Source of the DNA: an uncultured Pseudomonadota bacterium
Lineage (GTDB): Bacteria > Pseudomonadota > Gammaproteobacteria > Steroidobacterales > Steroidobacteraceae
DNA length: 64,000 bases
Direction: 5' to 3'
NCBI GenBank assembly: GCA_963832505.1
Contig: CAWHUD010000005.1
Coordinates: 68,215 to 132,214 of the forward strand
A program made the translations under genes and the position numbers. This document shows, piece by piece, positions 1 to 64,000 of the stretch (positions are counted from its first letter, which is position 1; each line of letters opens with the position of its first letter). Under the pieces are notes generated by a model. The model did no database searches. It saw only the letters and a list, made by a program, of their open reading frames with translations, and was not told the origin of the DNA.

Positions 1-1
1 G

Positions 2-229
2 CGCCCTTTCACCTCAACGAGCCGCGCCGCGGACTCGAGGATGTGGATGTCGGAGCTGTCCCGCGCGGTGTCGCCGCATCGCGACCGCCAGCTGCGGCTT
101 ACGCTGATCAACGATCTCAAACTACTGTTCGCCGCGCTGGGCGCGGGTGGGAGCGTCGTGCCGCTCGGTGACAACGGCCGCACGGCGCGTCTCCTTTCGA
201 ATTACGCCGCCAGCCTGCGAGACCATTGA
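2..229 (+). CDS. C-terminal fragment of an unidentified protein (gene begins upstream of the window)
   Basis: Frame is open from the window edge to TGA 227-229 (...LINDLKLLFAALGAGGSVVPLGDNGRTARLLSNYAASLRDH*). No motif recognised. Confidence 0.25.
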   Translation, partial: RPFTSTSRAADSRMWMSELSRAVSPHRDRQLRLTLINDLKLLFAALGAGGSVVPLGDNGRTARLLSNYAASLRDH

Positions 230-398
230 AAAACCGGGGCGCGGCCCCGCGCCGCGCCCTGGCCGCCCGTTCATATGGATATAACCAAATGAGCTTGTTC
301 CGTAACCGGCGCGTTACCGGGTCGCGACTGACGGCATAACCCCGCCATCCCTACGCTCTCCTGGCCTTGTGGCACACAAGAATCCAGGAGAACGCAGA

Positions 399-1838
399 GT
401 GAATAACAGACGTGCAGCAGCCATCGCATCCCTCGCGCTGCTGCCCTTTTCGGGAGCGGCGCTCGCGCAACAGGCGCCAGGCGGTTCGGGCGATACCAAC
501 GCCGAACTGAAGCAGGAAATCGAGGACCAGAAACAGCGCCTCGCGGTGCTGGAACGCAAGCTGGAAATCCAGCAGGAAGCGGCCACCACGGCTGCCGCCA
601 GTGCGCCCCGCATCACGGCCAACGCCTCGCGCTTCCAGATCGGCAACACCGACAACTCGAACTTCATCCGCTTCCGCGGCACGCTGCACGTCGACAATCG
701 CGTCTTCGGCGGCGATTCGGTGGCGGAAACCGCCGACACCTTCATCCTGCGCCGCGTGCGCCCCACCTTCGAGGGCACTTTCGGCGGAATCTACGACTTC
801 AGCTTCACGCCGGACTTCGGCGGCGGCCGTTCCATCGTCGTCGACGCCTATGCGGCAGCGCGATTCAACCCGGGCTTCGTGGTCACGGCCGGCAAGTTCA
901 AACCGCCGGTCGGCCTCGAGCGCCTGCAGAGCGGCGCGGACATCCGCTTCATCGAGCGCGGGCTGCCGACCAACCTCGTGCCCAACCGCGATCTCGGCGT
1001 TCAATTCTCCGGCGACTTCGCGGGCGGCGCCTTCAGCTACCAGGTGGGTTATTTCAACGGCGTCAACGACGGTCAGAGCAGCGACAACCTGACGACGCCG
1101 GACGTGGAAGTTGACAGCGCCGGCGACTATGCCGCGCGGGTGTTCTTCCAGCCCTTCATCAACTCGGACAACTTCAACCTGCGCGGCCTGGGCTTCGGCC
1201 TCGGCAGCACCTGGGTGGACGTGGATGGAACCGCCGCCAACACCGCGCTGTCCGCCTACCGCTCACCGGGACAGCAGAGCGTATTCGCCTATCGCGCCAA
1301 TACCGCGACCGGCACGACGCCTAACAACGCGACATTCGCGGACGGCGAACGCCTGCGCCTGGCGCCGCAGTTCTACTACTACCGCGGCAGCTTCGGCGTG
1401 CTGGGCGAGTACACGCAGGTCGAACAGGACGTGTCGCGCGCCGTGGGCGGCACCACGCTGTCCGACACGCTGACGAACTCCGCCTGGCAGGTGCAGCTCT
1501 CGTGGTTCGCGAGCGGCGAAGAAGAAGCCTTCCGCGGCTTCACGCCCGGCAGCACCTGGCAGCCCGGCAAGCCCGGCCTGGGTGCGTTCGAATTCGTGGC
1601 CCGCTACCACGAGCTCGACGTGGACGATGACGCGTTCACGGGCGGAGCCAACTCGTTTGCGAATCCGCTGACGGCGGTCACCAAGGAGACCGCTTATGGC
1701 GTGGGCGTCAACTGGTACCCGTGGAACACGGTGAAACTCTCGCTCAACTACGAATTGACCAGCTTCGAAGGCGGAGCTGCTACTGGTGATCGCCCCGACG
1801 AACAGGCGCTGTTCTCGCGTTTCGCGATCAACTACTGA
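399..1838 (+). CDS. OprO/OprP-family (phosphate-selective porin O/P) outer-membrane anion porin
   Basis: Track ORF 369-1838. The likely start is the in-frame GTG 399, preceded by AGGAG at 386-390. Signal peptide AAIASLALLPFSGAALAQQ. N-terminal coiled coil ELKQEIEDQKQRLAVLERKLEIQQ as in OprO/OprP. Barrel-like body with an aromatic C-terminus (..FAINY). Intact. Confidence 0.8.
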   Translation: MNNRRAAAIASLALLPFSGAALAQQAPGGSGDTNAELKQEIEDQKQRLAVLERKLEIQQEAATTAAASAPRITANASRFQIGNTDNSNFIRFRGTLHVDNRVFGGDSVAETADTFILRRVRPTFEGTFGGIYDFSFTPDFGGGRSIVVDAYAAARFNPGFVVTAGKFKPPVGLERLQSGADIRFIERGLPTNLVPNRDLGVQFSGDFAGGAFSYQVGYFNGVNDGQSSDNLTTPDVEVDSAGDYAARVFFQPFINSDNFNLRGLGFGLGSTWVDVDGTAANTALSAYRSPGQQSVFAYRANTATGTTPNNATFADGERLRLAPQFYYYRGSFGVLGEYTQVEQDVSRAVGGTTLSDTLTNSAWQVQLSWFASGEEEAFRGFTPGSTWQPGKPGLGAFEFVARYHELDVDDDAFTGGANSFANPLTAVTKETAYGVGVNWYPWNTVKLSLNYELTSFEGGAATGDRPDEQALFSRFAINY

Positions 1839-1858
1839 CAGGAATTGGAGCAATACAA

Positions 1859-2880
1859 ATGAAACAACCGAACTGGAAACGCCGACTGCTGCTCGCCATG
1901 GCGAGCGCAGTTTTCATCGGCGGTACTGCCGGGGTTGCGCAGGCGGCCGAAGTCACGCTGCTCAACGTGTCGTACGACCCGACGCGCGAGCTGTACGTCG
2001 GATTTCAACAAGTCATTCGCCGAGTACTGGAAGAAGAAGACCGGCGACACGGTGACCATCAGGCAATCGCACGGCGGCTCGGGCCGCCAGGCGCGCTCGG
2101 TCATCGACGGGCTTGGCGGCCGATGTGGTCACGCTGGCGCTGGCCGGCGACATCGACCAGATCGCCGCGCAGGGCAAATTGCTGCCGGTAAACTGGGAGC
2201 AGCGCCTGCCCGATCATTCGGCGCCTTACACATCGACCATCGTTTTTCTGGTTCGCAAGGGCAACCCCAAGAAGATCAAGGACTGGGGCGATCTCGCGCG
2301 CCCGGGCATCAGCGTCGTGACGCCGAACCCGAAGACCTCGGGTGGCGCGCGCTGGAACTATCTCGCGGGCTGGGCCTGGGCGAAGAAGCAACCCGGCGGC
2401 AGCGATGAAACGGCGAAGGAATATATCCGCAAGCTGTTCAAGAACGTGCCGGTGCTGGACACGGGAGCACGCGGCGCACTGACCACCTTTGCCCAACGCA
2501 ACATCGGCGACGTGTTCATTTCCTGGGAGAACGAAGCCTGGCTCGCCACCCGCGAACTCGGTCCCGACAAGTTCGAAATCGTGATCCCGTCGATCAGCAT
2601 CCTCGCCGAACCCTCGGTAGCGGTGGTCGACAAGGTGGTCCTGCGGCGCGGCACCCGCACCGTCGCCGAGGAATACCTCAAGTACCTGTACACGCCCGAA
2701 GGCCAGGAAATCGCCGCGCGCAACTACTACCGGCCGCGCAATCCCGAGGTCGCCGCGAAACACCAGGAGCTGTTCCCGAAACTGGAGCTGGTCACCATCA
2801 AGGACTTCGGTGGCTGGTCGAAGGCGCAGAAGGAACACTTCGGCGATGGCGGCGTGTTCGACCAGATCTATGCCCAGTGA
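1859..2880 (+). pseudogene. sbp: periplasmic sulfate/thiosulfate-binding protein (Sbp/CysP family); two frame changes as assembled
   Basis: ORF pieces 1859-2191, 1935-2408 and 2113-2880 concatenate to a full Sbp. Order: signal peptide, [13 protein letters not shown] / [37 protein letters not shown] / [13 protein letters not shown]...[21 protein letters not shown]. Collinear with E. coli Sbp. Frame changes near 1995 and 2110. Confidence 0.85.
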
Positions 2881-2961
2881 GCCGTGTCAATACGGAATGG
2901 GCTGAGCACGAATAGTTAGTTCCAGGTGCGGCAGGATGCCGCGTAATGTTCACCCGGGCCG

Positions 2962-3023
2962 CGGGGGCTGTGAGCGAGATGAACTAGTTGACCCCCTCGA
3001 CGAATTCACTCTCACAGCCCCCG
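2962..3023. repeat. 13-bp perfect inverted repeat (CGGGGGCTGTGAG ... CTCACAGCCCCCG) with a 36-nt spacer, between sbp and the cysB-like gene
   Basis: Arms at 2962-2974 and 3011-3023 are exact reverse complements. Function (terminator, operator or REP-like element) cannot be decided from sequence. Confidence 0.6.
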
Positions 3024-3049
3024 CAGGCCCACCAATGGACTCGCATCAC

Positions 3050-4028
3050 ATGAAGCTCACACAGCTGCGCTACCTCGTGGCTGTCGCCGAGAACGACCTG
3101 AACATCTCGCAGGCAGCGCGCGTGCTGCACGCCGCGCAGCCCGGAGTCAGCAAGCAGCTCAAGCAGCTCGAAGACGAGCTGGGATTCGCACTGTTCGAAC
3201 GCAAGGGACGCGCGCTGGTTCGCCCGACGGATGCCGGCAACAAGGTCATCGATCGCGCCGTCCAGATCGTTCGTCAGGCGCGCAACATCAAGAATGCTGG
3301 CCGCTGATCTGCGCAAGGACGACGCGGGTGAGTTCTCGATAGCGACCACGCACACGCAGGCGCGTTACGTGCTGCCGCAGGTTCTGAAGAAATTTCGCGA
3401 CCAGTACCCGAAGGTGCGCCTGCACCTGCACCAGGGCAATTCCGAGCAGATCGCCGAGCTCGCGGCCACCGATCGCATCGATCTCGCCATCGCCACGGGC
3501 GCGAGCCCGACTTTCGCCGGCCTGGTGCGCCTGCCCTGCTATCGCTGGCACCGCTGCATCATCGTCCCGCATGGACATCCGCTCGGCGAGACGCCGCGCC
3601 CCGGCTTCGCCGACCTCGCCAAATTCCCGCTGGTGACCTATTCGTTCAGCTTCTCGGGTCCGTCATCGCTGCTCGAGTTGTTTGCCCGGGAAGGTCACAC
3701 GCCCAACGTGGCGCTCACGGCCTGGGATTCCGACGTCATCAAGAAATACGTGCGCGACGGCCTCGGCGTGGGAATCCTCGCCAACATCGCCATCAACGGC
3801 GAGGAGGACGGGGATCTCAAGGTGCGCGACGCGTCCCACCTCTTCCCGGTTCACACCACCTGGGCAGGATTCCGGCGCCGGGCGTTGTTGCGCGGCTTCA
3901 TGTACGACTTCCTGGAAATGCTGGCGCCGCACCTTACACGCCGGCTGGTGCAATCCGCCGAGAACACCGACTCGCAGGACGATGTCGATCGCGAGTTCGC
4001 GGGCGTCAGGATTCCTTTCCTGAGGTAG
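3050..4028 (+). pseudogene. cysB: CysB/Cbl-type LysR-family transcriptional regulator; one frame change as assembled
   Basis: wHTH MKLTQLRYLVAVAENDLNISQAARVLHAAQPGVSKQLKQLEDELG, then FSIATTHTQARYVLPQVLKKFRDQYPKVRLHLHQGNSEQI... Collinear with E. coli CysB over its full length. An extra base near 3296 splits it into ORFs 2936-3307 and 3231-4028. Confidence 0.8.
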
Positions 4029-4988
4029 CGGCCGCGGCTTCAGCCGGAACGTGGTCGACTTCGACCGTGATGTGGGCCAGCTCCTCGTGCACGGCCAATG
4101 CACGCCGGAAGTAATCTCCGTCCTCCTGCGAAGGTGTCGTGAGACTCACCACGCAGGCGTACTTGGCGCGCCCGACGCGCCACACGTGCAGATCCGTGAT
4201 ACGCGCCGGCACCTTGCCCTGCTCGATGACCTCGCGCACCTCGCGAACCACCGGCGCGTCCATTTCTGCGTCGAGCAGCACGCGACCCGAGTCTCGCAGC
4301 AGCCCCTGCGCCCAGACGGCAACCAGGACCGCGCCGGCGATGCCCATGGCGGGATCGAGCCATGCCAGGCCCCAGAGCTTGCCGCCGGTGAGCGCGATGA
4401 TGGCCAGCACCGAGGTGGCGGCATCGGCCAGCACGTGCAGGTAGGCGGAGCGCACGTTGAGGTCATGGTGATGCGCATGCGCTTCGTGGGCAGTCATTTT
4501 CATTGGTCATGATCGTGTCCGTGATGATGACCACGCAGCCACCAGGCACAGACGAGGTTGACGGCAAGCCCCACCGCCGCAATCAAGATGGCTTCGTCGT
4601 AGTGGATCTGCTGCGGACTCACCAGCCGCTCCACCGACTGGTAAAACATGAGGAGCACGATGCCGAGCAGCAGCATCGCGCTGGTGTAACTGCCCAGCAC
4701 TTCTATTTTCCAGGTGCCGAAAGCATAGCGACGATTTCCCGCATGGCGCCTTGCGAAGGCATACGCGAACGCCGCGAGACCGAGGGCCAGTGCGTGTGAG
4801 CTCATATGCCAGCCATCGGCGAGCACTGCCATGGAGTTGAACCACCAGCCACCCGCGATCTCCACGATCATCATTGCCGTGGTCAGCCAGAAGGCCCGGC
4901 GGATATTCGCCTCGGCGAGCGGATTGCCGCTGTCGAAGCGCGGCGCGTGACAATGCGGCAATGCCTGTTCGGAACTCATGTGGGGCAT
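4006..4988 (-). pseudogene. cation diffusion facilitator metal-efflux transporter (DmeF/CzcD-like), split in the His-rich loop
   Basis: ORF 4500-4988 carries TM1-4 (MMIVEIAGGWWFNSMAVLADGWHMSSH, FGTWKIEVLG) and ends HHHGHDHDQ*. ORF 4006-4503 starts MKMTAHEAHAHHHDLNVRSAYLHVLADAATS and carries TM5-6 plus the cytoplasmic domain. The halves meet at ATGA (4500-4503) in different frames. Confidence 0.75.
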
Positions 4989-5046
4989 ATACCGCGCCGG
5001 CGCGCGCTCATGCCAGTGCCGGTTGCGCGTGCCGTGACACGCGGCG

Positions 5047-6486
5047 CTACAGCGGCTGCAGTTTCACCCCGATGGCGGCGCGCAACGTCGCGATGTCCTG
5101 CACCGTGCCGTGCAAGGGCATGACGCGCTCCACGGCGAGATCCAGGCGCAGGATATTCTCGTAGAGATTGCTCCAGAGTGGATTCACGCGCGGCGGCGGC
5201 TTCGCCCCGGGCGGGGTCGGCGTCCACGCATCCGCCTCGACCAGCAGTTTTTGTTCTGGAAGCCAGGCCATGGCGAATGCGTCGTTGTGCCCGCTGCCGC
5301 GGATGACATGCAGCTCGATGGGCCGGGCAGCGTCCGTCAGCAGTAGTTTGTCGGTGAACGTCTCGAAGTGCGGTGACTTCCAGTCCCTGGCGAGCCGATC
5401 CGGATTGAGAGTGTGCGGCCGCTGCCAGACCTTTCCGTAATACGCCGCATTGCGTTCATGCGTGATCACCGGCACGCCGGCCGCGACGAAAGTGCGCAGC
5501 CCTCCGGCATGATCGAAATGTGCGTGCGTGTTGAACACCGCGCGAATCTTTCGGGCGCCGAAGCGCTTGCGGATTTCTTCGAGGATGGCGATCGAACGTT
5601 CCTCGTTGTGCGGCGCCTCGATGACCACCAGGCCGGCCTGCTGCTCGACGACCACGCTGTTGTGCGTGCCACCGCCAAAATTCCACACGCCCGGCGCAAG
5701 CTCCGTCACCTCGACGCGCTTGTTGTCCGGCGCGGGATTGGCGGCGACTTCGGCCGGAATCGCAAGAGGGGTGGCCACATTGATGCGCACGGCAGTGACC
5801 CACAGGTTGTACCAGAGCAGTCCCCCGACGGCGCGGCGAATGATGGTCGGGAAGCGAACGCCATCGAAATCGCGATACTCGTCGTAGTAGAACTCGATCT
5901 CGGTGTCGCCGAGCACGGGCGAATCCATCCAGGTGCGCACCCTGCGTGGCGCGCCTTGTTTGTCCAGGCTGCCGTCATAGTGATACTGCCCCACCTGGAA
6001 TTCGACGCGGTGACCCAACTGATCGGGACTCACTTTCGCGCCGTGTGCCAGCGCCGCCTTGATGAAACCCTGCGGCGATGCCCAGAGCTCGGCATTGCGT
6101 TCCGCGAGATTGGTCGGGATTGCGGTCGGCTGCGGCGTGAGATTCCAGCTCACGCCGTTGACGGCGTACTGGTCCATGGTGGCTTCGGCGTGCGGCCGCG
6201 CGCGCCCCGGCTCCTGCACCTGCACGCGGTGATACTTCGCATGCACGGCGCTGCGCGCGTAGTCGAGCGTGGCGATGTAATCCTCCACTTCGAAGGGCGG
6301 CCATGGCAGGTCAGGAGCCGGTGCCTGGGTGAACTGGTAGTACGTGCCATTGGCCTGGTACTGCAGGCTGTCGACATGCTCGATCCCGAGCGCCTGCGCG
6401 GCGCGTTCCAGCACCGCATCCGCCGCGTGGGTTGCACTGCATAACGCAAGGGCCGCGGCGGCGGCGATCCGGCGCCCGCGCGTCAT
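5047..6486 (-). CDS. exported MBL-fold metallo-hydrolase (about 230-aa N-terminal domain plus metallo-beta-lactamase domain)
   Basis: Intact 479-aa ORF. Signal peptide MTRGRRIAAAAALALCSATHAADA. HxHxDH motif THAHFDHAGG. The ATG overlaps the stop of the upstream oxidoreductase (ATGA, 6483-6486). Confidence 0.8.
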   Translation of the reverse strand: MTRGRRIAAAAALALCSATHAADAVLERAAQALGIEHVDSLQYQANGTYYQFTQAPAPDLPWPPFEVEDYIATLDYARSAVHAKYHRVQVQEPGRARPHAEATMDQYAVNGVSWNLTPQPTAIPTNLAERNAELWASPQGFIKAALAHGAKVSPDQLGHRVEFQVGQYHYDGSLDKQGAPRRVRTWMDSPVLGDTEIEFYYDEYRDFDGVRFPTIIRRAVGGLLWYNLWVTAVRINVATPLAIPAEVAANPAPDNKRVEVTELAPGVWNFGGGTHNSVVVEQQAGLVVIEAPHNEERSIAILEEIRKRFGARKIRAVFNTHAHFDHAGGLRTFVAAGVPVITHERNAAYYGKVWQRPHTLNPDRLARDWKSPHFETFTDKLLLTDAARPIELHVIRGSGHNDAFAMAWLPEQKLLVEADAWTPTPPGAKPPPRVNPLWSNLYENILRLDLAVERVMPLHGTVQDIATLRAAIGVKLQPL

Positions 6487-7475
6487 TGATGCTTCATGGT
6501 CGGGCCCGGGGACACCTGGATGATGAGCTTGCCGCGCGCGTGACCCTCACGGCTCTTCTCCCAGGCCTTTCCGGCCTGCTCCATCGGGAACACGCTGTCT
6601 ACGATCACCTTGAACTTGCCGGCATCGGCCAGTTCCACCACGCGCGCCAGCATTTCCGCGTTCGACGCGCCGCTGTCGCGAATGGGCATGCCGCAGCGGA
6701 TTTTCGCCACACCGCACATGATCTGGTCGGGCATTCCGACGATTGATACCAGCATGCCGCCTTCCCGCACCACGCCGATCGAACGGTCATTGGTTTCCTT
6801 GTTCGCGGTGTTGAGCACCAGGTCGACATTCTTCACGACCTCCTCGAATTTCTGTGCGCGGTAGTCGATGGCCTGGTCGGCGCCGATGGACTTCAGGAAC
6901 TCGAGGTTGTTAGCGGACGCCGTGCCGATGACATGTGCGCCGGCGGCCCTGGCTATCTGCACGGCGGCCGAGCCCACGCCTCCCGCCGCGCCATGGATCA
7001 GCACGGTCTGGCCGGGTTTCACACCACCCACCTCGTGCAAGGCGCGGTAGGCAGTTTCCGCCGCGATGGGCACGCCGGCCGCTTCTTCGAAGGTCATGGA
7101 CTTGGGCTTGCGCGCCAGACTGTCGACCGCCACGACCGCGTACTCGGCATAACTGCCGCTCTGGCGTGCGAACCCGAGCACCTGGTCGCCCACCTTCCAT
7201 CCGGTGACACCGTCGCCCAGCGTGTCGATGACGCCGGACACATCCGTGCCCGCGACCTGACCGACCCGTCGCGCCGCGATCTTCCAGTCCACCGGATTCA
7301 CGCCCGCGGAACGCACCTTGATGAGCACTTCACCCGCGCCCGGCTTCGGCACCGGCATTTCCCGGACGCTGAGTGTGCCGCCCTCGCCCACCTGCACGCC
7401 TTTCATTCTCTCCGGCGCCGCCTGGGCCGCCACACTCGCGCACAGCAGAACCGCACCGATCCGGGAAAAACGCAT
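6483..7475 (-). CDS. MDR-superfamily NAD(P)H:quinone oxidoreductase / zinc-type alcohol dehydrogenase-like protein with a signal-peptide-like N-terminus
   Basis: ATG 7475 has AAGGAG 5 nt upstream. N-terminus MRFSRIGAVLLCASVAAQA|AP. MDR motifs GEVLIKVRSAGVNPVDWK and Rossmann GAAGGVGSAAVQIA. The part of track ORF 6483-7952 upstream of 7475 runs antisense to the sbp paralogue and is rejected. Confidence 0.8.
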   Translation of the reverse strand: MRFSRIGAVLLCASVAAQAAPERMKGVQVGEGGTLSVREMPVPKPGAGEVLIKVRSAGVNPVDWKIAARRVGQVAGTDVSGVIDTLGDGVTGWKVGDQVLGFARQSGSYAEYAVVAVDSLARKPKSMTFEEAAGVPIAAETAYRALHEVGGVKPGQTVLIHGAAGGVGSAAVQIARAAGAHVIGTASANNLEFLKSIGADQAIDYRAQKFEEVVKNVDLVLNTANKETNDRSIGVVREGGMLVSIVGMPDQIMCGVAKIRCGMPIRDSGASNAEMLARVVELADAGKFKVIVDSVFPMEQAGKAWEKSREGHARGKLIIQVSPGPTMKHQ

Positions 7476-7607
7476 GTGTACTCCTTGACGGCATGTTTGA
7501 CGGGCTGCCCCATTGGCGCCGGGCGGCCAACATTTCACACGGCACCGGATTCGTAAAGCTGAGCTGAACTGATAGTCTCGGCGACCCATGGCGCCCGGAT
7601 CCCGCGA

Positions 7608-8625
7608 ATGCTGAAGACCCGCTTCGGACTGATGTTTGCGCTTGCCACGCTGACACTTGGCGGCTGCAGCAAAGGGCCGGAAAGTGAAGTGGTACTGCTC
7701 AATGTGTCTTACGACCCGACACGCGAGCTGTACGAAGACATCAATGCCGCCTTTGCCGCGCATTGGCAGAAGACCAGCGGCCAAAGCGTGCGTATCAAGC
7801 CAGTCACATGGCGGCTCCGGTCGCCAGGCGCGCGCCGTCATCGACGGCTTGCCGGCGGACGTGGTGACGCTGGCGCTCGCCGGCGATATCGATGCCATCG
7901 CCGAGAAGGGCAAGATGCTGCCGCTCAACTGGGAAGAACGGCTGCCGGACAACAGCGCGCCTTACTACTCGACCATCGTGTTCCTGGTGCGCGCCGGGAA
8001 TCCGAAGAACATCCGCGACTGGGGCGACCTGGCGCGCGACGACGTGGCAGTGGTGACGCCGAATCCCAAGACCTCGGGCGGTGCACGCTGGAACTACCTG
8101 GCTGCCTGGGCCTGGGCAGAACGCCAGCCTGGCGGCAACGAGGAAAGCGCACGCGCCTTCGTCCAGAAGCTGTACCAGAACGTGCCCGTACTCGACACCG
8201 GCGCACGCGGCGCGTTGACCACCTTCGCGCAACGCGAGATTGGCGACGTCGCCATTTCCTGGGAGAACGAGGCGCACCTGGCGCTGCGCGAGCTGGGCGC
8301 CGGCAAGATCGCCATCGTCGTGCCGTCGATCAGCGTGCTCGCCGAACCTTCGGTGGCCGTGGTCGACAAGGTGGTGCTGCGTCGCGGTACACGTGCGGTG
8401 GCGCAGGCCTATCTCGAGTTCCTGTATACGCCCGAAGCCCAGGAAATCGCCGCGAAGAACTATTACCGGCCGCGCAATCCGGATGTCGCGGCGAAATATT
8501 CCGCGCAGTTCGACGCCATCGAACTGGTCGGCATCGATCATTTTGGTGGCTGGAAGCTCGCGCAGAAAACCCACTTCGCCACCGGCGGCATCTTCGACCA
8601 GATCACGGCCGCCACGAATCGCTGA
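7608..8625 (+). pseudogene. cysP: lipoprotein-type sulfate/thiosulfate-binding protein (Sbp/CysP family paralogue); one frame change as assembled
   Basis: Lipobox [44 protein letters not shown], then an extra C at about 7800, then [31 protein letters not shown]...[21 protein letters not shown]. Clearly paralogous to 1859-2880. The sbp versus cysP assignment is not resolvable by eye. Confidence 0.85.
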
Positions 8626-8632
8626 CGAGGCG

Positions 8633-9310
8633 CTACTCGACCACCAGCTTGTAACCCGCAGGCGGAGCGGTCTGCAGCAGCTGCGGTACGGCCGGATTTG
8701 CCTCGATCTTGTGACGCAACCGATGCACCAGCTGCTTGAGCAGCTGCCGGTCGCCCGAGCCACGATGTCCCCACACCTGCACCAGCAGGCGGTCCGAATT
8801 CACGGTGCGGCCGGCCTGCGCCAGCAGCATCTGCAACAGCCGCAATTCGAGCTTGGTGAGACTGATGGGCTGGCCACCGCCGATGCGCACCGTGTAGTTC
8901 TCGATGTCCAGGGTCACGCGACCCGCGGACAGCGGCGCGTGGCTGCGATCCGTGCTGGCCCGCCGCAACAGCGCCTTGACGCGGGCCAGCAGCGTCTTCG
9001 GACTGAACGGCTTGGTGAGATAGTCGTCCGCGCCGAGCTCGAGCGCCTTGACCAGGTCCTGTTCTTCGCCGCGCGCCGTCAGCATCATCACCGGCACGTC
9101 GCCACGCGCACGGATGGCCGTGCATACCTCGAACCCGGAGGCTCCCGGCATGTTGATGTCGAGGATCACCAGGTCCGGCGATTCGGCATCGAAGGTCGCG
9201 AGGGCACTCGGGCCGTCACTGGCCTTGACCACGAGATAACCGGCCTGGCCCAGCGAATAGGCGACCAGTCCCAACAAATCGAGATCGTCGTCCGCGACCA
9301 GGATCTTCAT
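8633..9310 (-). CDS. OmpR/PhoB-family response regulator
   Basis: Receiver [48 protein letters not shown], then a winged helix ([27 protein letters not shown]). ATG 9310 overlaps the kinase stop (ATGA 9307-9310). The track ORF extends spuriously to 9538. Confidence 0.9.
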
Positions 9311-11374
9311 CCCGGCTCCGCGGGTTCGACCGGCAATGTGAGCGTGAAGCGCGTGTAGTCGTCCGCGGTGCGCGCGGCGGTGATGCTGCCTCCGTGCCGC
9401 TCGACGATGGACCGTGAGATCCACAATCCCAGTCCCAGTCCGCCAGGTTCCGGCTCGTGCGAGCCGCCACGCTTGAAGCGTTCGAAGATGCTCACCGCGT
9501 CGCCTTCCGGCAGTCCCGGACCCGCGTCTTCCACCCACGCGGTCACCTGGTTGCCCGCGACTCGCGCGCCGACGCGCACTGCCGTGCCTTCCGGCGCGAA
9601 CTTGCTGGCGTTGGCGATGAGGTTGACGAACACCTGCGTGAGCCGCGTGGCGTCGCCCTGCAGCGTGAGCGTCTCCGGCACGTCGACCTCGAGCGCCTGG
9701 CGGCGCTGTCGCAGCAGTGCCTCGACCAGCACGCGCGCGTCTTCGATCACGTCCTTGAGCTCGATGCTCTGGCGGCGCACGTCGAGCTGGCCGGATTCGA
9801 TGCGCACGCTCTCGAGCAGGTTGTCGATGAGCCTCGTGAGCCGCAACGTCCCGCGTTCGAGGGAAAGAACCAGTTCCTCCAGCTTCTCGGGCGGACTGGT
9901 CTTGAGCCCCTCGCGCAGCAACTCGATCGAGGCGAGCTGCGCCGCGAGCGGCGTGCGGAATTCGTGGCTGACATTGGCCAGCACGGAATCGCGTGCGCGC
10001 CGCACGCCTTCGAGCTCGGTCTCATCGCGCATCACCTGCACCTGCATGCCGTCGACGATGCGCGAGCTGGTGATCACGGTCTGGCGATTGCCGGAACTCG
10101 TCTGGAGCTGTTCGACCGATTGCGCGCTGCCGGATTGACGCGCACGCAGGATCGGGCAGGCCGTGGTGGTGCAGGGACGTGTGCCATTGGGGCCGCAGGG
10201 CTTGAGCACGTCGCCGCAGAATTTGCCGATGGCGTCCGCGGCTTCGATGCCGAGCAGGCGCGCAGCCTGTGGATTCAGGTAGCGGATATTGCGTTCCTGG
10301 TCGACGGCGTACACACCTTCGACGACCGCCTCAAGCACCACCTGCGCCTCGGCCTCGCGCTGGCGCAGCTCCGTGTTGACGTCCACGAGATTGCGGCGCA
10401 TGTCGTCCATGGTGCGCGCCAGCTGGCCGATCTCGGCCGGTCCGGCGGTGGGAATGGAAGTCGCAAAGTCGCCCTGTCCCAGCCGCATGGCCGCATGGGT
10501 AAGCGCCTCGGTGGGACGCGTGACGCGCCAGCCCAGCAACCAGCCGGCGGCGATGGCCAGCACTCGCGAATACGAATGCCGTGATGATGAGGCGCCAGAC
10601 CAGCGCGCTCACGCTGCGGTCGGTTTCCTGGGACGAGGCCCGCGTCTCGATGAGGGCGATGCCCTCCCCGTTCGACGACATGATGGGAAAGCTCGACGCG
10701 TACAGCCCGAGCGTGTCGATGCGCTGCACGGCGAAACGCCCGTCGGTGAGCGCCTGGGAATGCAGCGACGTGAACTCGTTGTCGGCCTTCGCGGCGTAGG
10801 CGCGGTAATTGAGGATCTGCACCGGCAGGCCCGAATGCACCGACAACACCTTCGCGAGGTCGTCGTCGAGCAGGTGCACCACCATGACGCTGAACGAGGA
10901 GTATTGCGCAGGTAGTTTGGCCGAGGCGCCGATGAACGAGAATTGCGTGCCGCCTGGCGCCGCCATGAAACGCTCACCCTGCTCCGATGCCACGGTGAAC
11001 AGCTGGGTCCACGGCAGGTCGGCGCGAGTCGTGGCAACCAGCTGCGCCCCGTCGAAGACGGCGCAGGCATCGAGCTCGCTGGTCTCGCAGAAACGGCGCA
11101 GGAAGGGCGTGACTGCCTCACGCCCGGGTTCGCCGATCAGGCGGCGCAGCGGCGGCCGGTCGGCCAGCACGCGCGCATAGGTGAGTGTGTCCTCGGCCAT
11201 GCGCGTGATCTCGGCGCGCGAGTTGGCGCCGGCGAGCTGCACGCGGGTCTTCTGCTGGCTGTCGGCCAGCTCGCGCAGCATGTCGATGGCGAAGTAGGAA
11301 ATTCCCGCCGCCACCAGCAGCACGATGGCCACGTTGCTGGCTGCCAGCCACCACCCGAGACTGTTGCGTTTCAT
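9307..11374 (-). pseudogene. sensor histidine kinase (TM, about 270-aa periplasmic Cache-like domain, TM, HAMP, Cys-rich PAS, HisKA, HATPase); one frame change as assembled
   Basis: The N-terminal part lies in the frame of ORF 10331-11995: [28 protein letters not shown] ... [15 protein letters not shown] frame change occurs near 10565. ORF 9307-10563 follows with HAMP, PAS (KFCGDVLKPCGPNGTRPCTTTACP), SHEFRTPL and GLGLGLWISRSIVERHGG. ATG 11374 overlaps the cysW stop (ATGA). Confidence 0.85.
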
Positions 11375-12250
11375 CGTCGGCGGTACCCGGTGCCCCGCTC
11401 CACCAGCGTCTTGATGATCAGCGTGACGACGGCGAGCAGCGACAACATGGAGGCCACGGCGAATGCACCGACGAAGTTGTATTCGTTGTAGAGGTTTTCG
11501 ATTTGCAGCGGCATCGTCGTCGTCAGTCCACGGATGTTGCCGGAAACGACCGAGACGGCGCCGAATTCGCCCATCGCGCGCGCGTTGCAGAGTATGACGC
11601 CGTACACGAGCCCCCAGCGGATGCGCGGCAGCGTAACACGAAAGAACGTGAACCAGCCGCCGGCGCCCAGCGTGATCGCCGCCTCTTCTTCGTCGTTGCC
11701 GAGCTGCTGCATCAGCGGGAATCAGCTCGCGCGCCACGTACGGGAAAGTCACGAACATCGTGGCGAGCATGATGCCGGGCAGCGCGTAAACGACGCTGAT
11801 CTCGTGCTCCTGCAGCCAGGCGCCGAACCAGCCATTGAGGCCGAACAACAATACATAGATGAGTCCCGAGACCACGGGCGACACCGCCAGCGGCAGGTCG
11901 ATCAGCGTGATGAGGAAGCTCTTGCCGCGGAACTCGAACTTCGCGATACACCAGGCCGCGGTGATGCCGAAGACCGTGTTCATGCGGCACGACAATGGCC
12001 GCGGTGATCAGCGTGAGGCGGATCGCCGCACGCGTGTCGGGATCGCGCGAAGCTGGAAAAATAGGCCTCCCAGCCATTCCCAGCGCGGTGGCGAATACTG
12101 CCGCGAGCGGTGCCGCCAGCAGCGCGCCGAGGAAAAGCGAGCGACACGCTGATCAGCAGCCAGCGCACCAGCGTTGCGCGCAGGTTGGTGTGCCCGGGAC
12201 GGCTGGCGAGCTCGGCGGCATGCTCGGCGGAATTCGACGGGACCGGCCAT
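11371..12250 (-). pseudogene. cysW: sulfate/thiosulfate ABC transporter permease CysW; several frame changes as assembled
   Basis: Pieces lie in at least 4 frames: RWLLISVSLAF / GWEAYFSSF / [20 protein letters not shown] / [57 protein letters not shown] / [57 protein letters not shown]. Collinear with E. coli CysW. The 5' end is approximate. Confidence 0.8.
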
Positions 12251-13100
12251 CAGCGGGACCTCATCGCGCACCATCATGCGTTTGCGGCCCCACACCTGCA
12301 GCAGGTTGATGGCAAGCAGCATCACGAACGAGATGGCGAGCATGACGCAGCCCAAAGCCGCGGCGCCCGCGTAGTCGAACTCCTCGAGCCGGATCACGAT
12401 GAGGTACGGCGTGATTTCGGTCTTCATCGGCATGTTGCCGGCAATGAAGATCACCGAGCCGTATTCACCGACGGCGCGCGCGAAGGCAAGCGTGAAGCCC
12501 GTGAGCAACGCCGGCAGCACGGTCGGCACGATGATGCGCCGGAACACGTAGAACCGGCCGGCGCCGAGCGTCTCGGCGGCGTCCTCGAGATCGCGCTGCA
12601 CCTCCGCGATCGCCGGCTGCACGGTGCGCACCACGAACGGCATGCCGATCAGCGTCAGTGCCACGGTGATGCCGATCCACGTGTATGCCACCTTGATGCC
12701 GAGCGGTTCGAGGTACTGGCCGATCCAGCCGTTGCCGGCAAACACGGCGGTCAGTGCGATGCCCGACACCGCGGTCGGGAGTGCGAACGGCATGTCGATG
12801 ATGGCGTCGACGAATTTGCGGCCAGGAAAGTCGTAGCGCACCAGCGTCCAGGCGAGCGCGAAACCGAATACCATGTTCATGCTCGCGGCGATCAGCGAGG
12901 CGCCGAACGACAACCGGTAGGACGCGACCGCGCGCGGACTGGTGATGACGTCGACGAAACGCGAGAAATCCATGCCCGCGGCCTTGAGGATCAGCGCGGC
13001 CAGCGGAATCAGCACGATGGCGCACAGGAAGAAGGTGGTGAATCCCAGCGTGATTCCGAATCCCGGAATGACGTTGGGCTCGCGCTGCGCCGACCTTCAT
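12250..13100 (-). pseudogene. cysT: sulfate/thiosulfate ABC transporter permease CysT(CysU); frame changes near both ends as assembled
   Basis: PNVIPGFGITLGFTTFFLCAIVLIPLAALILKAAG..IIDMPFALPTAVSGIAL..DLEDAAETLGAGRFYVFRRIIVPTVLPALLTGFTLAFARAVGEYGSVIFIAGN. ATG 13100 is one base out of frame with the body. The true stop is obscured near 12250-12290. Confidence 0.8.
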
Positions 13101-14875
13101 GCGGCGTGCTCGGTGGCGCGCAGTCCCACGTCAGGTTGCCGGAAGACGATCAGCACTGGCCAGCCCGGCTGCGCCGCGAGCAGGTTGCGGTATGCGCGTG
13201 ACCGCCTGCGTGATGTCGGTGATGCCCAGCACCAGCATCTGGGCGGAGCCGGCCGAGAGATTGCGCGTGATTTCGCTCACCGCCTCGCCGATGGCGAGTT
13301 CGGTGCGCATCTCGAGGCCGTGCCGCTGCTGCGCTTCCACGCGTGCGTCGAGCAGCTTGCGCATCGGTGCCGCGCGGCCCGTGGCCGGCGAACCTTCCGG
13401 GACGATCCCGAGGTATACGGCCTCAGCCGAGACATGGCGCAGCAGGCTCGCGGACACCGCCAGGGTCGCGCGGCGCACGGCTTCGTCGCTCCAGTGAATG
13501 TAGACCCGCGTCGGGCTCGGCGCATTTTTCGGCAGCACCAGCACTTCGGCCGCGCCATGTTGCAGCAGCCATTCCACCGTGGCCGCGGCATTGTCACCGC
13601 CGGCAATGGCTGCCACACCGGCGAGCGGCGCCGGGCGTGTCCTTGAGTCCGTCGATGGCGCGCACACTCACGCGAGTCTTCATGCGCGTCGAGAGGCTCT
13701 CGAGCAGCGGCTCACGCGCCAGCTCCTCGGCTTCCGCCTCGGTGGGAGCACAGGCGAGGAAGCTCGAAATCGGCGTGGGCAGCACGTGCAGTCGACGCGC
13801 ACCGAGCGCCACCTGGGTGCCGGCGCGCAGCGGCAAGCCACGCCGTTCGGGCTGCGTGCGCGTGATTTCCACCCGGGCTTCGGCGGCACTGCCCGAACCC
13901 AGCAACTGCGCAGCGCAGGGTTCATCGAGCAGGCGCACGCGCAGGCGTTCGAGCGCGCCCGTGAAGGCGATCTCCTCGACGGCGCCGCGCGCGATGTAAT
14001 TCGAGGACAGTTGCTCGCGTGTCTGGGCAACTTCCACTTCCTCGGGACGCAGCACCGCGACCACCTCGTGTTCGCGCCCCGCGTACATGCGGTTCCGTGG
14101 CCTCGGCGGTGACGGGCGTGGCGCCGAAACGGATGCCGTCGGCGCCCTGGCGCGCGAGCAGCAGGTTGGCGGCGCCGAGAAACGTGGCGACGAAGCGCGT
14201 GGCAGGCTGCGCGTACAGATCGTGCGGGTGTCCGACCTCCAGCAGTCGGCCGTGATTCATCACGCCGATGGTGTCGGCCAGTGCGAAGGCCTCTTCCTGG
14301 TCGTGCGTGACCAGCACCGTGGTGATGCCGAGCTCGCGCTGCACCGCGCGGATGGTCCGGCGCAGTTCTTCGCGGATCTTGGCGTCGAGGGCGCCGAAGG
14401 GTTCGTCGAGCAGCAACACCTGCGGCTTGTGCGCCAGCGCACGCGCCACGGCCACGCGCTGCTGCTGGCCGCCGGAGAGCTGGCCAGGCAGGCGTTCGTC
14501 GAGGCCCTCGAGCGCGACCAGTTTGAGCAATTCCTTGCGCCGCGCGACACGCTCGGCGCGCTTCATGCGCCGCACGCGCAGCGCGAACTCGATGTTGTCG
14601 GCCACGGTCATGTGGCGGAACAACGCGTAGTTCTGGAACACCAGGCCAACACCGCGATCGCGGGCCCGGACGTGGGTCACGTCGCGCCCGTGCATCGAAA
14701 TGCGGCCATGATCGATGCCGGTGAGACCCGCGATGGCGCGCAACAGGGTGCTCTTGCCGCTGCCCGAAGGCCCCAGGAGCACGAAGAACTCGCCTTCGCC
14801 GACCTCTATCGATACGTCGTTGACAACCGGTTGATCCTGGTACCGCTTGGTGACTTGGTCGAGGGCAATGGACAT
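13097..14875 (-). pseudogene. cysA: sulfate ABC transporter ATPase CysA with a C-terminal USP-like extension; about 3 frame changes as assembled
   Basis: MSIALDQVTKRY. Walker A GPSGSGKST, LSGGQQQRVAVARAL, Walker B VLLLDEPFGALD, VTHDQEE, then a TOBE-like region. The reading continues without a stop into about 230 aa with universal-stress-protein-like strands (..MLVLGITD..PVLIVFRQ). Pieces are 13922-14908, 13594-14088, 13131-13667 and a short last frame. TGA 13097-13099 overlaps the cysT ATG. Confidence 0.8.
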
Positions 14876-15056
14876 GAAGGGCCGCGTGGCAAAAAACCGG
14901 GCCGCCATGCTATCAGCGCGCCGGTAGTAGCCCGAGTAACGCAGCGGTTACAATCCGGTCACAACAGCGCGGAACTTATTGATCCGGCTGGACGACTAAC
15001 GAGCACGCTTTTAGTCCACAATCATTCGGTCTTGGCACCGAAGCGAGAATTCCTGC

Positions 15057-15929
15057 ATGGCCACCGAGAACAATGCGCCGCTGTCCCTCGAAAAGACCGT
15101 CACCGGGCGCCAGGAACGACCCCACTGGGTCCTGGACGACGCGGTCTACAGCATCAGCGCACTGCTGCTCGCGGTCATCGTCATGCACAGCATCTGGACC
15201 CTGATCATCCGACCGCGCGCCGAGGCGGTGTTGTCCCAGCGCATCACGATCACCAACTCCAGCAACGTCAAGGCGCAGGTCATCCAGCTGCGCTCGGTGT
15301 ACGTCATCCTCAAGGACCACGAGCAGGAGCTGTGCGTCATCCTGTGCATGTGGTCGCTGCTGCTGCTCGGGCGCCAGGCCTGGCTCACGCAGAGGGATCG
15401 CACGCTGCTCGACAAGGACTATGTGCGCATCGGCGAAGCGCAGGTGGTGCTGCCAGAAGATGCGCGCGTCCATTCGCGGCCGCTCGAAGCCTTGCCGCGC
15501 CAGGAACAGGATGGCTTCCTGCCGCGCCTGCTGATGGTGGCGTACAACCGCTTCGGCGCCACGCGCAGCGTGCAGGACGCCGCCGAAGCGGTGCGCGACG
15601 AGTGTGAATTCGAAGCGGCGAGCATGGACACCAAGCTCTCGATGGTGAGGTTCACCGCCTGGGCCATCCCGGCCGTGGGCTTCGTCGGTACGGTGCGCGG
15701 CATCGGCGCCGCACTGCAGGAAGCCCAGGGTGCCATGGGTGGCGACATCTCCGGCGTGACCATGGGCCTCGGCATCACCTTCAATGCCACGCTCACCGCG
15801 CTGGTCTGCTGCATCATCGTGATGTTCTGGATGCACCAGCTCCAGCAGTACCAGGACCGCCTGGTGCTCGACGGCCGCACCTACGTCGACCGGCAGCTGC
15901 TGCGCAAGATGCGCGTCGTCTCCAAGTAG
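15057..15929 (+). CDS. MotA/TolQ/ExbB proton-channel family protein (no partner subunit adjacent)
   Basis: Intact 290-aa ORF with 3-TM topology. TM1 is VYSISALLLAVIVMHSIWTLII, followed by a long cytoplasmic loop. The family signature spans TM2/TM3: FTAWAIPAVGFVGTVRGIGAAL ... ITFNATLTALVCCIIVMFWMHQL. Confidence 0.7.
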   Translation: MATENNAPLSLEKTVTGRQERPHWVLDDAVYSISALLLAVIVMHSIWTLIIRPRAEAVLSQRITITNSSNVKAQVIQLRSVYVILKDHEQELCVILCMWSLLLLGRQAWLTQRDRTLLDKDYVRIGEAQVVLPEDARVHSRPLEALPRQEQDGFLPRLLMVAYNRFGATRSVQDAAEAVRDECEFEAASMDTKLSMVRFTAWAIPAVGFVGTVRGIGAALQEAQGAMGGDISGVTMGLGITFNATLTALVCCIIVMFWMHQLQQYQDRLVLDGRTYVDRQLLRKMRVVSK

Positions 15930-15952
15930 TTTCATCGTTGCCGCGGGACGAT

Positions 15953-16431
15953 GCTGCGTCGATCCTTCGTGATTGCTGGTGGCCGGCGTTATCGCCCTGC
16001 CCGCCGCCGCAGCACCGATACGAACTCGGCACGTTGACCATCACGCACCCCTGGTCGCGCACCGACCGCGCCCGGCATGCCGATGGGTGTCGCCTATCTG
16101 ACCATCACCAACAACGGCAAGGTGCCCGATGCACTGGTCGCCGCCAGCACGCCGGTCGCGGCCCGCGTCGAATTTCACCAGACCATCGATTGCCGACGGC
16201 ATGGCGCGCATGCGCCCGCTGCAGGAGATCGTCGTCGCGCCCGGCAAGACGCGTGAAGATCGAGCCCGGCGGCATTCATCTCATGCTGGTGGATCTCGAG
16301 TCAGCGCTGGTCACTGGCAAGCCGGTGCCGCTTACGCTGGAGTTTCGCGTCGCCGGACGAATCACCGTCGAACTCAGCGTCGAAACGGGCGATTCCCACC
16401 GGCAGCGGAACACTCGCAGCCACCGAAGTGA
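15953..16431 (+). pseudogene. periplasmic copper chaperone PCu(A)C (DUF461 family); about 3 frame changes as assembled
   Basis: Stitched from three frames: MLRRSFVIAG.. signal / YELGTLTITHPWSR / PGMPMGVAYLTITNNGKVPDALVAASTPVAARVEFHQT / ADGMARMRPLQEIVVAPGKT / VKIEPGGIHLMLVDLESALVTGKPVPLTLEFRVAGRITVELSVE. The 3' end is uncertain (16431 or 16465). Confidence 0.7.
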
Positions 16432-16625
16432 GTGTTGCGCGCCGGCATCGCCGCAGAGAGTGTAGGACAGCGCGCCATCAACTAACTACTTGGACAGCTC
16501 GACGCATAGCACCCGACGCAGTTTTTTCCTGCGCAGCTGCAATACTTGCCGTTCGACCGCAAACCCGGAAAAATGAAATCCGCCCTGTCGGCCTGCGCCA
16601 ACGTATTTGTTGCCCGTTCGCATCG

Positions 16626-16641
16626 TGGCCCGCTCCTTGCA
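16626..16641 (+). promoter_or_regulatory. candidate sigma-54 (RpoN) -24/-12 promoter TGGCCCGCTCCTTGCA
   Basis: Matches the consensus TGGCACG-N4-TTGCW with exact GG/GC spacing and one mismatch (A to C at -22). It lies 38 nt upstream of the ATG (16679) of the first paralogue of the array. Confidence 0.55.
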
Positions 16642-16678
16642 GTCAGATTTACTACAGCGGGTGACACCGGCAGGTTTC

Positions 16679-18891
16679 ATGCGGTTCGCGGTTTCTTGTT
16701 GCATTGCTCAGCGCTTTGTGTGCCAGCGCGGCTGGGGCGCGTCCCGTCACGGTCGAGCAACTGTCGACCTTTGGCACGCCTGATCCGGTTTACGACGGCT
16801 TCGCCGTCGATGTCGCTATCGACGGCGATTACGCCATCGTCACCGCGGGACGCACCGTGCCGGATCCCGGCGGCGATCCATTCCTCGACTGAGAATTTCC
16901 AAACAGCCTTCCTGTTCCTGCGCAGCGGCATACGCTGGAACGTGGTGCGCCGGCTCAACGAATACGAGCAAGAGCCCGATTTCGAGATACCGGTCGCGGT
17001 GGCCATGCAGAATGGCATCGCGGCGGTGCAGGGACTCGAACACCGACATCTGGGAACTGACACCGGGCGGCTGGGTGCAGTCGCCTGCAGAGCTCGCGCT
17101 CGAGGCGCCAGGTCCGGGTCTGTCCATCGACGGCGGGCGGTTCCTCAGCGGGGACGGCAGCGGGCCGTGGAATGCCAGCGTTCTCGAGAAAGACGCAACC
17201 AGCGTGTGGCGCACCTCCGCAGTCCTGCGGGGCAAGATGCGCCGCGACGGCATCGACGATGAGTTTCGAGGCGGTCCCGCGGACCTCTCGGGCGACTGGG
17301 CCGTGGTCCATCAGCCTGACGGCGAGGACGATCCGGTGCCCGAAACCTACATTTTTCACGATTACGGCGGGACCACGGGCTGGAACGAGCAAGCCCTATG
17401 GCAGCGCGCAGCGACCCGCCGGTGCCACGCTCTTCGGCCCGGAAGTCGCAATCCGCTGGCCGGACGTTTTCGTCGCCGGCGGCGATGAGTCGGGCACCTA
17501 CGTGTTCCGGGAAATTCCCGCACAGGGATTCCATCTCGCCACGCGCATCCAGGCGCTCGACAGTTTCATGGGCTCGGGACCGGCCGGCTCGTTTGCCAAA
17601 TCCGCGGAGTTCCTGCTGCAGCACGCCTGGAGCCACGACCGCAATGTCTTCGTCGTGAACGTGTTCCGCCAGCTCGCTGACTCGACCTACGAACATGTCG
17701 CGGTGCTGGCCGCGAAGAACGGCGAGTCGCTGGGGCACGCGATTTCCATCAGCGGCCGTCGCGTGCTGGTGGGCAACAACGGCAATGGGCTGGTGCATTA
17801 CTTCGAGATACCCGCAAACCTCGCCTCGCCGCAGCGTATCGAGGACAATTTCGCGACCGGCAACGGCACGGGCTGGACGACCAGCGCCGGCAGCCAGTTC
17901 TTCACCGCGCCACGCGGCAATCACGCGCGCCTATCGCCAGCTCAACATGAACCTGGTGGCGCGCGCCGTGCTCGACGCCAGCGATTTCCGCAGCCAGTCC
18001 ATCGAAGCGGATCTGCGCCAGATCAACTCGGCGGCGGGTGGTGGAGTCGGCCTCGCCACCCGTTTCCAGGGACCGGAAAACTTCTTCGACGTCATCCTGC
18101 GCAACAACGGGCGCGTCGAGTTGCGGCGCATGGCGGGCGGCACACTGCGCGTGCTGGCCGCGGCGGCGTTCCCATTCGCGCCCAATCGTTACTACCGCGT
18201 GCGACTCGAATCCGTGGGCACGCTGCACCGCGTATTCATCGACGGTCGCCTGATCCTCGATGCGGACAGTGCCGGCCCGACTCATGGCCGCGCCGCACTG
18301 GTCACGGACCGCTCCCAGGGCGAGTTCGACAACGTGATCGTCAGTCCGACACTGCATACCACGCTGTATGCCAACGACTTCGAGGGTGACTCGGCCGGAC
18401 CCTGGACACACACCGGTGTCGGCCTGTGGCACCTGTGGAGCGGATTGTCGAGCATGTATTACCAGAGCTCGATCGCCGGCGACGCACGCGCCAGCATCGG
18501 CGTGCCGACGAACGACCAGATCGTGCGCGTGCGCGCCCGCCTGGATACCTTCGCCACCGCCACCGGTACGCAGGAACGCTGGTTCGGCCTCATGGCGCGT
18601 CACGTGGATCCGCGCAACTACTATTACCTTTCGCTGCGCAACTCCAACACCGTGTCATTGCGAAAAGTCGTGAATGGCAACATCACGGTCCTGAAGAACG
18701 CGGCTTTCACCGTGCGCCCGACCACCTGGTACCAGCTCAGGCTCGATGCCATCGGCAATCACCTGCGTGTGTATGTCGACGGCAATCTGCTGCTCGAAGC
18801 GACCGATGCATCACTTCCCACCGGCAATTCGGGCCCGGTGATGTTCAAGGCCGCCGTCGACTACGACGACTTCCTCGCCTATCAACCCTGA
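16679..18891 (+). pseudogene. secreted FG-GAP-like beta-propeller + 2x LamG/ConA-like (DUF1080-type) protein, paralogue A; about 5 frame changes as assembled
   Basis: Signal peptide MRFAVS../..LSALCASAAGA. VDVAIDGDYAIVTAG, QTAFLFLRSGIRWNVV, ISISGRRVLVGNNG, FEIPANLASP, then two lectin-like modules ending ...GPVMFKAAVDYDDFLAYQP*. Collinear with 19121-21343. Frame changes near 16695, 16885, 17045, 17395 and 17925. Confidence 0.7.
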
Positions 18892-18919
18892 AATTCACCC
18901 ACGGCCTGCGGGGGATCTC

Positions 18920-19085
18920 ATGTTCGCCATTCGCACTGTAGTCGCAACGCTGCTCGGCTGTGCACTTGCCGGCACCGCCGCGGCGGCCCGCCCGCTGATC
19001 CGGATCACTCGCACGCGGTTCGGGTGGGCTGGTGACATTCAAGGCCGCCGCGAACTTCGACAACTACGACGCCTATCAACCCTGA
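18920..19085 (+). pseudogene. collapsed remnant of a fourth paralogue (signal peptide joined to the last ~29 codons, out of frame)
   Basis: 18920-18995 encodes MFAIRTVVATLLGCALAGTAAAARPL, matching the family N-termini. A different frame at 18999-19085 reads SGSLARGSGGLVTFKAAANFDNYDAYQP*, which matches the family C-terminus (..TGNSGPVMFKAAVDYDDFLAYQP*). Confidence 0.7.
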
Positions 19086-19120
19086 AACTTCCTGTCATGG
19101 CAGCCGTGAGGTAACCATTC

Positions 19121-21343
19121 ATGAGCTACGCGACGACATCCCGACGCATCCCCGTATTTGCCGCCCTGGCTGCCATCGCGTGCACCGCGGCGCTGGCACG
19201 TCCACGGCCGCTGGCGATCCAGCCCTCGCAGGCCATCACCTCGCCGGTGCCGGCGACCTATCAGAACCTGGGCTACGACTCGCTGGCAATCGACGGCGAC
19301 TGGGCATTGATGACCGCCAACAGCCCTTCCGGTGTCGACTGGCAGTACGACAACCAAGCGCTGCTTTACCGCTACGTGAATGGCCAGTGGATCTTCGATC
19401 GCCTGCTGGTGTCCGACCTGATTGGCAGCTACAACGACTACACCTGGCCTTTCGTCGCGATGTCGAACGGACTCGCCGCCGTCTCGTTCCACCCGCTGCA
19501 CATGTACCGACGCAGCGGCGCGACCTGGACCGAGATCGCCCATCCTTTCACTGCCGGCAATGGCAGCCGGGAGCGCATCGATGGCCCGTTGCAGTGGGAT
19601 GGCTCCACGCTCGCAGCCCTGGTCGGGCGCTGCTGGTCGAACCCGGACTACTGGGGCGCGCTCTACGCCACTCACAACCCCGCCGACGACAGCTGGACCA
19701 CGCCTGTCTACGTATCCGCCAACGATACCTGCGACCTCATGCCTTCGCTGATCGCAAAGTCCGGCAACACGCTGGCGGTCTCCGGTTTCACGAACGATTT
19801 CGAAGAGGAACCCGACCAGGTGCGCGTATTCCGCAATGGCGCCGGGGGATGGCAGCAGGTCTTCAAGGTGCCTTCTTCCGGCGAAGCCGTGGCCGCGCGC
19901 GATCCGGAAGTCTTCGTCGCACAGTGGTACGACGAAGGCATCGAGGTGCATCGCAGCGACTCGACGCTGGGAGTCATCGACCGCCTGGTCACTCCCGACA
20001 CCGGGGCATCAATCTATCCGGCCGTACGCATCGCGGTAACCGCCACGCACGTGTTCGCCATCAACAAGGGCCGCGTTGACGTGTTCGGAAAGAATACCGA
20101 CGGAAAATACGAGCACGTGGCCGCGCTGCTCGGCAACGCCCAATGGTCTCCGGGCTGGACCCTGGCGGTGAATGGACGCCGCGTGCTGGTGCATGCCCAC
20201 AGCACCGACAACTCCAGCAATACCGCCGTGCTCGCGTATGAGTTGCCGGTCGATCTGGCGACTCCGCCACTGCAGCAGCACACCTTCGAGTCCGGCAACG
20301 CCAATGGCTGGACGCCCACCGCCGGCAGCCAGTTCAGCGTCGTGCAGCAGTATGGCAATCGCTTCTATCGGCAAACCAGCCTCGCCGGCGATGCGCGCGC
20401 CGTGCTCGATGACAGCGACTGGAACGATGCAACCATTACGGCAGACATCCGGCCCACCGGCTTCAATGGATCGGATCGCTGGGTGGGCCTCGCGACCCGT
20501 TACGCGAATGCCTCCAACTTCTACTACGTGACGCTGCGCAGCTCGGGAACCATACAGCTGCGGCGGGTGCTCGATGGCGCGATCACGATCCTCGCCACGC
20601 AACCGCTGGCCGTGACCGCCGGCAAGAAATACCGCGTGACGCTGCAGACCGTGGGCGCGACACAGCAGGTCTACCTCGATGGCCGGCAGGTGCTGTCGGC
20701 CAGGGACGCGACGCTGCAGCGCGGCCGTGCCGCGCTGGTCAGTTTCCGCGCGAGCGTGGAATTCGACAACGTCATCGTGCAACCCTCGCTGAAGTTCACC
20801 ATCTATGACTTTGACATCGCCAATTGTTCCATCTACGACGGTCCGGAATGGACGCTGACCGGTCCGGGTAGCTGGACCTGCGATTCCAAGGGCACCAACA
20901 CCCGCTATCTCATCCAGAGCTCGGTGGCGGGTGACGCGCGTGCCATATCGGGCACGTCCACCGACGACCAGGTGACGCAGGCGCGAGCGCGCGCCACGGC
21001 CTTTGCGGCGCCGACCGGCAGCCAGGAGCGCTGGTTCGGCCTGGCGACGCGCTACCGGGATCCGGCCAACTTCTACTACCTGTCGGTGCGCAGTTCGAAC
21101 CAGGTATCGCTGCGCAGGGTAGTCAATGGATCGATCACGGTGTTGGGCAGCACTGCGCTCAACGTCGCGCCGGGCACCTGGTACCGGCTCAGGCTCGAGG
21201 CGGTGGGCGCCGAGTTGCGCGCCTACGTCAACGACAACCTGGTCCTGCAAGCACGTGACACCGCCCTGCCGACAGGCAAGTCAGGCGCCGTGACCTTCAA
21301 GACGTCGGCCGAGTACACCGGTTTCAGAACCTGGCAGCCCTGA
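19121..21343 (+). CDS. secreted FG-GAP-like beta-propeller + 2x LamG/ConA-like (DUF1080-type) protein, paralogue B
   Basis: Intact 740 aa. Signal peptide ..AALAAIACTAALA. Propeller-blade strands LAIDGDWALMTAN, VAMSNGLAAVS, LQWDGSTLAAL, IAKSGNTLAVSGF, LAVNGRRVLVHAH, each with a preceding [YF]R..G..W. Two modules carry GDARA..RW[VF]GLATRY..NFYY..R..YR/WY..L..VG...YL/VNG. Confidence 0.7.
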   Translation: MSYATTSRRIPVFAALAAIACTAALARPRPLAIQPSQAITSPVPATYQNLGYDSLAIDGDWALMTANSPSGVDWQYDNQALLYRYVNGQWIFDRLLVSDLIGSYNDYTWPFVAMSNGLAAVSFHPLHMYRRSGATWTEIAHPFTAGNGSRERIDGPLQWDGSTLAALVGRCWSNPDYWGALYATHNPADDSWTTPVYVSANDTCDLMPSLIAKSGNTLAVSGFTNDFEEEPDQVRVFRNGAGGWQQVFKVPSSGEAVAARDPEVFVAQWYDEGIEVHRSDSTLGVIDRLVTPDTGASIYPAVRIAVTATHVFAINKGRVDVFGKNTDGKYEHVAALLGNAQWSPGWTLAVNGRRVLVHAHSTDNSSNTAVLAYELPVDLATPPLQQHTFESGNANGWTPTAGSQFSVVQQYGNRFYRQTSLAGDARAVLDDSDWNDATITADIRPTGFNGSDRWVGLATRYANASNFYYVTLRSSGTIQLRRVLDGAITILATQPLAVTAGKKYRVTLQTVGATQQVYLDGRQVLSARDATLQRGRAALVSFRASVEFDNVIVQPSLKFTIYDFDIANCSIYDGPEWTLTGPGSWTCDSKGTNTRYLIQSSVAGDARAISGTSTDDQVTQARARATAFAAPTGSQERWFGLATRYRDPANFYYLSVRSSNQVSLRRVVNGSITVLGSTALNVAPGTWYRLRLEAVGAELRAYVNDNLVLQARDTALPTGKSGAVTFKTSAEYTGFRTWQP

Positions 21344-21353
21344 AGGAGTGGCC

Positions 21354-23585
21354 ATGAAACACATTACTTTGTTGGGCCATGTCGGCGCGGTGACCGCGCT
21401 GATTGCGACGATTTCGACGCCGACGCTGGCGCGGCCGCTCGTTCTGCAGCCCACGCAGGTGCTGACATCGCCGGCACCCGCGTATCGCGATTTTGGCGTG
21501 CAGTCGCTGGCAATGGACGGCGACTGGGCGCTGGTAACCGCCAACAACCGCCCGCCTTCGTCTACCGATTTCGAGTTTGACGACCAGGCCCTGCTCTATC
21601 GCCGCGTGAACGGGCAGTGGGTTTTCGATCGTGTGCTGCTGACGGATCACGTGGGTGGCAGCAGCTTCGACTACACGCCTCCGACGGTGGCCATGTCGAA
21701 TAGCCTCGCGGCGGCGTCGTTCAATCCCATGCGGGTATTCCGGCGCAGCGGCAGCAGCTGGACCGAGATCAGCCATCCGTTCACCGCGCCGCCGCGTACC
21801 CGGGACTGGATCAACGGCATCGTGAGCTGGGATGGCTCCACACTCGTCGGCAATTCAGGTTTCTCGGACACGGACTGTTATGGAGCGGTGTACGCCACGC
21901 ACGGCGCCGGCGACGTCTGGACACCGCTACAGTTCGTATCGGCCGGCAACTGCGACCTCGTCGTCAACCGCGTGGCCAAGTCCGGTAACACGCTGGCTTT
22001 CGCAGCGTATCCGGACTCCACGGAAAGCGAGGTTCTCAGCCAGGTCCGTGCCCTGCGCAATGGCCCGGCGGGATGGCAGTTTGCCTTCAGCATCAACTCG
22101 CGGGGAGACGTGGTCGCCGCACGCGATCCGCTGGTGTTCGTACCGCACGATGGTGCAGACGGTGTATCGGCCTATCGCAGCGATTCCGGTGTTGCCCATC
22201 CGGATCCCGACGATCGACTGGCGGCACCCGACTACAACTACTACATCCAGTCACCCTCCGATAACGTGGTGACGACGCCGAACTACGTCCTGGCAAGCAG
22301 CTTTGACCGCACGGACGTATTCGCCAGGAACACGGCCGGGCGCTACGCGCACGTGGCGGTGCTGCGCTCCAACGACTATTTCTCGGGTTATTACTTCTTT
22401 CCCATGGCCATGAGCGGGCGCAACGTTCTGCTCTTCTCCCGTCATGTAGAGGACAACTCGAGAACCGCAGTGCTGGCCTTCGAGCTGCCGGCAGACCTCA
22501 CGACTCCCGCAGTCCAGCAACACACTTTTCAATCCGGAACCGCGAATGGCTGGGCGCCGACAAGCGGCCAGTTCGCGGTCGCCCAATCGGGCACCAACCG
22601 CATCTACCGCCAATCGAGCCTCGCCGGTGATGCACGCGCCGTGCTCACCAACAGCGACTGGACTGATGCGACCATTACCGCGGACATCCGCCCGAGGGAG
22701 TTTTCGGGCAACGATCGCTGGGTGGGGCTCGCAACGCGTTACGTGGACGCGTTCAATTTCTACTACGTGACGATGCGCAATTCGGGGACCATCGAGCTGC
22801 GACGTAACTTGAACGGCGTGTACTCGACACTCGCCTCACAGCCGCTCGCCGTCACGGCCGGCCGCAACTACCGCGTGTCGCTGCAATCCCTCGGCGACTC
22901 CCAGAATGTCTATCTCGATGGCAAGCTGCTGCTGTCAGCGAGAGATGCATCCCTGGCGCGCGGGCGTGCGGCCCTGGTCGGCTACCGTACCAGCGCGGAC
23001 TTCGACAACGTGATCGTCCAACCGTCGATGTTCTTCCCCATCTTCGACCTCGATTTTCCCAATAGCTGTTCCATCCACCTGCCCGAATATTCGGTTAGCG
23101 GCAATGGAAACTGGGATTGCGATCCTCTGGGCACGACGACGCGCCACATCATCCAGGATTCGCTGGCGGGGGATGCACGCGTCATGGTCGGCACCACCAC
23201 TGACGACCAGACGATCCTGGCACGGGCACGCGCCACCGCGTTCGCCGCGCCGAGCGGGGCGAGCACGGAGCGCTGGTTCGGCCTGGCAACCCGGTTCCAG
23301 GACACCTCAAACTACTACTACCTGTCGGTGCGCAATTCGAACCAGGTGTCGTTGCGCAAGGTGGTAAACGGCGCCATCACCGTGCTCGGGAGTGCGCCGC
23401 GCCCCGTCACGGCCGGCACCTGGTACGACCTGCGGCTGGAGGCCGTGGGCAACCAGGTGCGCGCCTACGTGAATGGAACGCTCGCAATCCAGGCCACTGA
23501 CAGCACCCTCGCCACCGGCAAGTCCGGGCTGCTTACCTTCAAGTCGGCGGCGCAGTTCAAGGGGGTACGCGCGTATCAGCCCTGA
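21354..23585 (+). CDS. secreted FG-GAP-like beta-propeller + 2x LamG/ConA-like (DUF1080-type) protein, paralogue C
   Basis: Intact (743 aa from ATG 21354; AGGAG at 21344-21348). Same architecture as paralogue B: LAMDGDWALVTAN, VAMSNSLAAAS, VAKSGNTLAFAAY, MAMSGRNVLLFS, and two lectin-like modules ending ..KSGLLTFKSAAQFKGVRAYQP*. Confidence 0.7.
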   Translation: MKHITLLGHVGAVTALIATISTPTLARPLVLQPTQVLTSPAPAYRDFGVQSLAMDGDWALVTANNRPPSSTDFEFDDQALLYRRVNGQWVFDRVLLTDHVGGSSFDYTPPTVAMSNSLAAASFNPMRVFRRSGSSWTEISHPFTAPPRTRDWINGIVSWDGSTLVGNSGFSDTDCYGAVYATHGAGDVWTPLQFVSAGNCDLVVNRVAKSGNTLAFAAYPDSTESEVLSQVRALRNGPAGWQFAFSINSRGDVVAARDPLVFVPHDGADGVSAYRSDSGVAHPDPDDRLAAPDYNYYIQSPSDNVVTTPNYVLASSFDRTDVFARNTAGRYAHVAVLRSNDYFSGYYFFPMAMSGRNVLLFSRHVEDNSRTAVLAFELPADLTTPAVQQHTFQSGTANGWAPTSGQFAVAQSGTNRIYRQSSLAGDARAVLTNSDWTDATITADIRPREFSGNDRWVGLATRYVDAFNFYYVTMRNSGTIELRRNLNGVYSTLASQPLAVTAGRNYRVSLQSLGDSQNVYLDGKLLLSARDASLARGRAALVGYRTSADFDNVIVQPSMFFPIFDLDFPNSCSIHLPEYSVSGNGNWDCDPLGTTTRHIIQDSLAGDARVMVGTTTDDQTILARARATAFAAPSGASTERWFGLATRFQDTSNYYYLSVRNSNQVSLRKVVNGAITVLGSAPRPVTAGTWYDLRLEAVGNQVRAYVNGTLAIQATDSTLATGKSGLLTFKSAAQFKGVRAYQP

Positions 23586-23586
23586 T

Positions 23587-24897
23587 TCAATCCGGCATCC
23601 TCTGCCCGCGCGTCTCGACCACCCAGTGCATGAAGAACAGCGCGATGAGTGGCACGGCCGCGATCATCAGGTGCGCACGCAGGAAAATGCCCGGATCGCC
23701 CTTGCCGGCCGCGGTAACCGCGCCCACCGCGAACACGCCACCGGCCGCGACCACGCGACCGATGTTGTAGCAGAAGCCGGCGCCGGTGGAGCGCAGGCGG
23801 GTCGGGAACAGCTCGGGTAGATAGAAGGTGAAGCTGCCGAACACTCCGAAGATGGCGAGGCCGATGAAGAAATACAGGTACAGACGCGTCTCGGCCGGGA
23901 TATCGAGGCCGAAAGTCGCGAACAATGCGGCCGAGGACGCCACGAAGTACACCTTGTACATCGTGCGCCGCCCGAAGATCTTGGCGAAGGGAATCGTCAA
24001 CAGCGTGCCGATCAGGCCACCCAGGTTGAAGGCGTTGGTCGCAGTCCTGATCCAGTCCTGCTTGAGTGCGGCGGTGGCCGCCGGATCCAGCGCGCGCACC
24101 AGGGCTTCCGCACCCGCGAGCGCATTGGCCACGGCCTGGATGAACACATTGCAGCTCCACCAGGTGATCAGCGCGGCCAAAGTCACGATCAGCGCACTGC
24201 GGGTGCGCGGCAATATCTCAGGCGAGAATATCTCGCGCAGCCGGGCCGGCGCGGCCGTGGCGGCCACGGATTTCCAGCGTTCGGGTTCCTTGACGAAGAT
24301 GCGCACCAGGAAGGCCGCGGCCGCGGGCAGCAGCCCGAACAACAGCACGTAGCGCCAGGATTTCGCCGGGTCGTGCGCGAACCAGTCGCCCGCCACTTCG
24401 GCGTTGATGAAGGTGGCGAGGAACAATCCGAACGGGGCCGAGGTGTACAGCAACGCGCCGGCTTCCACCCGCGATTCCTCCGGGACGACTTCCGCGACCA
24501 TGGCCGAACCCGCCGCCCATTCGCCGCCGATACCGAGGCTGGCGATGATCCGGCAGGCGATGAGCTGCCAGATGTCCGTCACGAAGGCACAGGAGGCGGT
24601 ACCCACCGCGTACATCAGCATGGTGATCAGCAACACGCGCCTGCGGCCGAAGCGATCGCAGATCGGCCCAAATATCACGCCTCCCGCGGCCCAGCCCAGC
24701 AGGAAAATGGAATTGAGGATGCCCGTCCAGTACGGCAGCGCGGTGCGCGCCTCCTCCCCGCCGATCGGCAGCCCTAACAATGTCGGCACCGCGTTGGGCG
24801 CGACGTAGTTGAACAGCAGCCCGTCGAAAACGTCGAATCCCCAGCCGAGCCAGGCGGCGAAGAACACGGTCCATTGATAGCGCGACAGTTTGATCAT
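23587..24897 (-). CDS. MFS transporter
   Basis: Intact. Likely start MIKLSRYQW at 24897. 12-TM-like pattern with GPICDRFGRRRVLLITM (MFS motif A) and IIASLGIGGEWAAGSAMVAEVVPEESR. Its stop lies 1 nt from the stop of the convergent paralogue C. Confidence 0.8.
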   Translation of the reverse strand: MIKLSRYQWTVFFAAWLGWGFDVFDGLLFNYVAPNAVPTLLGLPIGGEEARTALPYWTGILNSIFLLGWAAGGVIFGPICDRFGRRRVLLITMLMYAVGTASCAFVTDIWQLIACRIIASLGIGGEWAAGSAMVAEVVPEESRVEAGALLYTSAPFGLFLATFINAEVAGDWFAHDPAKSWRYVLLFGLLPAAAAFLVRIFVKEPERWKSVAATAAPARLREIFSPEILPRTRSALIVTLAALITWWSCNVFIQAVANALAGAEALVRALDPAATAALKQDWIRTATNAFNLGGLIGTLLTIPFAKIFGRRTMYKVYFVASSAALFATFGLDIPAETRLYLYFFIGLAIFGVFGSFTFYLPELFPTRLRSTGAGFCYNIGRVVAAGGVFAVGAVTAAGKGDPGIFLRAHLMIAAVPLIALFFMHWVVETRGQRMPD

Positions 24898-24916
24898 GGC
24901 GCGCGAGTGTAAACGA

Positions 24917-25014
24917 ATGGGGACGGACTTTAGTCCGTCCCCATTCAAGAAGGACCTTTGACGAAGTGTTGAGTGGGGACAGACCTGAGGTCAGTCCCCA
25001 CGCGTTTACGCGTG
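24917..25014. repeat. cluster of three stem-loops, two of them REP-like copies of GGGGAC(N)GAC..GTC(N)GTCCCC; probable minus-strand terminator region
   Basis: Hairpin 1: 24917-24928 / 24933-24944, a 12-bp perfect stem with loop TTTA. Hairpin 2: 24973-24985 / 24989-25001, 13 bp with one mismatch and loop TGA. Hairpin 3: CACGCG-TTTA-CGCGTG at 24999-25014, overlapping the stop of the GGDEF-EAL gene. Confidence 0.6.
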
Positions 25015-26788
25015 CTTGAACATGATGGGAATGCCGGAAGGCGTGCTGAGCGACTTCGCTTCCGTGAACGGGCGTTCGCGGCCTTCGGGGGCGCGATCGG
25101 CGACCGCAGCCAGCACGTCGTCCAGCGGACCCGGACGACCAAGCGCATAACCCTGGCCGAACTGGATGCCGAGCGCCGCGAGCCGGTCGCGCACGCCATT
25201 CGATTCGACGAACTCCGCCACGGTGGTGATGCCCATGGAATCCGCGAGCTGCACGATGGCGCGCACCAGCGCCTGCGAGCGCGTGTTGGTCAACACGTCG
25301 CGCACGTACGAGCCGTCGAGCTTGATGGTGCTGATCTCGAGATTCTTGAGATAGGCCAGCGAGCTCACGCCCGTGCCGAAGTCGTCCAGCGCGAAACGAA
25401 CGCCGTGGCTGGTCATGCGGCGGATGAATTGCTGCACGTGGGAGAGGTTGGCGGCGGCCGCGGCCTCGGTGATCTCGAACACCAGGCTGGTGCCGTCGAT
25501 GTTGTACTTGGCCATGGCGGACAACAGCCACTCGAGGAACTCCGGGTCCGACAGCGTCGGGCCCGAGAGGTTGATCGACACGCGCAGCGGACCGGCCGGA
25601 GAAGTGTTCGTGCTGAGCTGCTGGAAGGCGCGCTCGCACACCGCGCGATCGATCTCGGGAAGGATCTGGTAACGCGTGGCCGCCGACATGAAGTCGGCCG
25701 CTTCGACGAGATTGCCCTTGCCGTCGATGATGCGCACCAGCAGTTCGTAGGTCACCGGCAGCGTGTGATTGATCAGCGGCGTGATGGGCTGGGCGAACAC
25801 GACGATGCGCTTGTTGCGCAAGGCTTCGCGCACGGCGCCGATGAGCCCGATTTCGTCGTGCCGGCGGATCATGCTTTGGTCGGTGTCCTGGAAGACCTCG
25901 ACCCGGCCGCGACCACGGTCCTTGGCGGTCTTGCACGCGATCTCGGCTTCGGCGATCCGGTGATCGAGATGCAGTTCCGAAGCATTGGTCGTGACCACGC
26001 CCCAGGAAATGGATACCGGGTGTTCAAATCCCTTGTGCGCGTCGGCGCTGCTCACGTCGCGGCAGACGCTGTCGGCAAGCTGGCGCGCCTGCGCCAGGTT
26101 CATGTGCGGCAGGAATACCGTGAAGCGGTCACCCGACAGCCGACAGGCGAAACTCTCGCCGCCCACCAGCGCCTTGCGGATCGCATGCGCGCAGCGCGTG
26201 ATCACGCGGTCGCCGTCGGAGAATCCTGCCAGGTCGTTGATGACATGCAGGCGATCGATGTCGCCGTACAGCATGGACAACATCGCGTTGCCCTCGTGGG
26301 CGCGTACCCACGAATCGATGCGATTCTTGAAACCTTCCCACGACAACAGGCCGGTGAGCGAGATCCAGGTCCTGGGTGGCGCTGCGCGCCAGCAGGCGCG
26401 CGAAGCGGGCCAGGCGGCGGACGGTGAATTCGTCGAAGCTCGGCTCGTCCGGGCGATTGAAAACGATGAGCGCGCCGGCCGCACCGCCACGCGCGATCAG
26501 CGGGACCGCGACCAGTTTGCAGGCGATGTTGCCGCCGCTCTTGTGCTTGAGCTTGTTGGTGGCAATCGGCTTGCGGCTGTCGATGCAACGGCGCGCCAGC
26601 TCGTTGCCGACGATGGCCAGCTGCTCGCGTGCGAACGCGGCGTCCTCCTCGGAGCGGCTCCAGACCGCGCTGGTTTCGCCGCGCGAGAACACCGCGGTCG
26701 CGGCGGTACAGCCCAGTCGCAGGCAGACCGCGCGCAAAACACTTTCCGTACCGCGCTCGGGCACCGGGCCCAGGTCGCGCGCAGTCAT
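25006..26788 (-). pseudogene. GAF - degenerate GGDEF (SGDRF) - EAL c-di-GMP signalling protein; one frame change as assembled
   Basis: GAF-like N-terminus in ORF 26129-26803 (from MTARDLGP). Frame change near 26370. ORF 25006-26490 then carries RLSGDRFTVFL in place of GGDEF, and an EAL domain with YELLVRI, FEITE, DDFGTGVSSLAYL, KLDGS, EFVES and QGY. Confidence 0.8.
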
Positions 26789-26962
26789 CTCAGCTGACCT
26801 CACTGCTCTCTCCGCTGCTCTTTTTTCTGTCTTGTGGTGGTTCGCGGGATGAGATTAGACGAGTGACCTGGGGCATAAGCCCACGCACGTCGCATCTTTA
26901 CGGCAGTCCGCGCAAGCGGTCGCCCACCTGCCGGATTATGAGAAGCGCTACCGCAGGTTATG

Positions 26963-29727
26963 TCAGATGCCCCGAAATCGCCCGGTGGCCGAGTAGTCGA
27001 CCGTGCCGCTCAGGTTGCCACCCAGCAGGCTGCGGCGCCGCGTGACGGCCGCCTGCAGGACTTCCTCGATGGGCATGGGCTTGCCGAAGGAGTAGCCCTG
27101 CCCCGTGCGGCAGCCCAGCGCCAACAGGGTGTCGCGCTGCGCGTCGACCTCGATGCCCTCGGCCACGGTGTCCAGTCCCAGTGCTTCGGCCAGCGACATG
27201 ATGGCGCGTGCCAGCGCCACGGCGTCCACGCCTTCCATGGCGCCGTCCTCGCGCACCAGTCGTTCGACGAATGTGCGATGGATCTTGAGGATGTCGATCG
27301 GAAAACGATGCAGGTAGGCCAGCGAGGAATACCCGGTGCCGAAGTCATCGAGCGCCAGTCGCACGCCGATGAGTTTCAGTTCCTTGAAGGTCTGCTCGAC
27401 GCGCTCGGAATCCTCCAGCAGCAGGCTTTCGGTCACCTCGAGGATCAGGCTCTCGGGCCGGATCGCGTGCCGCTGCAGCGCCGTGCGCACGTCGGACGAC
27501 GATGCTGCCGTGGTCGAGGTAGCGGCTCGAAATGTTGACCGACATGCGCACTCCGTCGCCCTGCGCGATGTTGCGCTGAAGCGCGACCGAGATCGGCGCA
27601 GGCGCGATCGAGCATCCACTGCGTCATCGGCACGATCTGCCCGGTCTCTTCGGCGAGCGGAATGAATTCGCCGGGCATCACCAGCTCGCGCGTCGGATGG
27701 CGCCAGCGCATCAGCGCCTCGACGCCGACGAGGTGGCGCGACGCCAGGTCCACGATGGGCTGGTAATACGCCACGAACTGGTGCTGCTCGATGGCGATCG
27801 CCAGTTCGTTTTCGATGCGCATGCGGCGCCGCGCGGCGCGCAGCATCTCGGGCGCGAAAACCTCGACGTGACCCTTGCCGCGCGACTTGGCCGCGTACAT
27901 GGCCGCATCGGCGTTGCGCAGCAGGCGTTCGACGTTGCTGGCGCGGTCGGCAATCGCCACGCCCACGCTGGCGCCAATGCGCACCGGCCGGCCGTCGATT
28001 TCAAAGGGCTGCCGGCAGGCGTCGATGACCTGGCGTGCAACAGCCAGCGCCGCGTCGACGCCGGGCGCATGGTCGACGAGCACCGCGAATTCATCGCCGC
28101 CGAGCCGCGCGACCGTATCGCCGGCGCGCGTGCAATGCACCAGCCGGTGCGCGAAGCCGCGCAGCAGCAGGTCGCCGGCGCTGTGTCCCAGGCTGTCGTT
28201 GACCGTCTTGAAATCGTCGAGGTCGATGAACAACACCGCCGGCGTCCGGCCGTCGGCCACGTGGCGGATGGCCTGGTGTACGCGGTCGGAGAACAGCGAA
28301 CGGTTGGCGAGCAGCGTCAGCGGATCGTGGAATGCCAGCGTGCGCAGCTGATCGTTGAGCCGCGCGGCATCCGACACGTCGCGAATGTTGAGCGTGATGC
28401 CGCGAATCGAATCCACGTGGCAGAGGTTCGCGATGACCATCTTGAACGAACGCTTCTCGCCCTCTGCCTGCGGAATGGAGAACATCGCGTTCTGCTCGGA
28501 GTTCGGCGTCGCCAGCACCTGGTTGAAGGCTTCGCGGACGTGCGGGGCTTCGGGACCGAGCACGTCGTCGAGCCGCTGGCCGTTGAGCTCGCCCGGCGTG
28601 GCATCCAGCAACTGTTCCGAGGAAGGGCTGGCATAGCGGATCACGCCTTCGATATCGCAGATGGCGATCATGTCGCTCGAGCGGCGCACCAGCTCGGTGA
28701 GCCGCTCGTCGAAACGCCGCGTGGCAACTTCACGATGCAGGCTGGTGACTTCGCGCGTGGCCAGCGCCTGGCTCGCGATCACCAGCACGGTCGATACCAC
28801 CATCACCGCGATGAGCAGCGGTGACTGGAAATTCGTCAGCCCGAGGCGATCGTCGAGCAGGGCGATGATGCCGGTCGACAGCGCGACGATGGGCAGCGAG
28901 CCACGCAGGTCGCCCTGCAGACCGAACGTGTCGACACCGGGATTGCGCTGCTGCCGCTGCGCACGGGCGCTCATCATCAGGCCGAGGTAGAAACCGAAAT
29001 ACGCCAGGTCGCTGGCCGCGCCGACTTCATAGGTGCCGCTCAACTCGGCGTTGACCCACAGCAGGTCGGCCAGCAGCGTCGCCACCATGGCGAGCAGCAG
29101 CCACACCAGCGGCCGTTCCGCGCGCCAGTTGGTGAGCTGCATGGCCAGCATCGCTCCCGCGATGAGTGCGATCGCGTTGCCGAGGCCGTAACCCGCCACG
29201 GACCAGTTCTCGGCAATCTGCGCGACGCTCATGTCGCCGAGCGGCTGCAGCGCGGTGAACCACAGCAGGGCGCAGAAGCCGATCGCCAGCGTGGCGAAAT
29301 CGATCAGCGAGCGCGCGGTGTTGAGATTGCCGCCGCGGTCGAAGTACAGCAGTCCGCAGGCCACGGCGGCCATCGGGTAGTAGAAAAGATAGAGCACGTC
29401 GGGCCAGGCGCCGATCGTCTCCTGCCCGGTCAGTGCCGCGTAACCCCAGCCGGTGCTTGCGATGAGATCCAGGATCAGCGCCCCGAAGATCAGCTGGAAC
29501 GCCAGCCGGCAGCGCCGCGTGAGCGACGTGTCGGTGATGACCGGCCACAACAGGAGACCGGTCGCCAGCACCAGCGGGTACGTGCCCCAGGCGCCGATGA
29601 ATTCCGCGGCTTCCTCGCCACCCCAGCCCGAGAACAGCGCCGCCGCGCAGGCGCCGCTGTAGATCAGACTCAGGATGACCAGAGTCGGCGCCCAGCGATC
29701 GGCGAATTTTGCGAGGGAGAACGTCAT
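26963..29727 (-). pseudogene. membrane sensor - PAS - GGDEF - EAL protein; about 2 frame changes in the EAL domain as assembled
   Basis: ORF 27445-29751 (start MTFSLAKF at 29727). About 8 TM segments, a PAS domain, and RAGDTVARLGGDEFAVL (RxxD I-site 5 residues before GGDEF). EAL domain with EALMRW. Its C-terminal part continues in ORF 26963-27619 (ILEVTE, DDFGTGYSSLAYL, QGYSFGKP). Confidence 0.85.
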
Positions 29728-29936
29728 GGATGTCCGCCGGCATGATGTCAAAGGCCCCTGCTAGCCGACCTGATCGCAGTCACATCGCCAAAGTGGTCAC
29801 GCGCGCGTATCGCAACGTCGTGCACAGATCCGCGATGTGGTTCGCGCCGCCTGGCACCGCCTTGCCGCTTGCCAGCCCGGAAGCGACTCGTCAGACTGCC
29901 CCGGGCTAAAGGAAGGCCCTGAGAGAATCCCTGACA

Positions 29937-30671
29937 GTGACGCGCAACATCCGACCGCTCCTGCTCATCACGCTCGGTGCCAGCCTGACGGCTCATGCGG
30001 ACTCGGTGAACGTGTATTCGGGCAGCATCGGTGGCACCTCCGACTTGGTGTTCCGCGGGCTGTCGCTCACGCGCGGCAAACCCGCGGCGCAGGCGTCGAT
30101 CGACGTCGAGTTTCCGCGGGAGTTCTACGCCGGCGCGTTCGTCGCCACCTGCGATCCCAATCCCGGCCCGAGCCCGGCGGTCGAAATGGATGTCTGGGCC
30201 GGCCGCTACTGGCGCATGTCGGAGAATTTTTCCGCCGACGTGCGGCTCTCGCAGTACACCTATCCCGACGATCCGCGCCGCGTGAGCTACAACCGCACCG
30301 AGATCACCGGCACGCTGGGATATCGCAACCAGCTGTTCGTCGGCGGCTATCTACTCCCCGAACACCAAGGCGCCTGGCCTCGTCGCCCGGGTATGAAGAA
30401 GGCAGCGCCTGGGCGCTGGAGCTGTCAGGCCGTTATCCCATCAACGATCGATTCGCGCTGTCGGCCGGCTTCGGCCACTACGGCCTGCGACGACGTCTAC
30501 CACGACAGCTACAACTACTGGAACGTCACGCTGACGGCCACGCTCAAGCCCTTCGAGCTGCAGCTTGCCTACCTCGGGGTGGACGACAGCGCCACCGAGC
30601 ATTTCGACGACGATGCCGTCGGCGACCGGGTGGCGTTTACGGCCCTCTGGCGCTTCTCCTCGACCCGCTAG
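29937..30671 (+). pseudogene. Gcw_chp/TorF-family predicted outer-membrane beta-barrel protein; about 2 frame changes as assembled
   Basis: Signal peptide LLLITLGASLTAHA. SGSIGGTSDLVFRGLSLTRGKPAAQASIDVEFPREFYAGAFVAT..VEMDVWAGRY matches my memory of the Gcw_chp family. The middle part (EEGSAWALELSGRYPINDRFALSAGFGHYGL) lies in the frame of ORF 29837-31345. The end returns to the first frame (..NYWNVTLTATLKPFELQLAYLGVDD..FTALWRFSSTR*). Confidence 0.6.
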
Positions 30672-30706
30672 CGGCCCGGGAACCTGAGGGGCGCGGGCCG
30701 GTACTC

Positions 30707-31345
30707 ATGAGCAGTTGGACCCCAAAGGTTGCTGCCGTGGCACTGAAGAGCGTCGAAAACCCCGATTCCCGCGCCGTGTCGCCGCCGGTCACCGACAGCT
30801 CGGAACGCGAGCTGCTGGATCGCATCGTCCGGTCCCGTGACCAGGCGGCTTTTCGCAGCCTTTATGGCAACTACTACCAGCGACTGTCGCGGCTGCTGTC
30901 GCGCATGTCGGTGCGCCGCGAGGACATCGAGGAAGTCATCAACGACACCTTCTGGGTGGTGTGGACCAAGGCCGCGGAATTTCGCGGCGCGTCGCAGCTA
31001 TCCACCTGGATCATCGGCATCGCCTACCGCCGCGCGTTGAACGCGCTGCGGCGCGCCCAGCTCCGCCCGGTGGCCGACGAACCCTTCGACGAGGATTCGG
31101 TGAGCGTTGGTTCCTCCGAGGAAGGAGAAACCAACCAGCAATGGCTGGCGCTCGGACTGGAGAGCCTGCCGATGGAGCAGCGCATGGCGCTGGAACTCAC
31201 TTACACTCTCGGCCATTCCTGCGAGGAAGTGGCCGCGATTCTCGACTGCCCGGTCAACACGGTGAAAACCCGCCTGTTCCGGGCCCGCGAAACACTCAAA
31301 CAAGTACTGCCCGAACTTGCAGGAATGTCTGGAGAAAAATCATGA
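30707..31345 (+). CDS. ECF-type RNA polymerase sigma-70 family factor
   Basis: Intact from ATG 30707. Region 2: RSRDQAAFRSLYGNYYQRLSRLL..DIEEVINDTFWVVWTKAAEFRG.SQLSTWIIGIAYRRALNALRR. Region 4: LPMEQRMALELTYTLGHSCEEVAAILDCPVNTVKTRLFRARETL. Confidence 0.9.
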   Translation: MSSWTPKVAAVALKSVENPDSRAVSPPVTDSSERELLDRIVRSRDQAAFRSLYGNYYQRLSRLLSRMSVRREDIEEVINDTFWVVWTKAAEFRGASQLSTWIIGIAYRRALNALRRAQLRPVADEPFDEDSVSVGSSEEGETNQQWLALGLESLPMEQRMALELTYTLGHSCEEVAAILDCPVNTVKTRLFRARETLKQVLPELAGMSGEKS

Positions 31346-32018
31346 GTGCCCGCATCCCCGATACGCACGCCGAAGCCTGGGCCCTGCTGCCCTGGCTGGC
31401 CAACGGGCGCATCCAGCCGGCGGACCGCGAGTGGGTGGAAGCGCACGTGCAGGGTTGCGCGGAGTGCCGCGCCGAACTCGCCGCCCAGCGCCTGGTGGCC
31501 TCGCAGGTGAACCGCGACGTAGCGGACTCGCCGCCGGCCGCCGCCTCCGATGAGCAGCGCTCCTTCAACAAGCTGTGGGCGCGCATCGAAGCCCGGAAAC
31601 CGTTGCGACGCCCGCCACCGGCACCAGCGGTGCCGCCGTTGCCGTGCCGCGTTCGTCGCGCACGGTGCGCTGGCTGGCGGCGGCGGTGGTGGTCCAGGCC
31701 ATCGGCCTCGGCGTGCTCGGCATGGCGCGCTGAGCAATGCGCAGTCCGGCGACGATATCGTCACGGTCGCCGACGTGGAGCCGCGCCTGAACGCGCCCGC
31801 GGTGCGTATCGTGTTCGCGCCCGGCACGTCGATCGCCACCATCAACACCTTGCTCGCCCACCAGGGCCTGTCCATCGTCGCCGGCCCCGGCGACTGCCGG
31901 CAATTTCACGGCCGAGCTGTCGGCCGATGCGGTGGCCTCGGGCGCATCGGCGGAATCCGTGGCCGCGGTGATGGCGAAGGATCCGAATGTCGCTTTCGCT
32001 CAGCCCGTTGCCCGTTGA
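31342..32018 (+). pseudogene. anti-sigma factor (zf-HC2, single TM, periplasmic C-terminal domain); about 3 frame changes as assembled
   Basis: The ATG overlaps the sigma-factor stop (ATGA 31342-31345). H-x3-C-x2-C motif HVQGCAECRAEL. TM segment VRWLAAAVVVQAIGLGVLGM. C-terminal part ..RIVFAPGTSIATINTLLAHQGLSIVAGP..AVMAKDPNVAFAQPVAR*. Confidence 0.65.
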
Positions 32019-32040
32019 AGAGGGGCCCGCTAAGAGGCCC

Positions 32041-33340
32041 TGACGCGCCACGCCTGGCGCCTGCGTGCCGCGCTCGTGCTGGCGGCGCGTCGCGTTCGCT
32101 GTCTCCGCACCCGGCCGCGGCCGCGCCACCCGAGGTGCGGACGCCGGCCGAGGTGCGCACCGCGCCCGGGCAGTTCATCGTGGTCGCGGTGGCCAACCCG
32201 GTGACCGGCAGGCCGGCCGCCGTCGGCGGCACCGCGCACGGCTACGGCACGCTCCACTAACTACCGCGTCAGCGCCACCGCGACTTCGCTGATCCGCGAG
32301 CTGGCGCGCAATCATTCGCTCACGCTGGTGTCCGAGTGGCCGATCGAACAGCTGCAGATGCACTGCGTGCTGTTCCGGATTCCGCCCGGCACCACGCGTG
32401 AAGCGGTCATCGAAAAACTGCTGACCGACAAGCGCGTGCTGATCGCGCAGCCGCTCAACGAATTCGAGTCGGCGACCGCCGCCTCGCCCGCCTTCGACGA
32501 TCCGTATGCGCGCCTGCAGTCGAACGTCAACGCGCTGGACGTCGCCGAGGCGCACAACATCAGCCGCGGCAGCGGGCATCCGCGTGGCCATCATCGACAC
32601 CGGCGTCGACACCGAGCATCCCGATCTCGCCGGCCGCACGCAGCTCACGCGCAACTACATCGACGACGACGCCGTCGAGTTTCGCAACGACCGGCACGGC
32701 ACGCAGGTGGCCGGCCTGATCGCCGCGCCGCCAACAACGGCATCGGCATCGTGGGCGTCGCGCCGGACGTCAGGCTGCTGGCCTACAAGGCCTGCTGGCA
32801 GGCCTCGCCGACCAGCGCCGGCCGCTGCAATTCCTTCACGCTGGCGCAGGCGCTGGCCGACGCGCTCGCGGCCCGCGCGCAGGTCATCAACCTGAGCCTG
32901 GTCGGGCCCAGCGATCCGCTGCTCGAGGCGCTGGTCGCCAAGGCCATCGAGGCCGGCGTCATCGTGGTGGGCGCGGTGTCCGACGATCCGCGCTTCGGCT
33001 TTCCGGCCAGACTGCCGCGCGTGCTGCCGGTTGCCGAAGCGGAAACCGTCATCGCAGGAACGCGACGACATCCTGCGCGCCCCGGCGCGCGACATCGTCA
33101 CGCTGGTGCCCAACGGACACTACGATTTCGCTTCGGGCAGCTCGCTCGCCACCGCGCAGATCACCGGCGTGGTCGCGCTGCTGCTGGCGCGCAACCAGAA
33201 ACTCGGCGTCGACACGCCTGCGCGCGCTGCTCGAGCAGTCCACCGAGAGGCACGACACGACGCGCGGCCCATTTCTCTCGGTCAATGCCTGCGCGGCGCT
33301 GGCGCAGGTGGTGCGTGGAGCGGTTTGCCGCCGACCCTAG
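32041..33340 (+). pseudogene. S8-family (subtilisin-like) serine peptidase with N-terminal propeptide-like region; about 4 frame changes as assembled
   Basis: Triad motifs lie in stitched frames: Asp VAIIDTGVDTEHPDL, His HGTQVAGLIAA, Ser GSSLATAQITGVVALLLA. N-terminal region QFIVVAVANP..HCVLFRIPPGTTREAVIEKLLTDKRVLIAQP resembles an I9-type propeptide. The start position is uncertain. Stop TAG at 33338-33340. Confidence 0.7.
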
Positions 33341-33366
33341 CGCCGCAGCGCGCCTTCGGGCTGCCG

Positions 33367-34521
33367 TCACGTCAGGTTACGGCGCAGGTCGTGCTTCGCG
33401 AGCCAGCCCACCACGGCCGACAACGCCTCGCTGTCGGTGGCGCCCTGCTTGCGCGCCGTCTGGTAGACGTCCAGCTGCTGATGCGCGCTGGTGCCGCGCT
33501 TGAGGATCACGCGCGCGTGTTCGGTTTCCGCGAGGCAATCGAGCGCCACGGCGTCGTCGTGCGCGATGGCCAGCAGCTCCTCGAGCAGCTCGGCGAAGGG
33601 CACGAGCTCGCCGCGCGCCAGGTCGAGCAGGCTGGCATCCGAACCGAAGCGCATCGCGCGCCAGCGATTCTCGGCGATCAGCATGCGCGGATAGCGTCGC
33701 CAGGATTTGTTCTCGCGGCGCAGCCGGTACAGCATGCGCACCAGCGAGAGGTTCAGCGCCGCGAGGCATACCGCATCGTCGAGATGCGTGCAGCAGTCGA
33801 ACACGCGCGTCTCGAGCGTCGGATAACGCGAGCTCGGGCGGATGTCCCACCAGATCTTGGTGGTGTCCTCGATGAGTCCGTTGCGCACCAGCGCATCGAG
33901 ATGGCGGCGGAATTCGCCGTAGCTGTCGAAGCGCTCGGGCAGCCCGGTGCGCGGCAGCGACGACAGCAGCATGAGCCGGAACGACTGCATGCCCATGTCC
34001 TCGCCTTCCCAGAACGGCGAGGAACACGACAGCGCCAGCAGGTGCGGCACGAAGTACGGCAGCTGGTTCATGACGTCGATGCGCAGCTCGTCGTCCTCCA
34101 GGCCCACGTGCACGTGCATGCCGCAGATGATCATGCGCCGCGCCCCGCCCTGCACTTCGCGCGCGATGTCGGCGTAGCGCTCGTGATCGGTGTGCGGCGG
34201 ACGATGCGGGGGCCGCGCGAACGGATGCGTCGACACCGCCACCGGCGCGATGCCGTAGTTCGCCGCGACTTCGCAGACCTTGCGCCGCAGGAGCGCGAGC
34301 TCGCGGCGCATGGCAGCCACCGAAGCGCACACCGAGGTCTTCACTTCGAGCTGCGAGCGCAGGAATTCGGGGCTGACGCGCCCGTCGGTCTCGGCGATGC
34401 AGCGCTGCAGCAGTTCGGCCGGCGGATCGGAAACGAGATCGCGCGTGGCCAGGTCCACGAGCAGATATTCTTCTTCCAGCCCTAACGAGAAGGTGGGCTC
34501 GGCATTCCCCGGCCTCGGCAT
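33367..34521 (-). CDS. YbdK-type carboxylate-amine ligase (glutamate-cysteine ligase family 2)
   Basis: Intact from MPRPGNAEPTF (ATG 34521). FSLGLEEEYLLVD, ICGMHVHVGL, SSPFWEGEDMGMQSFR, IWWDIRPSSRYPTLETRVFD. The 707-aa track ORF 33367-35490 is an upstream read-through and is rejected. Confidence 0.8.
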   Translation of the reverse strand: MPRPGNAEPTFSLGLEEEYLLVDLATRDLVSDPPAELLQRCIAETDGRVSPEFLRSQLEVKTSVCASVAAMRRELALLRRKVCEVAANYGIAPVAVSTHPFARPPHRPPHTDHERYADIAREVQGGARRMIICGMHVHVGLEDDELRIDVMNQLPYFVPHLLALSCSSPFWEGEDMGMQSFRLMLLSSLPRTGLPERFDSYGEFRRHLDALVRNGLIEDTTKIWWDIRPSSRYPTLETRVFDCCTHLDDAVCLAALNLSLVRMLYRLRRENKSWRRYPRMLIAENRWRAMRFGSDASLLDLARGELVPFAELLEELLAIAHDDAVALDCLAETEHARVILKRGTSAHQQLDVYQTARKQGATDSEALSAVVGWLAKHDLRRNLT

Positions 34522-34552
34522 GGGCCGAGTATGCCTGCCGGCCCGATCTGCG

Positions 34553-37500
34553 TCAGTTGAAAACGTCGTCGATGGCGCAGGGCTCGGCGAGATGGAATCC
34601 CTGGATGTAGTCGACGCCGATCTCCTTGAGGACCGCCATGACACTTCGGCGCTCTCGACCTTCTCGGCGATGGTCGCCACCTGCATGGCGCGGCCGATCT
34701 TGGCGATGGCCTCGACCATGCTGCGATCCACCGGGTCGGTGGCCACGTGGGCGGCGAACTGGCCGTCGATCTTGAGGAAATCCACCGGCAGGGTCTTGAG
34801 GTACGAGAACGATGACACGCCGCTGCCGAAATCATCGAGCGCAGAAGCGGCAGCCGCGCGCCTTGAGCTCGCGCATGAAGAAGGTGGCCTTGGCGAGTGA
34901 GGCCACGGCGGCGGTCTCGGTGATCTCGAAGCACAGGGCGCGCGCCACCGGATTCGTTGCCGAGCCGCGTCAGCACGAAGTCGAGGAAATCCTCGTCGTT
35001 GATCGACGTGCCGGAGAGATTCACGGCCAGCGAGTGGCAGCGCGTTTGCCCTGGCGCACGCAGTTCTCCAGCAGCGCGATGGCGCGGTCGACCACCCAGC
35101 GGTCCACCATGACCATGACGTTGTAACGCTCGGCGGCCGGGATGAACTCATCGGGCGGCACCAGGCGTGCCGTCTTCGTCGCGCAGGCGGACCATGAGCT
35201 CGTAGAAGGAGTTGTCGGTCGCCCTGGCGGAAATGCCGACGATGCGTTGCGCGTACAGCTCGAGCCGGCCGTCTTCGACGGCGCGCGCGATGCGCCCGAC
35301 CCACTGCATTTCGCGATGGCGGTTCGTGCCGTGGCCGCGTTCGTAGATCTGGACGCGATTGCGGCCGCCATCCTTGGCCGCGTAACAGGCGATGTCGGCG
35401 GCCGACAGCACGGCGGCGGCGCTGGTGGTTTCGCGCGCGATCCGCACCACGCCGATACTGGCGCCCACCGAAAGGCTGTTGGCGCCCCACAGGAAGCGGT
35501 ATCCGTGAATGGCCTGGCGGATGCTGTCGGCGACGCGCTCCGCCTGCTCCAGCGAGCAGCGTTCGAGCAGCAAGCCGAATTCGTCGCCGCCCAGGCGCGC
35601 GATGGTGTCGGAGGCGCGCACCCGCGTCTGCAGCAGGCTGGTGATGTCGCGCAGCAGCCGGTCGCCGGCGCTGTGTCCGCAGGTGTCGTTGACCACCTTG
35701 AACTGGTCGAGGTCGACGTACAGCAGCACGTATTCGCCTTCGCCGCGCTGCGCGGCGGTCACCGCGCTCTCCAGGCGCACGTCGAACTCGCGCCGGTTGA
35801 TGAGACCGGTGAGCGCGTCATGGCTCGCCTGGTACGACAAGGCGCGCTTCAGGCGGCGTTCCTTGGTCACGTCACCGAACACGATGACGGCGCCGACGGC
35901 CACGCCTTCGCGGTTGCGAATCGGCGAAGCGGTTTCCTGGATGGCGAGCTCTTCGCCGCGGCGGTTCACCAGCACGTTGCGATCGGAGGGCATGGCGGTT
36001 TCGCCGGCCAGCAGCACGCGATCGAGCGTATAGGCCACGGGTTTGCGCGTCGACTCGTCGATGAGCTGCAGCACTTCGCCGATGGCGCGGCCGCGGGCTT
36101 CGCCGATGGTCCAGCCGGTGAGCCGTTCGGCCACGGGATTCAGATAGTCGATGCGGCCGCCGGCATCGGTGGTGATCACCGCGTCGCCGATGGACTGCAG
36201 CGTGACCTGCGGCGCGATCCTTTTCGGCGTAGATCGCCTGCTCGGCGCGCTTGCGCTCGGTGATGTCCGATACCGTGCCTTCGTAGCCGACGATGCGTCC
36301 CGCTGCCGTCGCGCACGCCGCGCGAATTCTCCAGCGCCACCACCTGCGTGCCGTCGCGGCGGCGCAGCATGACTTCCATCGAGCGCACTTCGCCGTCGGT
36401 ATCCACGCGCCGCACGAAATCGGCGCGGTCGGGCGCGCTCCAGTACAGCATCACCGAGCTCGGCAACGCGTACATCTCCTCGGCGGAGTCATAACCCAGC
36501 ATCTTCACGAAGGCGCTGTTGACCGAGACCAGCCGGCCATCGCGCGTACTCTGGTAGACGCCTTCGATGACGCCCTCGAACAGGCCGCGGAATTTCGCCT
36601 CGCTGGCGCGCAGCGCCTCCTCGGCGAGATTGCGCTCGATGGCGAGCGCCGCGAGACGCGCCGCATGCGACTGCAGCACCTGCTCGCGCGAGTCCGGCAG
36701 CCCGGGCTCCGGCCGGAAGATGGCCACCGATCCTAGCAACTTGCCGCTGGCGCCCTTGATCGGCACGGACCAGACGGCGCGGAAGCCCGAATCGAGAACC
36801 ACCTGGCGGCGATCCGCCCAGTTCGCATCGTTGGCCACGTCCGCGACGAACACATCGCAGGCCGAATAGACAGCGGCGGCGCAGGAGCCGCGCCGCGGTT
36901 CGATGGGCGTGCGCTCGAGCACCGCCGCCAGCATCGGCGGCAGGTGCCGCGCGATGGTCAGCGAGAAGTAGCTGGCGTCGGGCGACAGCACCGAGATCGT
37001 GCAGCGGCAACGCGGATATACCGCCTGCACCAGCGCCGAAATGACATCGAGCACCGCCGGCAGTCCGGCATTGGAGGCCAGCAGCGCAAAGAAGGCGCGC
37101 TCGTTTTCGATGATGATCTCGGCGCGTTTGCGTTCCGAGATGTCAGTGATGCTGGCGCGCACCAGCGGCGCGACGCCGCCCTCGAGCCGCACCAGGCGCA
37201 CTTCGCAGGGAATGTCGCGGCCGGTCGAGTCGCGATGGATCCATTCGAACACCTGCGACTCGCCCGCCACCGCCAGCGCGAATTGCTGGCGATGCGGCGA
37301 ATTGGTGGGCTGGCCGTCGGCCTGGATCTCGGCGCTGACGCGCCGAGCGTGCTGGTCAGCAGCTGGTTGCGCGTCATCTTGAACAGGCGCAGCGCCGGTT
37401 CGTTGGCCTCGACGAAGCGGCGGGTCTCGGCGTCGATGACCGCGATCGCCTCGGGAGCGTTGTCCACCAGCGAGCGGTAACGAGCCTCGCTGTCGCGCAG

Positions 37501-38198
37501 GGCTTCCTCGGTGGCGCGCCGTTCGGAGACGTCGCGCAGGCAGATGACGAAGACTTCGTTGCGGCCGTGGCGCGCGCGGCTGACCGCGATCTCGGCGGGG
37601 AAAGCTGATCCGTCGCTGCGCCGCGCGGTGACTTCGGGCGTCACGCGCATGCCGCGGAAGGTATCGCTCGCGCCGGCCAGCCGGTCGAGACCCGCGGCGA
37701 TCGAGCCGCCGGCGCGCTGAGCTCGGGCATGAGCTCGTCGATGCGCAGCCCTAACAACTCCGCCGGCGGATAGCCGAACACCCGGTCGCTCATGGGATTG
37801 GCGCGATCGATCACGCCGTCGACGTTGGCGGTGATCACCACGTCCTTGATGTGATCGAGAATGACCTGCAGCTGCGCGGCGCCCTGCTCGGCGATCTCCA
37901 CGCCCAGCGAGCGTGCCTCGTCGGACATGAGCTGCATGGAGCGCACCATGGCGCGCCGCTCGTCATCGACGGTGTCGTAGTAGCGGCTGAGCATCTCGAG
38001 CAGCTCGTGGGCGCTGACACGCGAGCCCGTGACACGGGCGCGCAGCTCCCGCAGCTGGGTCTGCAGCAGGGGATGCAGACGCCGCATCGAAAAATCGCTC
38101 ACGTCCATGCGTGCGCCGGGCGAACCGCTGCCGCCGCCGCTGCTTACGCCGGAATCAGAGCCGTCTTGAGAAGGCGAGCCTTCCGCCTGTTTTGACAT
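34553..38198 (-). pseudogene. large multi-sensor PAS-PAS-GAF-PAS-PAS-GGDEF-EAL c-di-GMP protein (about 1200 aa); many frame changes as assembled
   Basis: Stitched from ORFs 37641-38219 (start MSKQAEGS at 38198), 36958-37650, 36176-37270, 35148-36179, 35021-35371, 34482-35024 and the tail. Contains RASDTIARLGGDEFGLLL (I-site plus GGDEF). EAL motifs YELMVRL, ALDDFGSGVSSFSYLK, KIDGQF and ..YIQGFHLAEPCAIDDVFN* (stop 34553-34555). Confidence 0.8.
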
Positions 38199-38283
38199 AA
38201 CGATGCAAACGAGGACCAAATTGCATGATATGTCCGGTGGACAGCCGGGCCCGTGAAACGGCTCGCGAAATCGGGCAACGGAA

Positions 38284-38864
38284 TCAGTTCGCGCCGGGAT
38301 TTTCCGCTGGTGGCGTGGGTGCAGCGGGCGGCGCCGTCGCGGGCGGTGGCGCGACGTCGGAAACTATTACGGGAATGGAGAACACGCGCGACACCATGCC
38401 CTCGGCGCCCTCGGTCTCGATGCTCGCGGTAATCACGAACACACCGGCGCGTGCCGGCATCAACACGATCTGATGTTTGATCGGCTTCTCCGAACCTGCG
38501 TCCTTCTCAATGGCAACGCTTCGCCCGACATCAGCGTGAGGCCGTCCTGGCTCTCGAAGCGTCCGCGCAGCGAGGTGTAGTCCTCGTGCGGAATGATGGC
38601 GATGTCCACCGGCAGCGCCTGGTTGACCACGGGAGAGTTGCCCAGCGAGAAATGCACGCCGACGTATTTCGACGACTTGCCGGCAGGTACGGCGGCAACC
38701 ATGTTCGCGCCGGGATCAGCAGTCTTGGGGCCGGCGGGTTTGCCGATCTTGTCCGCGGCCGGTCCCGGCTCCGGCGCGGATTCCTCGCAGCCGGCGAGCA
38801 GCAAGCCAGCCGACAACGCCGCGAACCAAGAGGCGCGAGCCCAGGATCTGATCATTCGAAGCAC
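38284..38864 (-). pseudogene. hypothetical lipoprotein with Pro/Ala-rich C-terminal tail; one frame change as assembled
   Basis: Lipobox ALSAGLLLAGCEE. ORFs 38460-38864 and 38284-38466 join near 38510 (..LTLMSGEALPL/EKDAGSEKPIKHQIVLMPARAGVFVITASIE..). The tail is APPPATAPPAAPTPPAENPGAN*. No family recognised. Confidence 0.5.
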
Positions 38865-38894
38865 CCTCCTCCCGTCCCTATACGTCAGTCGAAC

Positions 38895-39890
38895 CTATCT
38901 GGCCAGTATGGGCGGATCGTCCATGGCCGCCAGTTGTTCGAGCAAATCCGAGATGTGCCGCTCCCAGAAACGCGCGTCGGCGAACCAGGGAAAGGCGCGC
39001 GGAAACGCCGGGTCGTGCCAGCGAGGCGCGATCCAGGCGGCGTGATGCAGGATCCGCAGCGATCGCAGGCTTTCGACCAGCGTGAGCTCCGCGTAGTCGA
39101 ACTCGCCAAACAACTCGTAGCCTTCCATGAGCGCGGCCCAGGATGCCTGCTGGCTCGCGGCATCGCCGGAGAGAAACATCCACAGGTCCTGGATGCGCGG
39201 CCCCGACATGCAGTCGTCCAGATCCACGAACAGCGGCCCTGTTCGCGCCACAGGATGTTGCCGGCATGGCAGTCGCCGTGGATCCGCAACGCCGGCAGGC
39301 GTCCGAAGCCTTCGAAAGACTGTCGGACTCGTCCGATCACCTGTGCACTGACGCGCGCATATTGTTCGGTCAGCGACTCGGGTACAAAGCCGCTTTCGAT
39401 CACCCGTTCTCTTGCCTGGTTGCCGAACCGCTCGAGCGTGAGTGCCGGGCCGGTGCGCGAACCGCGTCCGGCCGCCGATCGCGTGCATGCGTGCCAGCGT
39501 GCGGCCTAGCAAGGTGAGCGTGGCGCGGTCGTCGAGTTCCGGCGCGCGCCCCCCGAGATACGGGAACGCGGCGAAGCGCAGGCGGCGATGGACAAACAAA
39601 CTCTCGCCGTCGCGCACCAGCGGCGCGGCCACCGGCAGCTCGGCGCCCGCGAGCTCGAAGGTGAAGGAGTGTTCTTCGGCGATCTGCGCGTCGCTCCAGC
39701 GCGCCGGACGGTAGAACTTCAGCACCCACAGCGCGCCGTCCTCGTCGCCCAGTTGATAGACGCGGTTTTCGTAGCTGTTGAGCGCAAACAGGCGCCCGGA
39801 GGGTTGAAGTCCAATGCTTTCAGCGGCCTCGGCGACCACCAGCGGTGTCAGGAAATCGAAAGGAGCGGGTGCAGAATGCGTCACAGCCAC
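38895..39890 (-). pseudogene. srkA: stress response serine/threonine kinase SrkA (YihE/RdoA family); about 3 frame changes as assembled
   Basis: LNSYENRVYQLGDEDG..VLKFYRPARWS, HGDCHAGNILWREQGP, FVDLDDCMSGPRIQDLWMFLSGD, ESLRSLRILHHAAWIA. Collinear with E. coli SrkA. Confidence 0.8.
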
Positions 39891-39957
39891 CCATGGACAT
39901 TAATGTAAAATCCCGTGGTCTAAAACAAATCGCCTAAAAACCCTTACGGAACATGCA

Positions 39958-40956
39958 ATGAGCCCAAGGTCATCCGATCTTGGTCACCGGCGGTGCCGGC
40001 TACATCGGCAGTCACACGGTGCTGCAGCTCGTGGCGCGCGGCGAGCGGGTCGTGGTGCTCGACGATCTATCCACCGGATTTCGCCAGGCGGTGCGGGACG
40101 TTCCGCTGGTGGTCGGCAACGTCGGCGATCGCGCGCTGGTCGACTCGGTGCTCGCCGAGCACCGCGTCGACACCATCATCCATTTCGCCGCGCACACCAT
40201 CGTGCCGGAATCGGTTTCGGATCCGCTCAAGTACTACGGCAACAACACCTGCGCCACGCGCTCGCTGCTCGATTGCGCCGCGCGCGCCGGCGTGAAGCAT
40301 TTCGTGTTCTCGTCGACCGCCGCGGTCTACGGCATTCCGGCCAACGGCCTGGCCGCGGAAGATATCGCCGACCGCGCCGATCAATCCCTACGGCACCTCG
40401 AAGCTGATGTCGGAGTGGATGCTGCGCGACCTGTGCGCGGCGACGCCGATGCGCTACGTGGTCCTGCGCTACTTCAACGTCGCCGGCTCGGCACCCGGGG
40501 CCGGATCGGCCAGTCGACGCGCGCCGCCACGCTGCTGGTGAAGGTGGCCTGCGAAGTGGCGGTGGGCAAGCGGCCGCACCTTTCGGTGTTCGGCACTGAT
40601 TACCCCACGCCGGACGGCACCGGCGTGCGCGACTACATCCACGTCGAGGATCTCGCCACCGCGCACGTCAACGCCCTCACCTACCTGCGCGACGGCGGCA
40701 AATCGCTGATCGCCAACTGCGGCTACGGTCATGGCTACAGCGTGCGCGAGGTGGTCGTCGAGCGTGGAGAAGATCGCCGGCATCAAGCTCGACGGTGCGC
40801 GAGGAGCCGCGCCGCGCCGGCGATCCGCCGGCGCTGGTCGCCAAGGCCGACAAGGTGCGCGAGGTGCTCGGCTGGTCGCCCAGGCTCGACGACATCGACA
40901 CCATCGTGCGCAGCGCGCTCGAATGGGAACGGCGCCTGCAGCGGGAACCCTGGTAG
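39958..40956 (+). pseudogene. galE: UDP-glucose 4-epimerase GalE; about 4 frame changes as assembled
   Basis: VTGGAGYIGSHTVLQLVARGERVVVLDDLSTG, FSSTAAVYG, NPYGTSKLMSEWMLRD (YxxxK), RYFNVAG, VFGTDYPTPDGTGVRDYIHVEDLA, ..LGWSPRLDDIDTIVRSALEWERRLQREPW* (TAG 40954-40956). Confidence 0.85.
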
Positions 40957-40974
40957 TTAGCCGCGGGCTACACG

Positions 40975-42445
40975 ATGCGTTGGGCGCGTCCAAAATCCCT
41001 GACCGGTCTCATGCTGCTGGGCCTGGCGCTGATCGCCGTGCCGCTGCTGGTGGCCGTGGTGGATGCCGCCATCCAGATCCGCAGCCTGACGAAGGCCAGC
41101 CAGGCGCTGGTGCTCGAAGGCGTGCAGGCCGCGCGCCTGTCGCAGAGCATGTTCGCCGACATCGCCTCGCTGGCAGCGCACGGCGCGCCTCTACCAGGTC
41201 CTGGGCGACACCAAGGTGCTCGACAGCTATCGCCAGCACCGACCAGCAGCCTGGCGGGCACGCGCGCGCAGCTGGCCTGCGCTGCTCGACGCCGACACCA
41301 CGCGCCGCAGCCTCGATGACTTCGCCGCCATGCACAACGAGATCGCCAGCGCGGTGAGCTCCACCCCGCCGAACAGTCCCGGCCTTCGCCGCCATCCTCG
41401 ACGCGCTTCGAGCGGCTCAGCGATCTCGCCAACGACATCGTCGACAGCGGCAACCAGCAGATCGACGTGCGGCTGGCGGAGCTGCAGCGGCAGACCGCCA
41501 GCACGCAGAAGCGGCTGTTCTGGCAGTCCGCGCTGCTGGTGCCGCTGACCCTGATCGCCATCCTGGCGCTGACCCTGTCCATCGGCCGGCCGCTGCGCGC
41601 CATCGACCGCGCCATCAGCGAGCTCGGCCGCGGCACGTTTTCGCGCTCGATCGAAGTGTCCGGTCCGCGCGACCTCGAGCGGCTCGGCGCGCAGCTCGAA
41701 TGGCTGCGGCTGCGCCTGCTCGACCTGGCGCAGGAAAGAAACCGGTTTCTGCGCCACATGTCGCACGAGCTCAAGACGCCGCTGGCCAACATCCGCGAGG
41801 GCGCGGAACTGCTCATGGACGGGGCGGTCGGACCCCTGGACAACTCCCAGCGCGAAGTGGTGGCCATCCTGCGCGACAACGGCATCAAGCTGCACCGGCT
41901 CATCGAAAACCTGCTGTCGTTCAGCGCCTGGCAGAAGGAAAGCGTCGGCCTCGACATTTCCGAGTTCCGGCTGCGGCCCGCTGGTCAAACAAGTTCTCGA
42001 AGCACAGCAACTCACGGTAGTCTCGCAACGCGTACGGCTCGAAGTGAAGGTCGACGACCTGACCCTGCAGGCCGATCGCGGCAAACTGCGCCTCATCATC
42101 GAAAACCTGCTGTCCAATGCCATCAAGTACTCGCCCAAGGGCGGCGCCGTCTATCTACATGCCGCCAAACAGGACACCCAGCTCGTGATCGACGTCGCGG
42201 ACGCCGGCGCCGGCATCCCGCCGGAGGAACGCGCGCGCGTGTTCGAGGCCTTCTATACCGGCCGGCCGCCGGCCGGCGTGCAGGTCAAGGGCACCGGCAT
42301 CGGTCTTTCCGTGGTGCTCGAGTTCGTGAACGCGCACGGTGGCACCATCGAGATCGTCGATGGTGAATACCCCGGAGCCCATTTCCGCATCCGCATGCCC
42401 TTGTTGTCGGCCACCAATCCCGTTCGGAGCAGGCGCATGCGGCAT
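40975..42445 (+). pseudogene. sensor histidine kinase, GlrK/QseE-like architecture (TM, periplasmic helical domain, TM, HAMP, HisKA, HATPase); about 3 frame changes as assembled
   Basis: MRWARPKSLTGLMLLGLALIAVPLLVAVV.., HAMP SIGRPLRAIDRAISELGRG, H-box FLRHMSHELKTPLANIREGAELL, N/G boxes IIENLLSNAIKYSPKGG..DAGAGIP..GTGIGLSVVLEFVNAHGG. The 3' end is approximate. Confidence 0.75.
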
Positions 42446-43074
42446 AAGCTCCCGCTGGCTTCGTCGGCGCCGTCCTGCTGGCCGCCTGCTGGCCGGCTGC
42501 GGCACCCTGCCGGCGAGCCGCTACGCGCGATACGCCGCCGCCGCTCGGTGGACCGCAACTCCACCGAAGCCACGGTCATTGCCGGTTACCTGGACGTCTG
42601 CCTGCGCGTGGCGCGGGGCTACGCCGGCCGAGCAGGCCGAGATCCTCGCCAACGCCAACAACGACTACCGCGCGGCACCCACGCCCAGCAGGGTGCTGCG
42701 TTATGCCATGGTGCTGTCGACGCCAGGCCACGCCGGCCACGATCCTGTCGTTGCGCAGCGACTTTTGCGCGAAGTACTCGCCAGCCCTGAGACTCTGCTG
42801 CCTGCGGAACGCGCTCTCGCGTTCCTGCAGCTGCAACAGGTCGAACGCCAGCAAGCCCTCCAGGCGGACGTGCGACGCCTGCAGACCGAACGCCGAAAGG
42901 ACCGCGAACGATCGGATCGCGCAACTGACGCGGCGCCTGACCACCGAGAGCGAAGAAAACGCCCGTCTCAAGAAGTTGCTCGCGGAAGCCCAGGCCAAGC
43001 TGGATGCCATCGCGAACATCGAACGCTCGTCCAACAACGGGCGCGCGCCGCAACCTGAGGGACGGAAACCGTAG
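42437..43074 (+). pseudogene. lipoprotein with C-terminal coiled coil lying between kinase and regulator (QseG/YfhG-like position); about 2-3 frame changes as assembled
   Basis: MRHKLPLA.., lipobox LLAGCGTL, ..AEQAEILANANNDYRAAPTPSRVLRYAMVLSTPGH..AFLQLQQVERQQALQADVRRLQTE / [45 protein letters not shown] (TAG 43072-43074). Confidence 0.5.
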
Positions 43075-43083
43075 AGGTTTCTG

Positions 43084-44456
43084 ATGCTAGCCGCCATGCA
43101 ACTCGCCGACTCCCCACCAACCGAAACGCAAGGCACGCATTCTCGTCGTCGACGACGATCCGGGCCTGCTGCGCCTGCTGACCATCCGCCTGCGCGCGGA
43201 GAACTACGAAGTCGAGGCCGTCGAAAGTGCGGCACTGGCGCTGGCCGCGACCAGCCGCTTCCGCCCCGAGCTCGTGATCACCGACCTGCGCATGGACCAG
43301 ATGGATGGCATCGGCCTGCTGAAGGAACTGCAGTCGCGCTATCCGGGCCTCAAGGTCATCATCCTCACGGCGCATGGCACGATTCCCGACGCCGTGCACG
43401 CCACGCAGCTCGGCGCCTTCGGCTTCCTCACCAAGCCGGTGGACAAGCAGGAACTGCTCGACCAGGTGCAGAAGGCCCTGCGCATCTCGGGCTTCATGGA
43501 TTCGGACGAGGACTGGCGCGCCGAGATCATCACGCGCTCCTCGCTGGTCGAAGAGAAACTTTCCCAGGCCCACATGGTGGCCGGCACCGACGCGCGCGTG
43601 CTCATCACCGGCGAGTAGCGGCACCGGCAAGGAACTGCTGGCGCGCGCCATCCACACCGCCAGTCCGCGCCGCACCAAGCCCTTCGTCGCCATCAACTGC
43701 TCGGCCATGGCCGAGAACCTGCTCGAGTCGGAGTTGTTCGGCCACATCAAGGGCTCGTTCACCGGCGCAGTGCGCGATCACCAGGGCCTGTTCCAGGCCG
43801 CCGACGGCGGCACGCTGCTGCTCGACGAAATCGGCGACATGCCGATGCGACTGCAGGTGAAGCTGCTGCGCGTCCTGCAGGAGAACAACATCCGCCCCAT
43901 CGGCGCCACGGATGCGATCCCGGTGAACGTGCGCGTGATCTCCGCCACGCATCGCGACCTGCAGCAGCTCATGATGAGCGGCCAGTTCCGCGAAGACCTC
44001 TACTACCGGCTCAACGTCGTGCACATCGACATGCCGCCGCTCAACCGCCGGCGCGAGGACATCCCGCTGCTGGTGTCGCATTTCCTCGCGCAGATCAGCA
44101 ACGAGAGCGGCGTGCGCAAGATCTACGCGCCGGAAGCCGTCGAGTTGCTGGCCACCGCCGACTGGCCGGGAAACATCCGCCAGCTGGCAAACGTGGTCCG
44201 GCAGAACGTCGCGCTGTCACAGACTCCCATCATCCCGGTGGAGCTGGTGCAGCAGTCGCTCGGCGGCACGCAGAGCAAGCTGCCCTCGTTCGACGAGGCG
44301 CGTGACGAATTCACGCGTTCCTACCTGTCGCAGATCCTGCAGATCACCGGCGGCAACGTCAGCCAGGCGGCACGCCTCGCCAAGCGCAACCGCACGGACT
44401 TCTACAAGCTGCTGTCACGCCACCAGCTGACGCCGGAAGACTTCAAGGGTCGCTAG
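43084..44456 (+). pseudogene. sigma-54-dependent Fis-family response regulator (GlrR/QseF-like); about 2 frame changes as assembled
   Basis: Receiver [43 protein letters not shown]+ domain [19 protein letters not shown]-type [31 protein letters not shown]. Fis-type [27 protein letters not shown]. Confidence 0.85.
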
Positions 44457-44481
44457 AGCGAAGCTGACTCTTAGCCTCATG

Positions 44482-44510
44482 AACGCCGCCCCTTCAGGGC
44501 GGCGTTTTCC
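44482..44510 (+). terminator. intrinsic-terminator-like hairpin AACGCCGCCC-CTTCA-GGGCGGCGTT followed by TTTTCC, shared by the convergent glrR-like and EEP genes
   Basis: 10-bp GC-rich perfect stem at 44482-44491 / 44497-44506, followed by a T-run. It lies 26 nt after the regulator stop. The EEP gene stop (44494-44496) sits in the loop. Confidence 0.7.
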
Positions 44511-45550
44511 GTTGTGGCGCGTGAGCGCCTGGCAATACCAAATCATAGATCGTGGCGAAGTGATCGGACCCCTGGCTCTCGCCGACGCTCACACCTTCAA
44601 TGCCAATCGCGCCCGCGACGAGGCAGTGATCGATGCGGATGCGCAGTATTGCGGGCAGATCCGGAATTCCAGCTCGGCAACCAGCCCTGTCCCCGCGCGC
44701 AATCCCGAACGCCGGGATTTTCCAGCAGATCCCGATAGTGGCTCGACCACGGCGTGACATTGAAATCGCCCACCACCACGCAGGCTCCTCGACACTCGGC
44801 AAGCTCACGGCCCAGCGCCGCGAGCTGGGCGTTGCGCACCCGTGCCGACTCCGGCACTACCGGCCAATAGAGATGAGCGCCATACAGTCGCAGGCGCCGA
44901 TCGCCGAGATCGACGTCGGCGCGCACCGCTAGCACCAGGCCATCGCGCGTCGCGAGCTGCGGCGCGATCAGTGGCCAGCGACTCAGCATCAGCACGTCGG
45001 GCGCCAGCGGATCTTCGCGCGGATATCGATGCGCCAGGCGCGGCAGCAACGCGGTCTATCCGGTCCGCGTTGGTCCGCGTCATTTCCTGGAACACCACGA
45101 TGTCGGCTTGCAGGGACTCGAGATAGGCGGCGACGCGTGCCATGTCGCCATTGGCCACATGCACGTTGAACGACACCAGTCGCACGCTGCGTGCACCTGC
45201 CACCGGCGACGATCGGGAGCCGGCGAACGCGTCATACATCGGCCAAAGGTTGAGCGCCAGGCCCACGGCCGCAACGCCGGCGACCCGCCAGCTGCGCGAC
45301 ACTGCGGCGGCGGCGAACGCGACTGACAACAGCAACGCGTAGTGGGTGCGGAAATTGACCAGCAAGTCGCAGAACCAGGACCAGCGCCCGGCGAATGCGA
45401 GCAAGGTGGCCACACACACCACGCCGGTATAGAACGCCAGTGGCCGCGCAACAACGCCGCGCAGGCGCTCGAACTTGCTGTCAATCTGCGTGGCGGGAAT
45501 AACTTGTCCCCGGTTCAGGTCGCTGGAACGAAGCCACTCATCGTTTGCAT
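44494..45550 (-). pseudogene. membrane-anchored endonuclease/exonuclease/phosphatase (EEP) family protein; about 3 frame changes as assembled
   Basis: N-terminal TM segments (LAFYTGVVCVATLLAFAG.., HYALLLSVAFAAAAV..). VRLVSFNVHVANGD, IVVFQEMT, VVVGDFNVTPWSS, IRIDHCLV, SQGSDHFATIYDL. Stitched from ORFs 44805-45608, 44597-45049 and 44494-44808. Confidence 0.7.
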
Positions 45551-45588
45551 GAACGCCGCCGCAAGGCGGCATTTTCCGTTGTGGAGCG
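45548..45588. repeat. second copy of the terminator-like element (CATGAACGCCGCC-GCAA-GGCGGCATTTTCCGTTGTGGAGCG)
   Basis: Direct repeat of 44478-44521 (CATGAACGCCGCC-CCTTCAG-GGCGGCGTTTTCCGTTGTGGCGCG). The flanks and stem are conserved and the loop differs. It lies between the EEP gene start and the stop of the sugar transferase gene. Confidence 0.7.
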
Positions 45589-45597
45589 CAGCTCCTT

Positions 45598-46972
45598 TCA
45601 ACGCGCACCCTTGCCGAGCAGCACGACTTCCGCCGTCTGCGCGAGCACCATGAAGTCGAACAGCAGGCTGTGGTTCTTCACGTAATAGAGGTCGTACTGC
45701 AGCTTCTCGAGCGCGTCGCGCTCGGAAGCACCATAGGGATAACAGAGCTGCGCCCAGCCGGTGATGCCGGGTTTCACCCAGTGGCGCTCGCTGTAGTAAG
45801 GAATGGTCTCGGAGAGTTGCGCGACGAACTCGGGCCGCTCGGGCCGCGGGCCGACGAAGCTCATGTCGCCCTTGAGCACATTGAAGATCTGCGGCAATTC
45901 GTCGATGCGCAGCTTGCGGATCACCGCCCCGACGCGCGTGACGCGCGCATCGCCGGCCGTGGCCCACACCGCGCCGTTCTTCTCGGCGTCCACGCGCATG
46001 CTGCGGAACTTGATGACGTCGAACACGCTGCCGCGGAATCCGACGCGCTTCTGCCGGTAGAACACCGGGAAGCCGCTCTCTGCCACGATCGCGATCGCGG
46101 TGAGCAACATGACGGGTGACGCCAGCACCAGCAGCAGCAGGCTCGCGCAGAAGTCGAAAATCCGTTCCGAGTAGCGCCGCATCGCATCGCGTCGGAATCC
46201 GCTGCCGAAGATCAGCCAGCTGGGATTGAGCACCTCGAGGTGGACCTTGCCGGTCTCGCGCTCGAGGAAGGTCACGATGTCGGTGATCTCGATGCCATCC
46301 AGCCGGCATTCGAGCAGCTCGGCCACCGGGAAATTGCGCCGCCGGTCATCCATCGCGATGACGATCTCGTCGATTTCGTTCGCATGCGCGTATGCCAGCA
46401 ATGAGCCGGCCGGTGTAACCACCTGCTCAGGTGCAACCTCGAGCTCTTCGTCGAGCGCCTGGATGTAGCCGAACACCTTGAATCCGCGGCGATCCGAGCG
46501 GCGACGCAATGCGGCAATGCTTTGCGCGCGCACACCGCTGCCGAACACCAGCACCTTGCGACGGAAAATATCGTCGTTGATGAAGCGACTGATGATGGCC
46601 ACGATGATGCTCGACACCACCGCGGCCAGCAGCGTGACGAGCAGTATGGTGCGGCCGCCCATCTCGCCGAGACTGGTCATGCGCGAGATCAGGTAGGTGA
46701 TCAGCCCGGCGCACAGGGTGCCTGCGAATGCCCGCATGCCGAGTCCCGCGAGATTGGCGCGTTGCCGGCGGCTGAACAGCCCCAGCGCCCATGTGGCTGC
46801 CAGGCCGATGGCCGAGAACAGAATCGCGAACTCGAATACCAGAAAATCGCGCAGTTCACCCGAACCCCAGATGATCGCCTCGATCGGCGTATGGCGCGCC
46901 CCACAGCACGCCCACGAAGCACAGCGCCATCACGATCAGCGGGGGATGCCAGACGACTCCGAATACTCGCAT
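45598..46972 (-). pseudogene. polyprenyl-phosphate glycosyl-1-phosphate (priming) transferase, EpsB / PEP-CTERM-associated sugar transferase type; one frame change as assembled
   Basis: N-terminal TM region, central Rossmann-like part (KVLVFGSGVRAQSI). C-terminal bacterial sugar transferase domain: FYRQKRVGFRGSVFDVIKFRSMRVDAE, RKLRIDELPQIFNVLKGDMSFVGPRPERP, GITGWAQ. Frame change near 46880. Confidence 0.85.
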
Positions 46973-46982
46973 CGCGGAATCC

Positions 46983-47854
46983 TCAGGCTGCCGCGCGTGC
47001 CGGCGCGTCGATGCGCAAGCCCGCAAGCACGTCGCGCATCGGCGCGAACGGGAATTCCGAGAGCAGCTGCCGCAGACGCTGCTCGCAGCGTGACAGGTTG
47101 GTGTAATGGCGCAGCCGGGACTTCCAGCCCGCGTTCACTCGCGGCTGGTCGGCATCGATTTCCCAGGGATGCAGGTAGAACACGAAAGGCCGCTGATCGC
47201 GCTCGTTGATGCGCCTGAGCGACGAACGCGTGAGCCAGTAGGGGAAGATGCGGAAATATCCGCCACCCGATACCGGCAGTCGAAAAGCGCCCCAGCGCGC
47301 GACCGACATCGGAAACTCGACCAGCGTGCGGCCCGACGGCGCCTTGATCTCGTACGGCTCGAGCGACGCGTCGGGAATACCGTAGTTGTCGTGATGTACC
47401 GGGAACACGCTCGAGTCGTAGCGGAAGCCCGCGTCGATGAGATCATCGAGCGCCCACAGCGACGACTTCACGATGGAGAAGCTGGCAGCGCGGTAACCGA
47501 GCACCGGCGTTGCCGATGAGATCTTCCAGCAACTGCTTCGAGCGGCGCGTTTCGTTGCGGAACTCTTCCTGGCGTCTGCTTGTAGATCAGCTTGTGGCTC
47601 ATGCCGTGGCAGGCGATCTCGTGGCCGGCGGCGGCGATCTCGCGGATCAGCTGCGGCGAGCGCTCGGCGATCCAGCCCAGGATGAAGAAAGTACCGTGCA
47701 CCTTTTTCTCTTCGAGCAATCCCAGCAGACGATGCACGTTGCGCTCACAGCGGTACTCCATGTCGGGCCAGCTTTCGCGCGGGATCACGCGGGATAGTGC
47801 CTCGACCTGGAAATAGTCTTCGACGTCGATGGTGAATGCGTTGGTGGGTGACAT
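46983..47854 (-). pseudogene. polysaccharide deacetylase family protein (PEP-CTERM-locus subfamily type); about 2 frame changes as assembled
   Basis: [25 protein letters not shown].., [97 protein letters not shown]. Confidence 0.8.
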
Positions 47855-47866
47855 TCGACTGGTCCT

Positions 47867-49263
<1,397 letters not shown>

Positions 49264-49267
<4 letters not shown>

Positions 49268-49972
49268 CGCGAGGTCCTGCGGCCGCGTGCGCGCCCGGGC
49301 TGCGGCGCTGCTTCCCCGCCGAACAGCAGCTTGCGCGAATAGAACGCCTCGGCATAACCGCTGGGCGCATTGCATTCGATGCCGCGCAGCCGCATCAGGC
49401 CCTCGAAGGTCGAAGGCGTGAACCAGCGCCGGCTGCGCTGGGTCGCGAAGACCTTCATGAGATGCGCCACCTTGCGGCGAACCATGGCGCGCGTGAGCGG
49501 CACGAATACCGACGGCGAACCGAGGCCGCCGTCGAATTTCGGGATCTCGTATTCGAGCACCACGTGATTGCGGAACGTGTTCCAGGTGAGCTCGCCGACG
49601 ACGCGATGGTCCTGGTGCAGCTCTTCACGGCAGTGCGTGAAGACCACGTCCGGCTGGATGCGACTTGAGCGTTTCGAAATAGTCCTTGATGGCGGCGAAT
49701 TCGGCCGGGAAATAACTGCCGCGAAAATTCGCGATGCGCACGTTCTGTGCACGGAAGGCCTTGCCCAGCAGCAGCCGCGCGCTGTCGCTGGCCTCACGAT
49801 CGCGCAGCTCTTCGCCGTTGAGGACCACCCAGTGCACCTGCGCGCGCGGGTAACGCCGCAGCAGCTCCTGAACGGTGCCGCCGCAGCCGATCTCGATGTC
49901 GTCGCTGTGCGCGCCGATGAACAGCAGCACCGGCGGACGGCTGCGAGGCAGCTGGAGGTCGAAGCTCAGCAT
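49264..49972 (-). pseudogene. PIG-L/LmbE-family deacetylase; one frame change as assembled
   Basis: VLLFIGAHSDDIEIGCGG (AHxDD motif), then after a frame change near 49665, DVVFTHCREELHQDHR (HxDH). The stop overlaps the prsR ATG (ATGA 49264-49267). The start overlaps the rfbF stop. Confidence 0.75.
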
Positions 49973-50754
49973 CCGTTCCTGCGCCACAACATCCAGGGAC
50001 ACTTGCCCTGGGCTTCCATGCGGTCGTAGGTGATCTTGTCCTTGAACGTATCCATCTGCTGCCAGAAGCCGCGATAGCGGTTCACGCCGAGCAGTCGCTT
50101 CTCGATCAGCCGCTGGAACGGAGCCTCGACCAGTTCATCGCCTTCCTTGATGTAGTCGAAGATCTGCGGGCGCATCACGAAGTAGCCCGCATTGATCATG
50201 AGCTGTGCAGAATCGGTCAGCGCTCCAAACGAAGTCACCACACCCTCTTCGGCCGCCTGCAGCGCGTGGAAGCTGCCACCGGTCGGAACCGCAACGAAGC
50301 TCGCCACCAGCTTGCGCTTGCTGAACTCGTCGATGTGTTCGTTCAGTGGCAGGTCCGTCAGCGCATCGGCGTAGTTGGCGAGGAACATCTCCTCGCCCTC
50401 GAGGTACTTGCGCACCCGCGACAGGCGCGTACCGATGTTCGAGTGCATGCCGGTGTCGACGAAGGTGATGCGCCAGTCATCCAGGTCGCGCGCCAGCAGC
50501 TCGATGTTCTTGCCTCCGCCGGACATCACGAAGTCGTTGGACAGCGCTTCGTTGTAGTTGAGGAAGTACTCGCGGATCAGGTCACCGCGATAACCCAGCG
50601 CCAGGATGAAATCCTTGTGGCCGAAATGCGCGTAATAACGCATCAGGTGCCAGAGGATGGGCCGCGTGCCGATGTTCACGAGCGGCTTCGGAATAGTGTC
50701 CGAATGCTCGCGTAATCGCGTGCCGAGACCTCCACAGAACAGGACTACTTTCAT
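49966..50754 (-). CDS. rfbF: glucose-1-phosphate cytidylyltransferase
   Basis: Intact 262 aa. MKVVLFCGGLGTRLREHSDTIPKPLVNIGTRPILWHLMRYYAHFGHKDFILALGYRGDLIREYFLNY..WRITFVDTG..GFWQQMDTFKDK. Full-length RfbF pattern. Confidence 0.85.
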   Translation of the reverse strand: MKVVLFCGGLGTRLREHSDTIPKPLVNIGTRPILWHLMRYYAHFGHKDFILALGYRGDLIREYFLNYNEALSNDFVMSGGGKNIELLARDLDDWRITFVDTGMHSNIGTRLSRVRKYLEGEEMFLANYADALTDLPLNEHIDEFSKRKLVASFVAVPTGGSFHALQAAEEGVVTSFGALTDSAQLMINAGYFVMRPQIFDYIKEGDELVEAPFQRLIEKRLLGVNRYRGFWQQMDTFKDKITYDRMEAQGKCPWMLWRRNGC

Positions 50755-50763
50755 GCGCGGGCC

Positions 50764-52090
50764 CTAGTTGAATCGCCGGTAGACAGGCTTGATGGAACGG
50801 CCGGTCAGGTATTTCTCGACGCCCTCTTCGAGCGCTTTCTTGTAGACCACCAGCGACTTCGCCACCGCCGCGATCGACGCATCGACATCCGCGTCGGTGT
50901 GCGAATAGCTGATGATGAAGTTGGGCGCGAGCAGCCCGTTGCGCAGCGACTGCTGCAGGAACAGGGTGCGGAAGGGCTGCGATGGCTTCTTGTCGGGGCC
51001 ACGCGTGCCGTACAACAACGAGCAGTCACGACCGTCGATGGTGAAGTAGTCCTGCAGGCCGAGATCGGCCACCTTCGCAAGCACACCTTCGCGCAGACGC
51101 TTGCCCTGGCGGTGCAGCGTACCGGTGACGTCGTTCTCGTTGTAGAACTGGATGATGCGGCGCGCCGCGGCCAGCGAGGCCGACTCGGCACCATGGGTGG
51201 TCGACAGCAGGAACACACGCTCACGCTCGGTCCGCAGGCCACCGAGCTCCATGAATTCGCGCTTGCCGGCCAGTGCCGAGATCGGCATGCCATTGCCCAG
51301 TGCCTTGCCGAAGGTCGACAGGTCCGGCTCGATGTCATACATGGCCTGTGCGCCGCCCTTGTCCCAACGCAGCCCGGTGACCATTTCGTCGACGATGAAC
51401 AACGCGCCGTTCTTGTGGGCGACGTCGCGCAACTTCTGCAGGAAACCGTCTTTCGGAGGCGAAGTGCGCTCGGCCTCGAGCAGCACGGCGCAGATTTCGT
51501 TGGGATTCTCGGCGAACAGTTTCTCGACGCTGGCGATGTCGTTGTAACGGAAGGTCAGCGTCTCGGCCTTGCGGCTCTCGGGAATGCCGCCCGGAATGCC
51601 GGTGGAGACCATGAACCAGTCGTTGTACGAGAAGAACGGATGGTCGGCGCAGATGGCGACCTTGACGCGGCCGGTATGCGCGCGCGCCAGCTTGATGGCC
51701 GCGGTGAGCACCGTGGATCCGTCCTTGGCGAACTTCACCATGTCGGCGCGCGGATGCAGCGCGAGGAATTCCTCGGCGACCTGCACTTCGAGCAGCGCCG
51801 GGCGGTTGAAATTGAGGCCGTACTTGAGCTGCTCGGTGACCGCTGCGTTGACCGGGATCGAACGCGTGGCCGAGAGTCACGGCGCGCAGGCCCATCCCGT
51901 ACTCGATGTACTCGCGGTCCTGCGTGTCCCACACGTGGCAGCCCTTGCCGCGCACGATGAAATCAGGCGCGTCCGCCGGGTACTGATCGTCACCCTTCGC
52001 GTAGGTGTGGCAGCCGCCGGGAATCAGGCGATGGGCCTTCTCCTGCAGAGTCTCTTCGGGTTCGATTTTCGGAGCCGGCTTGGTGTTCAT
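50764..52090 (-). pseudogene. class-III (glutamate-1-semialdehyde aminomutase-like) PLP-dependent aminotransferase; one frame change as assembled
   Basis: AHRLIPGGCHTYAKG..FIVRGKGCHVWDTQDREYIEYGMGLRAVTLGH, then after a frame change near 51860, VKFAKDGSTVLTAAIKLAR.., FIVDEMVTGLRW, and TFGKALGNGMPISA (PLP-Lys). Confidence 0.75.
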
Positions 52091-53400
52091 GAAACCTTCT
52101 TGAGCGGAGTCGCGCTCTTCGGGGCGAAATGCGTGATCTGTTCGGCGCGCAGCCGGTCGCAGAGACGATCCTTGGGCAGCTCGACGTCGGCGTAGGTCAG
52201 CGGCTGGTCCTTGGGGATGTCGCGCTTGAGCTTGCAGTCCAGCGAAATGGCAATGGGTAGATAGTCCGCGTCGCGGCAGACGTCGTATCTCTCCACCAGA
52301 CCGTAGCAGGTGAATCCGCCCATGCCGTCGAGGCGCTCACCGGCCTTGAGGTCGCGCTTGGCGTGCGAAATCGTGTCGCAGGCCGGCGCGCCGCGCGGCG
52401 CAATGGTGGCGTCGTGGAACAACACGGCGCGCGCCACGCTGTGCGGCAACTGCCAGGGCGGCAGGTGATAGGGCGTGACGAACATGTGCAACGGCCCCGC
52501 ACCCATCTTGAGATAGCCCATGAGCTTCTGCTTGAGCGGATGGTCGTTGTAACAGATGACGAATGCGCCGGTATGCGGCTCGGCGCCGAGTGCAAAGTCG
52601 ACCAGTCCGCCGTTCGCGAAATCATCCATCGTGAATTTTGTCAGCAGATCGCGCACGTTCGGCACGGCGTGGCCATACATGCCGCGCTTGCCCGGCACGA
52701 AGCCCGTGGCGTTGCCGGTGATGGCCGCCTCCAGCGCGAGCTTGGAACCGTCGGCGAACGAGGACAGCACCGTGGGGTTCTGCCCGAGCTTCGCGGCGAA
52801 TTCCTGCTGCGTCTCGGGATTACGGTAGTGATTGAGGAAGCCCTTGAGCTGCCCCAGCATCATGGGCTTGTATCCCATGCTGTCGACGAAGCGGTACAGG
52901 TTCATGCCCACGCCCGGCTCGTCACCGTCGGTGTAGGTGTACACCACGCCGGCGCGGTCGGCGTAGGTCTTGAGGATGGGGCCGATGGAGCCGTCGACCT
53001 CGGCGTTGAGCAGGATGAGATGTTTGCCGTGCTTGAGTGACTCGAAGCTCACACGCGTGCCGTGTTCGATGTCACCCGTGCACTCGATGACAGCTTCCAC
53101 CTGCCCGGCCTGGCAGACCAGCATGGCGTCGTCGGTGACCGCGAAGCGTTTCGCGGTGATGGCGTTTTCCAGCTCCTGCACCGAGCTCACGCGTTTCGTT
53201 TCGGTGATGCCGGCCTCTTCGTAGACCTTCTCGGCCTTGGTGATCGTGCGGTTCGCGACGACCACCAGCCGCATGCCGGGGAACGCAGTCACGATCTGCA
53301 GCGCGATGCAACGCGCCATGTAACCGCCACCGACGAGCGCGACCCGGATCGGTCCGCTGGTCTCGAGGCGTTTTGCCAATGCTGTATCTACGAGGATCAT
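52087..53400 (-). CDS. NAD(P)-dependent oxidoreductase with C-terminal SAF domain (homoserine-dehydrogenase-like, COG4091-type)
   Basis: Intact from MILVDTALAK (ATG 53400, ATGA overlap with the upstream gene). Rossmann motif IRVALVGGGYMARCIALQIV. C-terminal SAF-like DTISHAKRDLKAGERLDGMGGFTCYG. The 591-aa track ORF extends upstream spuriously. Confidence 0.65.
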   Translation of the reverse strand: MILVDTALAKRLETSGPIRVALVGGGYMARCIALQIVTAFPGMRLVVVANRTITKAEKVYEEAGITETKRVSSVQELENAITAKRFAVTDDAMLVCQAGQVEAVIECTGDIEHGTRVSFESLKHGKHLILLNAEVDGSIGPILKTYADRAGVVYTYTDGDEPGVGMNLYRFVDSMGYKPMMLGQLKGFLNHYRNPETQQEFAAKLGQNPTVLSSFADGSKLALEAAITGNATGFVPGKRGMYGHAVPNVRDLLTKFTMDDFANGGLVDFALGAEPHTGAFVICYNDHPLKQKLMGYLKMGAGPLHMFVTPYHLPPWQLPHSVARAVLFHDATIAPRGAPACDTISHAKRDLKAGERLDGMGGFTCYGLVERYDVCRDADYLPIAISLDCKLKRDIPKDQPLTYADVELPKDRLCDRLRAEQITHFAPKSATPLKKVS

Positions 53401-53955
53401 CAGTTGTCTCCCATTAAAATCTGGTCCTTGAATTCCGGCCAGGTGCGATCCTGCTCGGAGATGACTTCCGCGGCGCGCGGCCAGCGGATTCCAAAAGCCG
53501 GGTCGTCGAAGCGCACACCTCGTGCTGACTTCGGCGCGTATGGCACCGATGCCATGTAGGTGAGTTCGGTGTCGGGTTCGAGCGTGATGCAGCCGTGGGC
53601 GCATCCTTCGGGGATGTAGAGCGCCAGGCCGTTGGCTGCCGACAAAGTCGTGCCAAACCAGCGACGGTAGGTAGGCGAATCCGGCGCAAGTCAACGGCGA
53701 CATCGAATAACGCGCCGCGGACACAACGCACCACCTTGACTTCGCCATCGGGCGCTTCCTGGTAGTGCATGCCGCGCAAGCGTGCCGGCACGCGTGCTCA
53801 CTGAAGTGTTGATCTGCGTGAACGCCGGATTCAGGCCGTGCTTGCGGAATTCCTGCTCGCACCAGGTGCGCGCAAAGTAGCCGCGCTCATCGGCGCGGCT
53901 TTTCGAGCTCGATGAGTCAGACACGCCGGGCAATCGGTGGGCCGAGATATTTCAT
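53400..53955 (-). pseudogene. dTDP-4-dehydrorhamnose 3,5-epimerase-like (RfbC-family cupin) sugar epimerase; about 3-4 frame changes as assembled
   Basis: MKYLG..PGV..LIELEKPR/ADERGYFARTWCEQEFRKHGLNPAFTQINTS / LRGMHYQEAPDGEVKVVRCVRGALFDVAVDLR / ANGLALYIPEGCAHGCITLEPDTELTYMAS. Confidence 0.7.
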
Positions 53956-54037
53956 GAGTTGTGTTGAGTCGACCGGGCTCGCGCCGGCGGCTTGCGCGCC
54001 AAGGCCAGGAGTGTCATTCCGAGCAGGCTGCGTTCCT

Positions 54038-54718
54038 TCATTCATCGAGCCGCGACTGCGGCACGACGTGCGCCACCAGCTGGTTGAGCCGTGGCGAATT
54101 CACCAGGCGCAGCAGTCCCTGGTAGTCCATCCGGGCAGACCGAGGTGACCTCGAGGATTTCGAAATCCGGCTCGATGACCTGGCGCATGCGTTCGTGCCG
54201 ACAGCCATTTCGCACCTGCGAAGGCGATGGTGGACTGGGTCTCCGCGCGATGCTCGTACACGTACTTGTTCTGCGTCGCCAGCATCAGGTAGCCGCCGGG
54301 CTTGAGCGCTTCCCGGCATTTGTGAATGAAGGCGGCTGGTCGTCGAAGTGCGAAATCACTTCCATCGAGACCACGACGTCGAATTCTTCTTTCAAGTCCG
54401 ACTGCAAGAAGTCTCCGGTGATGTAACGGACTTCGGGAGTCCGATACCGCGCGCGATTGAGCACTTCCTCGGTGAAATCGATGCCGGTGATGCATGCCGA
54501 ACGGCAACAGCAGCGCACACAACCAGCCCGACCCGCAGCCGACGTCGAGCACCTTCATGTCCTTGCGGCCGGACTTCTCGAGCCAGAGCATGAACAGCGC
54601 AACCTGCTTCTGAACGCGAGGCGGCAGATCGGTGGCTTCGCGGCAGCTGCGCATTCCAGGCATCCCAGTAGTTCGCCTGCTCACTGGCGGTCGGAACGTT
54701 GTGGCTGTCTGAGTTCAT
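54038..54718 (-). pseudogene. class I SAM-dependent methyltransferase; about 4 frame changes as assembled
   Basis: MNSDSHNVPTASEQANYWDAWNA, ..LEKSGRKDMKVLDVGCGSGWLCALLLPFG (motif I), ITGIDFTEEVLNRARYRTPEVRYITGDFLQSDLKEEFDVVVSMEVISHFDDQ, FIHKCREALKPGGYLMLATQNKYVYE, C-terminal ..MDYQGLLRLVNSPRLNQLV... Confidence 0.7.
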
Positions 54719-55090
54719 GTTCTCTCCGCGGGTCTGGATTCGCGACTCAGCGCGATCCAGACCATGTGGGCGCGTGGCGCGAAAATCTCCGGTGATGAAA
54801 CGAACGTCATGCAGGCGCCCGCGCGCGCGTTCCAGCACCTGGCCGGCGATATCGATACCAGTGACCTTGCCGAACGGCATCAGCAGGCTGCAAAACATGC
54901 CGGCGCCGCAGCCGACATCGAGCAGTCGCATGTCGGATCGTCCCAGCGACTTGACCCAGTTCAGTACTTTTTCCACCTGCGCGGCCACCCGGTGCGACAG
55001 CTCCGAATTTTCGCGGCGTTCCACGTTCCACTCATCCCAGAAGCGCACCTGGTCTTCGAACGCGGGGAGCGGTTCACTGGATGAGTTCAT
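54719..55090 (-). pseudogene. truncated methyltransferase paralogue (N-terminal ~100 aa only), reading in frame into the ATG of the full-length copy
   Basis: MNSSSEPLPAFEDQVRFWDEWNVERRENSELSHRVAAQVEKVLNWVKSLGRSDMRLLDVGCGAGMFCSLLMPFGKVTGIDIAGQVLERARGRLHDVRFITGDF aligns with the first ~100 aa of 54038-54718. Homology stops after ITGDF, 21 codons before the next ATG. Confidence 0.6.
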
Positions 55091-55115
55091 GGTATCCAAC
55101 GGCTGTCGGCGTCCG

Positions 55116-56462
55116 TCAGGACTGCCGACCGATTCCCTCGTAACGAGGAACACTGGCCGGATCGAGAATGCGTCTTCCGTCGATGATCAGCGGAGCGTCG
55201 GCTTGACCGGCGAGCAGCTGCGGCACTTCCTGGAACTCATCCCAGGAGGTCACGATCACCGCCGCATCGATGTCATGCATCGCAGTCCGGAGCGAATCGA
55301 GATGCGTGACTGCCGCCGGCAGTGCGGCGCGAGCGGTTTCTCGTGCCACCGGATCGTAGGCGCTGACTTTGGCGCCCTTGTCGATGAGCAGCCTGGCGAG
55401 GCCGATCGACGGTGACTCGCGCATGTCATCGGTGTCGGGTTTGAAGGCGAGACCCAACAGGACAACCTTCTTGCCGCTGAGATCATCGAGGTGTTTTTCG
55501 AGCAATCCGACCACCCGCGCTGGCTGCGCCAGGTTGGTCGAGATGACTGCGTCGAGCAGCGGCATGGGCTGGCCGTGCGCGGCCGCATGCGCCGAAAGCG
55601 CCTTGGTGTCCTTGGGCAGGCAGCTGCCGCCATAGCCGCAGGCCCGCCCACAGGAACGAGGTGATGCCGGCCTTAACGCGCTTGCCGTCCGGCAGCGTGC
55701 GTCGTGAAATAGCGTGCCTGGTGAACACCGCGCATCACGTCGGCGATGTCGACGCCGCCGAGCGCGCTACACACGTTGCCCATCTCGTTGGAGAACGAGA
55801 TCAGCGTCGCGAGCACCGAGTTCGAGACGTACTTGATCATCTCGGCGGTCTTGTTGTTGGTGGCCAGCGTCGGCGTGCTCGGCGAACGGCTTGTACACCT
55901 CGCGCTGCGCGTCGACGGCGCGCGCGTCGATACCGCCGATCACGATGCGGTCGGGCTTCATGAAGTCGTCGACCGCCACGCCTTCGGTGAGGAATTCCGG
56001 GTTCATGCCCACACCGAAGTCGGCGCCGGCGCGCTTGCCCGAGGCCTCTTCGAGCACCGGCAGCACCACGTCGTCGGTGGTGCCCGGGCACCACGGTGCT
56101 CTTGACGACGACCACGTGATACGAGGACTTCTTCGCGCAGCGCCGCGCCGATCTGGCGCGCCGCCTCGCGAATGAACGTGAGATCGATGCGCTGCCCATC
56201 GAAGGGCGTGCCCACCGCAATGAAGGTGATGTCGGAGTCGCAGCACCGCCTGGCGCAGATCGGTGGTGGCGCGCAGGCGCTTGCCGACCAGGCGCTGCAG
56301 CATGGGCTCGAGGCCGTTCTCGTGGATCGGCGTCTCGCCGCGGTTGATGCGCTCGACCTTCGACGGATCCAGGTCCACGCACACGCAGTCATGTCCGATC
56401 TCGGCGAAACAGGCGCCCGAGACGAGCCCGACGTAACCCGTGCCAATGATTGAAATGCGCAT
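55116..56462 (-). pseudogene. ugd: UDP-glucose 6-dehydrogenase (UDP-glucose/GDP-mannose dehydrogenase family); about 5 frame changes as assembled
   Basis: MRISIIGTGYVGLVSGACFAEIGHDCVCVDLD, VGMNPEFLTEGVAVDDFMKPDRIVIGG, C-terminal VVLLGLAFKPDTDDMRESPSIGLARLLIDKGAKVSAYDP. The start overlaps the stop of the upstream SDR gene. Confidence 0.75.
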
Positions 56463-57607
56463 CAGGCTTCGTCCGCGACCTGGTTGTGGTAGTACCAGAT
56501 GAGCGCGCGCTTGATGCCCTCCTCGATCCCGATCCGCGGGTCGTATCCGAGGTGCTCGCGGCCCTTGTCGATGTTCGGGCAGCGACGGTTCGGGTTGTCG
56601 ACCAGGTACACGGCCTCCGGATTCGGCTTGCGGATCAGCTTGCCGCTGTAACCAAACAACTCGCGGCCGGTGCGGATCACGCGCTCGGCGAGTTCGCGTC
56701 ATGGAGATCTCGGGCTTCTCGGTGCCGACGTTGTACGGCTCGCCGTTGTGGCCCTTCACCAGCACCTTGTAGTAGCCGCTGATCGAATCGGCCGAGTAGC
56801 AGAACGTGCGCGTCGGCTTGCCGTCGGACCACATGACGATGTCGCGGCCGGCGAGAATGTCGCGCGCGAAATCCGGCAGCACGCGCTTGTCGGTGATCTT
56901 GAGCCCCGGGCCGTAGTTGTTGAACGGCCGCGCAATCTTGGTCGGGATGCCGTAACTGCTCGGCGTAGACCACGCACAGCGTTTCGCCGAAGCGCTTGGA
57001 TTCGTCGTAGCAGGCGCGCGGGCCGGTGCACGACACCAGGCCGCGATAGTCCTCGCGGGTCGGGATCGCATCCGGGCTCGGGTCGCCGTAGATCTCGCTC
57101 GAGGAATAGAACAGGAAGCCTTCGACCGGCTTGCCGCTTGTCCTTCTGCGCCACGCAGTACTCGAGCAGGTTGCGCAGGCCGTTGATGTTGGCGTCGATG
57201 CACTTCAGCGGATACTTGCGATAGAACGGCGGCGAGGCGATGCCGGCCGCGTGGATGATCCACTGGAAGTCGGGCATGGGGCTCGGCAGCGGCTCGATCA
57301 TGTCCACTGCCTGCACCTTGAGATTCGGATCGCTTTCGAGCTCGGTCAGCCACTGCGGGCGGCCGCGGATGAAGCTGTCCTACACCGTCACTTGAACCGG
57401 CTGTCTGCACGGGTGCTTGCGGTTGCAGTGCAGCACGGACTGCGATCAGGTAGTAGCCGAGGAAGCCGGCGCCGCCCGTGATCAACAGTGACTTGCCGGC
57501 CAGCTGCGGCGAATTCCTCGCGCAGGTTGCCGCAGATGTAATCGAGGTCCTCGTTGAGCAGATTCGGCGAGCGAGGGAATGGCAGTGACCGAGGCAGCTT
57601 GATTCAT
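56462..57607 (-). pseudogene. extended-SDR NAD-dependent epimerase/dehydratase, UDP-glucuronate decarboxylase (UXS)-like; about 6 frame changes as assembled
   Basis: LAGKSLLITGGAGFLGYYLI, WIIHAAGIASPPFYRKYPLKCIDANINGLRNLLEY, PRACYDESKRFGETLC (YxxxK), ARPFNNYGPGL, TRTFCYSADSISGYYKVL, C-terminal ..LGYDPRIGIEEGIKRALIWYYHNQVADEA*. Confidence 0.7.
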
Positions 57608-57930
57608 TATTTGTGAGACCTTTTCCAACGGCGCCGGGCGCCTGAAGCAAACGGGATGAAATTCGCCGGGTATCACCCGCGCGCGACCAACGCCCGAGAA
57701 AGTGGATCGCTGGCCCCGACCGGGGGATTTTCACGTCCATTCAATGGAATACCGGCGCGCATTGTAATCAGCGCCTCCTTGCGCGCAATGGGCGCGCGCA
57801 CCCGGGTGAACCCCGAAAACGTGACTCGATTCAACCTTTGTTTTCCGGCCCGGACGGGGCCTATGGCGACGGGCGTTTCTGACAAGATGTCGAAGAGCGA
57901 CCACGTCGAGGGCGGGCGTCGACTGCCGTA

Positions 57931-59183
57931 TTAAGTCGAACCGCCTGGCAAGAATCTGGTCGAACTGGGCGGCCAGCGCCAGTTGGTACTGCGCAGCTGC
58001 GCTCGGGCCATGGCGGTCGGAGGGGCTGGGCATGGCAGCCATGGCTCGGACCTGTCCAGGACCCGGGCCGGGTCGAAAACATCCACGCCGTGGCAGTACT
58101 CGCCAGGCCCATTCCGGCCATCAGGTCGTCATTCTTGCTGGCATAACCAATGGAAATGACTGGCCGGCCGAGGAGCAGCGACTTGAGCACATTGTGAAAT
58201 CGGGTCGCAACGACCAGGTCGGTGGCCGCGAGTTTCGGCCATGACGTCGTCGTGAAGGCGTATGTCGGGACGCCACAGCGCGCCGGCGGCGGCGGCCGGG
58301 TGATTCGGCTAAGGCCGCTCTCAGGTCTGCACGGGCCGGCGGTCGCCGCCCCGGTTGCCGATGAGCAGCTGAAGCCGATAACCCGCATCCTGCAGTTGCC
58401 CGGTGGCCAGCCACTCGACTGGTCAGGTAGCGCGATAGTTGGCTCCCCGGCTGCGCCTTCGGCGTGCCAGCCCGAATAACCCATGACACCCGAGGCCGAT
58501 GACTGCGCGGCGGCCATGCACGGGGCGCGGCGCGCGCCGGGATCGACAGGCAGGCTGAACACCAGGTCGGGCAGCACCGGTCTCGGCCGCGTCGACGCCA
58601 GGTCACGATTGCGAATTTCTGCGAGGAATCTACTCGCGATAGGAGCGATATTCCGGCACTGCGGGCGCCGCCGGAAGACCGCCGGCGCGACAGCGGATGA
58701 GCTGACCGGGCCGGCGCCAATACTCAGGAAAGCAGACGTAACCGCCCAGCCTGCGCACCGCCCGGCACCAGCGGGCAATATGGTGCGGCACATCGAGCGG
58801 CCCGATACCGAAATCGTCGGCAATGCCGGTACCCGGCACCATGCAGCATGTCGAAGCCGCGTGGCGGCGGCACGGCGCGTGCGCCGGCAGTCGCAGTGGC
58901 TCGGTGATCCAGTGCAATGCCATGCGCACGAGGCCGATTGCAGCCGCGAAGGCACCAGGCCCAGGGGCGGCACGGCACCGGCGCAGGTCATGCGGCAGGA
59001 TGGTCGGGTACGTCGGCAGTGCCGGCCTCGCGCGCGGCGGCGACGAGACCAGCATCAGTCGACATCCGGCGAATGCGTTCGCGAATGCCGCCGAGACCGC
59101 CGCGAGCGTGGCCTCATTGCCGAGATTTCGCACACCGAAAACCCGAACAGCCCGATGCGCGGTGCCCGTCGCATTCCGATCAT
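57931..59183 (-). pseudogene. polysaccharide pyruvyl transferase family protein; about 5 frame changes as assembled; 3' end uncertain
   Basis: N-terminus RIGLFGF/GVRNLGNEATLAAV. C-terminal signature ATDLVVATRFHNVLKSLLLGRPVISIGYASKNDDLMAGMGL. The ATG overlaps the GT2 stop (ATGA 59180-59183). Confidence 0.5.
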
Positions 59184-60100
59184 CGCCGAAGCAGGCCGCG
59201 ACACGAAACCGCCGTGATATCCCTCCTGCCACAACGATAGGCGGAACCACCACGCGCTGCGCAGGATGTAACGCATCACCGCGAGGCTTCGCGCAATGAC
59301 AGTGGTGCTCGCAGCATGGAGAGCACGTAGTCCCAGTGGGTCTGCCGAGACCACGAAGGCGTGTTTCGCGGGCCTGTGGATTCAGGAAGGCGCGCAGCTG
59401 GTCGGCGATTGAGAAATTTGGTGGCCGACTCGATGCCCCATGCGACGGTAGAGCAGCACTTCGGGCAGGCGCCGGAAGCCTCCGTAGAGTGCCAGCTCGG
59501 ACATCAGTCCCATGTCGCCGCCGGGGAAGGTACGTTCGATGCCCGTACGGCGCAGGATATCCAGTCGGATCAGATCCGCTCTGGGCGTTGTTGGCGCGCA
59601 GTTCGCGGCAGGGCGCTCGAACCGTTCGCTGGGGCGTCGTCCGGCAGTTCGAGATCGTGCGGGATATTCTCCGAGCGGCTTCGTCCTCGTCATCGACAAA
59701 AGCCGTACGACCGTAAGCGATGACCACGACTCGCGGTTCGGCGTCGCAGGGTGTGCACGCAGTGTTCGAGATTCGTTGGCAGCGCAAAATCATTGGCCGA
59801 GGCCCACTTGAAGTACTGGCCACGGGCTTCTTCGACCACGAAGTTCCAGTTGCGCACCGCGCCGCGATTGGTCGACGTGGCGCACGTAGCGTACACGCAG
59901 ATCGACGCGCCGCGAAGTCACGGCAGATATCGCGCGGTAGCGTCGCTCGAGCAGTTGTCCGCGATGATGATCTCGAAATCGGTGAAGGTCTGCACCAGCA
60001 GGCTCTCGATGGACTTCGCCACGTGGCGCGCGCCGTTGTAGACGGGCATTCCGATGGTGACTCGCGGGGGTCTTGTCGTGCTCGCAGCTTTCCCGGTCAT
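59180..60100 (-). pseudogene. family 2 glycosyltransferase; about 4 frame changes as assembled
   Basis: VTIGMPVYNGARHVAKSIESLLVQTFTDFEIIIADNCSSDAT, NRGAVRNWNFVVEEARGQYFKWASANDF, DAEPRVVVIAYGRTAFVDDEDE, LIRLDILRRTGIERTFPGGDMGLMSELALYGGFRRLPEVLLYRRMG. Confidence 0.75.
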
Positions 60101-61338
60101 GCCGCCGCCCTGCGCAACGGCGGACGTCCCGTGTAGGTCCACCAGCGCCAGAGCCATTCCATCGGCCCGAAGTTGAAGCGCGCCAGCCACCAGTGGCTCA
60201 CGGCGGCCTGCAGCAGGAAGATCACCACGCTGATCGCCAGGCAGGCCGTGGCCCCGACGCGCCCCATGAGCGCGAGGCCGAAGCCGAAGAACAGCAGGTA
60301 GCAGATCGCGGTCTGCGACAGGTAGTTGGTCAGCGCCATGCGGCCAGTCGGCACCAGCCAGGCAAGCGCACGCCGTACCGCCGCGAGCCGCCAGAGGAGA
60401 ATGAACAGCGCCACGTAACCCGCCGTCATGCACACCACGCCCAGCGAGTTGCAGGCATGCCGAAAGACCTGCACGGCCACCGGGTCGCTCAACAACCGGT
60501 GCGCCTGCAGCCAGCTGGCGAATATCCAGTCATGTTCGAGCACGAAGCCCACCGGCAGCGCGATGGCGGCGATCCACCGGACCTGCCGCAGGTACGGTGT
60601 GGGGTTCTTCAGGTACCCGCCGCGCGCCACTGCCACTCCGATCATGAAGCGGCCGAGCGCGTGCAGTATGGCCGCCAGTGTCGACCCGGAGATGAGCTGC
60701 CAGCTCACGTCCGTGCGCAGCTGCAGGCCCACGGCATCGGCGAACGAGCCGTGCATGAATACGTCGTATCGCAGCGCGAGATCATCGACCGTCGGAGTGA
60801 GCATCGAGCCATCGCCGCCGGTGAGCAGATAGAGCCTGCCGACGATCGGGCGCGCCAGCACCGCGAGCGCAAGCCCGGCGACCACCAGCGTGCGCGTGCG
60901 CAGTCCGGACAGCGCGAGCAGCACGAATCCGGCGAGCGCGTAGACGTGCAGGATCTCGCCCGACCAGATCGCGAGCCAGTGAACCAGGCCGAGGATCAGC
61001 AGGCCCGTGAGGCGCCGCGAATAGCGCCGGTGCGGCGCATGGCCGTTGCGTCCCATCGACTCGATCTGCATGGCAAAACCGACGCCGAACAGGAAGGAGA
61101 AAATGCCGATGGCCTTGGCGGACACCAGCAGGTCAATGAGTTCCGCAACATGGGCGTCGAGCGCGGAAGTCGACAGCGTCGCCAGCGACTCTTCGCTCAC
61201 GGCGTTTTCGAATCCCGCGAACCACAACATGTTCACCAGCAACACGCCGAAGAGCGCCGCGCCCCGCAGCGCATCGATCAAGGTCAGGCGTTGGTCCGGG
61301 GTGGCAGGAGTGGCGCGTTTGTCGGGTTCCGCACTCAC
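60097..61338 (-). CDS. DUF418 (YeiB-like) polytopic membrane protein
   Basis: Intact 413 aa (GTG start). LTLIDALRGAALFGVLLVNMLWF.., GRMALTNYLSQTAICYLLFFGFGL.., C-terminal FNFGPMEWLWRWWTY. This is the characteristic YeiB/DUF418 pattern. Confidence 0.7.
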   Translation of the reverse strand: MSAEPDKRATPATPDQRLTLIDALRGAALFGVLLVNMLWFAGFENAVSEESLATLSTSALDAHVAELIDLLVSAKAIGIFSFLFGVGFAMQIESMGRNGHAPHRRYSRRLTGLLILGLVHWLAIWSGEILHVYALAGFVLLALSGLRTRTLVVAGLALAVLARPIVGRLYLLTGGDGSMLTPTVDDLALRYDVFMHGSFADAVGLQLRTDVSWQLISGSTLAAILHALGRFMIGVAVARGGYLKNPTPYLRQVRWIAAIALPVGFVLEHDWIFASWLQAHRLLSDPVAVQVFRHACNSLGVVCMTAGYVALFILLWRLAAVRRALAWLVPTGRMALTNYLSQTAICYLLFFGFGLALMGRVGATACLAISVVIFLLQAAVSHWWLARFNFGPMEWLWRWWTYTGRPPLRRAAA

Positions 61339-62396
61339 GAGGTGACCCCCGGCGCCTGGACCTCCAGGGCGACGGGCGGCGGCTGCACCCAGCGATGCGA
61401 TTCGTTATCCCAACGGCGGGCCGCGCCAATTTCCAGCACGTATTCGCACGGACGCACTCCCACCTCGCGTTCGATCGTGTCGAGGATCTTCTGGGAGATT
61501 TCGGTATCTCGCTGCTCGGGAATGGCCGCGTCGGAGGTGTACGGACCGTACATTCGCAGGCGCACCTGGCCGGGATGCGCATCGAAGACCGGCAGCGCCA
61601 GCATCAATGGCGCGTTGGCGAGTCGCGCCAGTTTCGCGGCCCCGGTGGAGAAGCTGCGTTTCAACGCTCCGCAGAACGGACGTTCGAGTGTCGAGGAGCG
61701 GTTCCGGCTCCAATGTGCATCGACATTGATCGAAACCATGATCCTCTCGTGCTGCAGTTTCTCGACCAGTCCGGTTACCGCGCCCCCCGTGTAGACGAAT
61801 TCCATTCCCTTGGGCCGTATGGCCTGGCTGGCGCGCGTGAGTTGTCTCAGCTGCAATCCGATGCGCCATATGTGCGGCATGGGGACGAAGCGTGGCACCT
61901 TGACCGCCACGACGAACAGCTCGCGCCCGTCGAAGTTGGCGCCATTGAACACCGCGGCTTGCGCGGTGCCGCGCTCGAAATGCGCCTGTGCCAGGACGAA
62001 AGACCCCGGACCTTCGATGATGCGCCGGACTTCGTCGCTTGCCTCGAGGAGCACCGGCACCTCGAACGGACGATAAGTGCGCGCGATCATTTTCTGTTGC
62101 AGGCTGAATTCGTTCATCCGCTTGGCGTGCGAGGTGATGGCGAGCTTCAGTGCTGCTGACCTGCTGACGCCAAAGATCAGGCCGAATTCCCGCGCCAGCC
62201 TGCGGCCGTCCGCCATCAGCACGACAAACAAGGTCGCGAAACAGAGCGCCACCGGCCAGATCCAGCTGCGTGGCAACAGGTACGCCGCCGGCCGGAAGAT
62301 CAGCACCAGCAGGAGGCCACGCACCAGGTCGGCGCGCTCGTCCACCAACGCACGCAACAGCAGCTTGACCCCCACGCTCTTTTTGCTCCCTTCCAA
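61335..62396 (-). CDS. LpxL/HtrB-like (lipid A biosynthesis acyltransferase family) acyltransferase
   Basis: Intact 353 aa with an N-terminal TM anchor. GSFVLAQAHFERG (HxxxxE-type motif position), ..MVSINVDAH.., ERPFCGALKRSFSTGAAKLARLANAPLMLALPVF. The order of elements resembles the LpxL family. Assigned by eye only. Confidence 0.45.
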   Translation of the reverse strand: MEGSKKSVGVKLLLRALVDERADLVRGLLLVLIFRPAAYLLPRSWIWPVALCFATLFVVLMADGRRLAREFGLIFGVSRSAALKLAITSHAKRMNEFSLQQKMIARTYRPFEVPVLLEASDEVRRIIEGPGSFVLAQAHFERGTAQAAVFNGANFDGRELFVVAVKVPRFVPMPHIWRIGLQLRQLTRASQAIRPKGMEFVYTGGAVTGLVEKLQHERIMVSINVDAHWSRNRSSTLERPFCGALKRSFSTGAAKLARLANAPLMLALPVFDAHPGQVRLRMYGPYTSDAAIPEQRDTEISQKILDTIEREVGVRPCEYVLEIGAARRWDNESHRWVQPPPVALEVQAPGVTS

Positions 62397-62408
62397 GTCC
62401 GCTCCCGG

Positions 62409-63941
62409 CTATCCAGTGCCCGCGGTAAACCTGCGCGCAATCGCCAGCACGTTCTGCCGTTCGGTCGGTGTGGCGCACAGGAACAGCGCCGACAAAGGTA
62501 CCAGAGGCAGGATCAACATCACCTGCAGGAAGAACATCAGCAGGTTTCTCGCCGGCAGGTACTGCTCGAACAGCATCGTCGCCAGGAAGAACGGCAGGCA
62601 GGCGACCGAGGGGCGCCACAACGCGCGCCGGTAGAAATCCATGACGGACACGCCGACAGCCATCCTGAGGTAGACGGGTACGAACACCAGCGTCACGATG
62701 GTGGCCGGGATCACCGTGCCGACCGCCACACCCACCACGCCGATGGCATGGGCGAGCACGATGCTCAGCCCGAGATTGATGACGGCCTCGCCGGCCAGCG
62801 CCGGAATGAGCAACCGGTGACGGTTCGCACCGATGATGGCCGAGCTCGCCACGGCGCGCGCACCGCCCAGCCACGTGATGAATGCCAGCACCTCGAGTAC
62901 CGCCCCGGAACTCGGACCGAATTCCGGGCCCATCCACAGGCTGATGAAACTCTCGCCGCGCACGAAGAACGTCATCGCTATGGGTGTACACGCGAGCGTG
63001 GCCAGGCGCGCGGTCAGCAGCACGGCCTCGCCCACGTCCACCGAACCCAGTGACTTCAGCGCGCTCACGCGCGGCGTGATCTGCTTCGAGAGCGCGCCGG
63101 CCACCTTGCTGGCGTAATCGCACAGGTTGCCGGCGATGGCGAACACGGCGACTGCGCTGATCGGCAACACCACGGCGATCACCACGGCATCGGTATAGAA
63201 GATCAGCATCGCCAGCACGTGGATGGCGCTGAGGAAGGCGCTGAACGACAGGATGGTCTTGATCGGCTGGCGCAAAGGCTGGCGGAAGTCCAGCCGGAAG
63301 TTGGAATACAGCCGCCGCACGGCGAACCAGGCGAGTACGCCATAGGCCAGCGACGTGACCAGGTGCACGTAAGCCAGTGCGGGCAAGCCATGTCCGTCCT
63401 CGAGCACGACGATGACACCGATAGTGCGCACAGTCGTGATCAGGATTTCGATGCCCGCGCTGATGTCGAACCGTTCCAGACCGGTCAACACACCGCCAAA
63501 CACCGCTCCGATCAGTGTCGAGGCCACCGTGAAGCCGCTGATCACCAGCACGGTCTTCGCCGTGTCCGCGAGCTCGGGCGGAATGTTGAACAACGTCGAC
63601 GAGTACACCGCGACCACTGAAGCCACGGCGATCGCAACGGCGCCCGCGCAGCCGAACAGCACCACTGCACCGCTGGCGATACCCGACGCCGCCTTGGTAT
63701 CGCCGACGGCATGGTGCTGCGCGATGAAGCGCGTGACTGCGCCGCGCACACCGAAATCGAGCAGGCCGAGATATCCGACCAGGGCCACCAGCAGCGACCA
63801 CACGCCGTAGGCGGTGGCACCGAGGTGCTTCACTATGAATGGCGAAAGGAAAAAGCTGACGCCAGCCACATAGAGAAATGCGGCCCAGTTCGAGAGCGCA
63901 TTACGCGCGATGCTGGCGGAACGTGAAGTCGTTTGTGTCAT
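62409..63941 (-). CDS. oligosaccharide/polysaccharide flippase (Wzx-like, MOP superfamily)
   Basis: Intact 510 aa. About 12-14 TM segments. N-terminus IARNALSNWAAFLYVAGVSFFLSPFIVKHLGATAYGVWSLLVALVGYLGLLDFG is typical of polysaccharide biosynthesis protein / Wzx families. Confidence 0.65.
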   Translation of the reverse strand: MTQTTSRSASIARNALSNWAAFLYVAGVSFFLSPFIVKHLGATAYGVWSLLVALVGYLGLLDFGVRGAVTRFIAQHHAVGDTKAASGIASGAVVLFGCAGAVAIAVASVVAVYSSTLFNIPPELADTAKTVLVISGFTVASTLIGAVFGGVLTGLERFDISAGIEILITTVRTIGVIVVLEDGHGLPALAYVHLVTSLAYGVLAWFAVRRLYSNFRLDFRQPLRQPIKTILSFSAFLSAIHVLAMLIFYTDAVVIAVVLPISAVAVFAIAGNLCDYASKVAGALSKQITPRVSALKSLGSVDVGEAVLLTARLATLACTPIAMTFFVRGESFISLWMGPEFGPSSGAVLEVLAFITWLGGARAVASSAIIGANRHRLLIPALAGEAVINLGLSIVLAHAIGVVGVAVGTVIPATIVTLVFVPVYLRMAVGVSVMDFYRRALWRPSVACLPFFLATMLFEQYLPARNLLMFFLQVMLILPLVPLSALFLCATPTERQNVLAIARRFTAGTG

Positions 63942-64000
63942 CGTAAGTCGCGGTCGAGAAATCTCTTGTGGCGCCGAGGTTCCTGGCGCTGGTAGGCGTA

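Follow-up and report, generated by a model that had tools for sequence, protein, structure and literature searches.

The locus studied here lies in a 64,000-nucleotide stretch of a Steroidobacteraceae genome (the window), and raises the question of what a tandem set of large secreted proteins is for. A sequence-only reading had described three consecutive same-strand genes of about 740 codons, each encoding a propeller followed by two lectin-type modules of unknown function. Features of the locus are collected in Table 1.

Table 1. Features of the array and its surroundings (positions within the window)
Feature	Position	Strand	Basis
Remnant of PCuAC-domain/TonB-dependent receptor gene (context)	15938-16465	+	Pfam PCuAC, 34 bits
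Candidate activator-binding region, dyads GCAA-N3-TTGC and GGA-N9-TCC	16530-16615	+	Inference only
Sigma-54-type -24/-12 promoter, TGGCCC-GCTCC-TTGCA	16626-16641	+	37 nt before gene 1 ATG
Gene 1, lead "g1-type" paralogue, frame-broken, corrected product ~735 aa	16679-18891	+	tblastn against P0119/P0120
Remnant of fourth (P0048-type) paralogue, 166 nt	18920-19085	+	L001 alignment, junction translation
Gene 2, intact ORF, 740 aa, ATG start	19121-21343	+	ORF list
Gene 2 signal peptide	19121-19198	+	
Gene 2 FG-GAP_2-type seven-bladed propeller	19202-20260	+	
Gene 2 CBM66/DUF1080-like module 1	20273-20800	+	Pfam, AlphaFold2, CBM66 match
Gene 2 CBM66/DUF1080-like module 2	20843-21340	+	Pfam, AlphaFold2, CBM66 match
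Gene 3, intact ORF, 743 aa, ATG start, architecture of gene 2	21354-23585	+	ORF list, Pfam
MFS transporter, convergent, 453 aa	23587-24948	-	Pfam MFS_1 and Sugar_tr

Organization of the array

The array in this record comprises two intact genes and one frame-broken gene. Genes 2 and 3 are open throughout, as had been read, whereas gene 1 spans 2213 nt, no multiple of 3, and is not the single ORF it was taken for. Genes 2 and 3 are paralogues on the same strand with 57% identity over their full length, and are probably co-transcribed, since gene 3 starts just 10 nt past gene 2. The product of gene 2 has an exact match in public data (P0001), while gene 3 shows 95% identity to P0004 of L001, a 95%-identical relative. 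The motifs GDARA, RW[VF]GLATRY and NFYY occur in both intact genes; the ending [FY]x[AT][YW]QP, claimed for all copies, fits gene 3 inexactly (V-R-A-Y-Q-P). All three genes are under purifying selection, with dN/dS of 0.14 for gene 1, 0.33 for gene 2 and 0.21 for gene 3.

The ancestral array had four genes. A tblastn match at 19005-19082 gave the first hint of a fourth paralogue, overlooked in the sequence-only reading, whose remnant sits inside the 229-nt "spacer" that separates gene 1 from gene 2. It consists of the first 27 and last 28 codons, in which the signal peptide and the residues ARPLI run through an out-of-frame junction into the C-terminal codons (FDNYDAYQP-stop). L001 has a 720-aa gene in this place, and 1997 bp of L001 (1572-3568) are missing from the window.

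Frame breaks in gene 1

The frames of gene 1 were mapped by tblastn against the intact 738-aa orthologues P0119 and P0120. Homologous pieces occur in five successive reading frames, with every change +1: frame 0 at 16689-16868, frame 1 at 16894-17031, frame 2 at 17042 to about 17400, frame 0 again from about 17420 to 17918, and frame 1 at 17923-18888. The four shifts fall near 16870-16893, 17032-17041, about 17400-17420, and 17922; a reading that begins with the ATG at 16679 needs another +1 shift just past that codon. The reconstructed product shares 95% identity with its L001 orthologue.

Errors in the sequence record or assembly are the most likely source of these breaks, because neighboring genes are broken likewise and the low dN/dS of gene 1, measured against its 95%-identical orthologue, equals or falls below that of the intact copies. 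Between 11.4 and 33.3 kb, 8 of 14 genes are frame-broken relative to intact orthologues, in all cases by single-base insertions outside homopolymers; the other seven include sulfate-transporter subunits, a sigma/anti-sigma pair and a protease. That all shifts run in one direction, +1, indicates a technical bias, and the extra C at 17922 is absent from the L001 orthologue. It is less likely, if well worth weighing, that gene 1 is a true pseudogene in a locus that is falling into decay in this lineage, where the receptor body has gone, a paralogue has been deleted and frameshifts have hit the lead gene. Such decay would fit the density of breaks in gene 1, which has 4-5 in 2.2 kb, roughly threefold the local average, whereas flanking genes have about 0.6 per kb and genes 2, 3 and the MFS gene none in 5.9 kb; it would also fit the 2.0-kb paralogue deletion, the lack of the receptor body and photolyase gene found in relatives, and the sequence NLVARA where module 1 of gene 1 should show GDARA. 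Were gene 1 a pseudogene, genes 2 and 3 would be left without their promoter-proximal partner.

Domain architecture of the products

The N-termini carry the Sec-type signal peptides previously noted, ending in A-x-A and followed by a nearly invariant RP. AlphaFold2 models the full-length gene 2 product as an all-beta protein (pLDDT 92.9, pTM 0.91) of seven four-stranded blades and two sandwiches, and the N-terminal domain alone with pLDDT 93.3. The best Foldseek matches of that domain are seven-bladed propellers. PF14312 (FG-GAP_2) finds no match at E<=1 in the three window copies, some family homologues pass its cut-off directly, and the non-family matches of the N-domain profile, at E 1e-12 to 1e-16, are all canonical FG-GAP_2 proteins (184-905 bits). 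The proposed propeller is thus confirmed and, judged by these profile matches, is a divergent member of the FG-GAP_2 class. Like those bacterial proteins it has seven blades built from repeats of about 50 aa with the patterns [LV]A..G..A...A and ..[YF]R..G.W; it differs in that its repeats are very degenerate, in forming a single closed propeller where FG-GAP_2 proteins form long multi-propeller arrays, and in being combined with CBM66 modules. Conservation within the protein is lowest in this domain, at 32% mean pairwise identity against 48-53% for the modules.

The two modules of gene 2 align to each other with 41% identity (E 1e-33). Family modules match PF06439 (DUF1080), PF13385 (Laminin_G_3) and PF21708 at or near cut-offs, with PF06439 exceeding its cut-off in each of the three copies (30.8-33.7 against 26.8 bits), marginally and, in several copies, over only the last third of the model. 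A stronger and longer match, E 2.5e-11 over about 125 residues, links the family profile to the solved structure of BsCBM66, the founding member of CBM66, from the Bacillus subtilis levanase. The jelly-roll fold predicted earlier is therefore upheld, whereas the label "lectin" is unproven, as the fold holds enzymes and binders alike. CBM66 and DUF1080 are one and the same domain (10.1101/179903); the ligands of characterized CBM66s are levan ends or lyase-treated xanthan (PMC11002231, PMC6560043), and true enzymes of this fold include 3-keto-glycoside lyase/hydratases and an endo-xanthanase (PMC9007349, 10.1101/2024.03.25.586180), an observation that counts against a purely glycan-binding reading.

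The modules resemble BsCBM66 of the exo-levanase SacC (PDB 4AZZ, 4B1L, 4B1M) and CsCBM66 of Cohnella xanthanase as ConA-like beta-sandwiches of about 170 aa, and related modules serve as accessory domains of extracellular glycan-active proteins (PMC11002231). Known examples are normally joined to GH or PL catalytic domains and recognize terminal fructosides or lyase-treated xanthan, whereas here a tandem duplicate is carried on an FG-GAP_2 propeller. Outside the family, the closest relatives carry the module in an accessory role, alongside PKD, Big, fn3, CBM9 or dockerin domains.

Promoter and genomic neighborhood

The sigma-54-type promoter reported upstream of the array is strongly supported by its conservation across loci. 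The element has one mismatch to TGGCAC-N5-TTGCW, and some 15 independent loci carry the same -24/-12 boxes about 40 nt ahead of the first family gene, while the sequence between the boxes varies; they were never found before internal array genes in the loci compared. Many loci also have dyads resembling G(C/G)AA-N5-TT(C/G)C, 90-130 nt ahead of the promoter. The array would be transcribed as an operon from this promoter and, because it is sigma-54-dependent, would need a signal-responsive enhancer-binding activator, presumably encoded elsewhere.

The convergent MFS gene noted earlier is present and is the most constant neighbor, adjoining the array in 12 loci, where the median gap is 11 nt. It resembles aromatic-acid/sialate/metabolite:H+ symporters, with all NCBIfam subfamily matches below cut-offs. 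In relatives, a gene of 917-947 aa with PCuAC, Plug and barrel domains immediately precedes the array in 10 loci. What the window keeps of it is a remnant with the PCuAC domain and, around the stop codon, the receptor's sequence context (TGTAGGA, common to remnant and relatives); plug and barrel are missing, and 16046-16392 aligns to L002 7191-7534. The photolyase gene seen at the locus in relatives is absent. One family subgroup has genes for a GMC oxidoreductase and its Gluconate_2-dh3 small subunit 1-6 kb away; this association traces to a single orthologous locus (4 of about 78 loci, GMC proteins 86-91% identical) and is absent from the window. No recognizable glycoside hydrolase or lyase lies near the array, so a nearby enzyme to process captured substrate is wanting, an observation against glycan capture.

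Distribution of the family

The family numbers several hundred proteins, almost all from Steroidobacteraceae, and one genome can hold up to eight or more copies. The gene-family expansion described earlier is widespread and lineage-specific rather than peculiar to the window. Every database name is "hypothetical protein", and an NCBIfam search returned no match to a family protein. HMM searches, structure prediction and Foldseek together agree with the earlier claim of unknown function: no characterized protein matches over the full length (NCBIfam, database names, Foldseek), and the products are a propeller followed by modules of lectin-like fold. The family is a new combination of known modules; no description of an FG-GAP_2 propeller joined to CBM66 was found in the searchable literature. 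It is real, unstudied, restricted to a single soil-bacterial group and made of known parts.

Candidate functions

We tentatively favor, at somewhat under an even chance, the view that the products are Sec-exported, probably non-catalytic, multivalent glycan-binding proteins. After a cleavable signal peptide and the seven-bladed FG-GAP_2-type propeller, the two well-conserved CBM66/DUF1080 sandwiches would let the protein hold a carbohydrate polymer or oligosaccharide bivalently. The propeller, which diverges fast, may offer a second binding surface that differs between paralogues, and the tandem set could cover a range of related ligands, serving either to capture substrate, whether in the periplasm or on the cell surface, or to attach the cell to a matrix. 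Both module copies retain the same conserved W/R/N/Y/R set, and tandem duplication of this kind is typical of avidity-type CBM pairs. A protein of binding domains only is the less usual case, because CBMs are normally joined to a catalytic module.

Catalysis could reside in either half of the protein. That the modules are catalytic DUF1080-type domains, either 3-keto-glycoside 1,2-lyase/hydratases acting downstream of a periplasmic glycoside 3-dehydrogenase or THTE_1561-like endo-glycanases, with the propeller as substrate-binding part or scaffold, is rather improbable. The PF06439 scores speak for it, as do DUF1080 proteins with proven or genetically supported catalysis (BT2157, CCNA_01705, THTE_1561, AL2/BT2; PMC9007349, 10.1101/2024.03.25.586180), the many conserved polar residues (R417, Q418, D442, R460, N466, R473, D549, N550 and their module 2 counterparts), and the GMC oxidoreductase of one subgroup. 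Yet the match to non-catalytic BsCBM66 is the better one, catalytic domains are not usually duplicated in tandem, the GMC association does not extend beyond that single locus, and the conserved locus encodes no dehydrogenase, sugar isomerase-like lyase or reductase partner. We give still less credence to the propeller as the catalytic domain of an undescribed GH or polysaccharide lyase family, targeted by the CBM66 pair as in SacC (GH32 plus CBM66). CBM66 is usually joined to GH32, GH43 or pectate lyase domains (PMC11002231), the array in relatives is flanked by a TonB-dependent receptor and an MFS transporter, and the N-domain Foldseek list includes the seven-bladed PL42 FoRham1 (TM 0.58, the propeller maximum) and PL24 ulvan lyases; non-enzymatic WD40-type scaffolds, however, score equally or better. 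Residues that are at least 85% conserved (W, G, Y, L, A, P, M, plus R85, R94 and D160) lie in repeat motifs and look structural, no near-invariant Asp/Glu/His constellation occurs across 114 sequences, and the domain is the most variable of the protein. We know of no characterized enzyme in the FG-GAP_2 repeat family, to which it belongs.

The top full-length Foldseek matches, GH32 levanase BT1760, GH33 trans-sialidases and GH43 xylosidases (E ~1e-12, TM only 0.2-0.3, ~10% identity), share an N-terminal propeller followed by a ConA-like sandwich, and as glycosidases they favor a catalytic propeller over glycan binding. These enzymes have five or six blades with catalytic carboxylates, in contrast to the seven blades, two sandwiches and lack of a conserved acidic constellation in the family.

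For the favored glycan-binding role, the comparators are the TonB-dependent-receptor carbohydrate-utilization loci of Xanthomonas-type Gammaproteobacteria and the surface glycan-binding proteins of Bacteroidota PULs. The former resemble relatives' loci, where a TonB-dependent receptor lies on one side of the array and an inner-membrane MFS symporter on the other; the latter may be analogous in non-catalytic glycan capture. Any link to transport would rest on synteny within one bacterial family, the receptor being absent from this window. The array differs from both in lacking a glycoside hydrolase, lyase or local regulator, and in the unusual PCuAC (copper-chaperone) N-terminal domain of relatives' receptor. 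It also differs in its separate transcription units, the array having its own sigma-54 promoter and the MFS gene being convergent.

Distribution and diversification of the family

Genes 2 and 3 of the tandem array are intact and show 57% identity end to end; their coordinates are collected in the table together with those of other features. For gene 3, the fact that homologs start MKHITF... favors the ATG at 21354, the start chosen in the sequence-only reading. A word-indexed search recovered no fewer than 164 full-length homologs, with 34-59% identity, all named "hypothetical protein". No NCBIfam family model matches gene 2, and a literature search found no published description of an architecture with a propeller and two modules, in keeping with the earlier proposal of an undescribed function.

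Steroidobacteraceae are common Gammaproteobacteria of soil and rhizosphere. A scan of species-representative genomes, based on a 12-sequence alignment, found 74 family loci, almost all in Steroidobacteraceae; the representatives do not include the genome of the window, and the best match is 48% identical. Carriers include Steroidobacter gossypii, S. flavus, Peristeroidobacter agariperforans, Povalibacter, and many soil MAGs. Several family loci occur per genome, and copy number reaches at least eight in some Steroidobacteraceae, one MAG among them, yet family members all lack a name. Both the architecture and its tandem amplification, whose recurrence the sequence-only reading had put forward for survey, are found in related genomes, at multiple loci and in arrays of up to six genes. 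The largest array seen, on a Steroidobacteraceae MAG contig (L034), includes a recent pair, its genes b and c, which are 77% identical. The lead gene of arrays (g1-type) keeps 58-64% identity across genera, yet shows only 28-46% to its own array neighbors, while genes 2 and 3 form a lineage-specific pair. By these comparisons, arrays are old subfamilies mixed with recent duplicates. In this family two known module types, an FG-GAP_2 propeller and CBM66/DUF1080 domains, are combined in a new way, and the expansion is lineage-specific; the system as such is not new in kind.

Features in the window and in contigs of relatives
Feature	Contig	Coordinates (strand)	Remarks
CysA-like ABC ATPase	window	13131-14908 (-)	part of adjacent sulfate-transporter operon; split over three frames
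MotA/ExbB-family gene	window	15057-15929 (+)	290 aa; stand-alone, no adjacent ExbD/TonB
TonB-dependent receptor, remainder	window	15938-16465	only PCuAC part and stop context
Recurrence of CTAACTAC	window	16482-16489	just past receptor stop codon
Upstream dyads	window	16530-16615	
Sigma-54-like element TGGCCCGCTCCTTGCA	window	16626-16641	37 nt before ATG
5'-UTR motif TTTACTAC	window	~16650-16660	
Gene 1 piece	window	16689-16868	frame 0
Gene 1 piece	window	16894-17031	frame 1
Gene 1 piece	window	17042-~17400	frame 2
Gene 1 piece	window	~17420-17918	frame 0
Gene 1 piece	window	17923-18888	frame 1
Remnant of fourth paralog	window	18920-19085	166 nt
Gene 2	window	19121-21343	740 aa; intact, same strand as gene 3 (ORF list)
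Gene 3	window	21348/21354-23585	745 or 743 aa; intact, same strand as gene 2 (ORF list)
Sigma-54 enhancer-binding protein	window	~43752 (+)	
Sigma-54 enhancer-binding protein	window	~48598 (-)	
Interior of 720-aa paralog	L001	1572-3568	1997 bp; missing from window
PCuAC-TonB receptor fusion	L002	7020-9773	
PCuAC-TonB receptor fusion	L034	2793-5633	
Six-gene tandem array	L034	5765-18534	
CysA-like ABC ATPase	L005	174-2009	
GMC oxidoreductase pair	L041	2723-5090	
GMC oxidoreductase pair	L059	15718-18039	
GMC oxidoreductase pair	L080	13951-16332	
GMC oxidoreductase pair	L081	14423-16777	

Domain architecture

The full-length AlphaFold2 model of gene 2, built from a 114-sequence alignment, is all-beta (pLDDT 92.9, pTM 0.91) and runs from a signal peptide through seven four-stranded blades (residues ~30-375) to beta-sandwiches at 385-560 and 575-740. 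Modeled alone, the N-terminal domain again forms seven four-stranded blades, from 29 strands (pLDDT 93.3). Its nearest PDB neighbors by Foldseek are generic seven-bladed propellers (eIF3i, Sec12, PALB2, PL42 FoRham1, and PL24 ulvan lyases), with TM of at most 0.58. A Pfam scan gives no PF14312 match at E<=1 for gene 2, gene 3, or the gene 1 fragment; three homologs (P0013, P0021, and P0033) pass that model with 26-29 bits against a cutoff of 23. A propeller profile made from the N-terminal domains of genes 2 and 3 (A4) matched 464 proteins when searched against 1.84 billion representatives. The matches outside the family are multi-repeat proteins hit through several repeat stretches, at E 1e-12 to 1e-16; ten were scanned, and each is a canonical FG-GAP_2 protein, with scores of 184-905 bits. 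The FG-GAP-type propeller read from the sequence alone is thereby upheld by fold and by profile homology, with the direct PF14312 match absent.

Sequence conservation is lower in the propeller than in the modules: mean pairwise identity across the family is 32% in the former, as against 48% in module 1 and 53% in module 2. The conserved propeller positions in 114 sequences are the structural W, G, Y, L, and A of the repeat. No Asp, Glu, or His in the propeller is invariant across those sequences, and among acidic residues only D160 reaches 85%. Conservation in the blade loops is confined to "DGD" in blade 1 and to "WDG", which contains D160; the integrin-type calcium motif, for comparison, is DxDxDG.

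The two C-terminal modules are all-beta domains of about 170 residues, modeled at pLDDT above 94 as ConA-like beta-sandwiches. When the family profile is searched against PDB sequences with hmmsearch, 4AZZ, 4B1L, and 4B1M are found with E-values of 2.5e-11 to 4.7e-11, profile positions 424-548 aligning to positions 37-162 of these BsCBM66 chains; 4AZZ is BsCBM66, the founding CBM66 (PMC6560043). Pfam matches of the modules lie at or near the cutoffs (PF21708, PF06439, PF13385), with PF06439 exceeding its gathering score of 26.8 at 30.8, 30.9, and 33.7 bits, although even the best stretches leave some of the model uncovered. Top Foldseek matches of the full-length model include the DUF1080 structure 4JQT, and CBM66 and DUF1080 have been recognized as one domain under two names (10.1101/179903). 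The modules had been described from sequence as jelly-roll LamG/ConA/DUF1080-like, and the modeled sandwiches and CBM66/PF06439 homology agree. Both keep a matching polar set, the W, R, N, Y, and R of the RW.GLATRY..N.YY..LR block, which are W454, R460, N466, Y468, and R473 in module 1. The closest relatives of the module outside the family are accessory domains within large extracellular proteins, such as a Verrucomicrobia protein with PKD, MBG, Big_7, and two DUF1080 modules, proteins of Paenibacillus and Cohnella with BNR, four fn3, DUF1080, and two CBM9 domains, and a dockerin-bearing protein that also contains an SASA esterase domain. The terminal "...QP" was considered as a sorting signal and rejected: it is the end of module 2, homologous to the module 1 ending FDNVxVxP, and the last strand of the gene 2 model (728-739) is part of the module 2 sandwich.

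Predicted signal peptides across the family end in A-x-A, followed by a nearly invariant RP, which accords with the Sec signal peptide and the lack of a lipobox anchor reported from the sequence. A lipobox in gene 2 (...AIAC...) was rejected as not conserved among homologs, and Tat export of gene 2 (SRRIPVF) was set aside, the motif not being conserved in paralogs.

Promoter and upstream region

The element TGGCCCGCTCCTTGCA upstream of the array has one mismatch to TGGCAC-N5-TTGCW, of the GG-N10-GC type. One sigma-54-like match was found in the window against 2.4 expected by chance, so the element is not significant alone. The comparison of loci is what sustains the sigma-54-type promoter suggested earlier: at about 15 independent loci, a TGG[CT]CC-N5-TTGCA sequence precedes the first or sole family gene, some 40 nt ahead of its start codon. 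The boxes are conserved and the spacers variable, and the sequence never precedes internal array genes. In at least ten loci (L002, L005, L006, L009, L015, L034, L043, L065, and others), CTAACTAC follows 8-20 nt downstream of the -12 box, and the window has the version TTTACTAC in its 5'-UTR. No Rfam family matches 15900-19200 at E<=1, which places this motif outside known RNA families.

Tandem G(C/G)AA-N5-TT(C/G)C-like dyads occur 90-130 nt upstream of the promoter in about 15 loci and are candidate sites for an enhancer-binding protein. Among 81 family loci, only one has a GAFTGA-motif protein, as expected of an enhancer-binding activator, beside it. The window itself encodes two proteins with GAFTGA/GSFTGA motifs, 25-30 kb from the array. 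The conserved promoter, 5'-UTR motif, and dyads together provide a handle for finding the inducing signal.

Gene neighborhood

Clustering of flanking ORFs identified one conserved syntenic locus around the arrays. A convergent MFS symporter gene lies directly downstream in 12 loci, with a median gap of 11 nt; it resembles aromatic-acid/sialate-type transporters, with scores below NCBIfam cutoffs. Directly upstream in ten loci is a TonB-dependent receptor carrying a PCuAC domain at its N-terminus. Fusion of this copper-chaperone domain (PF04314, 111 bits) to Plug and barrel is unusual. The window retains a small part of the receptor and lacks the photolyase gene that precedes it in relatives. 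Synteny of the MotA/ExbB-family gene is kept in 11 loci. In relatives, the CysA-like ATPase reaches an unusual length (591-612 aa), with an extension of about 250 aa past TOBE that has no Pfam match.

The neighborhood comparison found no GH, PL, or regulator recurring beside family loci. The locus differs from TonB-receptor carbohydrate-utilization systems, having no recurring degradative enzyme or regulator, and the window is missing the receptor. Near the divergent members P0015, P0062, and P0110 there is no CAZyme cluster; their neighborhoods are heterogeneous and made up of unrelated genes. One subgroup of the family has, 1-6 kb away, genes for a GMC oxidoreductase and its Gluconate_2-dh3 small subunit. 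As a general link to the family this pair was rejected, since it occurs at only four of about 78 loci, all of them one orthologous locus, with GMC proteins 86-91% identical.

Glycan binding or catalysis

The best-supported reading of these sequence comparisons is that members are Sec-exported, non-catalytic, multivalent glycan-binding proteins, probably expressed as sigma-54-dependent operons. Binding is favored over catalysis because the match to the non-catalytic CBM66 is stronger and longer, because the module is duplicated in tandem, because related modules sit in accessory-domain contexts, and because the propeller has no conserved catalytic constellation. Known ligands are levan and inulin ends for the founding CBM66 and lyase-treated xanthan for CsCBM66 (PMC11002231). 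If glycan binding is their role, the family members would be the proteobacterial equivalent of Bacteroidota surface glycan-binding proteins and would extend CBM66 to a large new group. To our knowledge, only two CBM66 specificities are known.

It is unlikely that the family is instead a new class of carbohydrate-active enzyme, either with the FG-GAP_2 propeller as a new GH/PL module targeted by two CBM66s or with the paired DUF1080 modules acting as 3-keto-glycoside lyase/hydratases in an oxidative pathway for glycosides in the periplasm. DUF1080 enzymes exist, BT2157 and AL2 being 3-keto-glycoside lyase/hydratases and THTE_1561 an endo-xanthanase (PMC9007349, 10.1101/2024.03.25.586180). CBMs, moreover, usually accompany a catalytic domain. 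The propeller glycosidases GH32, GH33, and GH43 are the top Foldseek matches of the full-length model, but TM is only 0.2-0.3, and these enzymes are five- or six-bladed with conserved catalytic Asp/Glu, whereas the family propeller is seven-bladed and has no invariant acidic residue; the likeness to glycosidases of propeller and sandwich is one of layout, not of family. The GMC/Gluconate_2-dh3 pair resembles periplasmic glycoside 3-dehydrogenases, partners of DUF1080 enzymes, and so hints at a 3-keto-glycoside role; because it is confined to one orthologous locus, it is kept as weak support for that role. Were the proteins enzymes, they would found a new CAZy-type family, and the tandem paralogs would supply Steroidobacteraceae with a set of soil-polysaccharide specificities under sigma-54 control.

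Frame breaks in gene 1 and a fourth paralog

Gene 1 had been described as one gene at 16679-18891, but this stretch of 2213 nt contains no such ORF. Its pieces, placed by three-frame translation and by tblastn with the intact 738-aa orthologs P0119 and P0120, are spread over the reading frames. Reading from the ATG at 16679 requires one further +1 shift, and all five shifts have the same direction. The JGI contig L001, 95% identical to the window over 17431-33606, differs from it by about 20 single-base insertions in the window, outside homopolymers; one of these is a C in gene 1, at 17922. None falls in 19001-24900, which holds genes 2 and 3 together with the MFS gene. Judged by the proteins of intact orthologs, eight of the 14 genes at 11.4-33.3 kb (window 11400-33400) are frame-broken, with two breaks in the CysW-like gene, three in the 603-aa ABC ATPase, four in gene 1, one in the GGDEF-EAL gene, two in the PAS-GGDEF-EAL gene, one in the anti-sigma gene, and three in the S8 peptidase. 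Inserted bases lie, among other places, in the 16685 region, at ~16880, ~17035, and ~17410, and at 17922, 26361, 27498, and 27589. Against L001, gene 1 (17922 base removed) has a dN/dS of 0.14, genes 2 and 3 have 0.33 and 0.21, and the MFS gene has 0.09.

Because the breaks are widespread and run in one direction, and because gene 1 is under purifying selection, they are probably errors in the record; that gene 1 is a pseudogene seems distinctly less likely, with a break density about three times the local average as the caveat to the record-error reading. With so many single-base insertions in the record of the window, apparent pseudogenes there are unreliable at face value. Family genes are likewise split across several frames in MFD long-read MAGs (L012, L026, L040, L055, L058, L059, L065). 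Frame-broken copies being common in some public MAG collections, no pseudogene call should be made without read support.

Between genes 1 and 2 the window keeps a remnant of a fourth paralog (P0048-type), its first 27 and last 28 codons joined out of frame, such that the signal peptide and ARPLI are followed by the last 28 codons, ending ...FDNYDAYQP and a stop. L001 has a 720-aa gene at this place. The insertion-free block starts exactly at the 19000/19001 junction of this 2-kb deletion.
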